From a bacterium (GTDB lineage: Bacteria > Hinthialibacterota > Hinthialibacteria > Hinthialibacterales > Hinthialibacteraceae): a DNA stretch of 64,000 nt. Shown here piece by piece: positions 1 to 64,000 of this stretch (positions within the stretch are counted from its first letter, which is position 1; each line of letters begins with the position of its first letter). The DNA lies in contig CAXXSM010000149.1 of NCBI GenBank assembly GCA_963663405.2, forward strand, positions 1-64,000. Reading direction: 5' to 3'. The translations under genes and the position numbers were made by a program. The notes beneath the pieces were generated by a model, which searched no databases, was not told where the DNA came from, and worked only from the letters and a program-made list of their open reading frames with translations.

Positions 1-264
1 TTCAATTCCTTCCAATGCCTTTTTAATAGCAGTTAATTGCTCTTCGATCATTTTGATTGATTGATTTGTTGATTCAACATCTAGAAAGCCCGGAGGACCA
101 CCTCGAAAGCCTCTTTGTCCACCACGGCCACCGCGGGATCTGTCCAGGCTGGGATCTTCACGGGCCTCAAGACCAGGCCCCCGGTTGACACGTTGCCCAA
201 ATGCTGACCATGAGAATGAAAACACCATCAATAGTGCGAGGATTGATACTGCGCATTTCTTCAT
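1..264 (-). CDS. Secreted hypothetical protein, N-terminal part (runs off the window)
   Basis: Hand translation from ATG at 264: MKKCAVSILALLMVFSFSWSAFGQ (Sec signal), then an RG-rich segment and a helical segment; open to position 1; AGAAAGG RBS upstream. Not in the ORF track because it is truncated. Confidence 0.75.
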   Translation of the reverse strand, partial: MKKCAVSILALLMVFSFSWSAFGQRVNRGPGLEAREDPSLDRSRGGRGGQRGFRGGPPGFLDVESTNQSIKMIEEQLTAIKKALEGIE

Positions 265-336
265 GATTTTGACCTTTCTATAAGAGGAATGAGTTCAATT
301 TGTTCGTTTCGGCGCCCCAGCGCAGTTCTGACTGCT

Positions 337-1783
337 CTATAGAATAATATCGTTGAGTTCCCAATCCTTGCGGAAGTGGGGTTTAATATACTCGTTGGCT
401 TTTTCATGGTTTGTAAAGCGGAGATTCTTGCCATCCCACAGGAGTTTTTCGTTTGGGAATCGCCAGGATATGGCTCCGAGAAGCATCCATTCCGTGTAAG
501 GGCCTGCAATGCTGAAGTTTGAGCACGCTGGTTTCCCTTCCTTGCAAGCGCGGATCCAATCTTTATAATGCCCCGGTGAGCGTTCTATGATTTTTGGAGG
601 ATTCTTGTAATCTTGCATTTTCGATTCGGGGATTAGATGGACACTCTCACCACGGGCACTGGTTCCCATAAATCCCTTTGTTCCGATAAATACTTCATTG
701 AATCCTTGCACATCCGCATCGGTTAGACCTTCCGGTGTCTTGAAATTCTTCGCCGTATCGCCTTCATACCAATAGATCGTTACTGGAGGCATTTTTCCAG
801 TTGGCGTATACTTGTTTGGACGTTCAGGGAATTCAAACTTGCACGAATAGTGAGGATAGGTAACAGGATTGACTCCCTCAACCGCCGTGCATTCTACACT
901 GGTGGGACTTCCGAGTTGCAGGCCCCAGTTGGCGGGTCCTAACTGATGGATTCCCCAATCGCCGATCATTTGTGTTCCATATTCCAGGAATCCCCGCCAA
1001 TTGCTCGGATGAATCTTGGAACTGTAAGTATGTTCGGCGGCGCGGCCTGTCCAGAGATCCCAGTTCAGTGTTTCCGGGATTTCCTCAACTTCTGGCCATT
1101 CGATGATGCCACGCGCAAAACCTCCGCTGCTCATGGAGTGAACCTCGGTGATGTCTCCGAGATCACCATTCCAGATGACTTCACATGCGATCCGTGTCGC
1201 GATAGAAGAGTATCCCTGGTTGCCCATCTGTGTTGCGACATTGTATTTTTTTCGCGGCTTTAGTTAATAGGCGGGCTTCCCAGACCGTCTGAGTGAGGGG
1301 CTTCTGGCAATAAACGCCTAAGCCCCGCTCCATTGCATACAACGCCACGGAAGCGTGCATGTGGTCAGGGATTGTAATGGTTATCCCGTCAAGGTTTTTT
1401 TGCTCTTTATCGAGCATTATACGATAATCCCGGTATAACTTGGTTGCAGAATACCGGTCTCCCGCCCGATTCAGGAAATTCTCATCCACATCACAGAACG
1501 CATAGAGGTTTTCGCTACTAACACTTCTAACATCGTTACCTCCCTGCATGCCTCCAACGCCAACGCAGCCGACATTCAGTTTATCACTCGGCGCCGGTTG
1601 TCCCGATTGCGCCAAAACGCTTCGTGGCACGATTGAAAAGGCGGCGAGTGAACCCATCGCAGCCATGAATTCCCGTCTGGGCCGTCCGTTTTTTCTCCCT
1701 GCTTTTGTTTTCCCATTGTCATCCCCTTTTTCGTAAGATGAATGTCTCGGCGGCTGTTGAAAGCGCGGCGGACACTCAATCAT
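337..1783 (-). pseudogene. Gfo/Idh/MocA family oxidoreductase (Tat-exported), split by a frameshift; pseudogene or homopolymer sequencing error
   Basis: ORF 1181..1783 has the RREF Tat motif, PSDKLNVGCVGVGG Rossmann start, PDHMH and YCQKPL. ORF 337..1227 has MGNQG, WDLWTG and WRGF..YGT..IGDWGIH. Removing one base from the T7 run at 1246-1252 restores AAKKYNVATQMGNQG. The true start may be the ATG at 1716, which would need a second indel. Confidence 0.85.
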
Positions 1784-1921
1784 GAATCTTCCGTATCTTT
1801 ACTATTTAAGACTCAATTTAACTTCTCGTGTAGAGAGGATTTGCTTTAATTAACAAAGCGATGCTTTGGTTTTTAATGAGCGCGAACCGGATCGTCATGA
1901 ATCAATGCGGAAAATAACAAA

Positions 1922-2225
1922 GGCTCTTCCGACAAGTGAGTACGTTTCTCAACAATCCATTTACTTTTTGCGGGAAATTTTGAAGCCCAGCGCTATTATT
2001 CAGGATTCTTATTGTCTGAACCTTGATTTACTTGATTCGCTTGATTTTCTTGATTTTTAAATCATGGTAATCCTATAATCCTTTTAAGACAGCGCCAGTA
2101 ACGACAACGCCGCGCGGTGGCGGCTTTTAGCTGGCTTTTAAATCATGGTTCGGACGATTAAGCCGTCCTGAACAAAGATCGCAATTTCCCAAAATGTTTT
2201 TTTATACTCAATTACCGGATGAACC
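1922..2225. mobile_element. MITE-like non-autonomous element, copy 1
   Basis: Imperfect 22-bp TIRs (ggctcttccgacaagtgagtac ... atactcaattaccggatgaacc); flanks ataacaaa/ataataaa (7 of 8 matching target duplication); homologous to 38265-38511 and 45116-45381. Confidence 0.85.
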
Positions 2226-2626
2226 ATAATAAAGAATAGTATGATATAAATGAATGCCCGAAAAATATATGGATAAAAATTAATGTCTATAGGGTATCCC
2301 CATGCCATTGATTACACACAGCTAGCCAACCATTGGTTACAACTCACCTAAAACTCAAAACGAATAATTTTGAAATTTATTGCCGCCGGGATTAATCAGG
2401 CTGATTTTTATGGTTTTAATTTTCAATTTACAAATTCACGATTCATCTACTCTACAGAAAAAACTGTTGCCTGTCATATAATACAAAATAATATAATTCA
2501 TAAGACTCATCGGATAAAGCGATTGGAAAAAGCAAAGCAATACGAAGAAATGCGCCGCTATACTATTAAGAACACCATTGCAAAGGTGAGATCGGTATCC
2601 TGCGTCATTTCCGAGGAGTATATAAC

Positions 2627-5272
2627 GTGGGTGTTAAATGGTTGTATAGAATATTCAATTGGGATTTTGCGCGAAATGGATTTTGGCGTGTTTTCTCTTT
2701 TGCTCTCCTATTAAGCGCCGTTTGCGGAGGGCTCTTGAGTCCGCCGCGTCTTGAGGCGGCGCGGGTGAACGATCCGGAATTGGAATATCGGTCCTATTGG
2801 GATCAGGGAGAATACCAACAAGCGTTGGATGTTATCCAAAAGCAGATGGAGGCGCGTCCGGAGTTTGCGGAGAGCCGTGTGTACCGTTCTTTTGTCTGGC
2901 GGTCTCACCGCGCGGCGCTCAACTTTGCGATGGGGCGGGTGGATGAAGCGATCGCCGATATGGAATGGATCGTCGAGACCAATGTTGAGCCGGTTTTTTT
3001 GCTGCGGCTGACTGAGTATTACAAATATAGAGGACGTTTGGAGGATTTTGAAAATACATTGTTGCGCGCTTCCTCGCGTTCGTCTTGGGTTTTCCATACG
3101 CAAGAAGAAAACGTGTTGGCTTTGGCGCGTATTGTGGAATTGCAGGGGGATGATCCGAAACGGATTCTAACAACGTTTTATACAACTCTAATGGAAAACC
3201 GGCCGGAGTTCGCGCCGGGATTCGTTGGCGCGGGTGATCTAACCTTAAGTAAAGGGGCATACGATCTGGCGGAAGACTATTACCGCAAAGCGCTGGCGGT
3301 GGATGAGAAGAACCAAGACGCCCTCGCTGGATTGGCGGAGTGTTATTGGAAAGCCAGCGATTCACGGGCGGTTGAGATTATTGAACAACTTCTAACCATC
3401 AATCCGCGCCACTGCCGCGCAAAAGCGCTGGAGGCCGAATTACTGCTGGATTCGGGGGAGGCGGAACCAGCGCTGGAAAAAATTGAAGAAGCCCTAAAGG
3501 TGAATCCCAACCATATCCGGCTTCGCTCTCTCAAAGCAGGGGCGTTATTTCTTCAAGATGAATTGGACGCAATGCGCAAGGTTCAAGAAGAGACGCTTCA
3601 ATTCAATCCTCACTGTTCCGCGGTCTATCGCGTTCCGGGGCGAATCGCGTCGCGGCGGTACCGGTTTGAGGAAGGGGCTTCCTTTCAAGAGAAGGCGCTG
3701 CAAATCGATTCCAAAGATAAAGAAGCAAGGGCGCTTTACGCGCTCGATCTGCTGCGCCTGGGGCGGGACGAAGAAGGTAAGCGGGAACTGGAACAAGCGT
3801 TTAAAGACGATCCATTCAACACGCATCTGTTTAATTCGCTCAATTTAATGGACTCGCTCGAATCGTTTGACACGGTACGGCGGGGGGCGTTCATGCTGCG
3901 TCTGCCCAAAGAGGAGACGGCGTTTCTCGCGGAAGACGCGCTGGCGCTGCTCTCGGAGGCGTGTGCGATTTATGAGAAAAAATACAAGATCGAGTTGGAG
4001 AAACCAGTCTCCGTCCAGATTTTCGATAGTCATGACGATTTCATGGTACGATCCGTCGGATTGCCGGGGAATGTGGGATTCATGGGGATCTGTTTTGGGA
4101 AATTAATCACGATGGATTCTCCCTCGGCCCGGACCAAACGGACGATGAATTGGCGGCAGGTTTTGTGGCATGAGTTCGTCCACGTTGTGACGCTGCAGAA
4201 AACAAAAAACCGGTTGACCCGCTGGTTGTCGGAAGGGATCTCTGTCTATGAAGAGACCCAACGGAATCCAGGTTGGGGGCAGAAGATGGAAATCCATTAC
4301 AAAGCCTTGATCGGTGAAAACGACCTGCCGGGAATCGCTGATCTAGAGTTGTATTTTACACAACCCAAATCCATATCCCATGTGATCCTGGGTTATTTCT
4401 TGGCGTCTGAATTCGCTCATTATTATATTGATGAGTATGGAATCGACTCGTTAGTCGACGCGTTGACCCGTATTGGGGAGGGAGAACACACAGACCGGGC
4501 GTTGGCGGTTGCGGCGAATCGTTCGGTCCGTTCTATCGATCGAGGATTTCAGCGATTCTTAACGGAACGTCTCTCGCCGTTTAACAATCTTCCTGCGATA
4601 AAAGCGCCGCAGAATGAATTCCAAAAAATGATGGATTTAAGGGATGCGCCTCCACAAGAAGAGGATTGGACTCAACAATCCTCTCCCTTCACGGACGCTA
4701 TGCGCAAAGGAAGCGACGCGCTGAAACTGGAACAATGGGAGGAAGCCGAGTCCGAGTTTAAAAAAGCGTTTGAGTTATTTCCCGATTATACAGGAACATG
4801 GGCGCCCTTGCGGCAGTTGATTCGTTTGTACGAACTGTGGGAGCAGCCGGAGAAACTAAAGGAAACATTGTGGCGGGTGATGGAGTGGGATCCGACAGAT
4901 TATGCGTCCGCGCAGAAATTGATCGGGCTCCTGCGGGAAAAGAATGATTGGGAAGGCGTAGAAAAAGCGGCGCGCTGGGCGATGGGGATCGATCCCTTTG
5001 ATGGAGGAATGCGGAAAACGTTGCTGGAGGCTATGCTGCAGACGGGGAAAGAGAAAGACGCACTTTCCCTTACTCATAGTCTCGCCGCGCTCGAACCGGC
5101 CCGCCGAACCGACTATCACTTTCAACGGATCGAAATCCTAATGAAATTAGAAGAATGGGAAAACGCAAAAAAAGAAACAATTCAACTGCTTGAAGAATTC
5201 CCCCATTTTTGGGAAGCCCAGCGGCTTCTGCTCGCGATTGTAGAACGTGAGGACGGGGGGGATGAAAAATGA
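2627..5272 (+). CDS. Secreted TPR-repeat protein with peptidase MA-like (gluzincin) domain
   Basis: Signal peptide, many TPR-like helices, LWHEFVHVV (HExxH) followed by WLSEGISVYEE (third zinc ligand); GAGGAG RBS before the GTG start. Confidence 0.85.
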   Translation: MGVKWLYRIFNWDFARNGFWRVFSFALLLSAVCGGLLSPPRLEAARVNDPELEYRSYWDQGEYQQALDVIQKQMEARPEFAESRVYRSFVWRSHRAALNFAMGRVDEAIADMEWIVETNVEPVFLLRLTEYYKYRGRLEDFENTLLRASSRSSWVFHTQEENVLALARIVELQGDDPKRILTTFYTTLMENRPEFAPGFVGAGDLTLSKGAYDLAEDYYRKALAVDEKNQDALAGLAECYWKASDSRAVEIIEQLLTINPRHCRAKALEAELLLDSGEAEPALEKIEEALKVNPNHIRLRSLKAGALFLQDELDAMRKVQEETLQFNPHCSAVYRVPGRIASRRYRFEEGASFQEKALQIDSKDKEARALYALDLLRLGRDEEGKRELEQAFKDDPFNTHLFNSLNLMDSLESFDTVRRGAFMLRLPKEETAFLAEDALALLSEACAIYEKKYKIELEKPVSVQIFDSHDDFMVRSVGLPGNVGFMGICFGKLITMDSPSARTKRTMNWRQVLWHEFVHVVTLQKTKNRLTRWLSEGISVYEETQRNPGWGQKMEIHYKALIGENDLPGIADLELYFTQPKSISHVILGYFLASEFAHYYIDEYGIDSLVDALTRIGEGEHTDRALAVAANRSVRSIDRGFQRFLTERLSPFNNLPAIKAPQNEFQKMMDLRDAPPQEEDWTQQSSPFTDAMRKGSDALKLEQWEEAESEFKKAFELFPDYTGTWAPLRQLIRLYELWEQPEKLKETLWRVMEWDPTDYASAQKLIGLLREKNDWEGVEKAARWAMGIDPFDGGMRKTLLEAMLQTGKEKDALSLTHSLAALEPARRTDYHFQRIEILMKLEEWENAKKETIQLLEEFPHFWEAQRLLLAIVEREDGGDEK

Positions 5273-6156
5273 AGAAAATTATCATTTTTATTTTTATAGC
5301 GGTATTCATGTTTTTGGAATTTATGGCGTCTCCTCCATCAGCGGAAGCGCAACCGTGGGGGTACGGGCGGCGGTTTGGACGCGGGTATGAACCGCCGGAG
5401 CGGGATATCTTTCCGAGCGATTGTTTCACTTTTTGCCGCGTGCGTTATTACAGCCGTGGGGACGAGCGATGGGGACGCGGACGGCGTGGGGGACGTGATA
5501 GAAGAGGAGGATGGGGAGGCCGGTGGGATACCGACTATCCTGATTCCGACTTGAATTTCTCGCAGCGCTTGTCGGAATTGACTTCGATCAATGTGAACCG
5601 GGATGAAGAGGGGAACATAAAACACGCTGTGATCGACTTAACGGATGATGATTTATTTCACTATCCATTTATTTATATGTTGGAAGTAGCGGAACTTGAG
5701 TTTCGGGAAGATGAGATCAAAGCCCTGCGCTCGTATCTATTGCGGGGTGGATTTTTAATGGTGGACGATTTCTGGGGATCAGAGGCCTGGGCGAATTGGG
5801 AGTATGAAATTCATCGTGTGCTCCCGGAGGAGGAATACCCGATGGTGGATATTCCAATGGATCACGAAATTTTTCATATTGTCTTCGAAATTGATAAAAT
5901 CCATCAGATCCCGGGGATTGGATTTTGGTATCACACTGGCGGTGAAACTTCGGAACGCTGGGAAGACAGTGAAACGCCTCATTGTAAAGGGATATTTGAT
6001 AAAAACGGACGTTTAATGGTGGTCGTTAACCATAACACCGATTTAGGAGACGGGTGGGAAGAAGAAGCGCAGAATCCGGTTTACTTCCGCGAGTTTTCCG
6101 CGCGTAAAGCCTACCCATTAGGGATCAATATCGTGGTCTACGCCATGACGCACTAA
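5269..6156 (+). CDS. DUF4159 domain-containing protein
   Basis: Motifs WDTDYPDSD.N, PFIYMLE, LRSYLLRGGFLMVDDFWG, NTDLGDGWE, GINIVVYAMTH; ATGA overlap with the upstream gene. Confidence 0.85.
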   Translation: MKKIIIFIFIAVFMFLEFMASPPSAEAQPWGYGRRFGRGYEPPERDIFPSDCFTFCRVRYYSRGDERWGRGRRGGRDRRGGWGGRWDTDYPDSDLNFSQRLSELTSINVNRDEEGNIKHAVIDLTDDDLFHYPFIYMLEVAELEFREDEIKALRSYLLRGGFLMVDDFWGSEAWANWEYEIHRVLPEEEYPMVDIPMDHEIFHIVFEIDKIHQIPGIGFWYHTGGETSERWEDSETPHCKGIFDKNGRLMVVVNHNTDLGDGWEEEAQNPVYFREFSARKAYPLGINIVVYAMTH

Positions 6157-6182
6157 ACGGGATCCTGGAAAAGAGAATTCTA

Positions 6183-7214
6183 TTGCAGAGCGAACAGGAA
6201 ACGAAATCCTCAACATTCGAAGAAGAAGCGTTGTCGAAACTGCGCGAGGGCCGTGTTAAATTTCTTACGGAGATTCATAAAGTGATTGTGGGGCAGGACG
6301 CCGTCATCGAGCAATTGATGATGGCGCTCTTTTCCGGCAGTCATTGTCTCATCACCGGCGCGCCCGGCCTGGCCAAGACGCGGTTGATTCGCTCGATCGC
6401 GCAGATTTTGGATCTCACGTTTAAACGGATTCAATTCACACCGGATTTGATGCCGTCGGATATTATCGGAACAGAGATCATCGATGAAGACCGCGCGAGT
6501 GGTCATCGGGAAATGCGGTTCGTGCCCGGTCCGGTTTTTACGCATATCCTGCTGGCGGATGAGATCAACCGGACCCCCCCAAAGACGCAGGCGGCGCTGC
6601 TCGAAGCGATGGAGGAAAAACAGGTCACATCGGCGGGAATCGCGCGGCCTCTCGATCCACCGTTTTATGTGTTCGCCACACAGAATCCAATTGAATTAGA
6701 GGGCACCTATCCACTGCCGGAAGCGCAGCTGGACCGTTTTACGTTCAATATATTAATTGATTACTTGAACGAAGATGATGAACTGCAGGTCGTGAATCAA
6801 ACGACAAGCGTTGAAGATATTGAATTGAATCATGTGTTCGATGGAGAGGAGATGCTGCAATTCGCCCGGTTGACGCGGATGGTTCCGATCGCGGAACCAA
6901 TCGCCCGGTACGCCGTGCGGCTCGTGCAAGCGAGCCGGCCCAAGGCTCCTAACGCGCCGGAGTTTGTCAAGAAATGGGTGAACTGGGGCGCGGGCACGCG
7001 GGGTTCACAAAATTTGATTCTCGCCGCGAAAGCGCGGGCGCTGCTCCGGGAGCGGTTTCATGTGTCCTGCGCTGATATTCAAGCGGTCGCGAAGCCCGTT
7101 CTGCGTCACCGGATTTTAACGAATTTCCGGGCGGAAGCGGACCGGGTGAATGTGGAGGATTTGATTGAGCAAATCCTCGAAAGCCAATCTGAACCCCGGT
7201 CCGGCTTATCGTAA
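6183..7214 (+). CDS. moxR: MoxR-family AAA+ ATPase
   Basis: Walker A GAPGLAKT, RIQFTPDLMPSDI, Walker B LLADEINRTPPKTQAALLEAM, ATQNPIE.EGTYPLPEAQLDRF. Confidence 0.95.
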   Translation: MQSEQETKSSTFEEEALSKLREGRVKFLTEIHKVIVGQDAVIEQLMMALFSGSHCLITGAPGLAKTRLIRSIAQILDLTFKRIQFTPDLMPSDIIGTEIIDEDRASGHREMRFVPGPVFTHILLADEINRTPPKTQAALLEAMEEKQVTSAGIARPLDPPFYVFATQNPIELEGTYPLPEAQLDRFTFNILIDYLNEDDELQVVNQTTSVEDIELNHVFDGEEMLQFARLTRMVPIAEPIARYAVRLVQASRPKAPNAPEFVKKWVNWGAGTRGSQNLILAAKARALLRERFHVSCADIQAVAKPVLRHRILTNFRAEADRVNVEDLIEQILESQSEPRSGLS

Positions 7215-7243
7215 ATCCTCATGCGCTTGGAGCGCCGTCTATT

Positions 7244-8185
7244 ATGCCGAGTGAAGAACATCGCATCGATCCAACGCAACTCGCCCAGATCACGGACTTG
7301 GAATTACTGGCCCGGATCGTGGTGGATGGATTTATGACAGGCTTGCATCGAAGCCCGCGTTTTGGTACCTCGATTGAATTTGCCCAGTACCGCGCCTATA
7401 CGCAGGGGGATGATCCGCGTTTCATTGATTGGAGCCTCTATGCGCGCACCGACCGGCTGCACACCAAACTCTTCCAAGATGATACCAATCTGCGCTGCAC
7501 GATTATGATTGATTGCAGCGCATCGATGAATTACGCGTCGGGCGCTGTTTCGAAGTTTCAGTATGCGCGGATGTTGGCGGCTTGTCTGGCGCTGCTGCTC
7601 TTTCGGCAAAAAGATGGGATTGGTTTGATCGGTTTTCAAGAATCGGCGGAACTTTATCTGCCTCCCCGGAACAGCGCGCGGCATCTGCGGCGGCTTCAGG
7701 TGGAACTCAATTCACTGCAAGCGAAAGGGAAAACGGATATCTCGCGGGCGCTTGAATACGCGGGAGATGTGTCGCCCCCGCGGGGGATGTTAATACTAAT
7801 TTCTGATCTACTCCATCCAGTTGAATCGACAATCGCGCCTTTGCGGTTAATGCGGGCGCGGAATCATGACGCGATTGTATTTCAAATCAGCGATCCCTCC
7901 GAACAGACGTTTCCCTTTAAGAAATCAGTCACACTGCTTGACGCGGAAAGTGACCGGGAACAATTCGTTGTCCCGGATTCGATCCGGGAAGAATATCTAG
8001 AAAACCGGGAACGTCATTTTTCGCAGATCCGTAATGAATGCCTGGCGGTTGAAATCGATGTAGATGAATTTGTAACCGATGAGCCATTAGACCGCGCGCT
8101 TCACGCATTCTTGCAGCGCCGGACCCAGACGCTTTCGAGCGGACAGGCGAGACGGAATCAATCCGTCATGGGGGGCTTTGGATGA
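7244..8185 (+). CDS. DUF58 domain protein (vWA-like)
   Basis: GLHRS...G.SIEFAQYRAY.QGDD.RFIDW, MIDCSASM (MIDAS-like), LISDL. Confidence 0.92.
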   Translation: MPSEEHRIDPTQLAQITDLELLARIVVDGFMTGLHRSPRFGTSIEFAQYRAYTQGDDPRFIDWSLYARTDRLHTKLFQDDTNLRCTIMIDCSASMNYASGAVSKFQYARMLAACLALLLFRQKDGIGLIGFQESAELYLPPRNSARHLRRLQVELNSLQAKGKTDISRALEYAGDVSPPRGMLILISDLLHPVESTIAPLRLMRARNHDAIVFQISDPSEQTFPFKKSVTLLDAESDREQFVVPDSIREEYLENRERHFSQIRNECLAVEIDVDEFVTDEPLDRALHAFLQRRTQTLSSGQARRNQSVMGGFG

Positions 8186-10329
8186 GTTTCACTTTCCTCG
8201 CTCCCATCTTGCTGGCTGGTTTAGCGCTGCCCATTGTTCCCTGGCTGATTCATCAGATCCGGCGGCCGGAACGCGAGACAGTGGTGTTCAGCAGTCTCAT
8301 GTTTGTGCCTTCGATCAAACAGAAAATTATTGAGCGGCGGACGATACAGCATCTTTTATTGATGCTTCTGCGCATGCTGTTGTTGATCCTGCTGGCGTTC
8401 GCATTCTCACGGCCCAGCCGTATATTAACCGCGCCTGCGCCGGAATCCGTAGAGACGGGACGGTCAGTAATTTTGATCGACACATCGTACAGCATGGGTG
8501 TTGGAGACCAGTTCCAGGAAGCGAAAGAGGAAGCCCTTTCGATCGCGCGATCTCTTGGCCCGTTGGAACGGGCGGGCGTGATCGCGTTTAATGACCGGCC
8601 AGATGTCTTGGCTCCGTTGACCGTTGAAGGTGAATCGATCGCGGCGAATCACAGCCGGATTCAGCAGGCGATTGAGAAAACCGAGTTGAGTGGGAATGGA
8701 ACTTCTTACCTTTCCGCTTTGCAAGCGGCGCAGGATCTTCTATTGGCCGGTTTCAAAGCAGAAAATCCATCCGAAGAGAAATGCGTGGTCTATTTGATAT
8801 CAGACTTTCAAAAAACTGGGATGCCCGAAACAGATGGGCGCTGGAAACTTTCTCCCCGCATTTCACTGCAGCCTATATCGATTGGAACGGCGGTTCAAAA
8901 GCAGTTCTCGATTGTTGATGTGATCGCGCAGGCGAATCAAACGGGTTCCCTACGCATAGCCGGGCGGATCAGAAATCAATCAACCGTCGCCGCGTCTCCT
9001 TGTACGGTCAAACTTTTTATCGATGGCGCTGAGGCGGCGCGGCAATCGATTCTGGTTCAACCAGGAAACACATCCAAGATTTCGTTCGATCTCCCCATTC
9101 AGACAAACGATTTTCATGAAGGGTATCTGGAACTCGAAGAGGACGCGTTGAATCTGGATAATCGGAGATACTTCGCGTGGAACCCATCCCGGAAGAAACG
9201 AATTGTACTCATCGCCGATCCCCGGCCCGAAACACGATGGCCCGGCGCATGGTTTCTAATGCGGGCGCTTCAAGTGGACGCGGACATTCATTGGGATTTT
9301 AAAGTCATCCAACAGGACGAACTTACGGGAATTATAGATGAATCTCCAGATATCCTTCTTGCTGGAGATCTGGATGGTTTGACAAAACAAACAGCGGAGA
9401 CGCTGTTGCGATTCGCGCAAGAGGGCAAGTCTGTGTTTCTCTGTTTGAACGCTTCTATGAAACAGGAGGCGATCAACGAAAATTTGCTTTCCGCTCTTGG
9501 TCTTAAGCACGCCGGATTTCGCGATCCAACTACGCATGAGACGCCGTTCGAACTGTTGTCTTGGATCGATTTCGATCATCCAATCTTTTTTCCCTTTCAA
9601 GGATCGCAGTACAACGATTTTTCGTCCATTCATTTTACAAATTATGTCCGTATCGAATCCATTCCAAGTGACGAGGACGCCGGAGCGTATCCTGTTGTAA
9701 AGACACTCGCGCGATTTGAATCCGATGTCCCCGCGATTCTTGAAATCCCATATGGGGAAGGAATGGTCCTTCTTTTGACCTTTCCATTGGAACTGGAATG
9801 GACGAATTTAATGAGAAGCCCAAAATTCCTTCCACTGTTGTTTGAATCGTTGCAACATCTCGCGGGAAGAGAGGAAGAACGCCGCGCATGGCAGGTTGGT
9901 GAGCGCGTAACCGCCGCGCCTGAACAAGTTTCTGGTGAGTTGAATTGGAGTGTTCAGCCGCCGGGGGAGGATTCATTGATGCGGTTCGAAAGCGCGAATT
10001 CGCCGATCCTTCTTGAGAAGGCGGGATTCCTCCGATGGCGCAGTAATGGCGCGCCGGAAGAGAACATTATCGAAGCGGTGAACGTTGACGCGCATGAGTC
10101 CGATCTCACCCGCGCGCCGTTGGAAGAATTTGAAGGAAAACTCTGCGCCGCCTCTTTTCTCGATCGGGAGACGATATCCCAAACGGCGGAGGGGGAAGAG
10201 TTGGAGAGTGATTTGATCATCACCGATGAATTCGGACGTTTCTTTTTAATTCTGTTTTTTATCGGATTACTCATGGAATGCTGGTACGCGTTCCGGCTTT
10301 CGAAAAAAGCGTCCAGCGAGACAGCGTAA
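8182..10329 (+). CDS. BatA N-terminal double-TM plus vWA domain membrane protein
   Basis: FLAP..L.GLA.P..PWLIH, FSSLMF, LLLMLLRMLLLILLAFAFSRP, vWA IDTSYSM, LISDFQ, CARDB-like DN.RYF, C-terminal TM ending ..LMECW. Confidence 0.9.
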   Translation: MSFTFLAPILLAGLALPIVPWLIHQIRRPERETVVFSSLMFVPSIKQKIIERRTIQHLLLMLLRMLLLILLAFAFSRPSRILTAPAPESVETGRSVILIDTSYSMGVGDQFQEAKEEALSIARSLGPLERAGVIAFNDRPDVLAPLTVEGESIAANHSRIQQAIEKTELSGNGTSYLSALQAAQDLLLAGFKAENPSEEKCVVYLISDFQKTGMPETDGRWKLSPRISLQPISIGTAVQKQFSIVDVIAQANQTGSLRIAGRIRNQSTVAASPCTVKLFIDGAEAARQSILVQPGNTSKISFDLPIQTNDFHEGYLELEEDALNLDNRRYFAWNPSRKKRIVLIADPRPETRWPGAWFLMRALQVDADIHWDFKVIQQDELTGIIDESPDILLAGDLDGLTKQTAETLLRFAQEGKSVFLCLNASMKQEAINENLLSALGLKHAGFRDPTTHETPFELLSWIDFDHPIFFPFQGSQYNDFSSIHFTNYVRIESIPSDEDAGAYPVVKTLARFESDVPAILEIPYGEGMVLLLTFPLELEWTNLMRSPKFLPLLFESLQHLAGREEERRAWQVGERVTAAPEQVSGELNWSVQPPGEDSLMRFESANSPILLEKAGFLRWRSNGAPEENIIEAVNVDAHESDLTRAPLEEFEGKLCAASFLDRETISQTAEGEELESDLIITDEFGRFFLILFFIGLLMECWYAFRLSKKASSETA

Positions 10330-10350
10330 TGTGTGAAAGGAGTGGATCCG

Positions 10351-13300
10351 ATGTCATCCAATCCTCAGATACCGAAAGAATTACAATTTAAGATTCAACA
10401 GGTGGCCGATCAATATTACTGTGTGAATCTGTTCCGAAGTTGGGCGCGATTTGGAGCGGTCACACTTGGATTGGTGGCTGTTTTTGTTTTATTGTTGATG
10501 GGCGCCGTGTGGCTGGGGATTTCGCGTGAATGGTTCTATCTTCTATTTGCCGCAGCGGAAATCTTCATTGTTTGGCGTTATTTAGTTTTTCCATTGCGAA
10601 AACCGCTCACCCTTCAACAGATCGCGCTCTATATGGAAGAGCATTATCCAGAATTGGAGAACCGTCTCGTCAGCGCGGAGTGTTTCGGCGCCGGCCGGGA
10701 GAAGGTTTCTTCGCGTTGGATGCTGGAACAATTCTTTAAGGAAACCGATGGAGCGACACGCCGGATTTCATTTTTTGAATTATTGGATTCGGATATTCTC
10801 GTCAAGCAATTCATAAAAGCGGCCGCCGTTTTGTGTGTGACTGCGCTTGTGGCTGTAGGATTCTTCAAATTCTGGGCGCCTGATTTCTCCAGCATTTCCA
10901 TTCCATCCATCGCGGGTGAAACGCTGCCGAATTTTACGGTCGAGCCGGGCACTATCAAAATCCGGAAAGGGGAATCCCAAATTGTCCTATGCAAAGGAAA
11001 ACGGAACGAGAAGGTCTCGATTCGCTGGCGGATGGAAGACCGCCCTTGGCAAGCGCAGACAATGGAACCGAGTGACTCGGACCAAGTGTACTATCATACA
11101 TTCCCCAATCTTCAATCTGACGTTGAATATCAAGTGGAATATGGAAAAATACAGTCACCCGTATACACCATCCATACATGGATTCCACCGGAAGTGGAAT
11201 CGATCGATCTGACTTATCATTATCCGGATTACTTAGGACTCGAACCGAAAACATTTCCCCACAGCGGCAATATCAACGCGATTGAACAGACGCGGGTGCG
11301 TTTTGGAGTGTGGGTGAATAAAGAATTGCGGGAGGCGGCGCTGGTCTTCGGAAATGGAGAGCGGCTCGCGCTTACGACAGAAGAGGATTACAAATGGATT
11401 GGAGATTTCTTGGTCCAAGAGAACGGAAACTATACAATTGAACTGATCGACTTGGATGGGGAGACCAATGAATACAAACCGGAGTATGAGATTCTCGTCC
11501 AGTACGACCGCGCGCCGGAAATAAAAATCGATTTTCCCCGGCGGGATCTTCAGGTCACCATGCTGGAAGAGGCGCCTTTTGAATTTCATGTCCGGGATGA
11601 TTTTGGAATCAAAGCGTTTGGGATTCAATACGAGATCGCGGGAAAGGAAGACGCGGTCCGCATTCCTCTTCAGACCCAGGATGAAATCGTTATGGAAGCG
11701 GTGGGGGAACATCAGTTAAACTTGGAAGACTTAGATCTCGAAGTTGGGGATTTAATAACTTGGACAATTTGGGTGCAGGATTTTAAACCGGATCGGAGTG
11801 ATTTTGAAGAATTGGGGGATCCGTATTTCCTCGAAATTTGTCCATTTCGCCGCCTATTCGAAAGGGCGATGTCCAACGCGGGGGCTGGAGAACAACAAGG
11901 AGGGTCGCAGGGCGGAGCCGGTGGTAACCAGGATGCGCTTAGTCAAAAAGAGATCATCATCGCGACTTGGAACTTGCGGCGGCAGTCAAAGGATTTGAAG
12001 GAAGAAGAATACATCGAAAAGCGAACCAAAATCGTCGAAGCGCAAACTCAATTACTGACGCGATATTTAAATTCCAATTCTCAGCAATTTCAGAATCGAG
12101 CATTGCAGAATCAATTAACCCAGGCGATGAAGCAAGCGATCGAAGCGCTCGAAAAAGCTGAGTATTCCGATCCTGGAGCCAGCTTGTCGGAAGCGGCGGT
12201 CCATGAACAGACAGCGTACCGGTTGATTTTGAAACTGCAGCCGGATCGGTCCCAAATTGCGCAGAGACAACAAAGCGGCCAAATGGGACAAGGTGAAGGA
12301 CAACAAAGGAACCGTCCTGAAATCGATGAATTGGAATTGAACCGCCGCCGTAATTTTTATGAAGAAGAACGGCAGACACAGAGGCGGTTGGAAGAGACGG
12401 ACGAGTCGCTGGACCAGATCAAAGAACTCGCCCGGCGTCAAAAAAATATCAGCGATGAAATTTCGAAATTGATCTCTGAACGTAAGACGACAGAAACCGG
12501 GGAAGAACAGAAACGGCGTTTAGAAAAACTGCAAGAAGAAGAGAGGCGTAATCTTGAGCGGTTGGATGAGACCGCCGGAGAGATGATCTCCCAAAACACC
12601 AGCAATCCACAAACCCGCGAAGCGATGCGGCGTCTCAATGACACCCGCAGGCAGATGAACCGCAGCTTGGAGAATTTGGAGGGAGAACAACTCCAAGAAG
12701 CGCGGGCGGCCAGCTCGAAAGCCCTATCTGAACTCGAAACGATCGAAAGGCAATTGCGTCAATATTCACAGGATGCGGCGTCAAAGCGTATGATGGAACT
12801 ACAGGACGCGATGCGATCAGCGATTGCGAAGGAAGAGAAACTCCTCGATCGGTTGAAAGAACTACAAGATAACCAGAACGCGCCGACTCTGTCTCTCGAT
12901 CCAGATTTAGAGGAGAAAAAAGAATCACTTCGAAACGATAAAGAAGAATTGGCTGATGAGTTCATGGAATTGATCGCGCAAGCGGGTGCACTTTCCGAGC
13001 GATCGAAACAGAGCCAGCCTTTAATGTCACGCAACCTGGGCGACTGGCTGCGCCGGACAAGCCAAAAAGGCATCGTTGAAGATATTCAACAAGAACAGAA
13101 ACTGCCCCTGATCCAATATGGCGTATGGGAAAAAGCCCTCGAGCAGGAAAACCGTATTTTAGAAAAAATGAATGAGGTTTCCACCGAATTGGATCGCGTG
13201 GCGGAGTCGATTACCTCCGGCGGCCGGGAGGCCATGGAAATGGCGCTGAACCGGTTAAGAGAATTGACCCAGCCAAATGAAAATAGCGCCGAAGGTCAAA

Positions 13301-13986
13301 TCGCGCAGGCGAACACGCCCAGTGACGATCGATCTTCGAATGAAAACGCGCAAGAAGCCGAATCGAATTCTCAAACCCAAAGAGAAGGGAATGCACAACA
13401 ATCCGAGCGGAATTCTCAATCGCAGGGTCGGGGAGGCGATCCGGAAAGAGACAGGCAAGGGGATCAGGAAGCGAACGCCTCCAATGGACAGAATCCACGA
13501 GGGGAACGGAATTCTCCGAATGAAAATGAACAGTCCAGCGATTCAGGAGAAAGGCGCATGGGCGGCGGTGGTGGCCCGGGAAATCAGAATCGATCCTGGC
13601 CTATGCCGGGAGATCCACGGACAGGTGAATTTATGCGGCGGTTCATGGAATCTGAATACCGGGAATGGGATAGCGCGCTGCGGAGCGCGGAAAATCTCTT
13701 GCCGGATTCGGCTTCGTTAAAAGATCAGTTGACGGAGATTCGGGAACAGATCGAAGACCTTCGTGGCGAATATCGCCGCAACCGGCAGCCTCCTCAATAC
13801 GATCTCTTTTTAAACTATATCGCCAACCCATTGTTGAAAACGGTGGAGGAATTGGAAGCGGAGATTGAAAAGCAATCGGCGCCCGGCGAATTTGCCCTAA
13901 TGGATGAAGGAAGCGCGCCTGTGAATTATCAAAAGCAGGTCGCTGAATATTTTAAGGCGCTTTCGGAATCGGAAACAGAACGGTAA
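10351..13986 (+). CDS. Large membrane protein with Ig-like domains and long coiled-coil/Q-rich tail (DUF4175-like)
   Basis: Three N-terminal TM segments, PELENRLVSA, YHYPDYLGL, DDFGI, long Q/E/R-rich helical region, terminal P..YQKQVAEYFKAL. ATG at 10351 follows an AAGGAG RBS; the track start is 10333. Confidence 0.8.
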   Translation: MSSNPQIPKELQFKIQQVADQYYCVNLFRSWARFGAVTLGLVAVFVLLLMGAVWLGISREWFYLLFAAAEIFIVWRYLVFPLRKPLTLQQIALYMEEHYPELENRLVSAECFGAGREKVSSRWMLEQFFKETDGATRRISFFELLDSDILVKQFIKAAAVLCVTALVAVGFFKFWAPDFSSISIPSIAGETLPNFTVEPGTIKIRKGESQIVLCKGKRNEKVSIRWRMEDRPWQAQTMEPSDSDQVYYHTFPNLQSDVEYQVEYGKIQSPVYTIHTWIPPEVESIDLTYHYPDYLGLEPKTFPHSGNINAIEQTRVRFGVWVNKELREAALVFGNGERLALTTEEDYKWIGDFLVQENGNYTIELIDLDGETNEYKPEYEILVQYDRAPEIKIDFPRRDLQVTMLEEAPFEFHVRDDFGIKAFGIQYEIAGKEDAVRIPLQTQDEIVMEAVGEHQLNLEDLDLEVGDLITWTIWVQDFKPDRSDFEELGDPYFLEICPFRRLFERAMSNAGAGEQQGGSQGGAGGNQDALSQKEIIIATWNLRRQSKDLKEEEYIEKRTKIVEAQTQLLTRYLNSNSQQFQNRALQNQLTQAMKQAIEALEKAEYSDPGASLSEAAVHEQTAYRLILKLQPDRSQIAQRQQSGQMGQGEGQQRNRPEIDELELNRRRNFYEEERQTQRRLEETDESLDQIKELARRQKNISDEISKLISERKTTETGEEQKRRLEKLQEEERRNLERLDETAGEMISQNTSNPQTREAMRRLNDTRRQMNRSLENLEGEQLQEARAASSKALSELETIERQLRQYSQDAASKRMMELQDAMRSAIAKEEKLLDRLKELQDNQNAPTLSLDPDLEEKKESLRNDKEELADEFMELIAQAGALSERSKQSQPLMSRNLGDWLRRTSQKGIVEDIQQEQKLPLIQYGVWEKALEQENRILEKMNEVSTELDRVAESITSGGREAMEMALNRLRELTQPNENSAEGQIAQANTPSDDRSSNENAQEAESNSQTQREGNAQQSERNSQSQGRGGDPERDRQGDQEANASNGQNPRGERNSPNENEQSSDSGERRMGGGGGPGNQNRSWPMPGDPRTGEFMRRFMESEYREWDSALRSAENLLPDSASLKDQLTEIREQIEDLRGEYRRNRQPPQYDLFLNYIANPLLKTVEELEAEIEKQSAPGEFALMDEGSAPVNYQKQVAEYFKALSESETER

Positions 13987-13988
13987 CG

Positions 13989-16427
13989 ATGATTGAATAT
14001 TGGAAAGACTGGATCGCCGGAGAGAACGCCGGGAATCTGATCGCGCTGGATTTTCAATTCAACACACCGCTGGGAACCGCCGCCTGCTTGTTGGCGTTGC
14101 TTCTATTGGGGGCGGTGGTGGTTGTTTATTATTGGCCCCAGCTGGATCGTGTTAAGTTTCTACCCCGCCTTTTTCTCGTAGGTCTTCGTATGGCGTTTTT
14201 TACGCTGGCTTTATTTCTTCTGCTCGATCCCTGTTTAGTCGGTCAGCGGATTCAACCGGGGGATCAATACGTAGTTCTTCTCTTTGATGATTCAAAAAGC
14301 ATGCGGGTAAAAGGGGAAGATGGGCGTTCGAGAGGAGAGCGCCTGCAGGAGGCCTATTCACTGGCCGATTCGGAATTCGAAGAAACACTGCGGGCCGGTC
14401 ATCAGGTTTTAAAATACCGTTTTGGCGATGGGACTGAGCCGTTGAATCATGTCCAGGATCTGGATTTTTCTCAATCCAAAACGGATATTCCTCTCGCGAT
14501 CGGGGAAGCGATGCGTGAGTTGGATGGTTTCACACTTTCCGCGGTTGTTCTCTTCTCGGATGGCGTTCAACAAACGTCCCGCGCTCTAAATAATTTGAAA
14601 GAAGAACTGAAAACCGAGGTTCCCGTCTTCACGGTGGGAACGGGCGCCGAATCATCGTGGCGCGATCTGCGGATCAGTCAATTCTCGGTCAAGCGGCCTC
14701 CTTTCGACCGAAGCCCCGTGTCGCTCCACTGTGAGATCGAATCCGTTGGATTGGCGGGCGAAACAGCCCTGGTTGAAGCGCTTGATGGACATAAGGTTGT
14801 AGCGGCTAAGACGCTGGTGATTGATAGTGACCGGCAGATCAACTCAACGCGGCTGGAATTTATTCCAGAGAAAAAAGGCTGGTTGAATTATGAACTCCGC
14901 ACGCGGTTGAGCCAGGAGAATCTACCGGATTCATCATCCGGGGATGATGAGAACGTACAGACCGGTTTGGAGCGGTTGGTCCAGAATAACACACGCCGTT
15001 TTTTAGGGGACAACCGGGAAAAAACGTTTCGGATTCTCTACTACAGCGGGAAACCGAATTGGGAACATACGTTTATTCGACGGGCGCTTAGAGAGGATGA
15101 AGAACTGAAATTGAGCAGTTTGATCTTGATCTCACGCGCCGAACGGAAATTTGTCTACCGGGGCGCTCGGACCACGATGACTAATCCGCTGTTTGAAGGA
15201 TTTGAAGACGATCAAGAAAAATACGGACGGTACGACGAACCGGTATTTCTACGATTGGGATTGAAAGAGAAAGAATTGGAGGATGGATACCCCAAGCAAG
15301 CGGAGGATTTATTTCCCTACCATCTAGTGATCTGGGGGGAAGTCGAACCGGATGATTTCAACGCGCAGCAATTAAAACTAACTCGTGATTTTATCGACCG
15401 CCGTGGTGGTTCGCTGCTTCTTATGGGAGGGCGGGGCGCATTTACGAAAGAGCCGTATATCAATAGCCCCATCGAATCGGCGCTGCCTGTTATGCCATAC
15501 GAATCGAGTGACCGGAACGATGATGAAGCGCGGGAATTATTCCAAACGGTTCCCACCCTTGATGGGGAGACATCCGGAGCATGGACGCTGGACGCCGATC
15601 CAGAAGAAAACCAACGGTTGTGGGAGGAGATGCCGAGTTTATTTGGATTGAACCGCTTTATCCTGACTCGCGCGGGCGCGGCGGCGCATGCGCGGGCGGT
15701 CAGTTTGAATCCAGATTTAAACGGACAACCTGTTTATGCGGTGCAGCGATATGGGCGTGGGCGATGCGCCGTCTTGGCGACAGGAGAGACCTGGCCGTGG
15801 CGGATGAAATTGGATATCGAAAACGATAATCACATCCGTTTCTGGCGGCAATTGATCCGCAGTTTAGTCAAAGACGTTCCGGAACCTCTGCAGCTTCGTT
15901 CCAAACAGGATTCGTATACCGTGGGGGAACCCGCGCGGTTTGAAATTGCGATCCGTGACGCGCTTTTTGAAGAACGGGAAGGGCTTCAAGCGGCTGTATC
16001 TATCACAACTTCCTCGCAACAAAAGATCTCTTTGAGTGTGGATGAATCGATTACTGAACCGGGAGTCTATACTTGTGAATGGATTCCGGAGGAGGAAGGA
16101 ATTCATACGCTTTCAGTCATAGCCAAGGATGAAAACGATGAAAACGCCGGTACGCTCGAAGAAGCGTTTTTGACTGAATTGGACCGGAAGGAATATCAAA
16201 AGGCGGAATACAATCCCGCGTTTTTAAGAGAACTCGCGAATGTCAGCGGGGGAAAATTCTATACACTGGAGCAACTGGGAGAAATCGCCAAGGATATTCC
16301 CTACACACCGAATCCGGAAGCGGAAACTATCCGGCTTCATTTGTGGCATCATCCTGGTTTCTATATCTTATTGATTGTTTTGATGACTCTGGAATGGTTT
16401 CTACGGCGGAAACGAGGGCACGCTTGA
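13989..16427 (+). CDS. Membrane protein with vWA and class I glutamine amidotransferase-like (DUF1355-type) domains
   Basis: LFDDSKSM, VLFSDG, GGSLLLMGG, YGRGR..VLA...TWPWRM, FWRQLIR, C-terminal TM ..EWFLRRK.G. Confidence 0.8.
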   Translation: MIEYWKDWIAGENAGNLIALDFQFNTPLGTAACLLALLLLGAVVVVYYWPQLDRVKFLPRLFLVGLRMAFFTLALFLLLDPCLVGQRIQPGDQYVVLLFDDSKSMRVKGEDGRSRGERLQEAYSLADSEFEETLRAGHQVLKYRFGDGTEPLNHVQDLDFSQSKTDIPLAIGEAMRELDGFTLSAVVLFSDGVQQTSRALNNLKEELKTEVPVFTVGTGAESSWRDLRISQFSVKRPPFDRSPVSLHCEIESVGLAGETALVEALDGHKVVAAKTLVIDSDRQINSTRLEFIPEKKGWLNYELRTRLSQENLPDSSSGDDENVQTGLERLVQNNTRRFLGDNREKTFRILYYSGKPNWEHTFIRRALREDEELKLSSLILISRAERKFVYRGARTTMTNPLFEGFEDDQEKYGRYDEPVFLRLGLKEKELEDGYPKQAEDLFPYHLVIWGEVEPDDFNAQQLKLTRDFIDRRGGSLLLMGGRGAFTKEPYINSPIESALPVMPYESSDRNDDEARELFQTVPTLDGETSGAWTLDADPEENQRLWEEMPSLFGLNRFILTRAGAAAHARAVSLNPDLNGQPVYAVQRYGRGRCAVLATGETWPWRMKLDIENDNHIRFWRQLIRSLVKDVPEPLQLRSKQDSYTVGEPARFEIAIRDALFEEREGLQAAVSITTSSQQKISLSVDESITEPGVYTCEWIPEEEGIHTLSVIAKDENDENAGTLEEAFLTELDRKEYQKAEYNPAFLRELANVSGGKFYTLEQLGEIAKDIPYTPNPEAETIRLHLWHHPGFYILLIVLMTLEWFLRRKRGHA

Positions 16428-17449
16428 TGAATGTTCTTCTTAGAATCATTTGCGTCATTTTTATACTCACCATTTATACAACGCCAAACGCACTGGCGGA
16501 GCGATATACGGTCATTGTCTGCGGCAGTGGAGGTGAAGAGGAATATCTAAAAAAGTTTTTGGATTGGGGCGCCCGGCTGCGCAGCGCGCTCGTTGAAAGA
16601 CTGCATTTCTCTTCCAGTCTTCTCACATGGCTTGCGGCGGATTATGAAGAAGGGCAGGGAGTGGATCGTCTTTCAACACTGGATAATATCCGCTCTTGTT
16701 TCAACGATCTAGCAGGGCGAATGACGAATGTTGATGATCTTTTTCTTTTTTTGATTGGGCATGGCGGGTATCTCCGTTCAGAATTGAAACTGCACATCCC
16801 CGGCCCAGACCTGACGGCGGTGGAGTTGAAGAGTCTTGTCGATTCTGTTCCCGCAAAGCGGTTCATTATGGTGAACGCGTCGTCACGCAGCGCAGGCTTT
16901 ATCAATGTGCTGAGCGCCACGAACCGGATTCTCTGCACAGCCACAAAAAGCGTTGTTGAAGGGAACGCGGCGGAATTTATGGAGTTCTTTCTGCAGGGAA
17001 TCGAAGATGGGAGCGCCGACCGGAATCACGATGACCGTATCTCCACGCTGGAGGCTTTTCAACAAGCGGCGGCCCTTACGGACGCATGGTACACCAGCCA
17101 AGGGCTTCTCGCGACGGAGCACGCGCTGGTTGATGATGATGGAGACGGATTGGGAACAAGAGTTCTCGCCGATGTTGATGAGGATGAAAAACGGGGTGAA
17201 AGTGATAAACCTGCCGATGGAGCGTTGGCGGAAAATTGTTATTTGAAGGATTATACATTTCCCGCGTCGGTTCCCAACAATCTCGTGGAGAATTATCGTT
17301 CATTGATGGATCGTATTTATGCGTTGAAGAGGCGGAAAGTTGAACTCGATTCCAGAGACTATTATCAACAGTTGGAAACGCTTTTCATCCAAGCGGCGAA
17401 GACAAACCGGGAGATACGCGGCGCTTCGGATCGGATCGCTCCACACTGA
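16427..17449 (+). CDS. Secreted caspase/legumain-fold (clan CD-like) protein, probably lacking the catalytic Cys
   Basis: TGATG overlap start at 16427, signal peptide, VIVCG.GGEEEY, LFLFLIGHGG, IMVNASSRSAGF, AD.N.D.RIS.LEAF, TEHALVDDDGDG. Confidence 0.7.
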   Translation: MNVLLRIICVIFILTIYTTPNALAERYTVIVCGSGGEEEYLKKFLDWGARLRSALVERLHFSSSLLTWLAADYEEGQGVDRLSTLDNIRSCFNDLAGRMTNVDDLFLFLIGHGGYLRSELKLHIPGPDLTAVELKSLVDSVPAKRFIMVNASSRSAGFINVLSATNRILCTATKSVVEGNAAEFMEFFLQGIEDGSADRNHDDRISTLEAFQQAAALTDAWYTSQGLLATEHALVDDDGDGLGTRVLADVDEDEKRGESDKPADGALAENCYLKDYTFPASVPNNLVENYRSLMDRIYALKRRKVELDSRDYYQQLETLFIQAAKTNREIRGASDRIAPH

Positions 17450-17452
17450 TTC

Positions 17453-20400
17453 TCATTTCTTAAATAACCACGTTTTCCAGGATTCACTGTTCCGGCCGAA
17501 GCCTTTGTTATAGATTTCTTTTAATACCGCATAGGCGCGATTGGATAGAATCGCGCGGACGTCTTCAATATAATCCGCGAGAACGAGACTGCCTTTCCGG
17601 CTTCCAAGATGGGTAAGAGTTTCGGCGATGATTAATTCTAACAATGCGCTGGAATAATTTTGGCCGCCGTCAAGGCCTTCTTTTGCTGTATAGCCGCTGA
17701 TATATGATTTGTTTAACAAGGATTCCAACGCGGGGATGGCGCGTGAATCGGCTAGATGTTTGTAACTGAAACACAAAGAGAGGATTCGATCGTAATTTGG
17801 AATGCGCCGCCAGTGCAGCCTGTTGTGAGGGCGGATCGGCCCTCCCGCGTCTGTTTGATTCGTGATTTGATTGAGAAGATCAATCGCGCGTTGATCACCC
17901 GCCAGCCCAAGTGACACGATCAACTGGTTGACACGCCAGTAGGTGTTAGGTTCTCCAACAAATCCACCGTTCGGCCGTTTGCTGGAATCGATCCCGCTTT
18001 GTTGTGGTTTGTTTTTTAATTCATCCAGCGTTTCGAGAAGCGTGTCAACGCCGCGGTTTGATCCAAACCACGCCATCGCCATCGCTGTCAGCATCCGGCC
18101 TTTACCTGTTGTATTTGGATACTGTTTTTCGAGCTGGGGAAGAATTGTATCTTTTGGATAACACAAAACCGGCAGCAACGCGGATTCCTCTCCCGCTAAG
18201 AGGGAGCGTATGGAATCGTGGATGGGATATTCATCCACAGTGGATGCGATATCCTCTTCACGAATGATCCCTTTTTCCAACAGTAGTTTTTGCAAAGACT
18301 GCACATCGATTTCACGTGGCGCGCATTTTCTCTCCACCGCCTGCGCCGCCGCCAAACCAACGGCGTATCCCATGTTTTGCAGATCGCGCTGCATGCGCAT
18401 GAAACAGAACGCGTCTCGTGTGGAGGAAAACGCTTTGCCTGTTACTAATAAACCGTCAACGCCTTTCGGCAGACAGGCGCGGTAGGGGAGGCGTATGATT
18501 TTCTCGTCCCGGTGATAGGGGAGATAGCCCATGCGGGCGAAACGCGATCCCTGCAAACCATGTTGGTCGTAATCGGTTTTTCCGATAGCGATCGTGTCAG
18601 GGAAACGGCGTTGTAGAAATACGTCCTCTTCACAGAATTGGTAATCACCTTCGATGTGCCTCGATTCGCGAACGCAGGGGAAGGGTGAGAAATCGTAGCG
18701 GCTGCCGTTGCAATGTCCCATCAACACACCTCGCGTCGTATCGGTTGGATCGCTAACATCCATGACGCCTAGATCAAGATTGACGCCAACCAGTTTTTTA
18801 TTCCACTGCCAATCGCATTGGTTGAATGTCTGAAGATCACCGGTCTGGGTATCCCCCAGGACGCATTTCACGCCGGACCATGCGGCGAGATCGCCGTCGC
18901 CGGTCGCGTCGATGGTGACAGGAGCGCGAACCACGCCTAGTCCATCCGTGTTCAATACGATCACGCCTTGAAATTGGTTGTTTTCGATAATTGCTCCAAC
19001 GGCTTTGGAACGCAGCCAGACGCGGCCCTTGTTTTTCTGAATTTCAGAGAGATACGTCATCATCTTGGCTTCGATGTTCCATTGTCTGGAAGGCGCGTGA
19101 TCGTTGATCCGGTTGGTCATCTCCAGTGTGAGTTGATCGAGTTCCGTGGAGAAACCGCCATCGTATCCATGATAGTACGTGTTGATCCCACCAAGGGTTC
19201 CGGTTCCACCGAGGCCGGAAAATGGCTCGATTAGAATGATATCCTGTTTCATACGGCTCGCGGCGATCGCTGAAGACGCGCCGGAGGTTCCCCCGCCGAC
19301 GATTAGGATATCGCACGTGTCTTTTTCAGGCAGTACTTTTATAGAGGGAATGTTGAGATTGTAAAAAAAGAGATCGAAACGGTGATCGTGATGGAGTCGC
19401 GGGGATAGATCGTTGAGTTGTGTTTTTGTTTTGTTCCATTGTATATGGGATGTTTGAGGTTGAAATGATAAACTTGTGTCAATAGCTCGTTCGGTGGCCG
19501 CTTTAGCGATTATACGCGCGTTGCGGATTGACTCGCCCAGATTGTCTTGTTTTAGCGCATACAGATTCGGCCGTCCTTGGACCTGACCTTGTTGTTTTAG
19601 GATGGTGTCTATGTCATATAACGCTTGAGTATGGAGCGCCGGAGACGCTTGGAGCAGAATAGCCTTGCTGAACGCGGCGGTTTGACTTTTCAGATATCCA
19701 CACAGCCGTATCGTCTTTTCTCTCGCCTCCATCTCCCATTGATTCCGTTCGCGGTAATCGGCGCGCTCGCAAGTTACGGGGAAATGAAATTCAACGTAGA
19801 CATGGTCTTTGCTTTTTGAACCGGGATGGAGAAGAATTCGATTATCTATTAATCCTAATTCGGAAGAGACATCAATATATGGTTTTTCTGAATCGGTAAT
19901 GTTGAAAAATTCAAGTGTACGCGCGGCGGTTAAATCTCTTCTATTAAGAGGGAGGTTTAAGCCGGATAAGCGCATAAGCAAGCCGTCGTTTGTCGCGTCG
20001 ATGATTGTCCTAGCTGGGATCGCCTGCAGCCCGCCTTTGTTTCCAATAACCAGGCCGCAGACTTTGTCATTATCCATTAAGACACCGGCGGGCTGTGATA
20101 GGAAGAGAATATCTACGTTGGTTTCCAGCAAACATTCCACAAGGTTTTTCTTTAAGGCGCCGAGTTCTACAATAGAGTCTTGATTATGTGACCGGTTATT
20201 GATAAGAGAATCGCCGAATAGCAGTGTGACGGCTTCTGGATCGAGTTTTTCCAAGTCTTCTGAATCGATCCAAGGACGAAGGGATGCGGTTATATCTCCA
20301 CCCAGGCAGCTGCTGGATTCGATCAGAATAACACGCCGCCCCTTACAGGCGGCCTCTATTGCGGCGAGACAGCCCGCCAAAGTACCTCCCGCAACAATGA

Positions 20401-20512
20401 CATCCGCTATCGTTTCCGGTTTTCCGGACGACGCCTGTGTGGAGAATGGATTTAGTACACTCATCGCCGGGCCAATGGAAAGAGCACAACCAATAAAACT
20501 ACGCCGTTTCAT
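17453..20512 (-). CDS. Tat-exported FAD-dependent oxidoreductase with two FAD_oxidored modules and C-terminal HEAT-like repeats
   Basis: MKRRSFIG Tat signal (ATG 20512, GGAG RBS); DVIVAGGTLAG...IIDATNDG and DILIVGGGTSG...IDATGDGD, RESRHIEG, PYRACLPKGVDGLLVTG, RMQ.D...MGYAVG.AAA. Confidence 0.85.
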   Translation of the reverse strand: MKRRSFIGCALSIGPAMSVLNPFSTQASSGKPETIADVIVAGGTLAGCLAAIEAACKGRRVILIESSSCLGGDITASLRPWIDSEDLEKLDPEAVTLLFGDSLINNRSHNQDSIVELGALKKNLVECLLETNVDILFLSQPAGVLMDNDKVCGLVIGNKGGLQAIPARTIIDATNDGLLMRLSGLNLPLNRRDLTAARTLEFFNITDSEKPYIDVSSELGLIDNRILLHPGSKSKDHVYVEFHFPVTCERADYRERNQWEMEAREKTIRLCGYLKSQTAAFSKAILLQASPALHTQALYDIDTILKQQGQVQGRPNLYALKQDNLGESIRNARIIAKAATERAIDTSLSFQPQTSHIQWNKTKTQLNDLSPRLHHDHRFDLFFYNLNIPSIKVLPEKDTCDILIVGGGTSGASSAIAASRMKQDIILIEPFSGLGGTGTLGGINTYYHGYDGGFSTELDQLTLEMTNRINDHAPSRQWNIEAKMMTYLSEIQKNKGRVWLRSKAVGAIIENNQFQGVIVLNTDGLGVVRAPVTIDATGDGDLAAWSGVKCVLGDTQTGDLQTFNQCDWQWNKKLVGVNLDLGVMDVSDPTDTTRGVLMGHCNGSRYDFSPFPCVRESRHIEGDYQFCEEDVFLQRRFPDTIAIGKTDYDQHGLQGSRFARMGYLPYHRDEKIIRLPYRACLPKGVDGLLVTGKAFSSTRDAFCFMRMQRDLQNMGYAVGLAAAQAVERKCAPREIDVQSLQKLLLEKGIIREEDIASTVDEYPIHDSIRSLLAGEESALLPVLCYPKDTILPQLEKQYPNTTGKGRMLTAMAMAWFGSNRGVDTLLETLDELKNKPQQSGIDSSKRPNGGFVGEPNTYWRVNQLIVSLGLAGDQRAIDLLNQITNQTDAGGPIRPHNRLHWRRIPNYDRILSLCFSYKHLADSRAIPALESLLNKSYISGYTAKEGLDGGQNYSSALLELIIAETLTHLGSRKGSLVLADYIEDVRAILSNRAYAVLKEIYNKGFGRNSESWKTWLFKK

Positions 20513-20733
20513 ATTGTTCTCCATACTGTTTGTTAGCAAAAACACGGGCGCAGGATTGCATGACGCGCCTGCGATTTATCCAATGATTTATTATTTTATC
20601 ATTTTTATAGTTCTACCTGTAAGTGATCGCTTAGTACGTCATTATGGGCTTGTGTCTAGATGATCGTTGTTTCTCTGGTAAGATTGATCTGATTTGGAAT
20701 GTATATGAACAGTTTGGAATCAAGGAGGAAAGG

Positions 20734-23256
20734 ATGAGAACGCCCTGGTTTTTGTTTTTTTGTCTGCTCTGTTCGATGGCCTTTTCAGATGTGAAGCGAA
20801 TTTATATCGCTTGCGACGATCATACGGATTACTTCTGGACGGCGGATGAAAAGACCTATCATGATGCCTTTGTGCGGATGCTCGATTATTATCTGGATTT
20901 AGCCGATCGCACACGGGATGAGCCACATGAATTCCAGAGCCGTTTTGTTTGCGATGGCTTTTATTGGCTCTGGGTCTATCAGCATGAAAAAAGCCGGGAA
21001 GAGTTTGAACGGCTGATCGAATCTATCCATAGTGGACACATCACGGTTCCCATGAATACGCTGTCCTGTTGTTATGGGGGGACGCCGATGGAAGCGGTAT
21101 TGCGCAGCATGTATTACGCGGGAACTATGCAACGCCGATACGCGCTTCCATTCGATCTGGCTTTGTCCATGGAAAATCAGACCTTGCCTTGGGGACTGAC
21201 GTCTTTATGGGTGGGCTGTGGAGCGGAATACAGCTGGAAGGGGATCTGTAAATGCGCTACACGCATCGATGACGCGGGGGATCGCGAGTATGAAATCTAT
21301 TACTGGACCGGGCCGGACGATCAAAAAATTCTTGTGAAATGGAATTCCATGTTGAAGAATAATATGAGTATGGGGGGATACGCGGAAGCGCGCGATCCCT
21401 GGACCGTGGTACCCTACGCCGCCTCTGATCCTGCGTTTCGCGAGCGGTATCCGTATCCTATTATCGGCTGTTTTGGCAAAGGATGGGATGATTTGGAGAC
21501 TCGTAACGATGAATTTATCCTTGCCGCGAAGGTCCTTACGAATAAAAACCAGCAGGTCATAGTAAGCAATGTCATCGACTTCTTTAAAGATTTTGAAGAA
21601 GACTATGGCTCCAGTCTGCCGGAAATCCGTTACAGTTTTGGGAATGAGTGGGAACTGCTGTACGCCTCTTTAGCGGAGACCGCCGCGGAGGTCAAACGCG
21701 CTATTGAGAAATTACGCTGCGCGGAGGCGATGGCGGCTATTGTAAAAATGCGCGATCCGAATTTTTCGTTGCGTCCAACAATTCGCGAGCAGGCGTTCGT
21801 CGATCTAGGTTTATTTTTTGAACATTGCTGGACGGCGGATGGGCCGGTTCCCGAAGAGGAGCGGGAACGGTGGCAGCGCCGGATGGCCGCCAGTTTTTCA
21901 AACTATGTGAATCAACTCTATGAAGAGGCCGCAGCCGCGTTGGCGGAGTTGATCCCAGCGGATGATACACATACCAGCTTCTATGTATTCAATCCACTGG
22001 GTTGGAATCGGTCAGATTTCGCTGATGTTGATTGCTCAGTTGATGGCTCGTTCCATGTGATCGAGCAAGGCGTAGGTAAAGAAGTACCATTCGAATGGAT
22101 TGAGGAATCCGGGAAACGGCGGCTTCGGATTTGGGCGGAGGATGTCCCGGCTGTGGGATATAAAATTTATGAAATTGTTCCGGGGAAGGGAAGCGGATTT
22201 CCAGCGTGTGGGCGAATCGAGAATAATATTTTGGAAAACGATCGTTATCGATTGCATATCAATTCTGATGGGAGTATTGCGAGTTGGATCGATAAGCGCC
22301 GTCTGCAATATGAACTTGCGGGGCGCGATGGTTCTTTGATCAATCAACTTGGCGCGGCTGCAGGCGCATTGCGGTTGGAGAGCGTAGGGCCGGTTTCTAT
22401 AACCGTCCGGGCTGATGTGGAAGAACCTCTTGAAAGAACGGTTCGGATTACGCTTTACCGGGAGGGAGAGCGAATCGACATCTCCAATGAAATCACAGAG
22501 AATTTTGGCGCGCTTCAATCCTATACGTTTGGATTCAATCTCGCCGCTCCCACCGCTCATCACGAAGAAGTGGGCGCCATCGCCCGTGTGGATTATCAAA
22601 GCAACGGCGGTCAGTACGCTGACCGTTGCGCGCGGTATGATTGGCTGACATTCAACCACTATATCGACATGACAGGGAACGGGGACACCGGTGTCACACT
22701 TTCAAATTGGGATGGTTATTATTTTCGGCTTGGTGATAGCGCAGTGAAGACGCTGGATACATCCAAAGCGGTTGTCCATGCGTTGATTGGTGGGCAGGTG
22801 GATGGGAATCGATTGGGCTTTCACAATCAGGGGGGCGATACATATTTTTTAAATCGATATGCATTGCGCAGTCACAAGAAATACGATCCAGCGGCCGCGA
22901 TGCGTTTCAGTTTGGAACATCAGAATCCGCTGTTGGGTAGAATGATAAAGGGAGGAAAGGATCTGCTTCCAAAAGAAGCGTTCTCCGCCATGCAGATTAC
23001 AAATCCGGATGTTCTGCTTTGGGCTGTAAAACCTGCGGAGCTGGATATCGGGGAAGGGATCGTGGCGCGGTTGTGGAATCAATCGAACAAGCCACAGGTC
23101 ACGGCTGTTCAAATTCCATCGTTACGGAAGGCGAAGGTCGTGTCCCATCTGGAGACGGATCAATCGGCTTTACCGGTCGAGCGGGATGGGATTACAGTGG
23201 ATTTTAAACCACAGCAAATCTGTACATTCCGGTTGATTCTTTCTGATTTGAATTAA
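20734..23256 (+). CDS. Secreted glycoside hydrolase, GH38-like (alpha-mannosidase-type fold)
   Basis: Signal peptide after an AAGGAGG RBS; DDHTDYFW, YYW.GPD..KILV, FFEHCW, VFNPLGW.R, DVPAVGYK.Y, LWAVKPAE...G.VARLWN. Confidence 0.75.
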   Translation: MRTPWFLFFCLLCSMAFSDVKRIYIACDDHTDYFWTADEKTYHDAFVRMLDYYLDLADRTRDEPHEFQSRFVCDGFYWLWVYQHEKSREEFERLIESIHSGHITVPMNTLSCCYGGTPMEAVLRSMYYAGTMQRRYALPFDLALSMENQTLPWGLTSLWVGCGAEYSWKGICKCATRIDDAGDREYEIYYWTGPDDQKILVKWNSMLKNNMSMGGYAEARDPWTVVPYAASDPAFRERYPYPIIGCFGKGWDDLETRNDEFILAAKVLTNKNQQVIVSNVIDFFKDFEEDYGSSLPEIRYSFGNEWELLYASLAETAAEVKRAIEKLRCAEAMAAIVKMRDPNFSLRPTIREQAFVDLGLFFEHCWTADGPVPEEERERWQRRMAASFSNYVNQLYEEAAAALAELIPADDTHTSFYVFNPLGWNRSDFADVDCSVDGSFHVIEQGVGKEVPFEWIEESGKRRLRIWAEDVPAVGYKIYEIVPGKGSGFPACGRIENNILENDRYRLHINSDGSIASWIDKRRLQYELAGRDGSLINQLGAAAGALRLESVGPVSITVRADVEEPLERTVRITLYREGERIDISNEITENFGALQSYTFGFNLAAPTAHHEEVGAIARVDYQSNGGQYADRCARYDWLTFNHYIDMTGNGDTGVTLSNWDGYYFRLGDSAVKTLDTSKAVVHALIGGQVDGNRLGFHNQGGDTYFLNRYALRSHKKYDPAAAMRFSLEHQNPLLGRMIKGGKDLLPKEAFSAMQITNPDVLLWAVKPAELDIGEGIVARLWNQSNKPQVTAVQIPSLRKAKVVSHLETDQSALPVERDGITVDFKPQQICTFRLILSDLN

Positions 23257-23274
23257 TCGCTGAAAGCGATTTTT
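23255..23274. terminator. Short hairpin between convergent genes, possible bidirectional terminator
   Basis: aatcgct-gaa-agcgatt followed by ttt. Confidence 0.45.
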
Positions 23275-25802
23275 CAATCATGAAGGAAATAGTCCGAAAC
23301 GGCTGTTGGGCTGGTTTCTCCCAGCGCGTAGGCGAAAATCCGGTTCATTAAGTCTATTCCCTCTGGTGTCAGTGACGTGAATGCGTTCGTATCCATCAAC
23401 CAGGCGCCGATTCGCAATCCTGGTGACGTGATGTTGTTGACTGTGGCTCCTTTTTCTTGCACCCACAGAAGCGCGCGATTAGGATTGCCGGGTTCCGTGG
23501 CGAGTACGGTGACGCCACTGGGTGGATTGTCTAAGTAACCGGTCGATAGAGAACGGCTTGTTATTGGGAGAACGCCTAAAGGCAATCCTTGTGTGATGGG
23601 GTGTGTGTTGTTTATGATTTCGATCTCGCTGCCCCGGCTCGATCCGGAACCGATATCCGGTTGGAAGGTGAAATCATCATGCAGTAGCCCTTCCCCGTTG
23701 ACAATGGGGCTTTCGCTGGTTTGGTAGTTCATGTCGATCAAGTATTGTGGGTATACCGTCGCGCTGACATAGGTCAAATCGGCGCCGGTGAGATCGGCGG
23801 GCATTTCGTATCCGGGCTCATTCGTGCAATCATATTCATGAACGTTCAAACCAAAATAGGTTCGCAGATGCGTGACAATCGCGTCGTCGTCTTCAAGATT
23901 CTGGGCGGACAATCGCCTAAATAGATAGGATTGTTTTCCCGTAAGTGGTTTGGCGACAATCAATGCTGTATCGCCTGCCATATCAACTGGCGGATCTGAA
24001 CCAATGACGAGATTTCCGGAAAATAATTTTGGCCCAAGCACATCTGTCTCGGATTGCACTTCGTATTGAAGAGTTACAGATGATTCACTGACACCTGATA
24101 GATCCCATGTGATACTGCCATCCGTGTTTACATTGGCCGTTGTGCCTGCAGGGGGATTAAGGTTACTCGCCGTGAAGCCTTCAGGTGGTGTTTCCTGCAC
24201 GGTGGATTGAGTGGGAATGCCCATAGCGGTGTTGAACAGAACCGTAATCTCAATTGGAGATTGGACGGCGCCGACATCAACGATGGAATTTTGAATCCTG
24301 CGATTCATTTCCGCTCTCATCAGAATATCGATGCTATTCAACGTGACATCGGGATTGTTGGTGACTGCGAGCCAATCGATACTTGCGCCGGATTCACGAT
24401 TGGCGAGGTAGATGTAATGTTCACCCGCGGTGAGTTCAAATGGGCGTGGGTTGAGTGCAGGATCTTCGCAGCTGACCCAGTCTCGTTCGAACCGTTTGTT
24501 GCTATTAATATTCCAACGTGAAGACTCATCGCCTGCCGGTGGATCGTCTACTCCGAAATGAAAGGAGTCGCTGTTTCCTTGTTCTCCACGAATGTAGGCA
24601 AAGAAATAATACGTTCCGTCTTCTGGAATCTCGATGGTGAAATCCATAATCGAGGAGGAAGAACCGTTCATCGAAACGGCGGTCACTCCATTGTCGGATC
24701 GTGGATCAATCATCAATCCGAAATCGGCTTCATCGTAGCGGAATCCTTGTTCGGCTTGGATGACCGTGGGGAAATTTGGATCGACAACGAAAGGATCCAC
24801 TGGAGGATCAAACTCCGGTGTTTGAGGAAGGAGAAAATCGCCGCCAATGTAATTAACGCGTCTTTCACCATCATCGAATGTTCCCTTCCAGACCGCTGTA
24901 TCGGTTTCACCTAAAGTGAGATCGTAGGTTAACACCGCTTCGCCGGATAGGTCATTTAACGTCCAATCGAATGAACCATCGGAATTTTGCGCGATCTCTC
25001 CCGCGGTGACTTGAATGTTCGAGGCGGTGGAATTCCGGGGGATGATTTCGTTGACAACCGTGCTGAAGGTTTGTCCATCACGCACTTGGGCGGTGATCGT
25101 GATTGGGGTGAGAGTGGCGCCCGGTTCCATATCTTCCGTGGGGATGTTTCGGTATACATGCAATGGAAGTTCTTCGATCGTGACATCTTCAAATTCGAAT
25201 AGTCCGAGAGCGCTGTCATTTTCCGCGCTGGCCGCTAAGCCAACCATGACGGGATCTTGCAAGGGAAGGACTTCAGTTTGCAGAAGCGATTTTCTACCTC
25301 GTACGAAAGTATAGAGATGAACGCTGTTCCCGACTCGTTCCAGGCGAAACGCATCGCTGTAAGCAGTTGCATCGTCATCGTCCGCTTTCGTCCCTCCACC
25401 TTTGAGGGTTCGAAATACTGGAAAAACCGTTGAATCTCCTCCTGAAGCGAGACCACCTGTTAATAGAATTGAAACATGAGCGGAATCCGGATCTGAATCT
25501 TGACGGAGCATTAATCCTCCCCGGCCAATATCTTCAAGAGGAATCGGCAGGGCTTGGATGGCGAAACTGCCGGACATTTCTTTATACACATAGTGGAAAT
25601 GATCGGTGAAACTATCATCGCTGATAGTCGCGCCGACCGCGTCCACTTCGTAAATCCCTGTATTTTCGTCATAGTCCGCAATCCCCGGAATCGAGGGATC
25701 ACCAATGTCGATGTGATCGTCAAAAATCCCTAGCGGTTCCTGCGCGTGAACACCGGATGCAAACAAAAAAAGGACAGTGAAACAGAAAAATCTTGTTCTC
25801 AT
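23274..25802 (-). CDS. Secreted multidomain beta-sandwich protein (CBM-like) with C-terminal TAVSDYFLHD motif
   Basis: Signal peptide, acidic beta-rich domains (GLMLRQ..D.DSAH; QAEQG..; NSDSFH.GVD), C-terminal GATase-like segment; AAGGAG RBS. Confidence 0.75.
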   Translation of the reverse strand: MRTRFFCFTVLFLFASGVHAQEPLGIFDDHIDIGDPSIPGIADYDENTGIYEVDAVGATISDDSFTDHFHYVYKEMSGSFAIQALPIPLEDIGRGGLMLRQDSDPDSAHVSILLTGGLASGGDSTVFPVFRTLKGGGTKADDDDATAYSDAFRLERVGNSVHLYTFVRGRKSLLQTEVLPLQDPVMVGLAASAENDSALGLFEFEDVTIEELPLHVYRNIPTEDMEPGATLTPITITAQVRDGQTFSTVVNEIIPRNSTASNIQVTAGEIAQNSDGSFDWTLNDLSGEAVLTYDLTLGETDTAVWKGTFDDGERRVNYIGGDFLLPQTPEFDPPVDPFVVDPNFPTVIQAEQGFRYDEADFGLMIDPRSDNGVTAVSMNGSSSSIMDFTIEIPEDGTYYFFAYIRGEQGNSDSFHFGVDDPPAGDESSRWNINSNKRFERDWVSCEDPALNPRPFELTAGEHYIYLANRESGASIDWLAVTNNPDVTLNSIDILMRAEMNRRIQNSIVDVGAVQSPIEITVLFNTAMGIPTQSTVQETPPEGFTASNLNPPAGTTANVNTDGSITWDLSGVSESSVTLQYEVQSETDVLGPKLFSGNLVIGSDPPVDMAGDTALIVAKPLTGKQSYLFRRLSAQNLEDDDAIVTHLRTYFGLNVHEYDCTNEPGYEMPADLTGADLTYVSATVYPQYLIDMNYQTSESPIVNGEGLLHDDFTFQPDIGSGSSRGSEIEIINNTHPITQGLPLGVLPITSRSLSTGYLDNPPSGVTVLATEPGNPNRALLWVQEKGATVNNITSPGLRIGAWLMDTNAFTSLTPEGIDLMNRIFAYALGETSPTAVSDYFLHD

Positions 25803-25927
25803 GATTCTCTCCTTTCAGAAATGAATTGTGGTTAAGAATTGGATGATTTTTTTAGTAGATCGCTTAAATTTGTTTATAAAGTATGAAGAGGGAAAAGTCA
25901 ACCTAAGTTTTATATATCGGTGGATAA

Positions 25928-27433
25928 TTATTCGGCGAATTGGAGAGGGCGGTTTGTGCGCGTGGGATTCCATTTTCCGCGCCATAGAGGTTCGATCATC
26001 TCTTGGTTGATTGAATTTAGTATTTGTCGCATGGATTCCGCCCGTTGGGGATGCTTTGAAATGAAATCCTGTGTTTCTGCGATATCTTCCTTCAGATTGA
26101 AGAGTTGAAACCGGCCTTCTTCACCCCATTTCTCGCTTTGCCGGATCAATTTCCAATCACCTTGGCGCAACGCGATATTGGTTCCACTTCGCCAGAATAA
26201 GAGGTTGTGAGGAGCGCCTTTTTGGCCATCCCGCAGATAGGGGAGAAGATTGACGCCGTCCAGGCTTGCGGGGATTTTCGTCTCCGCGCCGCAGGCCGCC
26301 AAAGCGGTTGGCAGGCAATCCAACGCGCAAATTGGTTGTGAATAGGTAATCCCTTCTGGCAGCGTTCCTTTCCATTGCATGAGGAACGGGATCCTGATTC
26401 CTCCTTCGAATAGTTTTCCTTTTCCTCCACGCAGAGGTTTGTTGCTGGATGTCAATTCTTTGGTAGGGCCTCCGTTGTCGCTGTAGAAATAGATCAATGT
26501 GTCTCGTTCGAGATTCAGTTTGCGCAATGTAAATAATAATTTTCCTACATTGTCATCCAGATTCGAGACCATTGCAGCAAAGACGCGGCGTTGAACGTCT
26601 TTGATATGTTCAAATTTCTTCATGTATTCATTCGGCGCCTGGAGAGGGCTGTGGGGGGAATTATAGGCCAGGTAGAGAAAAAAAGGTTTTTCTTTTTGGC
26701 GTTCTATAAAACTGATAGATTCTCGAGTCAGAGCGTCCGTGAGGTATTCCTCTTCAACAACTGGTTTTTCTCCACGCAGGATGGGATTCTCCAAGTCGTA
26801 TTGGCATTCATCATAATGGAAATGGTCGTTGAAATAGAATCGTCCTTTGTGTAAAGGGGCTTTTGTTTCCGGCGGCATTTGGGTGATTCGCAGATAGGAT
26901 GTGACGCCTTCGTAGGGAGGTGGAACATAATAATGGCCTTCGTGCAGGAAACCATAAAACTCATCGAATCCACGTTGGAGGGGGTGGTAAGGATGAGAAC
27001 CGCCCAAGTGCCATTTGCCCATTAAGCCTGTAATATAGCCTTCGTTTTTCAGCGCATCCGCCATTGTGGTTTCGGATAGGGGCAGTCCAATTCCTTCTTC
27101 GTTGTTTTGCGGGCCGATAGAGTTGAACTCATGGCCGAATCGTGTCTGGTATCGACCTGTCATCAAACCTGCTCTTGATGGACAGCAGACGGAAGCGCTG
27201 ACATAACCGTCTGTAAAACGTATACCGTTGGCGGCGATCGAATCGATGTTGGGAGTGGGAATGTCTGTATTGCCTTGGCAGCCTAGTTCGGCATATCCAA
27301 GATCGTCGACGACGATCATAAGAATGTTAGGCTTACGCTTTTGAGACGCGGCTGATAGTCCCTGCGTTTGTCCCGCCGCTCCCGCCAACGCCGCGCAACT
27401 CATCCATCGTAAAAAATCCCGCCGTGTATTCAT
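25928..27433 (-). CDS. Formylglycine-dependent (S1) sulfatase, Tat signal
   Basis: TRRDFL Tat motif; PNILMIVVDDLGY, CCPSRAGLMTGRY, GKWHLG, SDNGG, GGKG.LFEGGIRIP. Confidence 0.95.
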   Translation of the reverse strand: MNTRRDFLRWMSCAALAGAAGQTQGLSAASQKRKPNILMIVVDDLGYAELGCQGNTDIPTPNIDSIAANGIRFTDGYVSASVCCPSRAGLMTGRYQTRFGHEFNSIGPQNNEEGIGLPLSETTMADALKNEGYITGLMGKWHLGGSHPYHPLQRGFDEFYGFLHEGHYYVPPPYEGVTSYLRITQMPPETKAPLHKGRFYFNDHFHYDECQYDLENPILRGEKPVVEEEYLTDALTRESISFIERQKEKPFFLYLAYNSPHSPLQAPNEYMKKFEHIKDVQRRVFAAMVSNLDDNVGKLLFTLRKLNLERDTLIYFYSDNGGPTKELTSSNKPLRGGKGKLFEGGIRIPFLMQWKGTLPEGITYSQPICALDCLPTALAACGAETKIPASLDGVNLLPYLRDGQKGAPHNLLFWRSGTNIALRQGDWKLIRQSEKWGEEGRFQLFNLKEDIAETQDFISKHPQRAESMRQILNSINQEMIEPLWRGKWNPTRTNRPLQFAE

Positions 27434-27527
27434 GTTTGCCTCCCGAATTGGATTCACTCATCCTTTTAGTGATTTGATTTTTTTGGTAGACTGGAGAAAA
27501 TCAACGACTGCTTTGTGAGGTTTAAAA

Positions 27528-28979
27528 ATGAAACGCCGTGATTTTCTCAAAACGACTTTGTTGTCTAGTCTCGCCGCGCCGGTCTGGGCGGATTCTCAGA
27601 AACAGAAACTCAATTTCGTATTTATCTTAGTCGACGATTTAGGCTGGACCGATGTAGGCTGTTTCGGTAGTTCGTTTTATGAAACACCCAACATTGACCG
27701 CTTTCGCGCTTCGGCGATGAAATTCACCCAAGCTTACGCCGCCTGTCCCGTCTGTTCGCCCACCCGCGCCAGTATTATGACGGGGAAATATCCTGTCCGG
27801 ACGGGGATTACTGATTACATCAATCCTCCGGGCAGAAATCAACCGGAACAATGGAATCGGAATACGAAATTGCTGCCCGCTTCGTATTCGGACCATCTTG
27901 AATTGGGAGAAATCACTCTGGCGGAAGCGTTAAAGCAAGCGGGATACGCGACCTTCTTCGCTGGGAAATGGCATCTTGGTTCGGAAGGATTCTGGCCGGA
28001 AGATCAAGGTTTTGATATCAATAAAGGGGGGATTGATAGAGGGGGGCCTTATGGTGGAAACAAGTATTTCTCGCCCTATGGCAATCCCCGTTTGGAGGAT
28101 GGTCCGGAAGGAGAACATCTTCCTGACCGTCTCGCTGCCGAGACATCGAAATTCATTGAAGCGAATAAAGAACATCCATTCTTCGCCTATCTCTCGTTTT
28201 ATTCCGTGCATACCCCATTGATGGCGAGAGAAGATTTAAAGAAAAAATATGAGAAAAAGGCGGAACAGTTGGATCCCGATCGTGTCGTTTGGGGAAAGGA
28301 AGGCGCGAATAAATTGCGATTGGTTCAGGATCACGCTGTATTCGCGGGTATGGTGGAAGCGATGGATCAGGCGGTTGGCAAGGTGCTTGATACGCTTAAA
28401 CGAAATGGATTAGAGGACAATACAGTCGTTTTCTTTATGTCGGATAATGGGGGGTTGTCCACGTCAGAAGGTCATCCAACATCGAACCTGCCTCTGCGCG
28501 CGGGGAAAGGGTGGGTCTACGAAGGAGGGATCCGCGAACCGATGATTGCGCGCGTGCCGGGCGTCACTCGCGCGGGAAGTGAATGCTCTTGGCCGATCAT
28601 GAGCACAGATTTTTATCCTACAATTTTTGAACTGGCTGGGATTCCGTTGCAACAGGAAAACAAGATCGACGGAGTCAGTTTCTTACCATTGTTGCAAGGG
28701 AAAGCGATGGAACGCGGTCCACTCTTCTGGCATTATCCTCATTACAGCAATCAGGGTGGAGGGCCATCCGGCGCTGTCCGCGAGCGGGATTGGAAATTGA
28801 TTGAATGGTACGAAGACGGCCGGTTGGAATTGTACAATCTTCATGATGATATAGGAGAGAAAAACAATTTAGTGGACGCGTATCCCAATATTAGAAGAAC
28901 TCTGCACACGAAATTGAAGCAATGGCGGAGAGAAACGGGCGCCAAAATGCCAACGGCGAATCCGAGTTATAAGCCGTGA
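27528..28979 (+). CDS. Formylglycine-dependent (S1) sulfatase, Tat signal
   Basis: MKRRDFL; NFVFILVDDLGW, CSPTRASIMTGKYP, GKWHLG, SDNGG, RAGKGWVYEGGIREP, WHYPHY. Confidence 0.95.
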   Translation: MKRRDFLKTTLLSSLAAPVWADSQKQKLNFVFILVDDLGWTDVGCFGSSFYETPNIDRFRASAMKFTQAYAACPVCSPTRASIMTGKYPVRTGITDYINPPGRNQPEQWNRNTKLLPASYSDHLELGEITLAEALKQAGYATFFAGKWHLGSEGFWPEDQGFDINKGGIDRGGPYGGNKYFSPYGNPRLEDGPEGEHLPDRLAAETSKFIEANKEHPFFAYLSFYSVHTPLMAREDLKKKYEKKAEQLDPDRVVWGKEGANKLRLVQDHAVFAGMVEAMDQAVGKVLDTLKRNGLEDNTVVFFMSDNGGLSTSEGHPTSNLPLRAGKGWVYEGGIREPMIARVPGVTRAGSECSWPIMSTDFYPTIFELAGIPLQQENKIDGVSFLPLLQGKAMERGPLFWHYPHYSNQGGGPSGAVRERDWKLIEWYEDGRLELYNLHDDIGEKNNLVDAYPNIRRTLHTKLKQWRRETGAKMPTANPSYKP

Positions 28980-29031
28980 TGTCTTATAATCGATGGGCTT
29001 AGAGCGTGAAGTTGGGGGATTGCTATGAATT

Positions 29032-29251
29032 TTTTTGTCTGAATCAGGATGGCCAGGATTTGTAGGATAGACAGGATTTTTATTTAGTACGATCTACGGT
29101 TCATTCTGATCATCTGGAATGTATTACTCTTTTTTCCCCCGATATAAACGATAAGTGTTTAGACTCTGGATACTCCAAATATAAGGGATAAATTATTACG
29201 TTTTTATCCTAAAAATCCTGACCATCCTGTCTATCCTGATTCAGACAAAAA
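29032..29251. repeat. Inverted-repeat element with 9-bp-periodic AGGAT arms
   Basis: Left arm tttttgtctgaatcaggatggccaggatttgtaggatagacaggat; right arm atcctaaaaatcctgaccatcctgtctatcctgattcagacaaaaa; ~120-bp spacer. Confidence 0.8.
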
Positions 29252-29347
29252 TAAACTCCACTGTTCCTATTGATCCCTGTGGCATTTAATGATATGTTTG
29301 ATCTTAACTTAGTGCGTTAAGTGATTGGTGTTGAAAGGAGAGTTCTG

Positions 29348-31594
29348 ATGCGCTTTTTCTCGCGTTCACAAATTTGGTTCTGTATTCTTGGATTCGTTGT
29401 TACATTTCAATTTGTTCCTGGTGTTTTGTATGCGGATGTGATCTGGTCCCGCGTCAGCTCGATCGCGGGAGAGATACCTGTTCCCAATCCGGGATCTCAG
29501 CAGACCTGCTGCGTGGTGTTGGATATTGATAAGGATGGGAACGATGATTTTGTGATAGGGGAACGAACGCAGACGCCTTCTTTTGTTTGGTACCGGTTTA
29601 ATGGGCGGACATGGGAGCGGCATGTGATCGACGAAAGTCCATTGAAACCGGAAGCGGGTGGGGATGTGGCGGATGTGGATGGCGATGGAGACATCGATCT
29701 GATTTTTGGGCAAGACGCGAGCGGGAATCAGATGTGGTGGTGGGAGAATCCATATCCAGACTTTTCAAAACCTTGGACACGAAGATGGATTAAAAATGGG
29801 GACGCGAATAAACATCACGATCAAACCGTCGCTGATTATGATGGTGATGGGGATGACGAATTGGTTTCGTGGAACCAAAGAGGGAAGAAACTCCTTCTTT
29901 TTGAATTCCCCGAAAATCCAAGAACGTTGGATTCATGGCCGTCTCAGACTATTTTTTCTTGGGATTCTGAAAATGAACTGGAGGGATTCCCATCATTGCC
30001 GGTGGATGTGGATTTGGATGGCCAAGTGGACATTGTTGGCGGTGGCCGTTGGTTCAAGCACAAGGGGGGATATGATTTTGAATCGAATTTGATTGATGAC
30101 ACGATGCGGTTTACGCAATGCGCGGCGGGCCAATTGATACTAGGGGGGCGTCCGGAAATTGTGTTTTCTCCGGGCGATATGGATGGGTATATAAAATGGT
30201 ATGAATGGAAAGGAGATCAATGGATCGCGCATACGCTTCGTTACATCCATCATGGACATACTTGTGAAATACGCGACATCGATGGGGATGGATATCTTGA
30301 TATATTTATCGGTGAAATGGGACAGCCGGGCGCGGCGGATAATGCGAAGATTTACATTTGGTATGGGAATGGGAAGGGGGAATTTAAAGAAACCATCGCT
30401 TATCAGGGGCAAGGAATCCATGAAGGGAAATTAGGAGATTTTGATGGCGATGGAGATTTGGATATTCTCGTCAAACCATATCATCATAAATCCCCCCGCG
30501 TGGATATTCTGATCAATCAGGGAACGCATAGACTACCCTTGAACAAATGGAAACGGCGCCAACTTGCGGATCTGCCCGCGCGGGCCATGTTCGCTGAGGC
30601 AGGGGATTTGGATAATGATGGAAATATCGATATCGCGGCCGGCGGTTGGTGGTGGAAAAATCCAGGCGATCTAAGCGGGACGTGGGAACAGAAAACGATT
30701 GGTGAGCCTTTCCGAAATCTGACATTGCTTCATGATTTTGACGGTGACGCGGATCTGGATATCCTTGGCACGCAAGGCGTTGGCAGTGAGAAGAATCACA
30801 ATCATGTTTGGGCGCGAAATGACGGGATGGGCTCCTTCACTATTATGGAGAACATTGAAACCGGTGGCGATGGGGATTTTCTGCAAGGCCGTTTGATTGA
30901 GAATTTTGGACCTGGCAAGCAAATCTGGCTTTCATGGCATAACGCGGGGGGAGGGATTCAGGCGATTACCGTTCCCACTAAACCTAGTGAAAATAGATGG
31001 CCGTTTTCAACGATTTGTGAATTGACTGAAAAAGAAGATTTAGACGCTGGGGATATCGATGGCGATGGTGATCTCGATGTTCTCATTGGATTGCATTGGC
31101 TCCAAAACAACGAAGGCGAATGGAAAGCGCATCGGCTTGGAACGATCCCGGAAGGGGAAGCCGACCGCTTCGATCTGGTTGATGTGAATGGGGATTATCG
31201 TCTTGACGTTGTGATGGGGCTTGAGTTGAGCCAAGATGTTTTCTGGTTTGAAGCGCCAAAAGATCCAACAATGGAATGGACGCGCCATCCAATCGGCAAA
31301 ATCACCGGTCAGGGCTTCAGTATGGACACTAGAGATTTTGACAATGACGGCGATCCTGATGTTGTGATTGGCGAACATCGTGGGGAAGGAGTCAACCGTG
31401 TTATTCTTTTAGAAAATACGCAACAGGGAGCCGTCTGGAAACAACATATCATTGATTCTGATCCCACCGATCAGATCGATCATCATGATGGGACGCAAGC
31501 GGTCGATATTGATTTCGATGGGGATCTCGACATTATTTCGCTTGGTTGGTACAACCCCAAATTGTGGCTGTATGAGAATTTGGCGATTGAGTGA
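29348..31594 (+). CDS. Secreted FG-GAP/VCBS repeat protein (two beta-propellers)
   Basis: Many D.DGDGD.D calcium-blade motifs with W.ENP; signal peptide; AAGGAG RBS before ATG 29348. Confidence 0.9.
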   Translation: MRFFSRSQIWFCILGFVVTFQFVPGVLYADVIWSRVSSIAGEIPVPNPGSQQTCCVVLDIDKDGNDDFVIGERTQTPSFVWYRFNGRTWERHVIDESPLKPEAGGDVADVDGDGDIDLIFGQDASGNQMWWWENPYPDFSKPWTRRWIKNGDANKHHDQTVADYDGDGDDELVSWNQRGKKLLLFEFPENPRTLDSWPSQTIFSWDSENELEGFPSLPVDVDLDGQVDIVGGGRWFKHKGGYDFESNLIDDTMRFTQCAAGQLILGGRPEIVFSPGDMDGYIKWYEWKGDQWIAHTLRYIHHGHTCEIRDIDGDGYLDIFIGEMGQPGAADNAKIYIWYGNGKGEFKETIAYQGQGIHEGKLGDFDGDGDLDILVKPYHHKSPRVDILINQGTHRLPLNKWKRRQLADLPARAMFAEAGDLDNDGNIDIAAGGWWWKNPGDLSGTWEQKTIGEPFRNLTLLHDFDGDADLDILGTQGVGSEKNHNHVWARNDGMGSFTIMENIETGGDGDFLQGRLIENFGPGKQIWLSWHNAGGGIQAITVPTKPSENRWPFSTICELTEKEDLDAGDIDGDGDLDVLIGLHWLQNNEGEWKAHRLGTIPEGEADRFDLVDVNGDYRLDVVMGLELSQDVFWFEAPKDPTMEWTRHPIGKITGQGFSMDTRDFDNDGDPDVVIGEHRGEGVNRVILLENTQQGAVWKQHIIDSDPTDQIDHHDGTQAVDIDFDGDLDIISLGWYNPKLWLYENLAIE

Positions 31595-31805
31595 GAAGGG
31601 AATCATTTTACACTTCCGATAACCGCTTGACATAACATAACCGTCATTCTCCTTTCCAATAATTGATTATCCGCATACTTCAAACGCGAATATCTGTTTC
31701 CAAGAAATCAAAATCCGTTTTTATCAATGGTGTTAAAACCGTTTACAGAAAAAGGAAAACCATTGTAGAATCGAGTTCAATCCCAATCGAGAAAGAAAGA
31801 GAATT

Positions 31806-34682
31806 ATGATACGAAACATTGTTTGCACGTTCTTCATTTTTATAGCGGCTTTTCTGTATTCTCCCATTGAAACATCGTATTCATCAGAATTATCGCTGGA
31901 GGAAGGATTCGTGAATCCCCCACGAAGCGCGGGAGTGCGCTGTTGGTGGTGGTGGCTGAATAGTAATGTCACCAAGGAAGCGATTACCCGTGATTTGGAA
32001 GCAATGAAGTCAAAAGGATTCAGCGGGGCGATGCTTTTTGACGCGGGGGGCGCTGAGCAACGGGGGAATAGCCAAGTTCCACCCGGACCGACTTTCGGCA
32101 GTCCAGAATGGCGTGAACTGTATAAACACGCTCTGAAAGAAGCGGAGCGGTTAGGTTTGGTTTTGGGGCTTTCGATCCAGAGCGGTTGGAATCTGGGGGG
32201 GCCGAATGTGACGCCTGATTTTGCGGCTAAACAGTTGACATTTTCTGAAATCGATATTGCGGGACCGGCGAAATACAATAAGAAACTTCCTTTGCCAAAG
32301 ACGAGAAACGATTTCTATCAAGATATCCGTGTTTTGGCGTTTCCAAAAAAGGCGTCAGAAAAAGCAGCTCCCATTCGTGATCTACAATTGAAATCCATGT
32401 ACCGGGAATTGGGTGGGTCCGCTCCCGACTGCCGGTTTTTGCTTGATGATATACCGGGTACGCCCGGGGAGGCGGATGTCCGTCTCAATGAGATTCGTGA
32501 TATTTCGGATTGCTTGAATACAGATGGCGTTCTTACTTGGGATGTTCCACAGGGGGAATGGATTGTGCTGCGTTTCGGCGCCACGCTGACAGGAGCGCAT
32601 GTCTCCACGTACAGCGCGGATTGGCATGGAATGGTGATTGACTATTTAAAGAAAGAACCGTTTCAGCGGTATTGGGATGAAGTAGTAGCGCCTTTGATTG
32701 AAGACGCCGGTCCTTTGGTTGGGTGTGTGTTGCAGCAGCTGGAAACGGATAGTTGGGAATGTGGGGGGATGAATTGGACGGAGGGATTTGAAGATGAATT
32801 TATGCGTTTCCGAGGGTACGATCCAATTCCATACCTGCCGATTTTTGCTGGAAAAATTGTTGAAAGCCGGGAGATCAGCAACTGCTTTCTCGCAGATTTT
32901 CGAAAAACGCTGGGGGATTGTGTCGCGGAGAATCATTACGGTCAATTCGCCCATCTAGCTCATCAGCTGAATCTCGAAATCCAGCCGGAATCGGGCGGGC
33001 CTCACGCGGGGCCGTTTGACGCGATGAAAAATCTTGGGAAAAACGATATTGTCATGGGGGAATTCTGGGTTCCTTCCCCCCACCGGCCGAAACCGGAAAA
33101 CCGGTTCTTTATCAAGCAGTCATCTTCTGTCGCGCACATCTATGGGAAGCGGTATGTGGGGGCGGAATCGTTTACTTCTATTGGGCCGCATTGGGATGAC
33201 GTTCTTTGGAAATCGCAGAAACCCAGCGCGGATCATGAATTCTGTTCGGGACTCAATATGATCTTTTTCCATACCTTTACCTGTTCACCAAAAGAGATGG
33301 GGCTTCCTGGGCAGGAGTATTTCGCTGGAACGCATATCAATCCGCAAGTGACGTGGTGGGAATATTCCGGCGCGTTTATTACGTATCTGAACCGGTGTCA
33401 TTATCTATTTCAGCAAGGCCGGTTTGTGGCTGACGTTCTGTATTATTATGGCGATCACGCGCCGAATTTGGTTCGTCTCAAAGAAGACGATCCAGCAGGG
33501 GCGCTGCCCGGTTTTGATTACGATGTGACCAATGAAGAGATTGTTTTGCAGTTAATCGTCGATGATGGTTTGATTGTGGTTCCTGGTGGCGTTCAATATC
33601 AGATACTCGTTCTGCCGGACCACAAAGTTCTTTCGCTGGCGGTTCTTGAAAAAGTGGATGAATTACTCAAAGACGGCGCTGTTGTTGTTGGCCCTAAGCC
33701 AGAACGTCTTGTCAGTTTGGTTGGCGGTGAAGAAAGTCAGAGTAAGTTCAAAAGAATCGCTAACAAACTATGGGGAGTGGATCCGGCTCCGATTGGTGAA
33801 AAGCCGATTGGCAAAGGTCAATTGATCTGGGGAAAGTCAGCGCGTGAAGTGTTATTGGAACTGGATCGATCACCGGATTGCATGGTTGAGAATGCAAAAC
33901 AATGTGTGGATTATGATTACATCCATTATACAATCGATGGCGCTGATGTTTATTATGTGTGTAACCAAACCGAAACGCCACTTGCTATGAATTGTGTGTT
34001 CCGGATTCAAGGCAGGCAGCCGGAATTATGGGATCCCATTTCTGGTGAAATTCGGGTATTGGAGGCTTTTTCACAACGTGATGGGGGGATGGAGATTCCT
34101 CTTCGTTTTACGCCTTATGGATCATGGTTTGTTGTCTTTCGTCAATCGATTCCTCAAAACAAGCAGGGAACTCAAAAGAGTAATTTTAATGAATACAAAA
34201 TGATCCAGCCGATCGATGGTCCTTGGACGCTGCATTTTGATCCAGAGTGGGGAGGGCCGGAAGAAGTTACGTTTAATGACTTGATTAGTTGGACGGATCA
34301 TTCCAATCCGGGAATTAAATATTATTCGGGAAAAGCTACGTATGCGAAACGCTTTGATTTTTTGTATCCCCAAAAAACAACAAAGCGTTTCTGGATTGAT
34401 TTAGGGTTGGTGAAGGATGTCGGAATCGCCGCAGTCCGGTTGAATGGAAAAGAATTAGGGATCGTATGGACGCCACCGTTTCGCATAGAATGCACGGATG
34501 CTTTGCGTGCGGGTGAAAATCAACTTGAAATCGATGTGATCAACTCATGGCGCAACCGGCTGATCGGCGATCGTGAATTGCCGGAAGAGAAACGATTGAC
34601 GAAAACGAATATTACAGTGCGGCCGGATTGGAAATTGATGGATTCGGGATTATTGGGGCCTGTGGTGATTTTATCGGAATGA
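31806..34682 (+). CDS. Glycoside hydrolase family 106 (alpha-L-rhamnosidase-like)
   Basis: F.NPP.SA...WWWWLN.NVTKEAITRDLEAMK.KG, SGWNLGGP, TDSWE, GEFW, AESFT, PELWDP, KYYSG.A.Y, N.W.NRLIGD, SGLLGPV. Confidence 0.9.
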   Translation: MIRNIVCTFFIFIAAFLYSPIETSYSSELSLEEGFVNPPRSAGVRCWWWWLNSNVTKEAITRDLEAMKSKGFSGAMLFDAGGAEQRGNSQVPPGPTFGSPEWRELYKHALKEAERLGLVLGLSIQSGWNLGGPNVTPDFAAKQLTFSEIDIAGPAKYNKKLPLPKTRNDFYQDIRVLAFPKKASEKAAPIRDLQLKSMYRELGGSAPDCRFLLDDIPGTPGEADVRLNEIRDISDCLNTDGVLTWDVPQGEWIVLRFGATLTGAHVSTYSADWHGMVIDYLKKEPFQRYWDEVVAPLIEDAGPLVGCVLQQLETDSWECGGMNWTEGFEDEFMRFRGYDPIPYLPIFAGKIVESREISNCFLADFRKTLGDCVAENHYGQFAHLAHQLNLEIQPESGGPHAGPFDAMKNLGKNDIVMGEFWVPSPHRPKPENRFFIKQSSSVAHIYGKRYVGAESFTSIGPHWDDVLWKSQKPSADHEFCSGLNMIFFHTFTCSPKEMGLPGQEYFAGTHINPQVTWWEYSGAFITYLNRCHYLFQQGRFVADVLYYYGDHAPNLVRLKEDDPAGALPGFDYDVTNEEIVLQLIVDDGLIVVPGGVQYQILVLPDHKVLSLAVLEKVDELLKDGAVVVGPKPERLVSLVGGEESQSKFKRIANKLWGVDPAPIGEKPIGKGQLIWGKSAREVLLELDRSPDCMVENAKQCVDYDYIHYTIDGADVYYVCNQTETPLAMNCVFRIQGRQPELWDPISGEIRVLEAFSQRDGGMEIPLRFTPYGSWFVVFRQSIPQNKQGTQKSNFNEYKMIQPIDGPWTLHFDPEWGGPEEVTFNDLISWTDHSNPGIKYYSGKATYAKRFDFLYPQKTTKRFWIDLGLVKDVGIAAVRLNGKELGIVWTPPFRIECTDALRAGENQLEIDVINSWRNRLIGDRELPEEKRLTKTNITVRPDWKLMDSGLLGPVVILSE

Positions 34683-34704
34683 TCGAAATGGACGTATTAT
34701 ATGT

Positions 34705-35799
34705 ATGGTGATAGATATGAAAATTGGATGGGTAAATATCAGTTGTCTATTCATCATTATTGTTTGTCTATTTGATATCGTTTTAGGGGATGAATCAACT
34801 GGACTTTCTGCACGTTCAACGAATGACAGTAATCCTATCGATCTTTGGTATGGATCTAAACAGCGTTTTGGCGATCTTGGAAAGCCGCAGCGCTGGATCA
34901 ATGTTCTAGGAAATCTGAAACAGGCTTCGAAATATAACAAACTTACATTTTCACTAAATGGAGGAGGCGAACGTAATCTATCTCTTGGATGTGATCTTCA
35001 CCGCCTTGCGCGGGATGGGGATTTTAATGTTGAACTGAGCTGTGATGAAGTGAAAGTTGGAACGAATCAATTATCTCTTACCGCCTATTCGAATGCAGGT
35101 AAAACATACAAGCGCGCTGTTACACTTCTTGTGAAGAAGAACCAAAAATGGCCGTTGCCATATGAGATTGATTTCAGTAAGGTGGAGAATCTGCCGAGTG
35201 TGGTTCAGATTGTTGATGGAAAGTGGTGTTTAACCCACGCAGGCGTTCGGACGGTTGAACCATATTATGATCGTGTGCTGAGCATGGGAGATCAATTATG
35301 GACAAATTATGAAACCACTGTAAGGTTGACTGTCCATGATTTTACTCCACCAAAGAAAGGGCCTCCTACGTATAATGTCACTCATTTTGGAGTCGCGTTC
35401 CGGTGGCGGGGGCATACACAGGATGGTCTGCAACCGAGCCGGAGATGGTATCCCTTGGGAGCGCAAGGGGAATTTTTAGTGCGGAACAATTTATCGGATT
35501 GTCAGTATCGGATTTTGTTTGGGGGTGGAAAAAATTGGGAGCCGGTCTATTCACCCAAAAGAAATCTCATTCAACTTGACAAACCAATTCTCATCAAAGC
35601 GCAGGTAACGACAATGGATGATGGGCGTTCTCGATATCGATTCAAACAATGGAATGAGCAGGAGTCTGAACCTGAGGTATGGGATGTTGAGGGCTATGAA
35701 GATCCTTCAACCGATTATCCATCAGGTTCGTTATGTTTGGTTCCCCATAATACTGATGTTACGATTCATCATGTGCGGATCGTCTCGCTGAACGATTGA
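34705..35799 (+). CDS. Secreted hypothetical protein (Ig-like plus concanavalin/LamG-like domain)
   Basis: Long ORF co-oriented with the GH106 gene, N-terminal hydrophobic signal, beta-rich sequence. Confidence 0.65.
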   Translation: MVIDMKIGWVNISCLFIIIVCLFDIVLGDESTGLSARSTNDSNPIDLWYGSKQRFGDLGKPQRWINVLGNLKQASKYNKLTFSLNGGGERNLSLGCDLHRLARDGDFNVELSCDEVKVGTNQLSLTAYSNAGKTYKRAVTLLVKKNQKWPLPYEIDFSKVENLPSVVQIVDGKWCLTHAGVRTVEPYYDRVLSMGDQLWTNYETTVRLTVHDFTPPKKGPPTYNVTHFGVAFRWRGHTQDGLQPSRRWYPLGAQGEFLVRNNLSDCQYRILFGGGKNWEPVYSPKRNLIQLDKPILIKAQVTTMDDGRSRYRFKQWNEQESEPEVWDVEGYEDPSTDYPSGSLCLVPHNTDVTIHHVRIVSLND

Positions 35800-35962
35800 T
35801 CCTTCCCGCTTATCTGATTTTCTATTATTTTTTTTCTGCCTAATTTGAAATCCATGATATAGTGAATGGAGGAATCGTGTGGCTCATTTCTGGTGGGTAT
35901 ATTGTTGATCGGAAAGAGCCGGAATTCTTTTTTTATTATTTGACATGTGATTTCAAAATCTT

Positions 35963-38182
35963 ATGAGCTTAGTCATATTCTTTGCAATCAAGGAGTCAAA
36001 AATCGTGAAATGCAATACAGCGATTATTGGAGTTTTACTATTGTTTTCGGCTGTGATTGGCGCCACGTTTCCGTTGCATATCTTTCCGCAGAGCGTCCAG
36101 GGCGAACTCGTTTTTGTGGAGCCGTTTGAAACGAATGTGATGGATAGTGGTTGGGATATCATCGATAATGGGGGAGCGGTTGCGGAGATATTGGGACCCA
36201 TCGCGCCGGGTGTGGATGGTGGTTCAGCCGTTGAAATCAGCGTGAATACGCCGTCAGATGTCTCATTGAATCACGTGCAGTTTTACAATGAATCGATTCC
36301 CCTTCCCGAGAATTCCACACAATACGATTGGCGTGTGACTTTTTGGATTCGGACCGAGACCGCGCCATTCACCATTCGGACAATCTTGGCTATGGGGGAA
36401 AGTCCCTGGAGTGGAGTGGATGTGGACTACATAGTAGAAACGGCGGGGCAATGGGAATTCGTGGATGTCATTTTGGATGCAAGTGATTTTCTTACGACCG
36501 ATCCCCTTTTATTGACGCTGCATATGGGGAATTCTGGAGACTCGAATGGAGATAATGAGATTTGGATAGACGATTTGAAATTGTATCTTCTAAGTCCAAT
36601 GGAAATGCCCACTCCAACACAAGAACCGGCTCCTTCCCCTGTTCAAACGGTTTCAGCGTGTGAACCAGGATATGACTTGGTATATATATTTCATTGTAAG
36701 AGTCAAGATGAGTATATTGAAATTCCAGGGGGTTATGTTGTGGGCGCTCCGGGCGGACTTGTGGAAGTGACAACAATCCCAGATGATCCTGACAGCGCTA
36801 GTGATATGAGGGGTGTCAAAATTACAGCCAGTCCGGGAGAGATATCATTCCTGCAGTTTGACACAGTCGATATTGGAAATGATATGGCGTTCATCCGGGC
36901 GTATGTGCAGTCGGCTGGTTCGGGCGCGCAAGTGGCGCTGGCGTCATTGGACGGTTCGATGGATCGATCGATCGCCACTGTCATTCCGAATGACAGTGCA
37001 ATTTTCAAGGACCGCTATCACTGCATGCCTTTGATCTTTGATCCACCGGGAACATCGGTGGCTCCCGTTTTTCAGGTCGCTAATTCTGGGGTGAACGATG
37101 TAATCCTCTATCTCGATCGGGTGGAAGTGTACCGGATTTTGGAAGATGGCTATGTGCCTAGCGCATTTCTGCGTGGAAACATGCTCGGTCCAATTCCCAC
37201 AAATACTCCGGTTATTGCACCAACCGAGATTCCTACTGTTCCCCCGATCCAAACGCCTACTGATACTATTACGCCAGTTCCACCGGAAGTCGCTGTCAAT
37301 AAGATCGCGGGCTGTCAGATTTTTCCTGCGAATAATATTTGGAATGCGCGTGTCGATCATTTGCCGGTCGATTCCCGATCGGACGCCTATATTGAATCCA
37401 TTGGTCCAAACACCGGATTGCATCCAGATTTCGGGAGTGGAACATGGGCGGACGCGCCGATTGGAATTCCTTATATTGATGTTCCTGGAGATCAACCGCT
37501 CGTTCCGGTTACATTTGAGTATGCTGATGAAAGCGATCCCGGCCCCTATCCCATTCCCGCCGATCCACCGATCGAAGGAGGGCCCGATAGCGCGGGAGAC
37601 CGGCATATTCTCATGATCGATCGTGATAATTGTATATTGTATGAACTCTATTCCACCTATCCGAATAATGATGGAACATGGCGCGCGGGTTCAGGCGCGA
37701 TTTTTGATCTTCAGTCCAACGTACTCCGGCCGGATGGATGGACCTCGGCGGACGCGGCGGGATTGCCCATTTTACCAGGACTCGCGCGGTATGAAGAAGT
37801 GGAAGCGGGTGAGATCACTCACGCTCTTCGTTTTACTTGTGCGCGAACAAGGCGGGATTATGTTTGGCCGGCACGGCATTTCGCTTCGCAACGAACGGAT
37901 CTGTCAATTCCCCCGATGGGACAGCGGTTCCGGTTGAAATCTTCATTTGATGTTTCTTCGTATTCCTATCAAATCCAAGTGATCCTCAACGCATTGAAGA
38001 AATACGGTATGATTTTAGCTGATAATGGAAGCGACTGGTATATCAGCGGCGCGCCCCATGAAGGATGGGATAACGATCAACTGGTGAGTGAATTACGCAC
38101 TGTGCATGGATCGAATTTCGAAGCGGTGGATGTATCCAGTGTGATAGTGGATTATGATTCTGGAGAAGTGGTAGCTCCATGA
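35963..38182 (+). CDS. Secreted modular protein: CBM-like domain, shared unnamed domain, P/T linkers and conserved uncharacterised C-terminal domain
   Basis: Signal peptide; ...EIWIDDLKLY; P/T linkers; C-terminal FPANNIWN, YADESDPGPYPIP, GDRH, DAAGLPILPGL.RYEEV, HALRFT, YGMILADNG. Confidence 0.75.
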   Translation: MSLVIFFAIKESKIVKCNTAIIGVLLLFSAVIGATFPLHIFPQSVQGELVFVEPFETNVMDSGWDIIDNGGAVAEILGPIAPGVDGGSAVEISVNTPSDVSLNHVQFYNESIPLPENSTQYDWRVTFWIRTETAPFTIRTILAMGESPWSGVDVDYIVETAGQWEFVDVILDASDFLTTDPLLLTLHMGNSGDSNGDNEIWIDDLKLYLLSPMEMPTPTQEPAPSPVQTVSACEPGYDLVYIFHCKSQDEYIEIPGGYVVGAPGGLVEVTTIPDDPDSASDMRGVKITASPGEISFLQFDTVDIGNDMAFIRAYVQSAGSGAQVALASLDGSMDRSIATVIPNDSAIFKDRYHCMPLIFDPPGTSVAPVFQVANSGVNDVILYLDRVEVYRILEDGYVPSAFLRGNMLGPIPTNTPVIAPTEIPTVPPIQTPTDTITPVPPEVAVNKIAGCQIFPANNIWNARVDHLPVDSRSDAYIESIGPNTGLHPDFGSGTWADAPIGIPYIDVPGDQPLVPVTFEYADESDPGPYPIPADPPIEGGPDSAGDRHILMIDRDNCILYELYSTYPNNDGTWRAGSGAIFDLQSNVLRPDGWTSADAAGLPILPGLARYEEVEAGEITHALRFTCARTRRDYVWPARHFASQRTDLSIPPMGQRFRLKSSFDVSSYSYQIQVILNALKKYGMILADNGSDWYISGAPHEGWDNDQLVSELRTVHGSNFEAVDVSSVIVDYDSGEVVAP

Positions 38183-38264
38183 TTATATTTGTGTTGGTTG
38201 AGTTTTGATATTTTATCCTGCCTATGAGTAATCGGCTAGTTGAAAAATGGCAATTCAAAAATAT

Positions 38265-38511
38265 GGTTCATCCGGTAATTGAGTACAAAAATCATTTTGG
38301 AAATTGCGATCTTTGTTCAGGATGGCTTAATCGTCTGAACCCTGATTCTAAGGATTATGAGATTACCATGATTTAAAAATCAAGATAATCATGCAAATCA
38401 AGTAAATCAAGGTTCAGACAATAAGGATCCTGACATAGCAGCACTAGGCTTCAAAATTTCCAGCAAAAGTGAATGGATTGTTATGAAAAGTACTCACTTG
38501 CTGGATGAGCC
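38265..38511. mobile_element. MITE-like element, copy 2 (inverted orientation)
   Basis: ggttcatccggtaattgagtac ... gtactcacttgctggatgagcc TIRs; reverse-complement homolog of copies 1 and 3; no clear target duplication. Confidence 0.85.
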
Positions 38512-38675
38512 TTCAACATTTTCTGAATCACATTTCTTATATCATTCATAACTAATGGTAGGGTTTTTACTACCATAAAATGGATACTTTTCCTACTAGA
38601 CATGTAGTGAATATATCCATACAGTTTCTACACTGCTCTACGAGCAGAGAATCTATTTCTATGAAAGAGAGAAGA

Positions 38676-40202
38676 ATGATGAAAAGAGTTTTGCTAGTTG
38701 TTCTTGTGGGGGTGTTATTTATCACTTCTGTCTATGCAGATCGGAGCCAGTACGATCCAACGAAAACACAGTTCGCCCTGCCTTTGTTGATTGACAATCC
38801 GGCGTTAGGGCCGATTGTTGTGGATGGCATCATCCATACAAGCAGGAATCAAGATGACAGTGAAGCCTGGGAGTCCGCGTACCGCTGGACTGTGTCGCCT
38901 GATTCCTCGTTGGATGACGGTGTCGCTTATGGGCATATGTCGCTAGGGGATCCACCGGAAAGCAGTGATGATCTGAGTTTTACGATCTACATCGGATATG
39001 ACAGCAAAAACCTCTATGTGGGTGTGTCAGTCAGCGATTTCGATAATTATGATGACGACGCGGCGGAAGGATCGTACAACGAAGGAAACACCTGGGACGA
39101 CGACAGTGTGGAGATTTTTGTTGATGGCGATAACAGTAATTATCCCGAACGGGATACAACGGGAAGCAATCCTGACGTTGTCGATACCGGTGGACAGTAT
39201 GTAATCACATTTAATAATGCAAGCCGTGACGCGGAAGCGGGCAGTCCCGGATTCGGGCCGGACGCGGCCTGGTACGCGAGGACGGAATTTACAGATGTTG
39301 GTTACGATGCGGAATTCCGGATTTCGTTAAGCGAGATCGGGAATCCCCAGCCGGGTGATATCATTGGCTTTACCGTCGCAGTCAACGATGATGACGACGG
39401 CGGCGCCAGTGAGCGGCAGATGATTTGGGCGGGTGAAACCCACGTCGAAGCAAGTTATGGGAATCTCGTGTTTGGTGGACGTACGATTGTCGCGCCGAAA
39501 GTCTCGACAGCGCCGACGATTGATGGCGTGATAGATCTAAGTGAATATCCCGGCGCGGTTGAACAGATTGTCAATCAGTATACCGGCAATACTTCTACTG
39601 AAGACGACGCATGGGAAGCCGGTGATTTAGAAATGTCGGCATGGGTCGTACACGATGAGGATTATATCTACGTGGCGGTCGATGTGCTGGACGACGCGAT
39701 TGTAAACGATACGGTTTCCACGCCTGGATCAATGGGGGGAAACACCTGGGATGATGATGGAATCGAAATCTATTTTGATTCGGATGAAACAAACCGGCAT
39801 AACTATTTTGGCCCCGCTCATCTGCCCCGGCATGAAGGCAATTACAACACCACCGCGAATAATTCGATCGGCGCCCCTCCGACAGGCCCTGTTTATGGGG
39901 ATGATCCAGACGCTGATTATTATTCCTTAACGACATTGACGGATGACGGTTATCAGTTGGAATTCCGGATCAAGAAACTGGCGTTGACGATTCCCGGCGA
40001 AGATGTGTTGATGGATACGTTTGGATTCAATTTCAGCGCGAACGATGATGACATCGTAGATCCTGACGGGACCACCGGTGACCGGGACGCGCCTGGCGGA
40101 CAATATCACTGGAACGGTACCGCGAATTCCGAACGGAGCTACGGCTTTTTAACATTGTCACCTGAGGAATTCACCGCCGTTCAGGAATGGGCTCTTTATT
40201 AA
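38676..40202 (+). CDS. Secreted tandem CBM9/DOMON-like sugar-binding protein with C-terminal TAVQEWALY motif
   Basis: Signal MMKRVLLVVLVGVLFITSVYA; two repeats of DG....W..A / YD..NLYV.V.V.D / TWDDD.VEIF.D / GY..EFRI / GF....NDDD. Confidence 0.8.
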   Translation: MMKRVLLVVLVGVLFITSVYADRSQYDPTKTQFALPLLIDNPALGPIVVDGIIHTSRNQDDSEAWESAYRWTVSPDSSLDDGVAYGHMSLGDPPESSDDLSFTIYIGYDSKNLYVGVSVSDFDNYDDDAAEGSYNEGNTWDDDSVEIFVDGDNSNYPERDTTGSNPDVVDTGGQYVITFNNASRDAEAGSPGFGPDAAWYARTEFTDVGYDAEFRISLSEIGNPQPGDIIGFTVAVNDDDDGGASERQMIWAGETHVEASYGNLVFGGRTIVAPKVSTAPTIDGVIDLSEYPGAVEQIVNQYTGNTSTEDDAWEAGDLEMSAWVVHDEDYIYVAVDVLDDAIVNDTVSTPGSMGGNTWDDDGIEIYFDSDETNRHNYFGPAHLPRHEGNYNTTANNSIGAPPTGPVYGDDPDADYYSLTTLTDDGYQLEFRIKKLALTIPGEDVLMDTFGFNFSANDDDIVDPDGTTGDRDAPGGQYHWNGTANSERSYGFLTLSPEEFTAVQEWALY

Positions 40203-40324
40203 TGACCGCATGATTGGATAGCCAAACACGGATCACTCTTGTATTAACATCTCGCGTTTTATGTGTGTAATAAACAAGGGATCCGAGGAGACCGTGATGG
40301 ATCTCCATCATGAGAAAACAAAAT

Positions 40325-40364
40325 GAGGTTCGGGCGATGTCCCTCAGAGGCGCGCCCGAACCTC
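40325..40364 (+). promoter_or_regulatory. Strong intergenic hairpin without a U-tract
   Basis: Perfect 12-bp stem gaggttcgggcg/cgcccgaacctc between the CBM9 gene and the pilin-like gene. Confidence 0.55.
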
Positions 40365-40483
40365 CCTCCCCTAACAACCATCAGACTGTTAAACGTGTAC
40401 AACGTAAGGTGAATGAGGACAGTAAGAAAACGCGTATGTTTCAATGGGCGATTCGAAACAACGAAAGGCATGGACGGAACAGA

Positions 40484-41143
40484 ATGGTTTATATGCGATC
40501 AGCGAAAAAGGGATTTACGTTAATTGAATTATTGATAGTGGTGGCGATTATTGGTATATTAGCCGCGATCGCGGTGCCGAATTTTCTAAATGCGCAGATT
40601 CGCGCGAAGATGGCGCGCTGTTTCGCCGATATGCGTTCGGTTGGAAATGGTATCGAACAGCTGCGGCTAGATAAGGGTGTACTGTTAATCGACTGGTGGG
40701 ATGACGATGCGCAATGGGGGCAGGAACGGTTGACGAATATCTTTAATCTTGTCGGCGCCGGGCCGGATTTTGAAGCCCGTGGAAAAGACGCTGTCATGGC
40801 TCCGTTGACCAGTCCGGTGGCGTATTTGTCTTCCATCCCAACCGATCCATTCCAGACCGGGCCGGAATTCAATTATCCTTATTACTATTATTTAGACAAC
40901 GATCCGGAAGGATCGGGTGAAGATCACGATTTCCCGGTTTACCGTATACAATCCGCCAAGCAGTATGGCACTTCACCTCTTCGCGAAGGGGAATGGGCCT
41001 TGGGTGGAATCGGGCCGGATAAAGCGTGGTACGAGACGGTGGGTGGAGATAATGTAAGTGATTTGCGGGGCGTTCATTACGATCCCTCCAATGGGCTGGT
41101 CAGCCGGGGTGATATCATGCTGACATCGCGAGGGATCAATTGA
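40484..41143 (+). CDS. Type IV pilin / GspG-like protein with prepilin N-methylation signal
   Basis: KKG|FTLIELLIVVAIIGILAAIAVPNFLNAQIRAK; PLTSPVAYLSSIPTDPF; GPD; YDPSNGLVSRGDI. Start 40484 or 40493, not 40310. Confidence 0.9.
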   Translation: MVYMRSAKKGFTLIELLIVVAIIGILAAIAVPNFLNAQIRAKMARCFADMRSVGNGIEQLRLDKGVLLIDWWDDDAQWGQERLTNIFNLVGAGPDFEARGKDAVMAPLTSPVAYLSSIPTDPFQTGPEFNYPYYYYLDNDPEGSGEDHDFPVYRIQSAKQYGTSPLREGEWALGGIGPDKAWYETVGGDNVSDLRGVHYDPSNGLVSRGDIMLTSRGIN

Positions 41144-41256
41144 TGAGAACCACCTGCGTTTAGTATGAATTTATCTCTTCCCGTAGACAGCCCACTCCTT
41201 CAAGTCAATTATCTTTTCCCTTTATTGAAAGTGAATATTGTGTTACGTTTGAACGT

Positions 41257-44200
41257 ATGGGTGCGAATTTGTATACCAATGAATGGCATTCAATCCACAT
41301 GATATTCTACTATTCTATAATTTCTAATCGGAAAAGACTCTTCATCTTCTATTTGATATTTGTTGGTGTTTTATCTTGTCACGCAAATTCTTCTTGGCGG
41401 TATTGGAAAGTCACGGATGGATTGAGCGAATCATACTGTCATAGCGTTTCAATCGGTTACAATGGCAGTGTCTGGGTAAATCATGGGATCACAGGTACCA
41501 TGAGCCATATCACAGGATATCCCCTACGGAAAAAAGACGCCGTTTTTAACTTATCCAGTCCAGGGCCCTATGTGAAAGTGCTCCAAGACCATATTGGAAA
41601 TCTATTTTCTGTCTTCATGGGGAATCCTGGGGGATTTCAGCGATATCAACGTGAAACATGGGTGAAATATCCTGTGCAGGATATCCAACTAGTAAATTGG
41701 CTAGTCGCGGCGGATTTTCCATTTATTTCCACGGGCGCAAATACCATCCTTTATCTTTTACCCAAAAAAGTAATGGAATTCGACGCCGTTTCTTTAGAAA
41801 GTCGTATGGTCCTATCGTCAGAACAGACCGGTCTTGGTTCTTTTATCCATCTTACGGAAACATCCCATTACCCAGTCTGGATCACCGCTGAACGAGGCGT
41901 TGTGCGGTTGGAATCAGGAGAATTAAACCAGCTTCCCTATCAATGGAAGACGTATCCCCTCCCCGAATCGATCCAGGTCAAGCGATTACGGGAACCTTAT
42001 ATCGATCATCACGGCGCTTTGTATATCGTAGGAGACAGCGAAAGCAGCGGCGATCGCGTCTTGTTGGAATTTATGGATGGATGTTGGAAAGAGATCTATC
42101 AGAGCGATCGTCTAGAGCGGGGATGGCGGGATGTGGATGGCGTTTTGTGGATCCAAAAAGGCTATGAACGTTTGATGCGAATTCATGACGGGCGGGAACA
42201 TCTAATTGAGAACAAAAACGCTTTGTCCGGACAAATCTATGATATAAAAACACAACCGGATGGTGTCGCATGGATCGCCACTTCGCATGGACTCGCTCGA
42301 TATTCCCCCAGCGTTTGGCGGACTCCTTCCAGCTTGATTGATGTGAAAGACCTTGCGCTCACCATTTATGAAGATCCTGCAGGACGTCTTTGGTGCGCTT
42401 ATCGAAATATATTAGCGTTGAAGGAAAATGGACAGTGGGAAGTCTATCCGTTTGATTCAAGAATGGGTCCGACTTTTCATTTTCAAACCGATACATTGGG
42501 TATGCTAAGAGATGGCCGGCTCGCGATCGGTGTGTTTTGTCCGGATCGTTGTTACTTTTTACCCGAGCGCCGTCAATTCCAACTTGTCCATGAGGATGAG
42601 CGCAATTCGTATCAATATTTGGCTCCCCATCAGGATGGATTGATTTGGTTGGTTGTGCATGATACGAAGCGGGATATACATAGTCTAATGAGTTTTGATG
42701 GGAAACAATACGAGGAAATTATTCCCGACCTGAATTGTTTACAAGCCAATGATGTTAAAGATATCTATCGAGATCAGAAGAACCGGATTTGGATTGGGAC
42801 GACCGCCGAGTTGGCGCTCTATTCTGATGGGCGCTTCCAGCCGCTGGATGCGATGGAAACGTTTCACAACCAGGGGATATTCTGCATCCATGAGATCGAA
42901 CCGGGGACGCTTTGGTTTGGAGGGCGGAATACAATTGTTCAATATAAGGGAAACGAATGGTCAATCGTGCGGAGTGATATGGACGCTGTCCGATCGATGA
43001 TTACCGCTCAGGATGGCAGCATATGGATCGCGTCGCAAAGTGGTCTGCATCGTTTTTATCAAGGGATTTGGACTGTATATACGGATGAAGACGGATTGCC
43101 TGACATTGCCGTATACAACGTTTTTGAAGATCGTGATGGCGTGATCTGGGCGGGAACGAGCCGGGGAATCAGCCGTTATCATCCGGAATCGGACAGGGAT
43201 TGTCCGGATACAAATATTTTTATAGAAGAAAACTTATCAACAACGCCACCGGATGGCCAAGTGCGAATTGTGTTTTCTGGGGTGGATAAATGGAATCAAA
43301 CCCAGCGGGATCACATTCTCTATTCCTACCGGCTTGACCGGCGGCCTTGGTCCACGTATCGCCCAGCGACCTACGCTTCGTTTTCAAACCTAGCTCCTGG
43401 ATCGCATATGTTTGAAGTGCGGGCCATGGATCGGAACCGGAATGTAGATCCCGTACCCGCCTTGTTTGAATTTACGGTTCTACAACCTTGGTATCAGAAA
43501 CTTTCAGTCCAAATTACGTTCTGTGTCTGTATTGGCGCGATTATTATTCTTGCGCGGCTTCTTATCCATCGCCATCTTTGGCTTGAAAAGTTGGTGCAGG
43601 AACGAACCGTTGATTTGATCGCGGCGAATCAACAGTTGCACAAAGACGCAGAGGAATTGAAACAAGCGGAAACCCAACTCCGTTCCATGGCATCAGAATT
43701 AATTCTTTCAGAGGAACGCGAACGGCGCCGGATCGCTTCTGGACTGCACGACCGGATCGGTCATGCGCTGGCGTTCATCAAGATTAAGATTGGACAGTTT
43801 TTATCGACTTTGACTGATGAAGCGGACAAAGAAAACTTACATTCCATTCAGGGTGTGATTGATCATGCGATCAAAGAGACTCATGTATTGACGTTTGAGT
43901 TAAGCCCACCTATTCTGTACGAGTTGGGATTGGAAAAAGCCATTCATTGGCTGGTGAAAGAGTTTCACAAAATGTCGGGTGTGGCGCCTGTATTTGACGA
44001 TGATGGTCTCCGGGCGCCGTTGGAAGAAAATGTGCGTATTTTTCTATTTCAAGCCGTGCGTGAATTGTTGATGAATACTGCGAAACATGCGAAGGCGAAG
44101 CGGGTTGCGGTATCGATTGTTCATTTACCTGAGACGATCGTTATCACGATTGAAGACGACGGTATAGGATTTAGTCCTAGTTCGAATCAAACGCAGGCTC

Positions 44201-44343
44201 ACAAGGGATTTGGATTGTTCAGTATTTCTCAGCGGCTGCAGCATATTGGGGGGGATTGCCGGGTTGAATCGCATGCGCAACAAGGGACGCGTATCGTTTT
44301 GACCGCTCCTATCCGTAGAACGGGGGATTGTTCCGATGGCTGA
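41257..44343 (+). CDS. Sensor histidine kinase with extracytoplasmic beta-propeller and Y_Y_Y domain, HisKA_3 (NarX-type) core
   Basis: DGL....V..I.ED..G.IW.GT..G repeats, NL.PG.H.FEVRAMD, PWY + TM, ERERRRIASGLHD.IGH, ELLMN.AKHA, IEDDGIGF, GFGLFSI.QR, GTRI. Confidence 0.92.
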   Translation: MGANLYTNEWHSIHMIFYYSIISNRKRLFIFYLIFVGVLSCHANSSWRYWKVTDGLSESYCHSVSIGYNGSVWVNHGITGTMSHITGYPLRKKDAVFNLSSPGPYVKVLQDHIGNLFSVFMGNPGGFQRYQRETWVKYPVQDIQLVNWLVAADFPFISTGANTILYLLPKKVMEFDAVSLESRMVLSSEQTGLGSFIHLTETSHYPVWITAERGVVRLESGELNQLPYQWKTYPLPESIQVKRLREPYIDHHGALYIVGDSESSGDRVLLEFMDGCWKEIYQSDRLERGWRDVDGVLWIQKGYERLMRIHDGREHLIENKNALSGQIYDIKTQPDGVAWIATSHGLARYSPSVWRTPSSLIDVKDLALTIYEDPAGRLWCAYRNILALKENGQWEVYPFDSRMGPTFHFQTDTLGMLRDGRLAIGVFCPDRCYFLPERRQFQLVHEDERNSYQYLAPHQDGLIWLVVHDTKRDIHSLMSFDGKQYEEIIPDLNCLQANDVKDIYRDQKNRIWIGTTAELALYSDGRFQPLDAMETFHNQGIFCIHEIEPGTLWFGGRNTIVQYKGNEWSIVRSDMDAVRSMITAQDGSIWIASQSGLHRFYQGIWTVYTDEDGLPDIAVYNVFEDRDGVIWAGTSRGISRYHPESDRDCPDTNIFIEENLSTTPPDGQVRIVFSGVDKWNQTQRDHILYSYRLDRRPWSTYRPATYASFSNLAPGSHMFEVRAMDRNRNVDPVPALFEFTVLQPWYQKLSVQITFCVCIGAIIILARLLIHRHLWLEKLVQERTVDLIAANQQLHKDAEELKQAETQLRSMASELILSEERERRRIASGLHDRIGHALAFIKIKIGQFLSTLTDEADKENLHSIQGVIDHAIKETHVLTFELSPPILYELGLEKAIHWLVKEFHKMSGVAPVFDDDGLRAPLEENVRIFLFQAVRELLMNTAKHAKAKRVAVSIVHLPETIVITIEDDGIGFSPSSNQTQAHKGFGLFSISQRLQHIGGDCRVESHAQQGTRIVLTAPIRRTGDCSDG

Positions 44344-44998
44344 AAACTCAGTTCGTATCATTATTGCGGACGACCATGATATCATTCGTCATGGATTAAG
44401 AATCTTGTTGGATCAGATCGAGGAGTACGATGTGGTGGCGGAGGCGGATAATGGACGCCGCATCTTTCAGCTCGCGCGGGAGACGCAGCCGGATATCATC
44501 ACGATGGATATCACCATGCCGGAACTCAATGGGATCGAAGCGACGCGGCAAATTCTGGCCGAATGTCCAAACATCCAAATCATTGGACTGACTATGCATC
44601 CCAACTTTTTTTTCGCGGAGGAGATGTTTCTGGCGGGGGCGAAAGGGTATGTGCTTAAATCGAATGTCATGGAAGAACTCATCCCCGCTATTCAGACTGT
44701 CTTAAAGGGGGAAACGTATGTCAGTCCATTGATCAAAGATATCGAAACTGATTTTTTCTCTTCATCAACGCCACCGTCTGATAAATTGCTGTTTAAAACA
44801 TTGACCGCGAGAGAGCGGGAAGTTTTACAGCTGATCGCAGAAGGAAAATCAACAAAAGAGATTGCTTCATTAATCCATATCACCACGAAGACAGTAGAAA
44901 AACACCGTCATTTTGTTAAAAAGAAACTGAACATTCATGCAACAGCGGATTTTGTTAAATTCGCGTTGCGAATGGGATTGACCTCATTGGAATGCTGA
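44336..44998 (+). CDS. NarL/LuxR-family response regulator
   Basis: IIADDH..IR.GL, MDITMPELNGIEATR, GAKGYVLK, LTAREREVLQLIAEGKSTKEIA; overlaps the kinase stop. Confidence 0.95.
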   Translation: MAENSVRIIIADDHDIIRHGLRILLDQIEEYDVVAEADNGRRIFQLARETQPDIITMDITMPELNGIEATRQILAECPNIQIIGLTMHPNFFFAEEMFLAGAKGYVLKSNVMEELIPAIQTVLKGETYVSPLIKDIETDFFSSSTPPSDKLLFKTLTAREREVLQLIAEGKSTKEIASLIHITTKTVEKHRHFVKKKLNIHATADFVKFALRMGLTSLEC

Positions 44999-45115
44999 GG
45001 AAATCGCTGATATTGGATGATTGTCAGGTATTATCAATGTGGCGAATGAGGAAAGTGGGCGCATTGTGGATGTAATTCTCCTTTTCGATTCTCCCGGTCA
45101 GCGAGTCTTTTTTAA

Positions 45116-45381
45116 GATTCTTCCGACAAGTGAGTACGTTTCTCAACAATCCATTCACTTTTTGAAGGAAATTTAGAAGCCCAGCGCTGCTATACAGGAT
45201 TCTAATTGTCTGAACCTTGATTCGCTTGATTTTCTTGATTTTAAATCATGGTAATCCTATAATCATTTTAAGACAGCGCCAGCTGGCTGGCTTTTAAATC
45301 ATGGTTCAGACAATTAGGCCATCCTGAACAAAGATCGCAATTCCCCAAAATGATTTTTTGTACTCAATTACCGGATGAACC
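45116..45381. mobile_element. MITE-like element, copy 3
   Basis: Same TIRs as copy 1; flanked by a perfect 8-bp direct repeat ttttttaa (45108-45115 and 45382-45389). Confidence 0.9.
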
Positions 45382-45446
45382 TTTTTTAATATGTGAAGGT
45401 TATCAAAGATGGATATCCAGGAATCCTTTTGTTTACCAGGTGATCC

Positions 45447-46064
45447 TTAATTGTCTATAGATTTTTGTTGTTTCTTTGCGAGTATCGAGACAATCCATTT
45501 TGACAGAATCCAAATCCATGCGTAGATCGTCAGTAATGGATCGATAAGATAATCCAACAAATTCTGTGATTCCAACAATTGTACATGATAAGAGACTATC
45601 GATAAAGAAAGGAATACCACTGCGCCGCGCCGATTCGAAAACCATCCCCAAATTGAAAACAAAAGTAAAGGAATCGCGAGATAGACCGGATGAAATCCAA
45701 GACGATACGGATCGTAGATTGTCCATCCTAAAGCCAATGGATAGTAAAACAAACCGAAAAGCGCCGCTCCATACATGATTACACGAAACGATCGGCTATC
45801 GAGGCTCTTCCACTGCCATAAGTGTTTTGAAATAAAACTGACAAGAAGGAGAGTGGTGAGCGTACTTGGATTTCCTATGTGACCAAAGAGATAATACGCT
45901 AGGGGAGCGCGAGAGAGAGGGATGAAGAGCAGCAGAAATAGTAACGTGGATAGAATCGCGCGCAGCCAGATAGGAGTGTTTCTTTCTTTGAAAAAGACCA
46001 CCGCTATGGCAGTGAGAAGAATATACATCTGCAGGAATGCGAACAAGTTTTGCAGTATTGTCAT
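45447..46064 (-). CDS. Multi-pass membrane protein, hypothetical
   Basis: Several hydrophobic segments; YPLALG...YDPYRLGF, S.NLLDYLIDP; ATGA coupling to the BNR gene at 46061-46064. Confidence 0.75.
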   Translation of the reverse strand: MTILQNLFAFLQMYILLTAIAVVFFKERNTPIWLRAILSTLLFLLLFIPLSRAPLAYYLFGHIGNPSTLTTLLLVSFISKHLWQWKSLDSRSFRVIMYGAALFGLFYYPLALGWTIYDPYRLGFHPVYLAIPLLLFSIWGWFSNRRGAVVFLSLSIVSYHVQLLESQNLLDYLIDPLLTIYAWIWILSKWIVSILAKKQQKSIDN

Positions 46065-47224
46065 GGCAGAGCCTCCAGCCATGACAGATTGAAATGGATA
46101 TGTTTGATCTGCGTCCGTTTCCAGGTATAGACGACGTGAATTGTTCCATCATCCACCTGGATGATGTAAGGATAGGTATGTTTCATATACTCGGAGTTTT
46201 TTACAGGTTGGTGCGGTTCGAATTCGTAGAGGACATCCCATGTGTTTCCTTCATCGTGAGACTGGGCTAAAGACAGATTTTCTCGCCGCCGTTCCGAATT
46301 GTTAAAGACAAGCAGAAGGCGTCCATCCTGCAAACGGATCCCCGAAACGCCTTTATTTGGATTGGGAAGGCTTATATCCACAAGTGGAGACCAATGGAAT
46401 CCCGCATCCTCTGTCCGGCACATTTTGATATGTCGTGGAAAGCCTCCTTCATTCCGGAACAAAGCGATTGAGGTTTGCTCGTTGATGGGAACGCAGGAGG
46501 GTTGAAAGTATGATCGCCCCCATGACATACGGATTTTGTCAACGATTCCACCATGTTCATCCAAGATAAGATACTCGCCAAATTTCCCTACCATTTCGTG
46601 GTAAACTGGAACGCCGATCCATCCGTTTGTATAAAGCAGCGGGGTTCCTTTTACCAGCGTACTGATATTGAAGAATGGAGACGTAACGAGCCGTTTCGCT
46701 GTGGACCAGGTTTCTCCCCCATCCTGGGAACGTACGAAATTGATGGCGCATGTGGACCAACCGCTGATTGAAGTGGTGACGTAAAGCAAGCAGAGATTGT
46801 TTTGCTGATCGTGAAAAAGAAGGGGATTACCGATTTTTTTGATATAACGTTTGACATCGTTTTGAGTTTGCCGCCGGCCGATGAGTGGTTGGGATTCAGA
46901 CCATGCTTGTTGCGATGGATCGTATACCGATGTGTAAAGCGCGACGTCTAAAGCGCCTTCTTCAGTTCCACCATACCAGACGGCGCGGATGGATCCGTTC
47001 TTTGTCTGGGCGATGGACGAACTATGAACCCGTTGAGTTTTTGAATGTTTAGGAAGAAAGGTCTCCAAGTATAGCGGTTTTTCATCCGGCGCGGGATTGC
47101 GTGGTTCATTAATTATAATCCGCAATGGTTCCTGCGATTCATTCCAGGATAAAAGAAAAGGAAGAAAGGTCGTGAGGATGAGTAATGCGAATGCGATATG
47201 TTGATAGTGTCCTCGATTCAGCAT
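46061..47224 (-). CDS. BNR/Asp-box sialidase-fold protein, membrane-anchored
   Basis: Asp boxes S.DGG.TW, T.DAG..W, S.DEG.TW; VWYGG..EG..DV; LPNPN; YPYIIQ..DG.IHVVYTWKR. Confidence 0.85.
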   Translation of the reverse strand: MLNRGHYQHIAFALLILTTFLPFLLSWNESQEPLRIIINEPRNPAPDEKPLYLETFLPKHSKTQRVHSSSIAQTKNGSIRAVWYGGTEEGALDVALYTSVYDPSQQAWSESQPLIGRRQTQNDVKRYIKKIGNPLLFHDQQNNLCLLYVTTSISGWSTCAINFVRSQDGGETWSTAKRLVTSPFFNISTLVKGTPLLYTNGWIGVPVYHEMVGKFGEYLILDEHGGIVDKIRMSWGRSYFQPSCVPINEQTSIALFRNEGGFPRHIKMCRTEDAGFHWSPLVDISLPNPNKGVSGIRLQDGRLLLVFNNSERRRENLSLAQSHDEGNTWDVLYEFEPHQPVKNSEYMKHTYPYIIQVDDGTIHVVYTWKRTQIKHIHFNLSWLEALP

Positions 47225-47242
47225 AGTTATTGTTGAGACAAT

Positions 47243-47947
47243 CTAGGCGTTCAGCGCTTGGGTAGAATCTGTTTTATCTCGTACTTGAATATCATAGATC
47301 TCTGGATTGAAGGGACAGATCAACACCAACAGGAATAGAAAACTGCCGCAGAATTCCATCAATTCTCCGACCTTTGAATGATCGATCGAATAGACACATC
47401 CAGCGAATACGATCAAGCTGATCGCCTGCCTGAATGTGGGGATGGGGATTCCAAATGAATTAATGAAAGCTTTTATATTATCCCGTCTTTTGTATATAGG
47501 CGGAAGAATGAAAAAATAGACAACGATCAATACCGCGAGGATTTTGCCGAAAACAAGTTTGTTGATTTTTGTTCCTCCCACGACTAAATTGTGAAAGTTC
47601 AATTCCTCCTGGGCGTTATGATCGATGAAAAAATCGGGGCTTTGAATATTGAATAACCGCTGGCCCCAGGATATTTCTTCTCCCATACCGAATAAGAAAA
47701 CGCATCCCGCGAAAGTCAATGTCAACAAGAACCGTTTTGATCGAACCTTGCGTAAATAATAGACTCTCCAAAAGCAGAGGAATGATCCAGCAAGCAACGC
47801 GACCGCTGTCAGATATTCAATGCACCCATCTTCTTGGACGAATGATTCAAACACATTGGGCGATACGAACCTGAGAATGATACCTGTGATTGGAAAGAGT
47901 ACTATACAGGCAAGATAAGCAATTTCAAAAACAGTTCTTCGATACAT
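47243..47947 (-). CDS. Multi-pass membrane protein, hypothetical
   Basis: ED G..E.LTA, GEEISWGQR, N.QEELN.HNL motifs; about six TM segments. Confidence 0.8.
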   Translation of the reverse strand: MYRRTVFEIAYLACIVLFPITGIILRFVSPNVFESFVQEDGCIEYLTAVALLAGSFLCFWRVYYLRKVRSKRFLLTLTFAGCVFLFGMGEEISWGQRLFNIQSPDFFIDHNAQEELNFHNLVVGGTKINKLVFGKILAVLIVVYFFILPPIYKRRDNIKAFINSFGIPIPTFRQAISLIVFAGCVYSIDHSKVGELMEFCGSFLFLLVLICPFNPEIYDIQVRDKTDSTQALNA

Positions 47948-48183
47948 TGAGTAAATGCGTTCTCCGAATAAATCCTTTTTTACTGTATTAGAAAAAGGAT
48001 ATCTAAAAAAGAGTGACCTGCGCGAATTATCAAATAGCGCATTATTATCTATTTTTTGTCCTATCAGGATATTCTAAATTGGATAATAATAAAGGTTTAT
48101 TCGGAAAGTATGCGGCTTGAGGATAGAAGGAAGGATATGAATCGTAAAACGCATCGTTTCGTTCTTAAGTATCGATCATCGTT

Positions 48184-49341
48184 TTGAATCTATTAAGGAA
48201 CACTCGTTCACCAAAATTAGATATGAGACTATTAAATCGAATGTTGAAATGGAGACCCGGCAAGACTCTCCTATTTAAATTCTGCGCGATTGCGCTGTCT
48301 GTTCTTTGTGTTTTTGCTGGATTGGAAATCGTGTTGCGTGGTATCGGATACCATCCTTCCTATGTGAATCCACTGCGCTCTTTTCACGAAAACGATCCCG
48401 TTTTGGGGTGGCGGGGGAAGAGAAATTTTACCGGGCGTTTCGTCAAACCTTGGTTTGATGTGGAAATTGCGCACGACGAAAACGGATTCAGAAAACAAGT
48501 TGTACAAAACGAACCCAGCGCTGACGCCAAACGGATTATTTTCTATGGCGACTCTTTTACCTGGGGGTGGGGTGTGGGACAAGGGAAAACAGTAACGGAC
48601 CGTTTACGCGTTCTCCTTCCCGCGTATAAAGTAATCAATCGGGGGATTAACGCGTCGGGAACTGTGATGCAGTATACGTTATTCAATCAAGAATTCTCAG
48701 CGTCACTTTCACCGGGGGATACTGTTATTCTGTTGTTTTTTTATAATGATTACAGCGATAACGTTGATGATTCCGGTGGGCGTCTATCCGCTCGGATCAA
48801 GGATGACGCGGTTGTTCTCGTTCCTCCCAGCCATGTTCTCTCTGAATCCCGATTGTCAACATATTCATATTTATTAAACTTCCTGCATTTTAAAATCAAT
48901 ACACTCAAATTGCATTATAAAACTCTCCGCGCATTGGACCGATCCTATGTGTTGGAACGGATTGGAGAATCCGATCCTTCTGTCGCGATCACAAAGCTTT
49001 TTCTGTCAAAATTCCAAGAAGACTGTCATCACCGCGAAGCGGAATTCCTACTGGCGTATATTCCGGGGCAGGCGGAGATGAATGAATTGAATGCCAATTT
49101 AGATGAGCAACTGCAAGCTGAAGAATCATTCCGGGCAGTGACTTTTAAGATCGCGAAGGACCTGAATCTGAAAACATTGGATTTTCTTCCTGCGTTTTTC
49201 GAATATAAGCGGCAGAATCCATCCACTCTCCTGACGTTCCAGATCGATCAGCATTGGAACGAACACGGACACGAACTCGCCGCGCAAGCGATTTGCCAGT
49301 ATCTGCGAGAAGAATGGAACTATCCGGGTCCATCCTTTTGA
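48184..49341 (+). CDS. SGNH/GDSL hydrolase-family protein (AlgX/AlgJ-like), membrane-anchored
   Basis: TM then D.VLGW, N.GFR, block I YGDSFTWG.GV, IN.GI, FYND..DN, block V DQHWNE.GH. Start may be at 48223 or 48241. Confidence 0.85.
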   Translation: MNLLRNTRSPKLDMRLLNRMLKWRPGKTLLFKFCAIALSVLCVFAGLEIVLRGIGYHPSYVNPLRSFHENDPVLGWRGKRNFTGRFVKPWFDVEIAHDENGFRKQVVQNEPSADAKRIIFYGDSFTWGWGVGQGKTVTDRLRVLLPAYKVINRGINASGTVMQYTLFNQEFSASLSPGDTVILLFFYNDYSDNVDDSGGRLSARIKDDAVVLVPPSHVLSESRLSTYSYLLNFLHFKINTLKLHYKTLRALDRSYVLERIGESDPSVAITKLFLSKFQEDCHHREAEFLLAYIPGQAEMNELNANLDEQLQAEESFRAVTFKIAKDLNLKTLDFLPAFFEYKRQNPSTLLTFQIDQHWNEHGHELAAQAICQYLREEWNYPGPSF

Positions 49342-49475
49342 GTCCTTTCCCACGCTGTTCCAGCGATTGTATCCATAAAAAGAATTCATTCTATCCGTTC
49401 CCGGATGTTGAAGGGAATGGATGATTTCTTTACAATGGCGAACGGATTTTAATCTTTTTGAAAGGAATGTGTATC

Positions 49476-50636
49476 ATGACACAGAAACGAGGATTGGCAC
49501 TACTCATTACCGTCGTCTTTCTCTGCGGGGTATGGGGAGAGACGCAAGCGGACGAATCCGGATTCAATGGTTTAAATGTTAACCTAGGGAACTTATACCG
49601 GCTATCGGACGCAAAAACCCGTTCTATCAGTCCAGAGAATTTCACAGGCGAAAAAGGAAAAGGCGGCATGGCGACGGAGGGAACCGGTGAGAGAGCGGCG
49701 CGTGATCTCGGCCGAGGGTGGAAGGTCTCACCATCTGTCAGCATTGAAGAGAAATCCACATTCGTTATGGCGGAGATTGATGGACCGGGGGCGATTCAAC
49801 ACATCTGGTTGACTCCCACCGGCAATTGGCGATTCTCCATCTTGCGGATTTATTGGGATGGTGAGGAGAATCCATCGGTGGAATGTCCTATCGGCGATTT
49901 TTTCGCGTGTGGATGGGGACAGTATGCGCAGGTCAATTCCCTGGCGGTCTGCGTTAATCCAGGGAGCGCTTTCAACTGCTATTGGTGTATGCCGTTTCGT
50001 CAAAAATGCAAGATCACACTTGAGAACATCGATGAGAACGAAATGCGGCTCTATTATCAGATTGATTACACACTCACAGATGTGCCGGATGACGCCGCGT
50101 ACTTCCATGCCCAGTTCCGCAGAGTCAATCCATTGCCCTATAAAGAGGTGTATACCATTGTGGATGGCATCAAAGGGAAGGGGCAGTATGTGGGAACGTA
50201 TATGTGCTGGGGTGTAAACAACCGTGGTTGGTGGGGGGAAGGCGAAATTAAATTTTATATGGACGGCGATACCGATTTCCCTACGATTTGCGGCACTGGG
50301 ACGGAGGATTATTTCTGTGGATCCTATAATTTTGAGAACAAAGTCGAAAAACGATACCAAGAATTCTCAACTCCTTACACTGGCCTCCCGCAGGTCATTC
50401 GCCCGGATGGGCGCTATGAATCGCAGCAGCGATTCGGCCTGTATCGTTGGCACATTACCGATCCGATCCGTTTTGAAGAGGATCTCCGCGTCACGATTCA
50501 AGCGCTGGGTTGGCGTTCCGGCGGCCGGTACCTGCCTTTACAAGACGATATCGCCTCAACCGCCTTCTGGTACCAAACCGAACCTCACGCCGCATTTCCT
50601 TCCTTGCCAGATAAAGATTATCTAGAAATTAAATAG
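49476..50636 (+). CDS. Glycoside hydrolase family 172 (DUF2961)
   Basis: TRSISPENFTGEKG.GG, GPGAIQHIW, YWDGEE.PSVECP.GDFF, WWGEGEIKFY.DGD, GTGTEDYF, YRWHI.DPIRF, DDIAS.AFWYQ.EP. Confidence 0.92.
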   Translation: MTQKRGLALLITVVFLCGVWGETQADESGFNGLNVNLGNLYRLSDAKTRSISPENFTGEKGKGGMATEGTGERAARDLGRGWKVSPSVSIEEKSTFVMAEIDGPGAIQHIWLTPTGNWRFSILRIYWDGEENPSVECPIGDFFACGWGQYAQVNSLAVCVNPGSAFNCYWCMPFRQKCKITLENIDENEMRLYYQIDYTLTDVPDDAAYFHAQFRRVNPLPYKEVYTIVDGIKGKGQYVGTYMCWGVNNRGWWGEGEIKFYMDGDTDFPTICGTGTEDYFCGSYNFENKVEKRYQEFSTPYTGLPQVIRPDGRYESQQRFGLYRWHITDPIRFEEDLRVTIQALGWRSGGRYLPLQDDIASTAFWYQTEPHAAFPSLPDKDYLEIK

Positions 50637-50669
50637 AAAAACATCAATCAAGTCGATACGATGCAATTG

Positions 50670-50695
50670 GGGACGCGCTCGCGTCCCTTTTTTTT
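50670..50695 (+). terminator. Rho-independent terminator after the GH172 gene
   Basis: gggacgc-gctc-gcgtccc followed by T8. Confidence 0.85.
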
Positions 50696-51103
50696 ATCTG
50701 TGCGTCAGGCATGGTGCACAGCGTCAAGACGGCGCTAGTTCGACTATGGACAACGGAAGTGGAATTATGAGGTGTACCCCATTGTCAAGACAGGAATCAA
50801 GGAAATTTAAAGTAGGTTTTCAACCTCGATTTCGTTCAACTCAAGTCTCCTTATTTGGGATCCGGAAATCATGATGATTCCAGATTCTCATAAAACTTTC
50901 CGATATTATACACTACCAGGAGAAACGGAGATCGGTTCTGCTGTAGAGCAACCGGTCAAGGGATATCCTGGTGCGTGTGCGACGGATTGCCGTCAGGGAG
51001 ACGTATCAGATCATCCCCTTTTTTCGATCATTTCAAGATAATCCAGAGCATTTGCCAATGCCTTAAAAAACTCAAACGCAAAGTTCTTGGACCGTCAAGT
51101 TTT

Positions 51104-51862
51104 CTAGTGTTCTCTATAAACCTGAAGCGGCGTCTTATATCCCAAGGCTTGGTGTAGACGCTCATTATTGTAGAACTGAAAATAATCCGTTAGTCCGCGC
51201 ACACAATCATTCACCGTTTCGTAACTTTTGATATAGACCTCCTCATATTTCACTGACCGCCATAACCGTTCGACGAAAATATTATCGAACACTCGGCCTC
51301 TTCCATCCATGCTGATGAGAGTCCTCTCTTTCTTCAAGCGACTCGTAAAATCCGTGCTTGTGAATTGAGAGCCTTGGTCACTGTTGAAGATCGTTGGCTT
51401 ATCAATTTCAAAAGCCATCTCCAACGCTTCGAGGCAAAAGTCAACCTCCATCGAAGTGGAGACTTTCCATGACACCACATAACGACTAAACCAGTCTAAG
51501 ATCGCCACCAGGTAAACAAATCCTTGGCGCATACGTATATAGGTGATATCGGTGCTCCACACGTGATTGGGTCTTTCGATTTTCACTCCCTTCAACAGGT
51601 ATGGATATTTCTTATGCTGAACATTTCCGAGGCTCAAACGAGGCTTCGGGTAGATCGTCTCCAAGCCCATCACTCGCATTAAACGACCGATTCGTTTCTT
51701 ATTCACAACCCGTCCTAGAGTTCTCAACCATTTCTGCATTTTCCGAATTCCGTAAAACGGTGTCCGGGTATATTGTTCATCAAGCAGGTTCATCAGCGCT
51801 ACATTTTCGGCTGATTCGCCCACGGGTTGATAATAAAATCCTGAACGAGACAACCCCAGCAA
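51104..51862 (-). CDS. IS3 transposase OrfB (DDE integrase core)
   Basis: PFYG.RKM, WSTDITYI, YLVAILDWFSR, FNSDQGSQFTS, SMDGRGR..DNIFVERLWRSVKYE, YNNER.HQALGY.TP. The frame stays open upstream to the A9 run. Confidence 0.95.
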   Translation of the reverse strand: MLGLSRSGFYYQPVGESAENVALMNLLDEQYTRTPFYGIRKMQKWLRTLGRVVNKKRIGRLMRVMGLETIYPKPRLSLGNVQHKKYPYLLKGVKIERPNHVWSTDITYIRMRQGFVYLVAILDWFSRYVVSWKVSTSMEVDFCLEALEMAFEIDKPTIFNSDQGSQFTSTDFTSRLKKERTLISMDGRGRVFDNIFVERLWRSVKYEEVYIKSYETVNDCVRGLTDYFQFYNNERLHQALGYKTPLQVYREH

Positions 51863-51923
51863 TTCACATTGCCTCTTTATTGAAATCTCAGAATTAGTTA
51901 GTTCGATCCAACTTCGTCTTTTC

Positions 51924-52223
51924 TTAACTGAGCACGTTAGACTTTTTTTTTACCCAATCAAGTTCGACTTTCATTTGCCCAATCTGGCGGTAAAGTTCCG
52001 ACGTCAGTTCTTCGGCTTCCGCTTGACTCTTTTCTTGCTTGCGTGAAAACAAGCCTGGGATTTCTTCCAACAGGCGCTTTTTCCACTGTCGAATCTGGCT
52101 CACATGAATTTTGTAATCGCTCGCTATCTGGGTTAAGGTCTTCTCTCCTTTGATTGCCTCCAGTGCCACTTTGCCTTTGAACGCTCCATCAAAATTTTTT
52201 CGCATTTTCATCATTTGGTTCAC
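51924..52223 (-). CDS. IS3 transposase OrfA (HTH)
   Basis: RK.F...FK.KVALEAIKGEKTL..IAS.Y.IH..QI.QWKK, LYRQIGQMKVELDW.KKK ending in an A9G slippery run. Confidence 0.93.
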   Translation of the reverse strand: MNQMMKMRKNFDGAFKGKVALEAIKGEKTLTQIASDYKIHVSQIRQWKKRLLEEIPGLFSRKQEKSQAEAEELTSELYRQIGQMKVELDWVKKKSNVLS

Positions 52224-52444
52224 CTCTTCTACCTATTGTCGGCTTCGAGGTAACCTACCTTAGATGGCTGTCCGAATTTTGGGGTACAGTATATTACACC
52301 TAAATTTTCTTGATTTATATCTTGGCGCCTCAGTTTGCTGGTTCAGTAAACCATGTAATGAAATGATGCTTTTTTTATTTTTTTCGCATATTCCACTTGA
52401 AAATCAATACATCATTCTAGATAGTGTAACTCAAAACGCAGTCC

Positions 52445-52522
52445 ATGTGGAAGCATTGAACTGTTTTCCTTTAATTGGTCGCCAATAGGAAAACAGGGAG
52501 CGAGTGGCGAATCCCCTCCAAT
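52445..52522 (+). ncRNA. c-di-GMP-II-like riboswitch (variant) in the leader of the LRR gene
   Basis: GGAAGC-AU-UGAA, 10-bp stem ctgttttcct/aggaaaacag, GGAG (kink-turn); loop tcgcca (52479-84) complementary to tggcga (52505-10), forming the pseudoknot. Layout matches class II c-di-GMP aptamers from memory. Confidence 0.6.
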
Positions 52523-52551
52523 AATCTATTCTTTTTTAGGAGAATTTATCT

Positions 52552-55464
52552 ATGTCAATTTCAGTTGGAACACTCCATCAATTCTATTCACGAACGATTT
52601 TTATTGTTGTCTCGCTGGCTCTTTTAAGCGCATTTATAGCCAACAACTCCATCGCGCAGAACATCAACGATTCCGCCCATTTCCCGGATCCGAATTTCCT
52701 AGCCGCTGTTGAGAGTTTCATGGGAGGAGATTTCACCGAGGCCCAAGCGGCGGCGAAGACAGGTGATTTTGGCTGCTCAAATCTATCTATCGGTGATTTG
52801 ACCGGAATAGAATATTTCACCGGTATAGGGGGACTCAACTGCGAGAAAAATCAATTAACCAGCCTGGATATCTCCAATAATACTGCTTTGAATTTTCTCA
52901 GATGCGGTGAAAATCAATTAACTAGCCTGGATGTCTCCCTCAACACCGCTTTGGATTATCTCTGGTGCAATAACAATCAATTAACCAGCCTGGATGTCTC
53001 CTACAACACCGCTTTAACTGAGTTCAGATTTTTTGGCAATGAATTAACCAGCCTGGATATCTCCAATAACACCGCTTTGACTACATTCAGCTGCGGTGAT
53101 AATCAATTAACCAGCCTGGATGTCTCCAACAACACCGCTTTGGCTATACTCTATTGCTATGAAAATCAATTAACCAGCCTGGATGTCTCCAACAACACCG
53201 CTTTGGCTATACTCTATTGCTATGAAAATCAATTAACCAGCCTGGATGTCTCCAACAACACCGCTTTGTCTGTGATCTACTGCTGGAATAATCAATTAAC
53301 CAGCCTGGATGTCTCCCACAACACCGCTTTGATTGAACTCGTGTGCTTTGCCAATCAATTAACCAGCCTGGATATCTCCCACAACACCGCTTTGACTACA
53401 TTCAGCTGCGATAATAATCAATTAACCAGCCTGGATGTCTCCCACAACACCGCTTTGACTATATTCAGCTGCGGTGATAATCAATTAACCAGCCTGGATT
53501 TCTCCAACAACACCGCTTTAGAAGAGTTCTACTGTAATTACAATCAATTAACCAGCCTGGATTTCTCCAACAACACCGCTTTGTATCATCTCCAATGCTA
53601 TGGGAATCAATTAACCAGTCTGGATGTCTCCAACAACACCGCTTTGGCTATACTCTATTGCTATGAAAATCAATTAACCAGCCTGGATGTCTCCAACAAC
53701 ACCGCTTTGTGGCATCTCCACTGCTATGAAAATCAATTAACCAGCCTGGATGTCTCCTACAACACGGCTTTAGAATGGCTCCGCTGCGATAACAATCAAT
53801 TGACAAACATTTCAAGTCTAGTCGTTAACACTGGTCTCGTATCAGGAGATAACGTAAATGTAAGTTACAACAATCTATCCTGCGATGATTGGGCTGATAT
53901 TCAGACATTGATAAGCCGTATTGGCGCTGGTTTTGTCTATTCTCCTCAAAATGGTTTTGATCCATTCTATTGCACCGTCAACATCAATACATCCGCCTAT
54001 TTCCCGGACGCGAATTTCCTCGACGCTGTTAGGAATTTCATGGGCCTCTCCTACCCAGAAGAACCTTTCACCGGCATCGATGCGGAGGCGAAGACGGGTA
54101 CTTTCGACTGCTCCGGTCTAAGTATCAGTGATATGACCGGAATAGAATATTTTACCGGCATAGAAAGACTCGATTGCTGGAACAATCAATTAACCAGCCT
54201 GGACGTCTCCAACAACACCGCTTTGACTGAACTCAATTGCGGTGTTAATCAATTAACCAGCCTGGATGTCTCCAGCAACACCGCTTTGGTTATCTTTTGG
54301 TGCAGTAATAATGAATTAACCAGCCTGGATGTCTCCAATAACACCGCTTTGACAAGACTCGACTGCGGTGTCAATAAATTGACCAGCCTGGATGTCTCCA
54401 GCAACACCGCTTTGACAAGCCTCCTTTGCGGTGTTAATCAATTAACCAGTCTGGATGTCTCTAACAACTCCGCTTTGAATCTCCTTTGGTGCGGTGGTAA
54501 TGAATTAACCAGCCTGGATGTCTCCAACAGCGCCGGTTTGACTGAGTTAAGATGTGATGACAATGAATTAACCAGCCTGGATGTCTCCAACAACACCGCT
54601 TTGACTATCCTCTATTGCGGCGCCAATCAATTAACCAGCCTGGATGTCTCCAACAACACCGCTTTGACTGGTCTCTATTGCGGTTGGTGTCAATTAACGG
54701 ACATTTCAAGTCTAGTCACCAACCTAGGTTTTGGAGCGGGAGATGACGTAGATGTAAGGTGGAACAATCTATCCTGCGATGATTGGGCGGCTATTCTTGT
54801 ACTGCAAAACCGGGGTGTTATTTTAGATTATTCCCCTCAGAATGGTATGAATCCATTTTATTGCGCGTCGATTGACACAAGTTACCTCGTCAATGGCAAT
54901 GGATTTGGCGGTCGATATTGGCCGGGGAGAATAAACGGCAGTTATTTTGACGCGCGGTTTATTCCAGCGACGGCTTTGGGCGGTGAAGAAACATATCCCG
55001 CGTGGTGCGCGGATATGCTTACCAAAATTCAACTGGGCGCGTGGTATAACAATGTTGGGATTTACACTTCTGAGACAGACGTCTGTTCCCTGGTTGGCAA
55101 TCCAGAGAATTTTAAATTTGTGAATTACTTGTTAGTCAATTATCGTTATGGCCTTTATGTAGGCGTTGACCAAAACGTAATCCAAGCGGTGGTCTGGAAA
55201 CTCTTATTCAATGGAAAAGCGCCAAAAATCGGGGGGAATGGGATCAGCAGTGGAGGATTCATTTCATGGGATGATTCGCTAGCCACATCTATTTATAATA
55301 CCGTGAGGACGACCCCGTCTTCCGATTTTCCCGATTATGAAAACAATTCATTTCTCCCCATCGCAATCATCATCGATACAGGTGATCAAGTGAATTTGCT
55401 GGAAATTCCGTATTGGATGTATCTTGAATTCATGGACTTGGGAATTGTTGGGGATTGTTCATGA
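52552..55464 (+). CDS. Secreted leucine-rich-repeat protein (two internalin-like LRR modules) with putative C-terminal thioester (TQXA-like) domain
   Basis: Signal peptide; N-caps FPD.NFL.AV; 15 + 8 units of N(Q/E/K)LTSLD.S.NTAL..L.C..; C-caps NNLSCDDWA; tail AWCAD...VNYLL...IQAVVW. Confidence 0.9.
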   Translation: MSISVGTLHQFYSRTIFIVVSLALLSAFIANNSIAQNINDSAHFPDPNFLAAVESFMGGDFTEAQAAAKTGDFGCSNLSIGDLTGIEYFTGIGGLNCEKNQLTSLDISNNTALNFLRCGENQLTSLDVSLNTALDYLWCNNNQLTSLDVSYNTALTEFRFFGNELTSLDISNNTALTTFSCGDNQLTSLDVSNNTALAILYCYENQLTSLDVSNNTALAILYCYENQLTSLDVSNNTALSVIYCWNNQLTSLDVSHNTALIELVCFANQLTSLDISHNTALTTFSCDNNQLTSLDVSHNTALTIFSCGDNQLTSLDFSNNTALEEFYCNYNQLTSLDFSNNTALYHLQCYGNQLTSLDVSNNTALAILYCYENQLTSLDVSNNTALWHLHCYENQLTSLDVSYNTALEWLRCDNNQLTNISSLVVNTGLVSGDNVNVSYNNLSCDDWADIQTLISRIGAGFVYSPQNGFDPFYCTVNINTSAYFPDANFLDAVRNFMGLSYPEEPFTGIDAEAKTGTFDCSGLSISDMTGIEYFTGIERLDCWNNQLTSLDVSNNTALTELNCGVNQLTSLDVSSNTALVIFWCSNNELTSLDVSNNTALTRLDCGVNKLTSLDVSSNTALTSLLCGVNQLTSLDVSNNSALNLLWCGGNELTSLDVSNSAGLTELRCDDNELTSLDVSNNTALTILYCGANQLTSLDVSNNTALTGLYCGWCQLTDISSLVTNLGFGAGDDVDVRWNNLSCDDWAAILVLQNRGVILDYSPQNGMNPFYCASIDTSYLVNGNGFGGRYWPGRINGSYFDARFIPATALGGEETYPAWCADMLTKIQLGAWYNNVGIYTSETDVCSLVGNPENFKFVNYLLVNYRYGLYVGVDQNVIQAVVWKLLFNGKAPKIGGNGISSGGFISWDDSLATSIYNTVRTTPSSDFPDYENNSFLPIAIIIDTGDQVNLLEIPYWMYLEFMDLGIVGDCS
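52849..53793 (+). repeat. Coding tandem repeat, 15 x 63 bp (LRR array 1)
   Basis: Near-invariant 42-bp aatcaattaaccagcctggatgtctccaacaacaccgctttg plus a variable 21 bp. Confidence 0.95.
54184..54687 (+). repeat. Coding tandem repeat, 8 x 63 bp (LRR array 2)
   Basis: Same 42-bp constant plus 21-bp variable unit. Confidence 0.95.
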
Positions 55465-55749
55465 TCCCTTTAATTCGATTTACAAAAATCTTAATCCTGC
55501 GCGAATTTAACCCTACTCGCAATCACAGAGTGGGGAAATAGAATCATTCCCCCCTTGTTTTCTATGCGCCTGGCATTACGACCTTCCCCCGATAACTATC
55601 AGAGGAATTGCCGATCTTCGAAGAATGGATATAATTCTCGTTTGGCAATCACCGGCCTCAATAGAGCCCGCCAGACTCATTATTCATACAATCATCACTT
55701 AATTTCCCCGTTTGAATGCGGGGATTTTTCATGAGGAAAAACAAACAGC

Positions 55750-57561
55750 ATGAAAACTCGCAAGCGGAATTCGAATCTGCGGAATATCGCCATCATCGCT
55801 CACGTCGATCATGGAAAAACAACATTGGTGGATGCGATGTTCAAACAAAGCGGTGTGTTCCGAGACAATCAGACTGTTAATGATCGCGTGATGGACAATA
55901 TGGATCTGGAACGCGAGCGGGGGATAACGATCTCCGCTAAAAATTGTTCCGTTTTTTGGAAAGGAGTGAAAATCAACATTCTTGACACTCCCGGTCACGC
56001 TGATTTCGGCGGGGAGGTGGAACGGGCGTTGATGATGGTCGATGGAGCGATTCTTCTCGTTGACGCTTCTGAAGGCCCCTTGCCTCAAACCCGCTTTGTG
56101 TTGCAGAAAGCGTTGAATCTGAATTTAAAAATAATTGTTGTCATTAATAAAATCGATCGTAAAGACGCCCGGCCGGCAGAAGTGTTGAATGAAATCTATG
56201 ATCTTTTCATCGATTTAGACGCCACCGATGAGCAGATTGAATTTCCCGTGTTTTACGCGATTGGGAAAGAGGGAACCGCGCAACGGTCTTTGGAAGAGGA
56301 TGGCCAGAATCTTCAGCCATTATTCGATGCCATTCTCGAAGAAATTCCTGCGCCGACCTATGAGCCATCCGAGCCGTTCCAGATGCTGGTCTCGGATTTG
56401 GATTATTCTGATTTCCTAGGCAGACTGGCCATTGGCCGGATCGCGCATGGCCGCGCCAGACGCAGCCAGGAATTGGTCTGCCTGGGGGAAAGTGGGATTC
56501 CACACCCGTTGCGTATTTCTAAATTGGAAGTGTACGAAGGCATTAAAATGAAAGAGGTGGATTCGGTCGAACCGGGTGATATCACAATACTGGCTGGAAT
56601 CGAAAATGTTCATATCGGCGATACCATCGCCGCGAAAGATACTCCCAAAGCCTTAAAACGAATTACAGTGGATGAACCGACCGTCTCCATGAAATTCGCG
56701 ATTAACACATCTCCTTTTGCCGGTAAAGAAGGCCGATACGTTCAATCCACTAAACTGCGCGAACGGTTGTTGAAAGAGACGCTCAGTAATGTTGCGCTGC
56801 AAGTGGAAGAGACGGATGACGCCAATATATTTCTGGTGAAAGGACGCGGCGAATTCCAAATGGTCATTCTGATCGAAACGCTTCGGCGGGAAGGATACGA
56901 GCTGAGCGCCGGGCGCCCGCATGTGATCTATAAACAGAATAATGGACAGATCCAAGAACCGATCGAGCATCTTTTTGTGGATTGTGACGAGATTTTCATC
57001 GGTATTGTTACAGAGAAACTTGCGGGACGGAAAGGACGTATGGTCAATCTGGTCAATCACGGATCGGGCCGGGCGCGTCTGGAATTTTCCATACCCTCGC
57101 GGGGACTGATCGGGTACCGGAATGAATTCTTAACCGACACGAAGGGGACGGGGATATTAAATTCCTATCTGGAGGGCTATGAAGACTACCGGGGCGATTT
57201 TCGTACCCGGTTGACAGGATCATTGGTAGCCGACCGGCAAGGGTTGGCGGTCGCTTATGCGCTTTATAATCTTGAGCCGCGGGGAACGCTTTTTATCACA
57301 CCGAATACGCCTGTATACGAAGGTATGATCGCTGGAGAACACAACCGGGATAATGATTTAAACGTCAATCCATGTAAAGAAAAGAAACTGACCAACATGC
57401 GGGCCGCTGGGAAAGACGACGCGGTTACACTTACACCAGTTACGCCAATGACCTTGGAAAAGGCGATTGAATTTATTAGAGAAGATGAGATGGTGGAAGT
57501 CACCCCGCGATCCATCCGCCTGCGGAAAACCATTCTTCCAGCGAATCAACGCAAAGGGTAA
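55750..57561 (+). CDS. typA: Translational GTPase TypA/BipA
   Basis: [70 protein letters not shown]. Confidence 0.98.
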
Positions 57562-57563
57562 TT

Positions 57564-59237
57564 CTATTGATCCAGGATTTTCTTCTCATCGGGGAGGCGG
57601 GGGCCTGCGTGCCCGTCGGGAATCTGGGAAAGTGAAATCGAATTTAAATTCGAGGATGCGCCGATCTCAAAGCAATAGGCCCACCAATTCAGAGCCGCGT
57701 TCATAACTTGATCACAATCATAATAACGATTGCGTCCAAACATCGTTCCATCACTATAGATGTCGTATGCCCAAGAGTTTGGATCGTATGTGATAAAATA
57801 CTCTCCATCTTCCGACCAGCCTTTTACAATTAAAAAGTGTCCGCTGTCGTAATTATAAAAGCGGTCGAAATAAGGTTGGCGGCTGTAGTCGATCCATCTC
57901 ATCTCCATGCAAAGCAATACAATGTTTCCTCGTTCAAGAATTTGATCGATATCCGTCCGGGACGAGACAGAATGGATTACGAAGGGAGTATTATATTTTT
58001 TTAAAGCTTTTTGGATATCGGATGTATACCACCAGCCGTTGTTACGGCGGTTGACATCCCGGATCGTATCGACGGGGATATCTTGATTTGAATACCATTT
58101 GATGGCCATATGAGTCGATGTTGGCCCGCAGTTGTTGTCCGACGCTGGGCCTGTGCCCATTTGGGTTTGGTACCACTCATAAGGCCGGGAATTATGTTCT
58201 GAAGCGACCGGATTGACCGTAAGCAGCATCTCTCCGAAAACATCGCCGAATTGCGCGAAAATCCATGAATTTCCACTATTCAATCCACAGACGGTTCCAG
58301 AACCGTCAACCGTGGCGGTCTGGTTGTTACCGGAACTCCATACATAATTGAGATCTTGAATGGTGTTTTCTGAAGGATCGTACGCTACGCCTGTTAAGAC
58401 CGCTCTTTCATCGATGTCTACTTCCAGCCGTGAGGGATCGATCTCGATTTGCTCGATGAGTAAGGGGCTGGGTGTGTTTGTGGGTATTTCCGTAGGAACA
58501 GGTGTGGATGTTTGCGTAGGTTCTGGGGTGGGTGTTGTTGTGGGTATCTCCGTAGGAACAAGTGTGGATGTTGGTGTTGGCTCTGGAGTGGATGTTGGAT
58601 TTTCCTCCAGTGGAGTGAGGCTCACAATCTCTGGATCGTCCACATCACCGTCGAGAAATTCTGTATGATAATACCGTTCCGGATCAAGCAGGTAATATTC
58701 GAAATTGTCAAGATAGACCGTTAATGGTTCTGTATCGCTCGTGTTGATAACTTGAATCAACGGTTGGAAACCGGTCGATGGAGGGATAAAAATATCCGCA
58801 AGGCGCCGGTATTGATTTTCAAAATACGCTTCTCGCGCAGGGGTGAGAGTCGATACGAAACTATTTTCCCCTGCGTCAATTGTCGCGAGGGTGATCGATG
58901 CGTGCGGCGCGTCCGCCCGGACAGAGCAGCGGATCAAGGCCATATTCTCCGTCGTTACAACGGGGCCGAATATCATGACGCCTTCGCCGGGATCGGCCTC
59001 AATGATTAATCCCCATCCATCTGTCGCGCCTTGAAATGTGTTATACTTTGGAAGGACTCCAAGAGAAATTGCTGGTTCCGGGTAGGCGCCAAATCCGGCG
59101 CCCATAAAAGAGACGCCTATTTCGTCCAATGAATCGCCGGAAAAATCAAATTGGACGTGTTCTTCTCCCATGCTTAACGGTACATAGAACAAAGAAATCA
59201 ATACGGCAAGTATGAATCGAACAGCGTCTTTCATCAA
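57564..59237 (-). CDS. Secreted protein: shared unnamed domain, P/T linker, Big_2 Ig-like domain and C39-like cysteine peptidase
   Basis: Signal peptide; PTSTPEPT linker; WSSGN...ATVDGSG.V.G (Big_2); Q...NNCGPTS, GHFLIVKG, YDPN (Cys-His-Asp). Confidence 0.8.
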   Translation of the reverse strand: MMKDAVRFILAVLISLFYVPLSMGEEHVQFDFSGDSLDEIGVSFMGAGFGAYPEPAISLGVLPKYNTFQGATDGWGLIIEADPGEGVMIFGPVVTTENMALIRCSVRADAPHASITLATIDAGENSFVSTLTPAREAYFENQYRRLADIFIPPSTGFQPLIQVINTSDTEPLTVYLDNFEYYLLDPERYYHTEFLDGDVDDPEIVSLTPLEENPTSTPEPTPTSTLVPTEIPTTTPTPEPTQTSTPVPTEIPTNTPSPLLIEQIEIDPSRLEVDIDERAVLTGVAYDPSENTIQDLNYVWSSGNNQTATVDGSGTVCGLNSGNSWIFAQFGDVFGEMLLTVNPVASEHNSRPYEWYQTQMGTGPASDNNCGPTSTHMAIKWYSNQDIPVDTIRDVNRRNNGWWYTSDIQKALKKYNTPFVIHSVSSRTDIDQILERGNIVLLCMEMRWIDYSRQPYFDRFYNYDSGHFLIVKGWSEDGEYFITYDPNSWAYDIYSDGTMFGRNRYYDCDQVMNAALNWWAYCFEIGASSNLNSISLSQIPDGHAGPRLPDEKKILDQ

Positions 59238-59524
59238 TCGTACCTCCGATAGTCTCTGGAATTTAATATTATATACGAAGAAATTTGGATGGATGTGATT
59301 TCCTTTATTTTTTTCGTTGGATGTAAAGAGAATACAGATTATGTGGAGAATGAGAAGAATTCATTTAAATTGGAAGAATAATACCTTTTTCTTGCCTTCA
59401 TACGTTATAGGAATAGAATCTATTGAATTTATGGTTGGCAAACGAGTAGAAAAACACTATACTCCCTATCATATGCTATGCGCTCTATAGGGGAGCGGGG
59501 ATTTATGGACGAGGAATACACTTC

Positions 59525-59764
59525 ATGAAAAACCTGGTTTTATTCTGTTGCCTGGTTCTACTCTGTACGTCTTGTACGCATATGTCGTTACCCGTCGGGC
59601 AGTTGCTTCCGTTTTTATTGGTTGAAAATAACAGTGATTCTTGTGATCTCCCGCGATACAATCCGGCTGTTTCTTATGGAACGTTATGCGCCGCCCTTCC
59701 TACGGACAAAGTGGATGTCGCAATGGAGAATCTCTTTGGAGAGCAGGAGCGTTTGTCTCTTTAA
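59525..59764 (+). CDS. Small putative lipoprotein
   Basis: GAGGA RBS; MKNLVLFCCLVLLCTS|C lipobox-like signal; short, with no recognised domain. Confidence 0.45.
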   Translation: MKNLVLFCCLVLLCTSCTHMSLPVGQLLPFLLVENNSDSCDLPRYNPAVSYGTLCAALPTDKVDVAMENLFGEQERLSL

Positions 59765-59843
59765 CCGTGTAATTCGATAAGGGGTATAGAGTTTTATGCT
59801 ATAAGTCTCATTACAATTTGCCGCTGATGCGAAATCCCTTGTT

Positions 59844-60903
59844 TTATAAACACGAATAGTGTTTCCCAGGAATCATGGCGTGTCCCCAGCCGAGTATTTC
59901 TTCATTCTTGAGATCGTCCCGCATTTTTAGAAAGCCCGCCTGCGCCAATCCTCCCGCTTGAAAATATACCGCGTCGATGTCGGAAGTGTATTTAGGGAAG
60001 TGACCGAAACCGCCATCTTCGTTCCGGCATGAGAGAATCCACTGCACGGCTTTTTTATAACAGGCGGCAATCCGTGGATCTTCTGGATTTCCCAATTGAC
60101 GAAGAATAAAGAGCGCGTCAAAAGCCGCATGCACATCCCAACTGGGAGGATGAATTCCGGTCCAGGAGCCGTCTTTTTGTTGGAGTTCTAAGGTTCGTTC
60201 GATCATGGGTTTCGCCTTGGGTGTGGGAGCCCCGACGAGGCGGTAATAATGCGCGGCGTGGAACGTGGATGCGACATGATTACCCAGGTAGCCGTCTTCT
60301 TTCTGTTCTCGTTTTAAATACGCCCGCAGTTTTTCATCGAATTCTTTGGGCATGCGTTTTCCAATCGCCGTATAGAAATAGGGGAAGAAACTGGTCGTGT
60401 ACAATGGGAGATTCTCGAATTCTTTCGGTTCAAAGAAATATTCAACGACCGGCATAGGATCGTATTTTGGTTTTTCACCCAATACCCGGAGCGCGACAAG
60501 GCTTTGGGCGGTGTTGTACAGTTTGGCGAGGGGGGAATTCGGATCCATTTCCCCGGTTTTGTGATAGAAGGCGCCGTCGGGTTTCTGGCTCGAATAGAAA
60601 AATTCCTTTGTCGCTTCCGGATAGGGAAGCGGCCATCCAAAGGTTTCGCTCAGCAGCGTCACATACGTTGGCGCGGCGATCCCGGAAAGCTGTGTGTCAG
60701 AGTAACCTTTATAAGCTGGATCGATTCCCGGTTGAAAGGAACCGTCTTTAAGCGCCGTTTGTTGAAGAAAACGTCTGAATTCCTTTGAGAATCGTATCCG
60801 GCTTCGTTTCTGTATCAGCGTTAGAACGCGTGATTCCAAAGAGTCCCAATCCGGCGCACATAGCAGTCAGTTTGATGAAATTCCGTCGATTGTTTGTTAT
60901 CAT
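59844..60903 (-). CDS. Tat-exported prenyltransferase/squalene-cyclase repeat (alpha/alpha barrel) protein, frameshifted near the N-terminus
   Basis: QW-like repeats Q.PDGAF, Q.EDGY, QQKDGSW, C.NEDGGFG in 59844..60839. A Tat leader MITNNRRNFIKLTAMCAGLGL starts at ATG 60903 (AGGGG RBS) and joins the main frame if one base is removed near the A4 run at 60768-60771. Confidence 0.75.
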
Positions 60904-61131
60904 GATTCGAATCCCCCTAACAGCAGTATCTATCTTCTCTTTTTGAAAATATACGAAAAAAGGGAATAAATCCAGAGCGCATTCCGGATTAGATTGAAAT
61001 CGAATCTATCTATTATAGGATTCATCGAAAATAATCCTGTAAATAAATCCTCAAATTGCTGTTGAATCGGGAGATTCGGATGTATGTGAACCATGAAAAG
61101 TCTCTATTAATTTTATTTTCTCATTCTTTTT

Positions 61132-61170
61132 CTTAATCTGATTCTAACTAATATCTAACACATATCTAAC
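61132..61170. promoter_or_regulatory. Phased direct repeats (11-bp period), putative winged-helix regulator operator
   Basis: cttaat/tctaac/tctaac/tctaac at 61132, 61143, 61154 and 61165; further 11-bp pairs at 61328/61339 and, inverted (gttagg), at 61504/61515. Confidence 0.5.
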
Positions 61171-61665
61171 AAAATTAATTTTTTCTTAACATAACCTCTT
61201 CATTAATAATCATCCAACCGGAGAATTTTATTGATAATTCATGATTCAATCGATTGAAAATATGATCTGTAAACCTATGATTATTAGGAATTTACTGAAA
61301 TCAGAGGCAGCAAGTTCAATTCTTGTATTTAATAATTTTCTAACATAATCATCACTTTTAGTTAAATATTTTCCATACTATATATATAAACAACCATTCT
61401 TTTTATCTAAAAATCCTTTACTATTAAGCTGATTTTAGAAAGAGCATTCGATACTGGCCGTTTAGGGTATCGAGAAAGGATTTATGTGGAGCGGCCAAAG
61501 AATGTTAGGATTTTGTTAGGGAGGAGGTGAAATCAGGTATAAAGGAGTACTTCTCGTTTTAGTGATCCCTATAAACAGTCTTAGGAATAGAAGAGGGATT
61601 AGAATCTTTGAGAAAAACACGAATCAATAAGATGAGGCTTTATTTTAAAAAAGGAGAAAGTATCA

Positions 61666-63129
61666 ATGAAAAATAAGTTTTTTTTCATCTTTGCAGTAGC
61701 TTCTGTAATTTCTTTATCACTGATGGTCAATGCGGGGTACGCCCAAGTTTTCTTTGAGGATGACTTCAACGATGGCGGAACTGCGGGCGCTGTAGAAAGA
61801 GGTTGGGAATTTATTGAAAATGAATTCGTGACCGAAGTGGGCAGTTTTTTCGTCATTGCGCCGGAATGGCCCGTAAGAGAACCTAGCTCCGACACAGGTA
61901 TCCTCAATCCTCCTACAGCGGATGGCACGGCATCTGACGGTGGTTTTTTGATTGCCGACTCCGATGCGGGAGACGGTTCCGATGACATTGGTTCCCAGTC
62001 TGATATTTACGCTATTTCTCCTGTTTTCAGCACTGAAGGCGCCAGCGAAGTCTGGTTCCACGCCGACACGGAAATTGAAATCAATAATAATGGGGAATGT
62101 GTGATGGAATTCATGGTCACCGCAGACGGTGGAGAAACTTGGATTCCCGTCTTTCAAGGAATTGAACCAGAACGAGTCATTGACTCATTCAACGGTGGCG
62201 GTGTCGGCCGGGACCGGACGGATGGATGGCCGGTATTAGGCAGCGCGTCTCACACAAAATCCTTTGGAGGAATTCATGGGCGTTGGCATTTACAATTGCC
62301 TGATGAAGTTGTGAACAAACCTGAAGTTCGATTTCGGATAGGATATTATGAACCGGCGGACGCTTGGTGGATCACAATGGATAACGTTGTTGTCGACGCT
62401 TCACCTCCCCCCATGGGATCGGAAGTGATTCTGACTGAAGATTTCGAAAATGGCATTCCCGAAACTTGGTCCAACACGACGGCGAAAGAAACTCCAACTG
62501 GTGAGGATCAGCTCTGGGACACAAAGCCGATCTGGGACGAAGATTTCGATGAACCTTACAAGTTCAGTGAAAGTATGGGATTAGCTGTTAATATCGACAT
62601 TGTCCGCCAAGCGGAATCTTTTGATCTTGTTCTCGATCTTGACAATCCCGATGAATATTTTAATCCAAAAGGCGTCTTGGATGGCCGTTGGGTTCTTATG
62701 TTGGCCGGTCAAGGCTATGCGATGTGGCAGGAAGGCGATTTAGACCAGCTGAATGGTGTCAGTGAAGGAGCGAATTTAGATACGCCGGTTCTGGATTGCA
62801 GCAATTACACAGGAGTTTATCTCGCTTTTGATTCAGAATTGCTCGTAGGAAACAGCTCGGCGCGATATGAAGTGTATGTCAGCGCTGATGGCGGCGCCTC
62901 CTTTGATCGATTATTCACTTACACCGAAGCCTTAATGAACTATGAAGAAGCCCCTTACTTCGACCGTCACTATCTCGAAGCGCCCCAGGCGGCCGGTCAG
63001 AGTGAAGTTATTTTCCGTTTTCAAGCCATCGGGGAAGATCCTGGTGAAATGGAAGGATTTTGGGTTATTGATAACGTCAGCATAACCGCTGATTCCGGCA
63101 CACCCGTTACCGATTGGGTCTTATATTAA
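61666..63129 (+). CDS. Secreted two-domain MAM/cleaved-adhesin-like beta-sandwich protein with C-terminal TPVTDWVLY motif
   Basis: AAGGAG RBS; signal peptide; two repeats F.EDF...W, SP(V).....V, V.ADGG..W/F, V.FR, W..DNV.V/I. Confidence 0.8.
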   Translation: MKNKFFFIFAVASVISLSLMVNAGYAQVFFEDDFNDGGTAGAVERGWEFIENEFVTEVGSFFVIAPEWPVREPSSDTGILNPPTADGTASDGGFLIADSDAGDGSDDIGSQSDIYAISPVFSTEGASEVWFHADTEIEINNNGECVMEFMVTADGGETWIPVFQGIEPERVIDSFNGGGVGRDRTDGWPVLGSASHTKSFGGIHGRWHLQLPDEVVNKPEVRFRIGYYEPADAWWITMDNVVVDASPPPMGSEVILTEDFENGIPETWSNTTAKETPTGEDQLWDTKPIWDEDFDEPYKFSESMGLAVNIDIVRQAESFDLVLDLDNPDEYFNPKGVLDGRWVLMLAGQGYAMWQEGDLDQLNGVSEGANLDTPVLDCSNYTGVYLAFDSELLVGNSSARYEVYVSADGGASFDRLFTYTEALMNYEEAPYFDRHYLEAPQAAGQSEVIFRFQAIGEDPGEMEGFWVIDNVSITADSGTPVTDWVLY

Positions 63130-63166
63130 TTAGATCGTTGCGGTGTGAAAAGTTTTGAGTGTTTAG

Positions 63167-63201
63167 AAAGGGATGCGCCGTTGATCTGGCGCATCCCTTT
63201 T
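63167..63201 (+). terminator. Intrinsic terminator-like hairpin between the motif-bearing gene and the pilin-like gene
   Basis: aaagggatgcgcc-(8 nt loop)-ggcgcatcccttt-t. Confidence 0.75.
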
Positions 63202-63330
63202 GACGAGAATCAAGCGGTTCCTCTTTTATTAAGATTATTGTGGACATTTCTATTAACATTTTTGTTTAGTATATTTAGAAAATTAAATAGATTGCCGTTT
63301 AATCCTTTTTATTCATACAGGAGACCGAGA

Positions 63331-63966
63331 ATGAAAAACAAAGTAGTTAAAAGGGGATTTACTCTCATTGAACTTCTCATCGTGGTCGCCATTATCGGAA
63401 TTTTGGCGGCGATCGCCGTGCCCAATTTTTTGAACGCCCAGATCCGGGCGAAGATCTCCCGGTGTGTGGCGGATATCCGGATGCTGAATCAGCAAGTCAC
63501 GATTTTTCATATGGATAAAAACCGGTGGCTGATCGACGGCAACGATTGTGATGGCTCATCAGAATGTTGTTTCGAAGGTGAATATATCGGGAAACATCCA
63601 AATACATCGAATGTTTCTGTCCTGCAGGGCGCCAATCATTTTGATGGGCGTATTTATCAACCTTTAACTACTCCCATCGCGTACATCAGCAGTATTCCCA
63701 TTGATCCATTCAGCGATGGTTTGTTCTATTCCTATGAAGATTGGGATTGCTCGAATAATGGAGGTTTCTTCGGGCTTTTAGCGGCGACCGGTCCGGATGC
63801 GGATAATGGCGATTGGCATCCCGATCAGCGGTCCATTGTATACTATGGGACAAACGGTCTTGCAAGCAACGGCGACATCTGGTACATCTGGCTGTTCAAA
63901 CCTGGTTATACCAATACCCAATATGAAACCTACTTTAAAAAATCCGGTTGGAGCGCTCAATATTAA
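63331..63966 (+). CDS. Type IV pilin / GspG-like protein with prepilin N-methylation signal
   Basis: AGGAG RBS; KRG|FTLIELLIVVAIIGILAAIAVPNFLNAQIRAK; PLTTPIAYISSIPIDPF; TGPD; YYGTNGLASNGDI. Confidence 0.9.
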   Translation: MKNKVVKRGFTLIELLIVVAIIGILAAIAVPNFLNAQIRAKISRCVADIRMLNQQVTIFHMDKNRWLIDGNDCDGSSECCFEGEYIGKHPNTSNVSVLQGANHFDGRIYQPLTTPIAYISSIPIDPFSDGLFYSYEDWDCSNNGGFFGLLAATGPDADNGDWHPDQRSIVYYGTNGLASNGDIWYIWLFKPGYTNTQYETYFKKSGWSAQY

Positions 63967-64000
63967 GCCGGTCTTATCTCTTCTATCTGCCGCTAGACCG

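Follow-up and report, generated by a model that had tools for sequence, protein, structure and literature searches.

The window, a 64,000-nt stretch of DNA from an uncultured polysaccharide-degrading bacterium whose genome (G000) is 82% complete, encodes three exported proteins that end in nearly the same peptide, two orphan pseudopilins and a two-component pair (Table 1). The initial annotation had described the three as Sec-exported, acidic β-sandwich proteins that carry one ending on unrelated bodies. All three C-termini are present, the bodies give no BLASTP match at E<1e-5 once the tails are removed, the isoelectric points are low, and signal-peptide-like N-termini on all three are consistent with Sec export; the β-sandwich assignment holds for proteins 2 and 3, given the CBM9 domains of the former and the AlphaFold2 model of the latter.

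The body of protein 1 gives only a weak Golvesin_C match, and tagged paralogs of this protein occur elsewhere in the genome. Protein 2, which matches CBM9_1 at 1.9e-31, probably starts at the Met preceding MMKRVLLVV. Protein 3 scores 26 bits against the choice-of-anchor J model (NF038128), below the cut-off of 30; two of its homologs pass that mark, P0172 with 39.8 bits and P0174 with 30.5 bits. As for the pseudopilins, that downstream of protein 2 has its GFTLIELL motif at residue 66 of the listed ORF, with an N_methyl match at 2.3e-9 and a match to the GspG N-terminus of 46 bits, under the cut-off, and the probable start of that downstream of protein 3 is Met63 of the listed ORF, which gives a product of 211 aa (P0001).

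Table 1. Tagged genes, their tails and neighboring genes in the window.
Feature	Position	Strand	Remarks
Tagged exported protein 1, 842 aa, pI 4.15	23274-25802	-	ORF and translation; matrix score 21.1
Protein 1 tail, TAVSDYFLHD	23277-23306; stop 23274-23276	-	Variant: Y for W, one extra residue
Tagged exported protein 2, 540 aa as listed, pI 4.05	38580-40202	+	Two CBM9 domains
Protein 2 tail, TAVQEWALY	40173-40199	+	Matrix score 25.3
Orphan prepilin-type GspG-like pseudopilin	40310-41143	+	Directly downstream of protein 2, gap 108 nt
Reg_prop/Y_Y_Y sensor kinase	41257-44343	+	Next to protein 2 and pilin pair; context, outside the tag
LuxR-type response regulator	44336-44998	+	Pairs with the sensor kinase; context, outside the tag
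Tagged exported protein 3, 487 aa, pI 4.05	61666-63129	+	Two choice-of-anchor-J / MAM-like β-sandwich domains
Protein 3 tail, TPVTDWVLY	63100-63126	+	Translation
Orphan GspG-like pseudopilin	63145-63966	+	16 nt downstream of protein 3

The shared ending belongs to a genome-wide class. Its consensus over 88 seed tails is [TVS]-[ASP]-V-x-[DNE]-W-x-[LIV]-[YHF]-COOH, in which V and W are near-invariant (W lies at position -4 in 80 of the 88), so that the motif first proposed, T-[AP]-V-x-[DE]-[WY]-x-L-[YH], is real but narrower than the true consensus. As a regular expression over stop-to-stop frames of at least 100 aa, that first motif has 16 matches within the last 14 residues of 17,438 frames and a single internal match among 3,902,144 residues. 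The wider core V.[DEQN][WYF].[LIVMF][YHFW] ends 77 frames exactly, against 0.66 expected per fixed position (an expectation taken from its 147 internal occurrences at least 10 residues from the end), and is followed by one further residue in 9 frames and by two in 2. Among the seed tails, the last motif residue is likewise the protein end in 77/88 and is followed by one or two residues in 11/88, which bears out the reported absence of a transmembrane (TM) segment or basic tail as well as the enrichment at C-termini. With a 9-column position matrix, 152 of 8,112 crude gene calls score at least 10 bits (0.67 expected) and 166 at least 8 bits (1.7 expected); tagged genes thus make up ~2% of genes. 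A Rosetta-stone search for domain fusions returned 13 internal copies of the motif, chance-like in appearance; a possibly non-chance copy lies at C106:68386-70716, where 115 Asp-rich residues come after a tag-like peptide.

Clustering by BLAST sorts the 152 tagged genes into 69 clusters, of which 51 have a single member and the largest two hold 41 and 22. Domains found in 40 cluster representatives include Laminin_G_3 (6) and CBM9 (5), as well as LRR, cohesin and FG-GAP. By a crude heuristic, signal-peptide-like N-termini are present on 111 of 148 tagged proteins versus 1,736 of 6,141 others, as the initial annotation had led one to expect. Additionally, tagged proteins have a median pI of 4.15 and 99.3% of them lie below pI 5.5, compared with 39.8% of other signal-peptide proteins, a level of acidity that makes them a distinct class among exported proteins.

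In the AlphaFold2 model of protein 3 (pLDDT 90.2), the last body strand spans residues 465-477 and the pLDDT of residues 483-487 falls below 50, so that the tail is modeled as a free peptide appended after the body; linkers before the tails are short or Pro/Thr-rich. Across 33 aligned homologs of protein 3, V481 and W484 are conserved at 90% or more, and its orthologs retain the V and W of the tail. Similarly, a comparison of the CBM9 family of protein 2 with 23 other loci (22 closed frames, ~50% body identity) finds the tail regular expression kept in 20 of the 22 other closed frames and an ending in VWELY in 2 of the 22. As judged from these alignments, the tail is under purifying selection. 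Other lineages carry other endings at this place: Verrucomicrobia-labeled homologs have an uncatalogued extension of 60-100 aa instead of the tail, and P0174, a distant homolog of protein 3, has there a hydrophobic stretch with RRIRK after it, an ending that resembles PEP-CTERM but matches no model.

The tag is carried by 33 of the 35 genomes examined from a single small phylum, probably Hinthialibacterota; some of the NCBI labels read Omnitrophota. Within family f1 (19 relatives and G000), a DNA pattern of the tail plus stop codon occurs 10-62 times per genome, versus 0-3 times for a reversed control pattern, whereas in six outgroup genomes the tag is not above the control and in a KSB1 genome there is no tag (2 matches versus 6 for the control). 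The lineage specificity suggested at the outset is thus borne out, and the tail can be described as an ending that is conserved across the phylum and stands at the very C-terminus of exported proteins unrelated to one another. A search of genome contigs for relatives of protein 2 gave 41 pattern matches and no true relatives. As a side observation, the best named match of BipA is in the KSB1 genome without the tag, a MAG (71% identity). Searches of the main-text literature on the phylum, on C-terminal signals of type II secretion systems (T2SS) and on sorting signals with pseudopilins brought up no account of the tag, and the founding paper of the phylum contains no secretion, C-terminal or pseudopilin terms (PMC9324843).

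The pseudopilins beside proteins 2 and 3 were compared with known pilins at the levels of sequence and fold. Both read G-F-T-L-I-E, thus keeping Glu5, and show a complete GspG-like fold in the model. The AlphaFold2 model of the pseudopilin next to protein 3 (pLDDT 94.4) has as its closest solved folds EpsG (4lw9_A; Z 7.8, rmsd 2.4 Å over 99 residues) and PulG (Z 6.8), and a Foldseek search against the PDB returned weak pilin matches alone (best E 0.013). Membership of the full-length GspG family (TIGR01710 / PF08334) was rejected, as the window pilins score 46-50 bits against TIGR01710 (cut-off 88.85), with the N-terminal 58 positions covered, and Pfam gives N_methyl alone; their likeness to GspG is therefore one of fold only. 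Orphan pilins of the genome give weak BLAST matches to canonical GspG, 35 of which extend through the globular head.

Such genes lie next to tagged genes more often than next to other exported genes. A pilin gene is a direct neighbor of 21 of the 152 tagged genes (14%), compared with 68 of 1,754 other signal-peptide genes (OR 4.0, p=2.6e-6), and it is the next same-strand downstream gene of 10/152 versus 16/1,754 (OR 7.6, p=1.4e-5). Among all neighbor families of tagged genes, pilins are the most enriched (22 of 73 members, OR 6.0, p=1.8e-9); apart from a mildly enriched response-regulator family (6 of 21 members), no further broadly distributed family is enriched, and the remaining matches are small paralogous operon copies. 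The association recurs in two other genomes: in G010, a pilin motif lies 43-158 nt downstream of 5 of 55 tag sites (0.09 expected) and, in G021, downstream of 3 of 9. Tagged genes are thus 4-8 times enriched beside orphan GspG-like genes, an association that is new. Seen from the pilins, most lack a tagged neighbor, and the gene upstream on the same strand is a tagged one in 10 of 91 cases. The arrangement is kept in other genomes at 6 of the 8 loci orthologous to that of protein 3 and is not conserved for the CBM9 family of protein 2 (2 of 24 loci). Tag-bearing genomes have 34-107 pilin motifs, and the numbers of motifs and tags do not scale with each other (107 motifs and 17 tags in G021; 70 and 5 in G033). 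A complex prediction pairing the pilin head (residues 31-211, 97 alignment rows) with the C-terminal domain and tail of protein 3 (residues 247-487, 33 rows) scored 0.00 and 0.01, where the mark is 0.32, in runs made without controls, and thus carries no weight on binding in either direction.

Across the phylum, the tag also co-occurs with one particular secretion operon. A T2SS type with a secretin of ~950 aa is present in 32 of the 33 tag-bearing genomes and in neither of the two tagless ones; the exception (G034, 68% complete) bears the tag but lacks the operon markers. The operon reads E-F-H-I-J-K-L-M-x-D, its GspH-I-J-K tip set lying at C133:30627-33800 in G000, and a T2SSG-family gene is absent from it in all five resolved genomes, canonical GspG genes being confined to the other two T2SS operons. 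The presence of the other two GspK types does not follow the tag, and the number of secretins does not set the tagless genomes apart (7 each in G028 and G026, 3-10 in the others). The co-occurrence of the tag with a GspG-less T2SS operon that encodes a large secretin is thus a further new observation. The two tagless genomes are 84% and 90% complete, one being in 1,260 contigs, and may perhaps represent a single evolutionary event; in G000, the large secretin is broken into at least four frames.

Taken together with these associations, the tail can be read, tentatively, as a peptide recognized by type IV filament machinery, a reading that we favor while holding it at somewhat less than an even chance: the tail would dock on an endopilus built from orphan pilins, and the cargo would exit via the secretin of the GspG-less T2SS. 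In this scheme, the tail would act as a phylum-specific address tag on folded, Sec-exported proteins of strong acidity, most of which are lectin-like, carbohydrate-binding or enzyme modules. Once in the periplasm, the free tail would dock, probably by β-strand addition, onto pilin-type subunits of a T2SS endopilus assembled from the greatly expanded orphan GspG-like pseudopilins, and the cargo would then pass the large secretin of the single T2SS operon without its own GspG gene, to be released or held on the fiber. We infer pilin binding, strand addition and the export or display outcome alike. The original suggestion of a lineage-specific secretion or anchoring signal, or of a docking strand, is partly supported, in that it fits the tail data and the pseudopilin and T2SS associations. 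Counting against the filament reading are the low share of tagged genes beside a pilin and of pilins beside a tagged gene, the lack of conservation of the pilin neighbor in the CBM9 family of protein 2, and pilin motif counts that do not follow the tag counts. As to the docking site, the neighboring pilins keep Glu5 and a complete GspG-like fold, so that no missing strand is evident in them. GspK was considered as an acceptor lacking its last strand and was rejected, as three homologs appear on sequence inspection to keep their C-terminal strands; in a phmmer search of GspK against solved structures, the HhH part alone matched. An exact PilK-type acceptor is therefore not seen. A bolder version, which we consider unlikely, is that the tail serves T2SS cargo in general as a linear signal that can be transplanted. 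Each cargo would add a strand to one of ~100 alternative GspG-like pseudopilins and in this way load itself onto, and perhaps license, the endopilus of a GspG-less T2SS with an oversized secretin. If so, a single nine-residue code would govern the export or display of ~2% of the proteome; no earlier T2SS cargo signal has been defined by sequence, and the PilY1 tail mechanism would be extended to many cargos.

The associations with pilins could also arise indirectly. It is possible, if doubtful, that the tag sorts for a different machine of the envelope (an outer-membrane translocon, for instance, or a shuttle barrel or processing enzyme) and that the pilin link reflects co-regulation in substrate-responsive loci. 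The 86% of tagged genes without a pilin neighbor would fit such a machine, and the enrichment of the response-regulator family near tags (p=2.4e-3), together with the two-component pair of the window (41257-44998), makes shared regulation plausible. Moreover, since homologs in other lineages bear different C-terminal sorting-type modules where the tail stands, the position can be argued to be a generic sorting slot that is not tied to pilins. Against this, pilins are the sole broadly distributed neighbor family that is enriched, the T9SS C-terminal domain (CTD; PF18962) gives no matches in 30/35 genomes, and exported genes as such are not enriched beside pilins (3.9% versus 3.0%), which argues that the pilin link is specific to the tag. 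Chance, paralog ancestry or an assembly or annotation artefact could be invoked for the shared ending on account of paralogs such as those in the clusters of 41 and 22 members, but an explanation of this kind is refuted by the excess of exact-end frames (77 versus 0.66 expected), by the diversity of the 69 unrelated clusters and by the tail-plus-stop DNA pattern, 10-62 per f1 genome against 0-3 for the reversed control.

Two further readings concern what the tail might do other than direct export. As a retention ligand, it would act after export and not as the export signal itself, keeping the very acidic cargo on the cell surface by binding, for example, a glycan, a fiber or an outer-membrane protein there. 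Binding modules of the kind to be expected on a cell surface predominate among the cargo, the model shows a free tail on a short linker, and PilC/PilY1 tails are described as serving retention on the fiber under load (PMC13533445). We regard this as distinctly improbable, given that nine residues would be a weak anchor unless buried via strand addition and that no candidate receptor was found; were the receptor the pilin fiber, the proposal would merge with docking on filaments. The tail may instead be recognized by a PDZ-type protease or chaperone of the periplasm, serving C-terminal processing, quality control or activation and not addressing, as the motif requires the extreme C-terminus and ends in an aromatic/hydrophobic pair. 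Ligands of the PDZ proteins DegS, DegP and Prc are C-terminal, with an aromatic or hydrophobic terminal pair, and G000 has 11 PDZ-containing frames. However, PDZ proteases are universal and the tag is limited to one phylum, none of the 11 frames shares a contig with a secretin match, nine conserved positions with an invariant Trp and an acidic/amide residue exceed what such a ligand needs, and the pilin link and the extreme acidity of the cargo are left unexplained, all of which makes this role very unlikely.

How the T2SS chooses folded substrates is a long-standing open question, and recognition is still called poorly defined (PMC10120004; PMC7949064). If the tail is a T2SS or pilin signal, a nine-residue tag on ~150 cargos would make substrate choice simply testable; docking on filaments would also account for lectins and enzymes placed outside the cell by neither a T9SS nor cellulosomes, and for the puzzling expansion of orphan pseudopilins in this lineage. 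Such expansion has also been reported for other polysaccharide degraders. With any other reader, ~2% of genes in a phylum would still use an uncatalogued sorting signal. For Hinthialibacterota genomes, the secreted or surface proteome can be predicted from the motif, which merits a family model.

Several known systems resemble the tail in part. Similar to the LPXTG/sortase, PEP-CTERM/exosortase and GlyGly-CTERM/rhombosortase signals, it is a short C-terminal motif shared by many otherwise unrelated proteins that a lineage exports; those tripartite signals, however, continue past the motif with a TM helix and a basic cluster, whereas the proteins described here end 0-2 residues past it. A tripartite signal was rejected on these grounds (77/88 seed tails end at the motif) and because no NCBIfam sorting model matches the proteins or their tails. 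Two models of very short putative sorting motifs with 10-11 positions, NF053834 (ultrashort_CTERM) and NF050076 (sort_motif_YLP), were also discarded, as each gives three chance-level matches in G000 (E 0.29-3.6), none of them on a tagged tail and all in three shared places (C19:5103, C109:29036/29039 and C109:62347/62350). The three window tails match no NCBIfam short sorting-motif model at E up to 10, and the bodies have no Pfam or NCBIfam sorting-domain match, in agreement with the view that the signal is new; as far as sequence models go, the tail is uncatalogued in NCBIfam. Recognition of the free C-terminal residues of a folded protein is known from the peroxisomal signal PTS1, a eukaryotic signal whose reader is a TPR receptor. 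The β-signal of outer-membrane proteins has a terminal aromatic residue and alternating hydrophobic residues and ends a β-barrel, unlike the tail, whose bodies are soluble β-sandwich and other domains.

The T9SS CTD is, like the tail, a C-terminal appendage on many unrelated Sec-exported proteins, and in the T9SS it directs them across or onto the outer membrane; it is a folded domain of 70-100 residues (TIGR04183 / PF18962), whereas the tail has nine. A type A CTD was rejected because the nine-residue tail follows the last body strand and because PF18962 is absent from G000 as well as from 30/35 phylum genomes. The scattered matches in the five other genomes rise above the cut-off in the three most fragmented assemblies only, where they are probably contamination. 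TIGR04183 has no matches in G000, its control being likewise silent, and SprA (TIGR04189) has none in G000 (82% complete) or in any control genome.

Closer parallels come from pilus systems. The signal of TcpF and CofJ resembles the tail in being short, disordered and located at one end of a folded protein in the periplasm; that of TcpF is bound by the minor pilin TcpB, and such a pilin-bound signal is reported to be sufficient to carry cargo through the secretin (PMC10120004). It is N-terminal, confined to one exoprotein per system and cut off on secretion, whereas the tail is C-terminal and on ~2% of genes. In PilC/PilY1 adhesins, the last ~10 residues are reported to complete the β-sheet of a minor pilin and to be required for pilus function (PMC13533445), and the tails to contain a conserved Trp (PMC13711793). 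The motif given there is W-R-E-hydrophobic, versus V-x-D-W-x-L-Y here, and the PilC/PilY1 tail belongs to one β-propeller adhesin family, whereas ~150 unrelated bodies bear the tail; the propeller model PF05567 has no match in G000, with the control likewise silent, and tagged bodies are CBM9, LamG, LRR and others. In addition, the PilC/PilY1 tail docks on a PilK/PilX tip pilin that lacks Glu5, whereas the pilins here keep Glu5 and are GspG-like; an acceptor of the PilK/PilX/GspK type without its last strand was accordingly rejected, the neighboring pilins being Glu5-positive and complete in fold and the GspK homologs keeping their strands. Considered as an analogy, the PilC/PilY1 tail is the nearest known way of working: it is, as here, a ~10-residue extreme C-terminus of a Sec-exported protein with a conserved Trp, it has neither a TM segment nor a cleavage motif, and its reader is a pilin-type protein, often encoded adjacent to it.

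Three exported, acidic and otherwise unrelated window proteins had been proposed in the initial annotation to share a novel C-terminal sorting signal, and the shared C-terminal motif is confirmed and is far larger than claimed. The translated reading frames end as described, all three proteins begin with signal-peptide-like segments, their pI values lie at 4.05-4.15, and no mutual similarity is left once the tails are removed (BLASTP, E<1e-5). The whole source assembly (G000; 8.44 Mb, 170 contigs, 82% complete), in which the window is C149:1-64000, was then scanned. Across 17,438 frames of >=100 aa, the originally proposed regex matched 16 times within 14 residues of the C-terminus and once internally in 3.9 million residues. 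The looser core V.[DEQN][WYF].[LIVMF][YHFW] exactly terminates 77 frames and is followed by one extra residue in nine and by two in another two, while its 147 internal occurrences give an expectation of 0.66 at any fixed position. A 9-column matrix retrieves 152 of 8,112 crude gene calls at >=10 bits (0.67 expected) and 166 genes at >=8 bits (1.7 expected); since paralogs carry weaker variants such as ..SWDIYK, the actual total exceeds the matrix count. The resulting consensus is [TVS]-[ASP]-V-x-[DNE]-W-x-[LIV]-[YHF]-COOH.

The tail appears as a free peptide appended to a finished domain. In the AlphaFold2 model of protein 3 (pLDDT 90.2, 33-row alignment), the final strand of the body spans residues 465-477 (..WVIDNVSI..), and the last five residues fall below pLDDT 50 and do not pack against it. 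Other tagged proteins are built in the same order: the last strand of a domain, then a 3-6 residue or Pro/Thr linker, and finally the tail. Among 33 protein 3 homologs V481 and W484 are at least 90% conserved and the linker is variable. Similarly, in the CBM9 family of protein 2, at about 50% body identity, 20 of the 22 other closed frames match the tail regex and the remaining two end in ..VWELY. A 776-aa frame on contig C106 (see table) may be a fusion, frameshift or readthrough version of a tagged gene.

Coordinates of the features discussed, in the window or on other contigs of the source genome
Feature	Contig	Position	Strand	Content
Protein 1	window	23274-25802	-	tagged
Protein 2	window	38580-40202	+	tagged; two CBM9
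Protein 3	window	61666-63129	+	tagged
Bat/MoxR-type operon	window	2627-16427	+	TPR/Peptidase_MA, DUF4159, MoxR AAA_3 ATPase, DUF58/VWA, BatA-VWA, 1,217-aa protein (no Pfam match), Filamin/GATase1-like
Sensor kinase and regulator	window	41257-44998		Reg_prop/Y_Y_Y sensor kinase and LuxR-type regulator, right after cargo-pilin pair
IS-type transposase pair	window	51104-52223	-	HTH_21 / rve integrase core, between glycan-degradation genes and LRR protein
Predicted extracytoplasmic C39-type cysteine peptidase	window	57564-59237	-	signal peptide, Peptidase_C39_2-like domain (2e-9)
Split large secretin	C133	24006-27707		at least four frames (476, 172, 114, 212 aa)
776-aa frame	C106	68386-70716		tag-like ..VPVNDWFLH at residue 661 after Pro-rich linker, then 115 further Asp-rich residues

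The proposed distinction from catalogued sorting signals also held. Pfam and NCBIfam detect no sorting domain in the three window proteins, the NCBIfam search of 30-residue tails gave nothing relevant up to E 10, and the short-motif models NF053834 and NF050076 matched the source genome at just three places, at chance level and away from any tagged tail. No transmembrane segment or basic cluster follows the motif, and T9SS CTD models are without a match in this genome. Across the phylum, T9SS-type C-terminal domains exceeded the cut-off only on small contigs of G008, G003 and G026, the three most fragmented assemblies (520, 990 and 1,260 contigs), and are probably bin contamination rather than a lineage trait. 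Protein 3 homologs labelled Verrucomicrobia (P0147, P0152-P0170) have, where the tag would be, a 60-100 residue extension ending in ..YYRLYRP, ..FYRVRQ or ..FLRVRQ. Ten of them were scanned and gave no Pfam or NCBIfam match for it; the extension may be an uncatalogued C-terminal domain in its own right. Another homolog, P0174, ends in a hydrophobic stretch followed by RRIRK, which reads as PEP-CTERM-like, and two homologs reach the choice-of-anchor J cut-off. Differing modules at one spot across lineages are what a sorting slot is expected to show.

Without their tails, the 152 tagged proteins group by single linkage into 69 clusters; 51 are singletons, and the two largest have 41 and 22 members. 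Pfam was run on 40 representatives from these clusters, with the window proteins and proteins >1,300 aa excluded: Laminin_G_3 occurs in six and CBM9 in five, 20 have no match, and LRR, WD40, FG-GAP, FGE-sulfatase, beta-helix/pectinesterase, esterase, cohesin, CotH and sulfatase domains occur once each. As anticipated, tagged proteins are enriched for signal peptides (111 of 148 complete genes vs 1,736 of 6,141 others) in a crude test that scores many truncated starts, and many signal peptides lacking a basic residue, as negative. Their median pI in the source genome is 4.15, with 99.3% below 5.5 vs 39.8% of other signal-peptide proteins; this could reflect a place outside the cell or some constraint set by the route of export. 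Most other exported enzymes of the window (sulfatases, GH106, BNR, DUF2961) lack the tag, which thus labels a subset of the exported proteome.

The expected lineage specificity was borne out in 35 genomes of the phylum, all from a single class, searched at the DNA level for V-x-[DN]-W-x-[LIVMF]-[YHFL]-stop with the reversed pattern as control. Matches numbered 62 in the source genome (control 2), 10-55 in all 19 same-family genomes (0-3) and 5-36 in other families of the order and class (0-4). Two genomes, G026 (3; control 1) and G028 (1; control 1), are effectively tagless, and their Laminin_G_3 proteins have no tag at the C-terminus; six outgroup genomes (0-2; control 0-3) and one KSB1 genome (2; control 6) do not rise above control. 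Tagged protein 3 homologs bear the NCBI names 'Candidatus Hinthialibacter antarcticus' and 'Candidatus Omnitrophota bacterium', which makes Hinthialibacterota (formerly OLB16) the probable phylum.

A prepilin-type gene directly follows two of the three tagged window genes, and this association is real but partial. A regex detects 143 pilin-like genes in the source genome, and such a gene is the direct neighbour of 21 of 152 tagged genes vs 68 of 1,754 other signal-peptide genes (OR 4.0, p=2.6e-6) and of 233 of 7,791 among all other genes; for the next gene downstream on the same strand the counts are 10/152 vs 16/1,754 (OR 7.6, p=1.4e-5). An unbiased test of neighbouring families ranked the pilin family first, with 22 of its 73 members no more than two genes away from a tag (OR 6.0, p=1.8e-9). 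In a relative, G010, five of the 55 tag sites are followed 43-158 nt downstream on the same strand by a GFTLIEL-coding motif, where 0.09 would be expected (Poisson p=4.7e-8); the corresponding figures are 3/9 in G021 (only contigs with a complete pilin list) and 0/8 in G029, where homology adds one tag-pilin pair. The downstream pilin of protein 3 is kept in six of eight orthologous loci of other genomes, and that of the protein 2 CBM9 family is not conserved (2/24 loci). The LuxR-type regulator family shows mild enrichment in the vicinity of tagged genes (6/21, p=2.4e-3), and the window's sensor kinase and regulator are reminiscent of the hybrid two-component sensors found in polysaccharide utilisation loci.

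The orphan pilin after protein 3 adopts a type IV pilin fold in its AlphaFold2 model (pLDDT 94.4), and among solved structures it comes closest to two T2SS major pseudopilins, EpsG (Z 7.8, with an rmsd of 2.4 A over 99 residues) and PulG (Z 6.8), values within the tool's common range that indicate likeness rather than proof. The window pilins match GspG models only at the N-terminus; canonical GspG weakly matched 91 other pilins by BLAST, 35 of them through the globular head. Glu5 is kept in the orphans, and public data contain >6,900 relatives.

The source genome has nine secretin-domain matches and three T2SS operons with GspK homologs, each GspK being searched across the phylum. The type on contig C29 is found in 35/35 genomes and is thus uninformative; the C118 type is present in tagless G028 and was not found in tag-bearing G029, G033, G027 and G034; the C133 type has a locus of its own in 30 of the 33 tag-bearing genomes but in neither tagless one. 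The N-terminal part of the ~950-aa C133-type secretin matches in all 26 genomes of families f1-f3 (E 1.6e-68 or better), including G009 and G023, which lack the GspK match. In six of seven f5 genomes it matches repeatedly and more weakly within giant frames of 1,373-3,966 aa; the only match in G028 sits in its C118-type locus, and G026 and G034 have none. Overall, the C133-type operon occurs in 32/33 tag-bearing vs 0/2 tagless genomes, kinship being ignored and the tagless sample being only two genomes, 84% and 90% complete, one of them in 1,260 contigs.

In the five genomes where ORF calling resolved it (G000, G010, G021, G007 and G020, but not G029), this operon reads GspE-F-H-I-J-K-L-M-x-D without a T2SSG-family gene, and the canonical GspG genes belong to the C118 and C29 operons. 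Since this T2SS lacks a major pseudopilin of its own and the genomes have 34-107 matches to orphan GspG-like motifs, one idea is that the orphans feed it. The large secretin is a single frame of 926-1,013 aa in relatives (with one internal TAA in G009), and its split state in the source genome may be an assembly error or decay. The f5 giants (G029:C6, G030:C11, G032:C9, G031:C148 and C176, G033:C377, G027:C48) contain many repeated Secretin_N-like segments, which would mean a periplasmic vestibule of unusual length.

We tentatively favour the reading that T2SS-type filament subunits recognize the tag, which would serve as an export or docking signal. Orphan pseudopilins are the sole general genomic partner of the tag, but 86% of tagged genes in the source genome have no pilin neighbour, and among the 91 pilins preceded there by a gene on the same strand only 10 follow a tagged one. 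Pilin motifs are fewest in the tagless genomes (15 and 29), but beyond that pilin counts do not rise and fall with tag counts. That some other machine reads the tag is somewhat unlikely. Surface retention after export, which partly overlaps with recognition by filament subunits, is distinctly unlikely as the tag's role; a PDZ-type processing site is very improbable, and an artefact, beside tail counts so far over expectation, is scarcely credible.

New here are the quantified and replicated gene link between tag and pseudopilins, the finding that the cargo is extremely acidic, the joint occurrence of the tag with a large-secretin T2SS that lacks GspG, and the mechanisms published for PilY1 and TcpF as analogues of how it may work. 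The tag has real potential to render T2SS cargo recognition testable.

Undescribed in Pfam, NCBIfam and the literature searched, the tag is read as a C-terminal address or docking peptide, a kind already known. According to two 2026 papers, the C-terminal ~10 residues of PilC/PilY1 adhesins complete the beta-sheet of the PilK/PilX minor pilin, function requires this peptide, which is also partly sufficient for it (PMC13533445), and these tails have a conserved Trp in common (PMC13711793). The export signal of TcpF, a disordered peptide at the terminus, binds TcpB, a minor pilin, and is able to take a foreign protein out of the cell (PMC10120004). Membership in the PilY1 system was rejected: the PilY1 domain had no match in the source genome, in a search silent in its control too; the tag's neighbouring pilins, unlike those of the PilY1 system, possess Glu5 and an apparently complete fold; and the GspK homologs apparently retain their own last strand. 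These precedents, without such membership, lead to the reading of a tag recognized by T2SS-type filament subunits. In general form the tag is like them, a free terminal peptide of about nine residues with an invariant Trp, on exported proteins and with pilin genes adjacent, but here on ~150 unrelated cargoes.

Follow-up and report, generated by a model that had tools for sequence, protein, structure and literature searches.

Tail-labelled exported proteins and their partial linkage to GspG-like pseudopilins in Hinthialibacterota: hints of a pilin-assisted export or display route

The window, a stretch of 64,000 nt from a genome of the phylum Hinthialibacterota, carries two cassettes on its forward strand, at 38676-41143 and 61666-63966. 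As described in the earlier note, each consists of a gene for a secreted protein with a characteristic C-terminal tail (hereafter T1 and T2), a spacer and a prepilin gene (P1 and P2). T1 (38676..40202, + strand) lies in an ORF spanning 38580-40202, and its start at 38676 (MKRVLL...) matches the start methionine of its homologues, which also share a signal-peptide-like N-terminus. The product is a Sec-exported protein with two CBM9 domains, the Pfam profile CBM9_1 being matched in two stretches (1.4e-31; 110.3 bits, with 23.4 as the cut-off), and by this domain content T1 is a CBM9 protein of a predicted sugar-binding type. T2 (61666..63129, + strand) encodes a Sec-exported tandem beta-sandwich protein, as judged from an AlphaFold2 (AF2) model with two such domains (pLDDT 91.7) whose best Foldseek matches were reelin repeats and tandem CBM22/CBM51 modules. 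The choice-of-anchor J profile (NCBIfam NF038128) reached 26 bits over residues 373-473 of T2, below its cut-off of 30. Read directly from the sequence, the tail of T1 (40173..40199, + strand) is TAVQEWALY, followed by a stop codon at 40200-40202, and that of T2 (63100..63126, + strand) is TPVTDWVLY, followed by a stop codon at 63127-63129. Both proteins thus end in T-x-V-x-[DE]-W-x-L-Y-stop, the ending that they had been claimed to share.

The prepilin genes P1 (40493..41143, + strand; 216 aa, leader MRSAKK followed by GFTLIELL) and P2 (63331..63966, + strand; 211 aa, leader MKNKVVKR) belong to one family and lie in ORFs of 40310-41143 and 63145-63966, respectively, with probable starts at 40493 and 63331. 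Both products were recognised as prepilins by the N_methyl profile PF07963 (36.9 bits for P1 and 34.8 for P2; cut-off 21.2) and by TIGR02532 (37.6 and 38.1 bits; cut-off 16.3), with the cleavage site K-G↓FTLIELL. Adjoining cassette 1, the gene at 41257..44343 (+ strand) encodes a sensor histidine kinase with Reg_prop, Y_Y_Y, HisKA_3 and HATPase_c matches, which bears out the proposed propeller kinase next to this cassette, and its end is overlapped by a gene for a LuxR-type response regulator (44336..44998, + strand; Response_reg and GerE). Genes for glycan degradation surround both cassettes. The window as a whole contains many sulfatases, a GH106 rhamnosidase, and BNR and FG-GAP proteins. 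A Pfam scan covered 29 ORFs of the window, and none of them matched a TonB-dependent transporter, a SusD-like protein or another outer-membrane importer.

The two spacers measure 290 nt (T1-P1) and 201 nt (T2-P2), and the note's description of them as structured held in so far as each contains a strong GC hairpin. The fold of spacer 1 (40203-40492) has an energy of -86.9 kcal/mol (z = -2.8), and its GC-rich hairpin (40325..40364, + strand) comprises 12+4 pairs and lacks a U-run on the 3' side. Spacer 2 (z = -2.5) holds a terminator-like hairpin between T2 and P2 (63167..63201, + strand) with a 15-bp stem and a T-run; in orthologous pairs from six genomes a hairpin occupies the same place, with 7 of the 12 consensus pairs changed on both sides. 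However, such structures are mainly terminator-like and typical of tagged genes in general, by which we mean genes whose products end in the tail. A terminator-like hairpin follows 32% of tagged genes and 11% of other genes, and a strong terminator-like hairpin separates the genes in six of nine tagged-then-pilin pairs. Taken together, these two observations speak for an at least partial separation of the members of a pair in transcription. The hairpin could not be regarded as part of the pilin gene, since strong hairpins precede only 10% of pilins located after untagged same-strand genes, no more than the 13% of controls. The idea of one common spacer element was likewise rejected, as the two spacers gave no meaningful alignment with each other. 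Rfam returned no match at gathering score in the whole window. Consensus terminator scans flagged neither of the main spacer hairpins, and reported one weak terminator-like site per region, at 40802 (within P1) and 63102 (in the last codons of T2).

The identical N-terminus and the motifs shared by P1 and P2 (P.DPF, GPD and Y..[ST]NGL.S.GDI), to which the earlier note had drawn attention, are indeed present, but they turned out to be family-wide and not peculiar to the cassettes. The genome encodes about 125-144 paralogues of this pilin. The 33-residue N-terminus common to P1 and P2 occurs in 21 pilins overall, the first 24 residues (residue 1 apart) are common to 113 of 144, and the C-terminal motif Y..[ST]NGL.S.GDI is carried by 94-104 of the 144. 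The N-terminus recurs 23-206 times per genome in 34 relatives of the same class and 0-2 times in six outgroup genomes. The AF2 model of P1 (pLDDT 91.6) points to a GspG-like fold of the pilin heads, closest among solved structures to EpsG (Z 7.7, rmsd 2.5, 98 aligned residues) and PulG (Z 6.7, rmsd 3.7, 118 aligned residues), values to be read with the reservation that Z<8 is common between unrelated pairs. A Foldseek search of P1 against the PDB gave no match at E <= 0.001, PF08334 gave none in P1 or P2 at E <= 0.01, and the GspG profile TIGR01710 reached 46.3 and 49.9 bits (cut-off 88.85), aligning through its residues 1-58 only. P1 and P2 showed no match to DUF1559, the family that the earlier note had named as an example of such expansions: they gave only N_methyl at E <= 0.01, and their modelled fold is GspG-like. 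Among the pilin-like ORFs of the genome, none was fused to a cargo domain and none carried the tail. Five long pilin-like ORFs were found, one of which lies near secretin and ATPase matches (contig C29).

The tail, too, extends far beyond the cassettes. Of the 17,538 ORFs that encode 100 aa or more, 60 terminate in it where 1.2 would be expected, and no other C-terminal pattern is as common in the genome; when variants are included, there are about 117 tailed ORFs, of which 100 have V/I at -7. The T1 tail fits the genome-wide logo T/V-S/P-V/I-x-x-W-A/S-L-Y. A signal-peptide-like N-terminus was detected in 90 of the 117 tagged proteins and, by the same crude rule, in 31% of all genes. We scanned 62 tagged proteins (T1, T2 and 60 random draws from 94 eligible) and found CBM9 in eight, LamG_3 in six and LRR in four, with sulfatase, cohesin and dockerin represented by one case each. 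The DNA pattern of the tail was enriched in all 19 family genomes (16-43 matches, compared with 1-8 for the control). In other phyla, homologues of T1 and T2 have at the tail position a PEP-CTERM, a T9SS-type end or a domain of about 80 aa ending in FYRV. The tripartite organisation of LPXTG, PEP-CTERM and GlyGly-CTERM signals is missing, as the proteins stop right after W-x-L-Y, whereas the PEP-CTERM homologues from other phyla show a hydrophobic helix and an RRRR end. In the AF2 model of T2, the final four residues of the tail fall below pLDDT 50, which suggests that the tail may be free. The tail is present in both cassettes as claimed, but it behaves as a genome-wide label that is independent of a pilin neighbour. 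Our literature search found no paper on the tail or on the pilin expansion. The pili passages in the main text of the genomic description of the phylum (PMC9324843) name Tad pili only.

The genes expected to assemble such pilins lie elsewhere. No secretin, T2SSE ATPase or prepilin peptidase match was detected on the 193-kb contig that contains the window, in agreement with the earlier observation that pilus assembly genes are not nearby, while the whole genome has nine secretin, seven T2SSE ATPase and two Peptidase_A24 (prepilin peptidase) matches, so that at the genome level both a prepilin peptidase and assembly machinery are present. The invariant N-terminus of the pilins is compatible with their assembly by common machinery whose genes lie elsewhere. 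The several secretin and ATPase loci imply more than one machine, against the single shared filament machine that had been envisaged. In a look for a GspC-like PDZ reader within the secretion loci, 11 PDZ_2 matches were obtained, all on contigs devoid of secretin or prepilin-peptidase matches; two share a contig with T2SSE, at distances of ~44 kb (C79) and ~16 kb (C132).

We then asked how often tagged genes and pilins are neighbours. On a crude set of 7146 genes, with gene and signal-peptide calls made by our own crude rules in a source assembly that is 82% complete and divided into 170 contigs, we counted 11 tagged-pilin neighbour pairs, compared with 3.6 +/- 1.9 after label shuffling (3 of 2000 shuffles reached 11). 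A pilin lies directly downstream of 6 of the 117 tagged genes, where about 1.1 would be expected. The excess was local, with 15 pilins at +/-1 from tagged genes, 8 at +/-2 and 3 at +/-3 (~3.7 expected at each), and untagged signal-peptide genes were not enriched beside pilins (75 versus 68.7). In another genome of the family (G010) a pilin follows 45-161 nt downstream at 4 of 43 tail sites, and in a genome from another family (G031) 4 of 36 tail sites show the tagged-pilin pattern, so the pairing rate is alike, ~10%, in these two genomes and the source genome. In three of the pairs the intergenic gap measures 7-27 nt. For 61000-64000, three public runs of a single study, kept as contigs, were listed with shares of 0.31, 0.13 and 0.00, and no RNA run was among those listed. 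The adjacency on which the earlier note had staked its proposal therefore exceeded chance in the source genome and in two relatives. However, the 11 pairs amount to only ~10% of either family, and ~90% of tagged genes and pilins are unpaired. We conclude that the tagged-gene-then-pilin arrangement is real and recurrent above chance, but partial. The possibility that paired pilins constitute a subfamily was rejected: they are scattered over the tree of 125 pilins, on which the 14 paired ones require 14 changes, compared with 12-14 in five shuffles.

The idea that the pairs are conserved units was upheld for cassette 2 and failed for cassette 1. T2 and P2 are adjacent, by DNA match, in five genomes (G006, G009, G010, G014 and G019), and P2 orthologues follow a tagged gene in three more (G008, G011 and G013), so that at least 8 of the 19 family genomes, across genera, retain cassette 2 as an isolated pair; no gene family is common to its flanks across genera. 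In contrast, a tagged gene was found upstream at none of nine P1 orthologue loci, and in the genomes of the family, matches to CBM9 and to P1 are on different contigs or far apart. Among public contigs, no pilin was located downstream of 17 complete CBM9 genes ending in the tail (0.7-4 kb of sequence; at least about 0.7 kb downstream in 15 of them). At one further locus a pilin lies 235 bp upstream. Most pairs turn over, and only one of the eight pilin/tagged neighbourhoods examined in G010 corresponds to a pair in the source genome.

The best explanation of both cassettes is that they are members of two very large, lineage-specific families. The first would comprise Sec-exported, non-enzymatic CBM-type beta-sandwich proteins with a free tail of nine residues, T-x-V-x-[DE]-W-x-L-[YF]-COOH, which may serve as a general address or docking label on roughly 100 unrelated exported proteins. 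The second would be formed by more than 100 GspG-like pseudopilin paralogues with an invariant N-terminal assembly helix and differing heads. With a probability of about 0.4, we propose that the neighbouring pseudopilin acts as a cargo-specific subunit or adaptor for the export or display of the binder encoded upstream. By means of the common helix, the pseudopilin would enter a type II secretion or type IV filament machine encoded elsewhere, and would then help to push out the upstream-encoded binding protein or to hold it at the cell surface. The tail would be read by a shared component and not specifically by the neighbouring pilin. The hairpin between the genes may be a strong terminator of the kind commonly borne by tagged genes, and where the pilin start lies close behind it, read-through would yield the pilin in smaller amounts.

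The alternative that survives best, though we consider it rather unlikely, assumes no physical coupling: both families would simply be abundant in glycan-foraging regions such as this window with its sulfatases, GH106 rhamnosidase, BNR and FG-GAP proteins, some pairs would persist through co-regulation for a common substrate or by inertia, the pilins would have some other function, for instance in adhesion, uptake or periplasmic anchoring, and export of the tagged proteins would not involve them. This agrees with the 90% of both families that are unpaired, with the turnover of most pairs between genera, with the absence of a clade of paired pilins, and with the terminator-like hairpins that separate most pairs as a general trait of tagged genes. 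However, it does not readily account for an enrichment that is restricted to immediate neighbours and lost by +/-3 genes, that untagged signal-peptide genes do not show and whose ~10% rate is repeated in three genomes, or for the retention of T2 with P2 although all flanks differ across genera.

A wider version of the adaptor proposal, which we regard as doubtful, would treat the pilins and the tailed proteins as two halves of one filament-based secretion or display apparatus (a 'pilosome'), comparable in its logic to the cellulosome or the T9SS. Interchangeable subunits would carry or display exported glycan binders and enzymes, for which the W-x-L-Y tail would serve as a universal hook, and the conserved tagged-gene/pilin pairs would represent cargo-specific adaptors. 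Slightly less probable still is that the tail is a docking peptide and the pilin family its reader, W-x-L-Y hooking onto a conserved pseudopilin face so that tagged proteins are displayed on or expelled by the filament, as a C-terminal counterpart of the type IVb signal or of dockerin-cohesin pairs. The possibly free end of the modelled T2 tail, the conserved P.DPF and Y..NG..S.GDI motifs, which could form a common site, and the partly analogous TcpF-TcpB precedent (PMC9565799) are compatible with it, as is the co-occurrence of the tail and the pilin expansion throughout the class and their absence from six outgroup genomes. However, this co-occurrence among kin is not independent, the counts do not run parallel (163 pilin and 4 tail sites in the relative G023, 75 and 36 in G031), and nothing links the tail to pilins rather than to a secretin, an outer-membrane receptor or a protease. 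The import model of the earlier note, in which interchangeable pilin-plus-binder pairs in one retractile type IV filament would take up glycans in the manner of SusC/SusD, is very improbable: the double CBM9 of T1, the CBM-like folds of T2, the Y_Y_Y/propeller sensor kinase of the type that controls polysaccharide loci, the glycan-degrading surroundings and the shared pilin N-terminus are consistent with it, but the modelled pilin fold is nearest to the type II secretion pseudopilins EpsG and PulG, which drive export, secretin and ATPase genes occur at several loci instead of belonging to one machine, neither an outer-membrane importer nor a SusC/D-like gene was seen among the 29 scanned window ORFs, cassette 1 lacks conservation, and no finding favours import above export.

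The findings hint at a so far undescribed route of export or display in which pilins would assist. The recognition of cargo by type II secretion and related filaments has long been an open question, and to our knowledge a defined linear cargo signal exists only for the type IVb cases TcpF and CofJ. Here, a phylum of polysaccharide degraders, which as far as we know has no cultured member, combines a short linear tail on ~100 exported proteins, pseudopilins that share one assembly helix and are expanded more than 100-fold, and a reproducible, partly conserved linkage between the two. If the two are linked, the natural cargo-pilin pairs would be a tractable set for studying recognition by type IV filaments, and the link would also account for the orphan prepilin expansions of several phyla that degrade glycans. 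Without such a link, the tail would still be an undescribed sorting label.

Among known systems, the SusC/SusD loci of Bacteroidota resemble the cassettes in pairing genes near glycan-degrading enzymes and a propeller/Y_Y_Y sensor, one of the partners being a glycan binder of the surface. However, no such locus was found among the 29 scanned window ORFs, the cassettes have neither a TonB-dependent transporter nor a SusD fold, and the partner is a pilin. The DUF1559/H-X9-DG expansions of Planctomycetota likewise provide many orphan prepilin-type genes in a polysaccharide-degrading lineage, whereas the window pilins have no DUF1559 match at E <= 0.01 and their heads are modelled with a GspG-like fold. 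Like the PEP-CTERM/exosortase, T9SS CTD and LPXTG/sortase signals, the tail marks the very C-terminus of many exported proteins that are unrelated to one another, and in homologues from other phyla its place is taken by PEP-CTERM or T9SS-type ends. Unlike those signals, the tail has only nine residues, a free aromatic carboxy-terminus and neither a membrane helix nor a basic cluster, and we know of no enzyme that processes it.

In the type IVb systems, a secreted non-pilin protein is encoded together with a pilin, is recognised through a short flexible terminal peptide and is exported by a type IV filament machine. In V. cholerae, the type IVb pilus secretes TcpF once the flexible N-terminus of this protein has hooked onto the minor pilin TcpB (PMC9565799), and CofJ with CofB of ETEC is a further case of such pilus-dependent secretion (PMC6048534, PMC10120004). 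In those systems the signal is N-terminal and one cargo and one minor pilin are both encoded within the pilus operon, whereas here the putative label is C-terminal and is carried by about 100 proteins, with only ~10% of their genes beside a pilin. With GspG (V. cholerae EpsG, PDB 4lw9; K. oxytoca PulG, PDB 5wda) the window pilins have in common the class III signal peptide G↓FTLIE and the long N-terminal helix, and their modelled head is nearest to EpsG (Z 7.7) and PulG (Z 6.7). They differ from it in being ~70 residues longer and in scoring below the sequence cut-offs, the match being confined to the first 58 residues. Their conserved motifs presumably resemble the DPW-type, G.DG and DDI-type signatures of GspG. 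In their genomic setting they also differ, since each genome has more than 100 copies of pilins of the window type, as orphans located away from any secretion operon.

The cassettes described in the earlier note, with their C-terminal tails, spacers and neighbouring kinase, were present where it had placed them in the window, which spans the first 64 kb of contig C149 (193 kb) in a draft genome (8.44 Mb, 170 contigs, 82% complete). In cassette 1, the tagged protein T1 (38676-40202) contains two CBM9_1 stretches (110 bits) and ends in TAVQEWALY-stop (tail at 40173-40199), and a spacer of 290 nt separates it from the prepilin P1, which likely starts at 40493 (MRSAKK/GFTLIELL) and ends at 41143. 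In cassette 2, T2 (61666-63129) ends in TPVTDWVLY-stop (tail at 63100-63126) and is followed after 201 nt by P2 (63331-63966). No Pfam domain scored above threshold in T2; its AF2 model (pLDDT 91.7) comprises two beta-sandwich domains, the final four residues having a pLDDT below 50, and was matched by Foldseek to reelin repeats and tandem CBM22/CBM51 modules. A propeller/Y_Y_Y histidine kinase and a LuxR-type regulator are located 3' of cassette 1, and the neighbouring genes of the window include those for two sulfatases, a GH106 rhamnosidase and FG-GAP, BNR and DUF2961 proteins. Directly upstream of cassette 1 (34705-35799 and 35963-38182) are encoded two proteins that look secreted (364 and 739 aa), in which we found no Pfam or NCBIfam match and no tail.

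Several other features of the window were recorded. On the minus strand, 57564-59237 encodes a secreted protein with a Big_2 domain, Pro/Thr-rich linkers and a C39-like peptidase domain; the gene on one side of it we take, judging by its sequence, to encode a TypA/BipA-like GTPase, and the gene on the other (59844-60839) is prenyltransferase/terpene-cyclase-like. A Bat-like ('aerotolerance') operon at 5269-10329 (MoxR-type AAA ATPase, DUF58, BatA/VWA genes and DUF4159) is followed by genes for two large proteins (10333-13986, with a weak DUF4175 match, and 13989-16427); between 12 and 14 kb the AT skew is unusual, at 0.30.

The tail recurs as a label throughout the genome. When every stop-to-stop ORF was considered (17,538 ORFs of 100 aa or more), W-x-L-Y-stop was found in 60, versus 1.2 predicted from the internal frequency of the motif; it is the most common C-terminal pattern in the genome, followed by W.VY (21) and W.LF (20). 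Our own simple rules were used to call genes and to assign their starts and signal peptides, and neighbour counts used a crude non-overlapping set of 7146 genes, 117 of which end in W-x-[LIVMF]-[YF], with V or I at position -7 in 100. By one such rule, a signal-peptide-like N-terminus was present in 90 of the 117 tagged proteins versus 31% of all genes. When 62 tagged proteins were scanned with Pfam (T1, T2 and a random 60 of 94 eligible), the matches were to unrelated extracellular modules, namely CBM9 in 8, LamG_3 in 6 and LRR in 4, as well as single cases of a sulfatase, a cohesin, a dockerin and others. At the DNA level, a V-x-x-W-x-L-Y-stop pattern, which detects only part of the tails, was enriched in 19 of 19 family genomes (16-43 matches vs 1-8 for the reversed control), these relatives being kin and not independent samples. 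The enrichment extended across most of the order and class and was not seen in six small outgroup genomes.

The T1 and T2 homologues that have the tail belong to MAGs with the labels Omnitrophota, 'bacterium' or Hinthialibacter, and homologue names such as 'Candidatus Hinthialibacter antarcticus' support an assignment to Hinthialibacterota/OLB16. In the homologues of Verrucomicrobiota, Pirellulaceae and Chitinophaga, the tail position is taken by an ~80-aa FYRV-ending domain, a PEP-CTERM or a T9SS-type end. The ~80-residue domain of the Verrucomicrobiota CBM9/beta-sandwich homologues (P0009-P0120, P0267-P0290; L003, L010, L013 and other loci), which finishes in ...[FY]YR[VL]..., occupies the site of the Hinthialibacterota W-x-L-Y tail and the Pirellulaceae PEP-CTERM, and may represent a further C-terminal sorting domain that has no name yet.

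The adjacency on which the earlier note built its proposal exceeds chance but involves a minority of the members of both families. The next same-strand downstream gene encoded a pilin for 6 of 117 tagged genes, compared with about 1.1 expected (background 0.94%), and neighbour pairs in any orientation numbered 11 versus 3.6 ± 1.9 in 2000 label shuffles, three of which reached 11. Untagged signal-peptide genes beside pilins were not enriched (75 vs 68.7). Among the recurrent families found up to three genes away from a tagged gene, pilins were also the largest, with 15 at ±1, 8 at ±2 and 3 at ±3 (about 3.7 expected per distance); this sharp fall-off implies that the effect is local and not regional. 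The pilin motif was located 45-161 nt downstream of 4 of 43 tail-pattern sites in G010, which belongs to another genus of the same family, and 115-148 nt downstream of 4 of 36 in G031, a class relative from another family. Judged by the control pattern, roughly 4-7 of the tail-pattern sites per genome would be false.

Cassette 2 is conserved. Orthologues of T2 and P2 adjoin, by DNA match, in five relatives (G019, G006, G009, G010 and G014), and in three more (G008, G011 and G013) the P2 orthologue directly follows a tail-tagged gene. When 5- to 18-kb stretches around cassette-2 pairs were compared between eight relatives and the present genome, only the pilin and T2 families were common across genera; two more flank families were common only to both genomes of one genus. 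In G010 (L155, G010:C3:125500-132500) the T2 orthologue is present as a tandem duplicate (485 and 527 aa) before a single P2 orthologue, and the tails of both copies are identical (TVDKGTPVTDWTLY). The P2 orthologues (L160-L168) end in a conserved ...GWS-x-[QED]-[FY]-stop, which recalls the cargo tail and is not identical to it.

Conservation does not extend to cassette 1: at least nine family genomes have P1 orthologues, and a tagged gene was found within 1.5 kb upstream at none of nine loci; CBM9 and P1 matches in family genomes lie on separate contigs or far apart. On named public contigs, none of 17 complete tail-ending CBM9 genes (15 with at least ~0.7 kb of downstream sequence) had a pilin 3' of it in the 0.7-4 kb covered, and at one further locus a pilin is located 235 bp upstream. 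In a closer relative, homologues of T1 (71%) and P1 (82%) are both recorded on a 5462-bp contig, which hints at conservation there. Of eight pilin/tagged neighbourhoods examined in G010, one, the cassette-2 orthologue, maps to a pair of the present genome. At the start of the mature-pilin coding region, ~100-130 nt share ~80-88% DNA identity between paralogues and across genera, and such repeats could drive recombination at the 5' ends of pilin genes and so explain the fast turnover of upstream neighbours. Paired pilins do not form one subfamily: in a FastTree phylogeny built from 125 pilins after trimming the 33 invariant N-terminal residues, the paired state (14 pilins) required 14 changes, no fewer than five shuffled-label values (12-14), and thus pairing is not a trait of a single pilin subfamily.

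The structured spacer of the earlier note was borne out insofar as each spacer contains a strong GC hairpin. The two spacer sequences are unrelated to each other and had no Rfam match. The cassette 2 hairpin (63167-63201; 15-bp stem and T-run) keeps its position in six genomes while its stem sequences differ, with both-side changes at 7 of 12 consensus pairs. A hairpin separates the genes in six of the nine tagged-then-pilin pairs of the genome, in several cases only ~20-35 nt ahead of where the pilin begins. No hairpin is present in three pairs, two from this genome and one from G010, whose genes lie 7-27 nt apart. The hairpin is not a feature of the pilins, as strong hairpins precede 10% of pilins behind untagged genes versus 13% of controls. 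It accompanies the tagged genes, 32% of which have a strong hairpin (≤ -18 kcal/mol within 110 nt) downstream versus 11% of other genes, which suggests that tagged genes are strongly expressed, individually terminated units. The most plausible reading of the spacer is therefore as a terminator that ends such a tagged gene; where no promoter room remains, the pilin would be expressed by read-through.

The identical N-terminus and motifs noticed in P1 and P2 are real but family-wide: among 144 prepilin-motif ORFs of the genome, 21 have the exact 33-residue N-terminus, 113 share the first 24 residues (residue 1 excepted) and 94-104 have the Y..[ST]NG..S.GDI end. As family traits, they are no evidence of a special P1-P2 relation. 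The DNA of the pilin N-terminus, a pattern that detects only part of the pilins in distant relatives, occurs in 23-206 copies per genome in 34 class relatives, versus 0-2 copies in outgroups. No DUF1559 match was obtained for the pilins of the window. The assembly genes of the genome (9 secretin, 7 T2SSE and 2 prepilin peptidase matches) all lie outside C149, in agreement with the earlier note. The P1 model (pLDDT 91.6) had no significant match in the Foldseek search; its best solved folds were EpsG (Z 7.7, rmsd 2.5, 98 aligned) and PulG (Z 6.7), GspG proteins of type II secretion, although Z values below 8 are common for unrelated pairs in this comparison, and pilin sequence scores against GspG were under the cut-off. 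The proposal that such pairs import glycans, as an analogue of SusC/SusD, has a low probability; the closest fold neighbours of the pilins belong to an export system, and no importer was found among the 29 window ORFs scanned.

We assign a probability of roughly 40% to a different reading, the likeliest of those considered, drawn from sequence and genomic context, in which the tail would be a general address or docking label on exported proteins, a subset of pseudopilins would be putative cargo-specific partners of the protein encoded upstream, and the machines used would be type II/type IV filament machines encoded elsewhere in the genome. The strongest objections to the cargo-partner model are that 90% of the members are unpaired, that pairs turn over and that terminators lie between the genes. 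The nearest published logic for such putative partners is that of the type IVb pilus, in which the secreted protein TcpF attaches via its flexible N-terminus to the minor pilin TcpB (PMC9565799).
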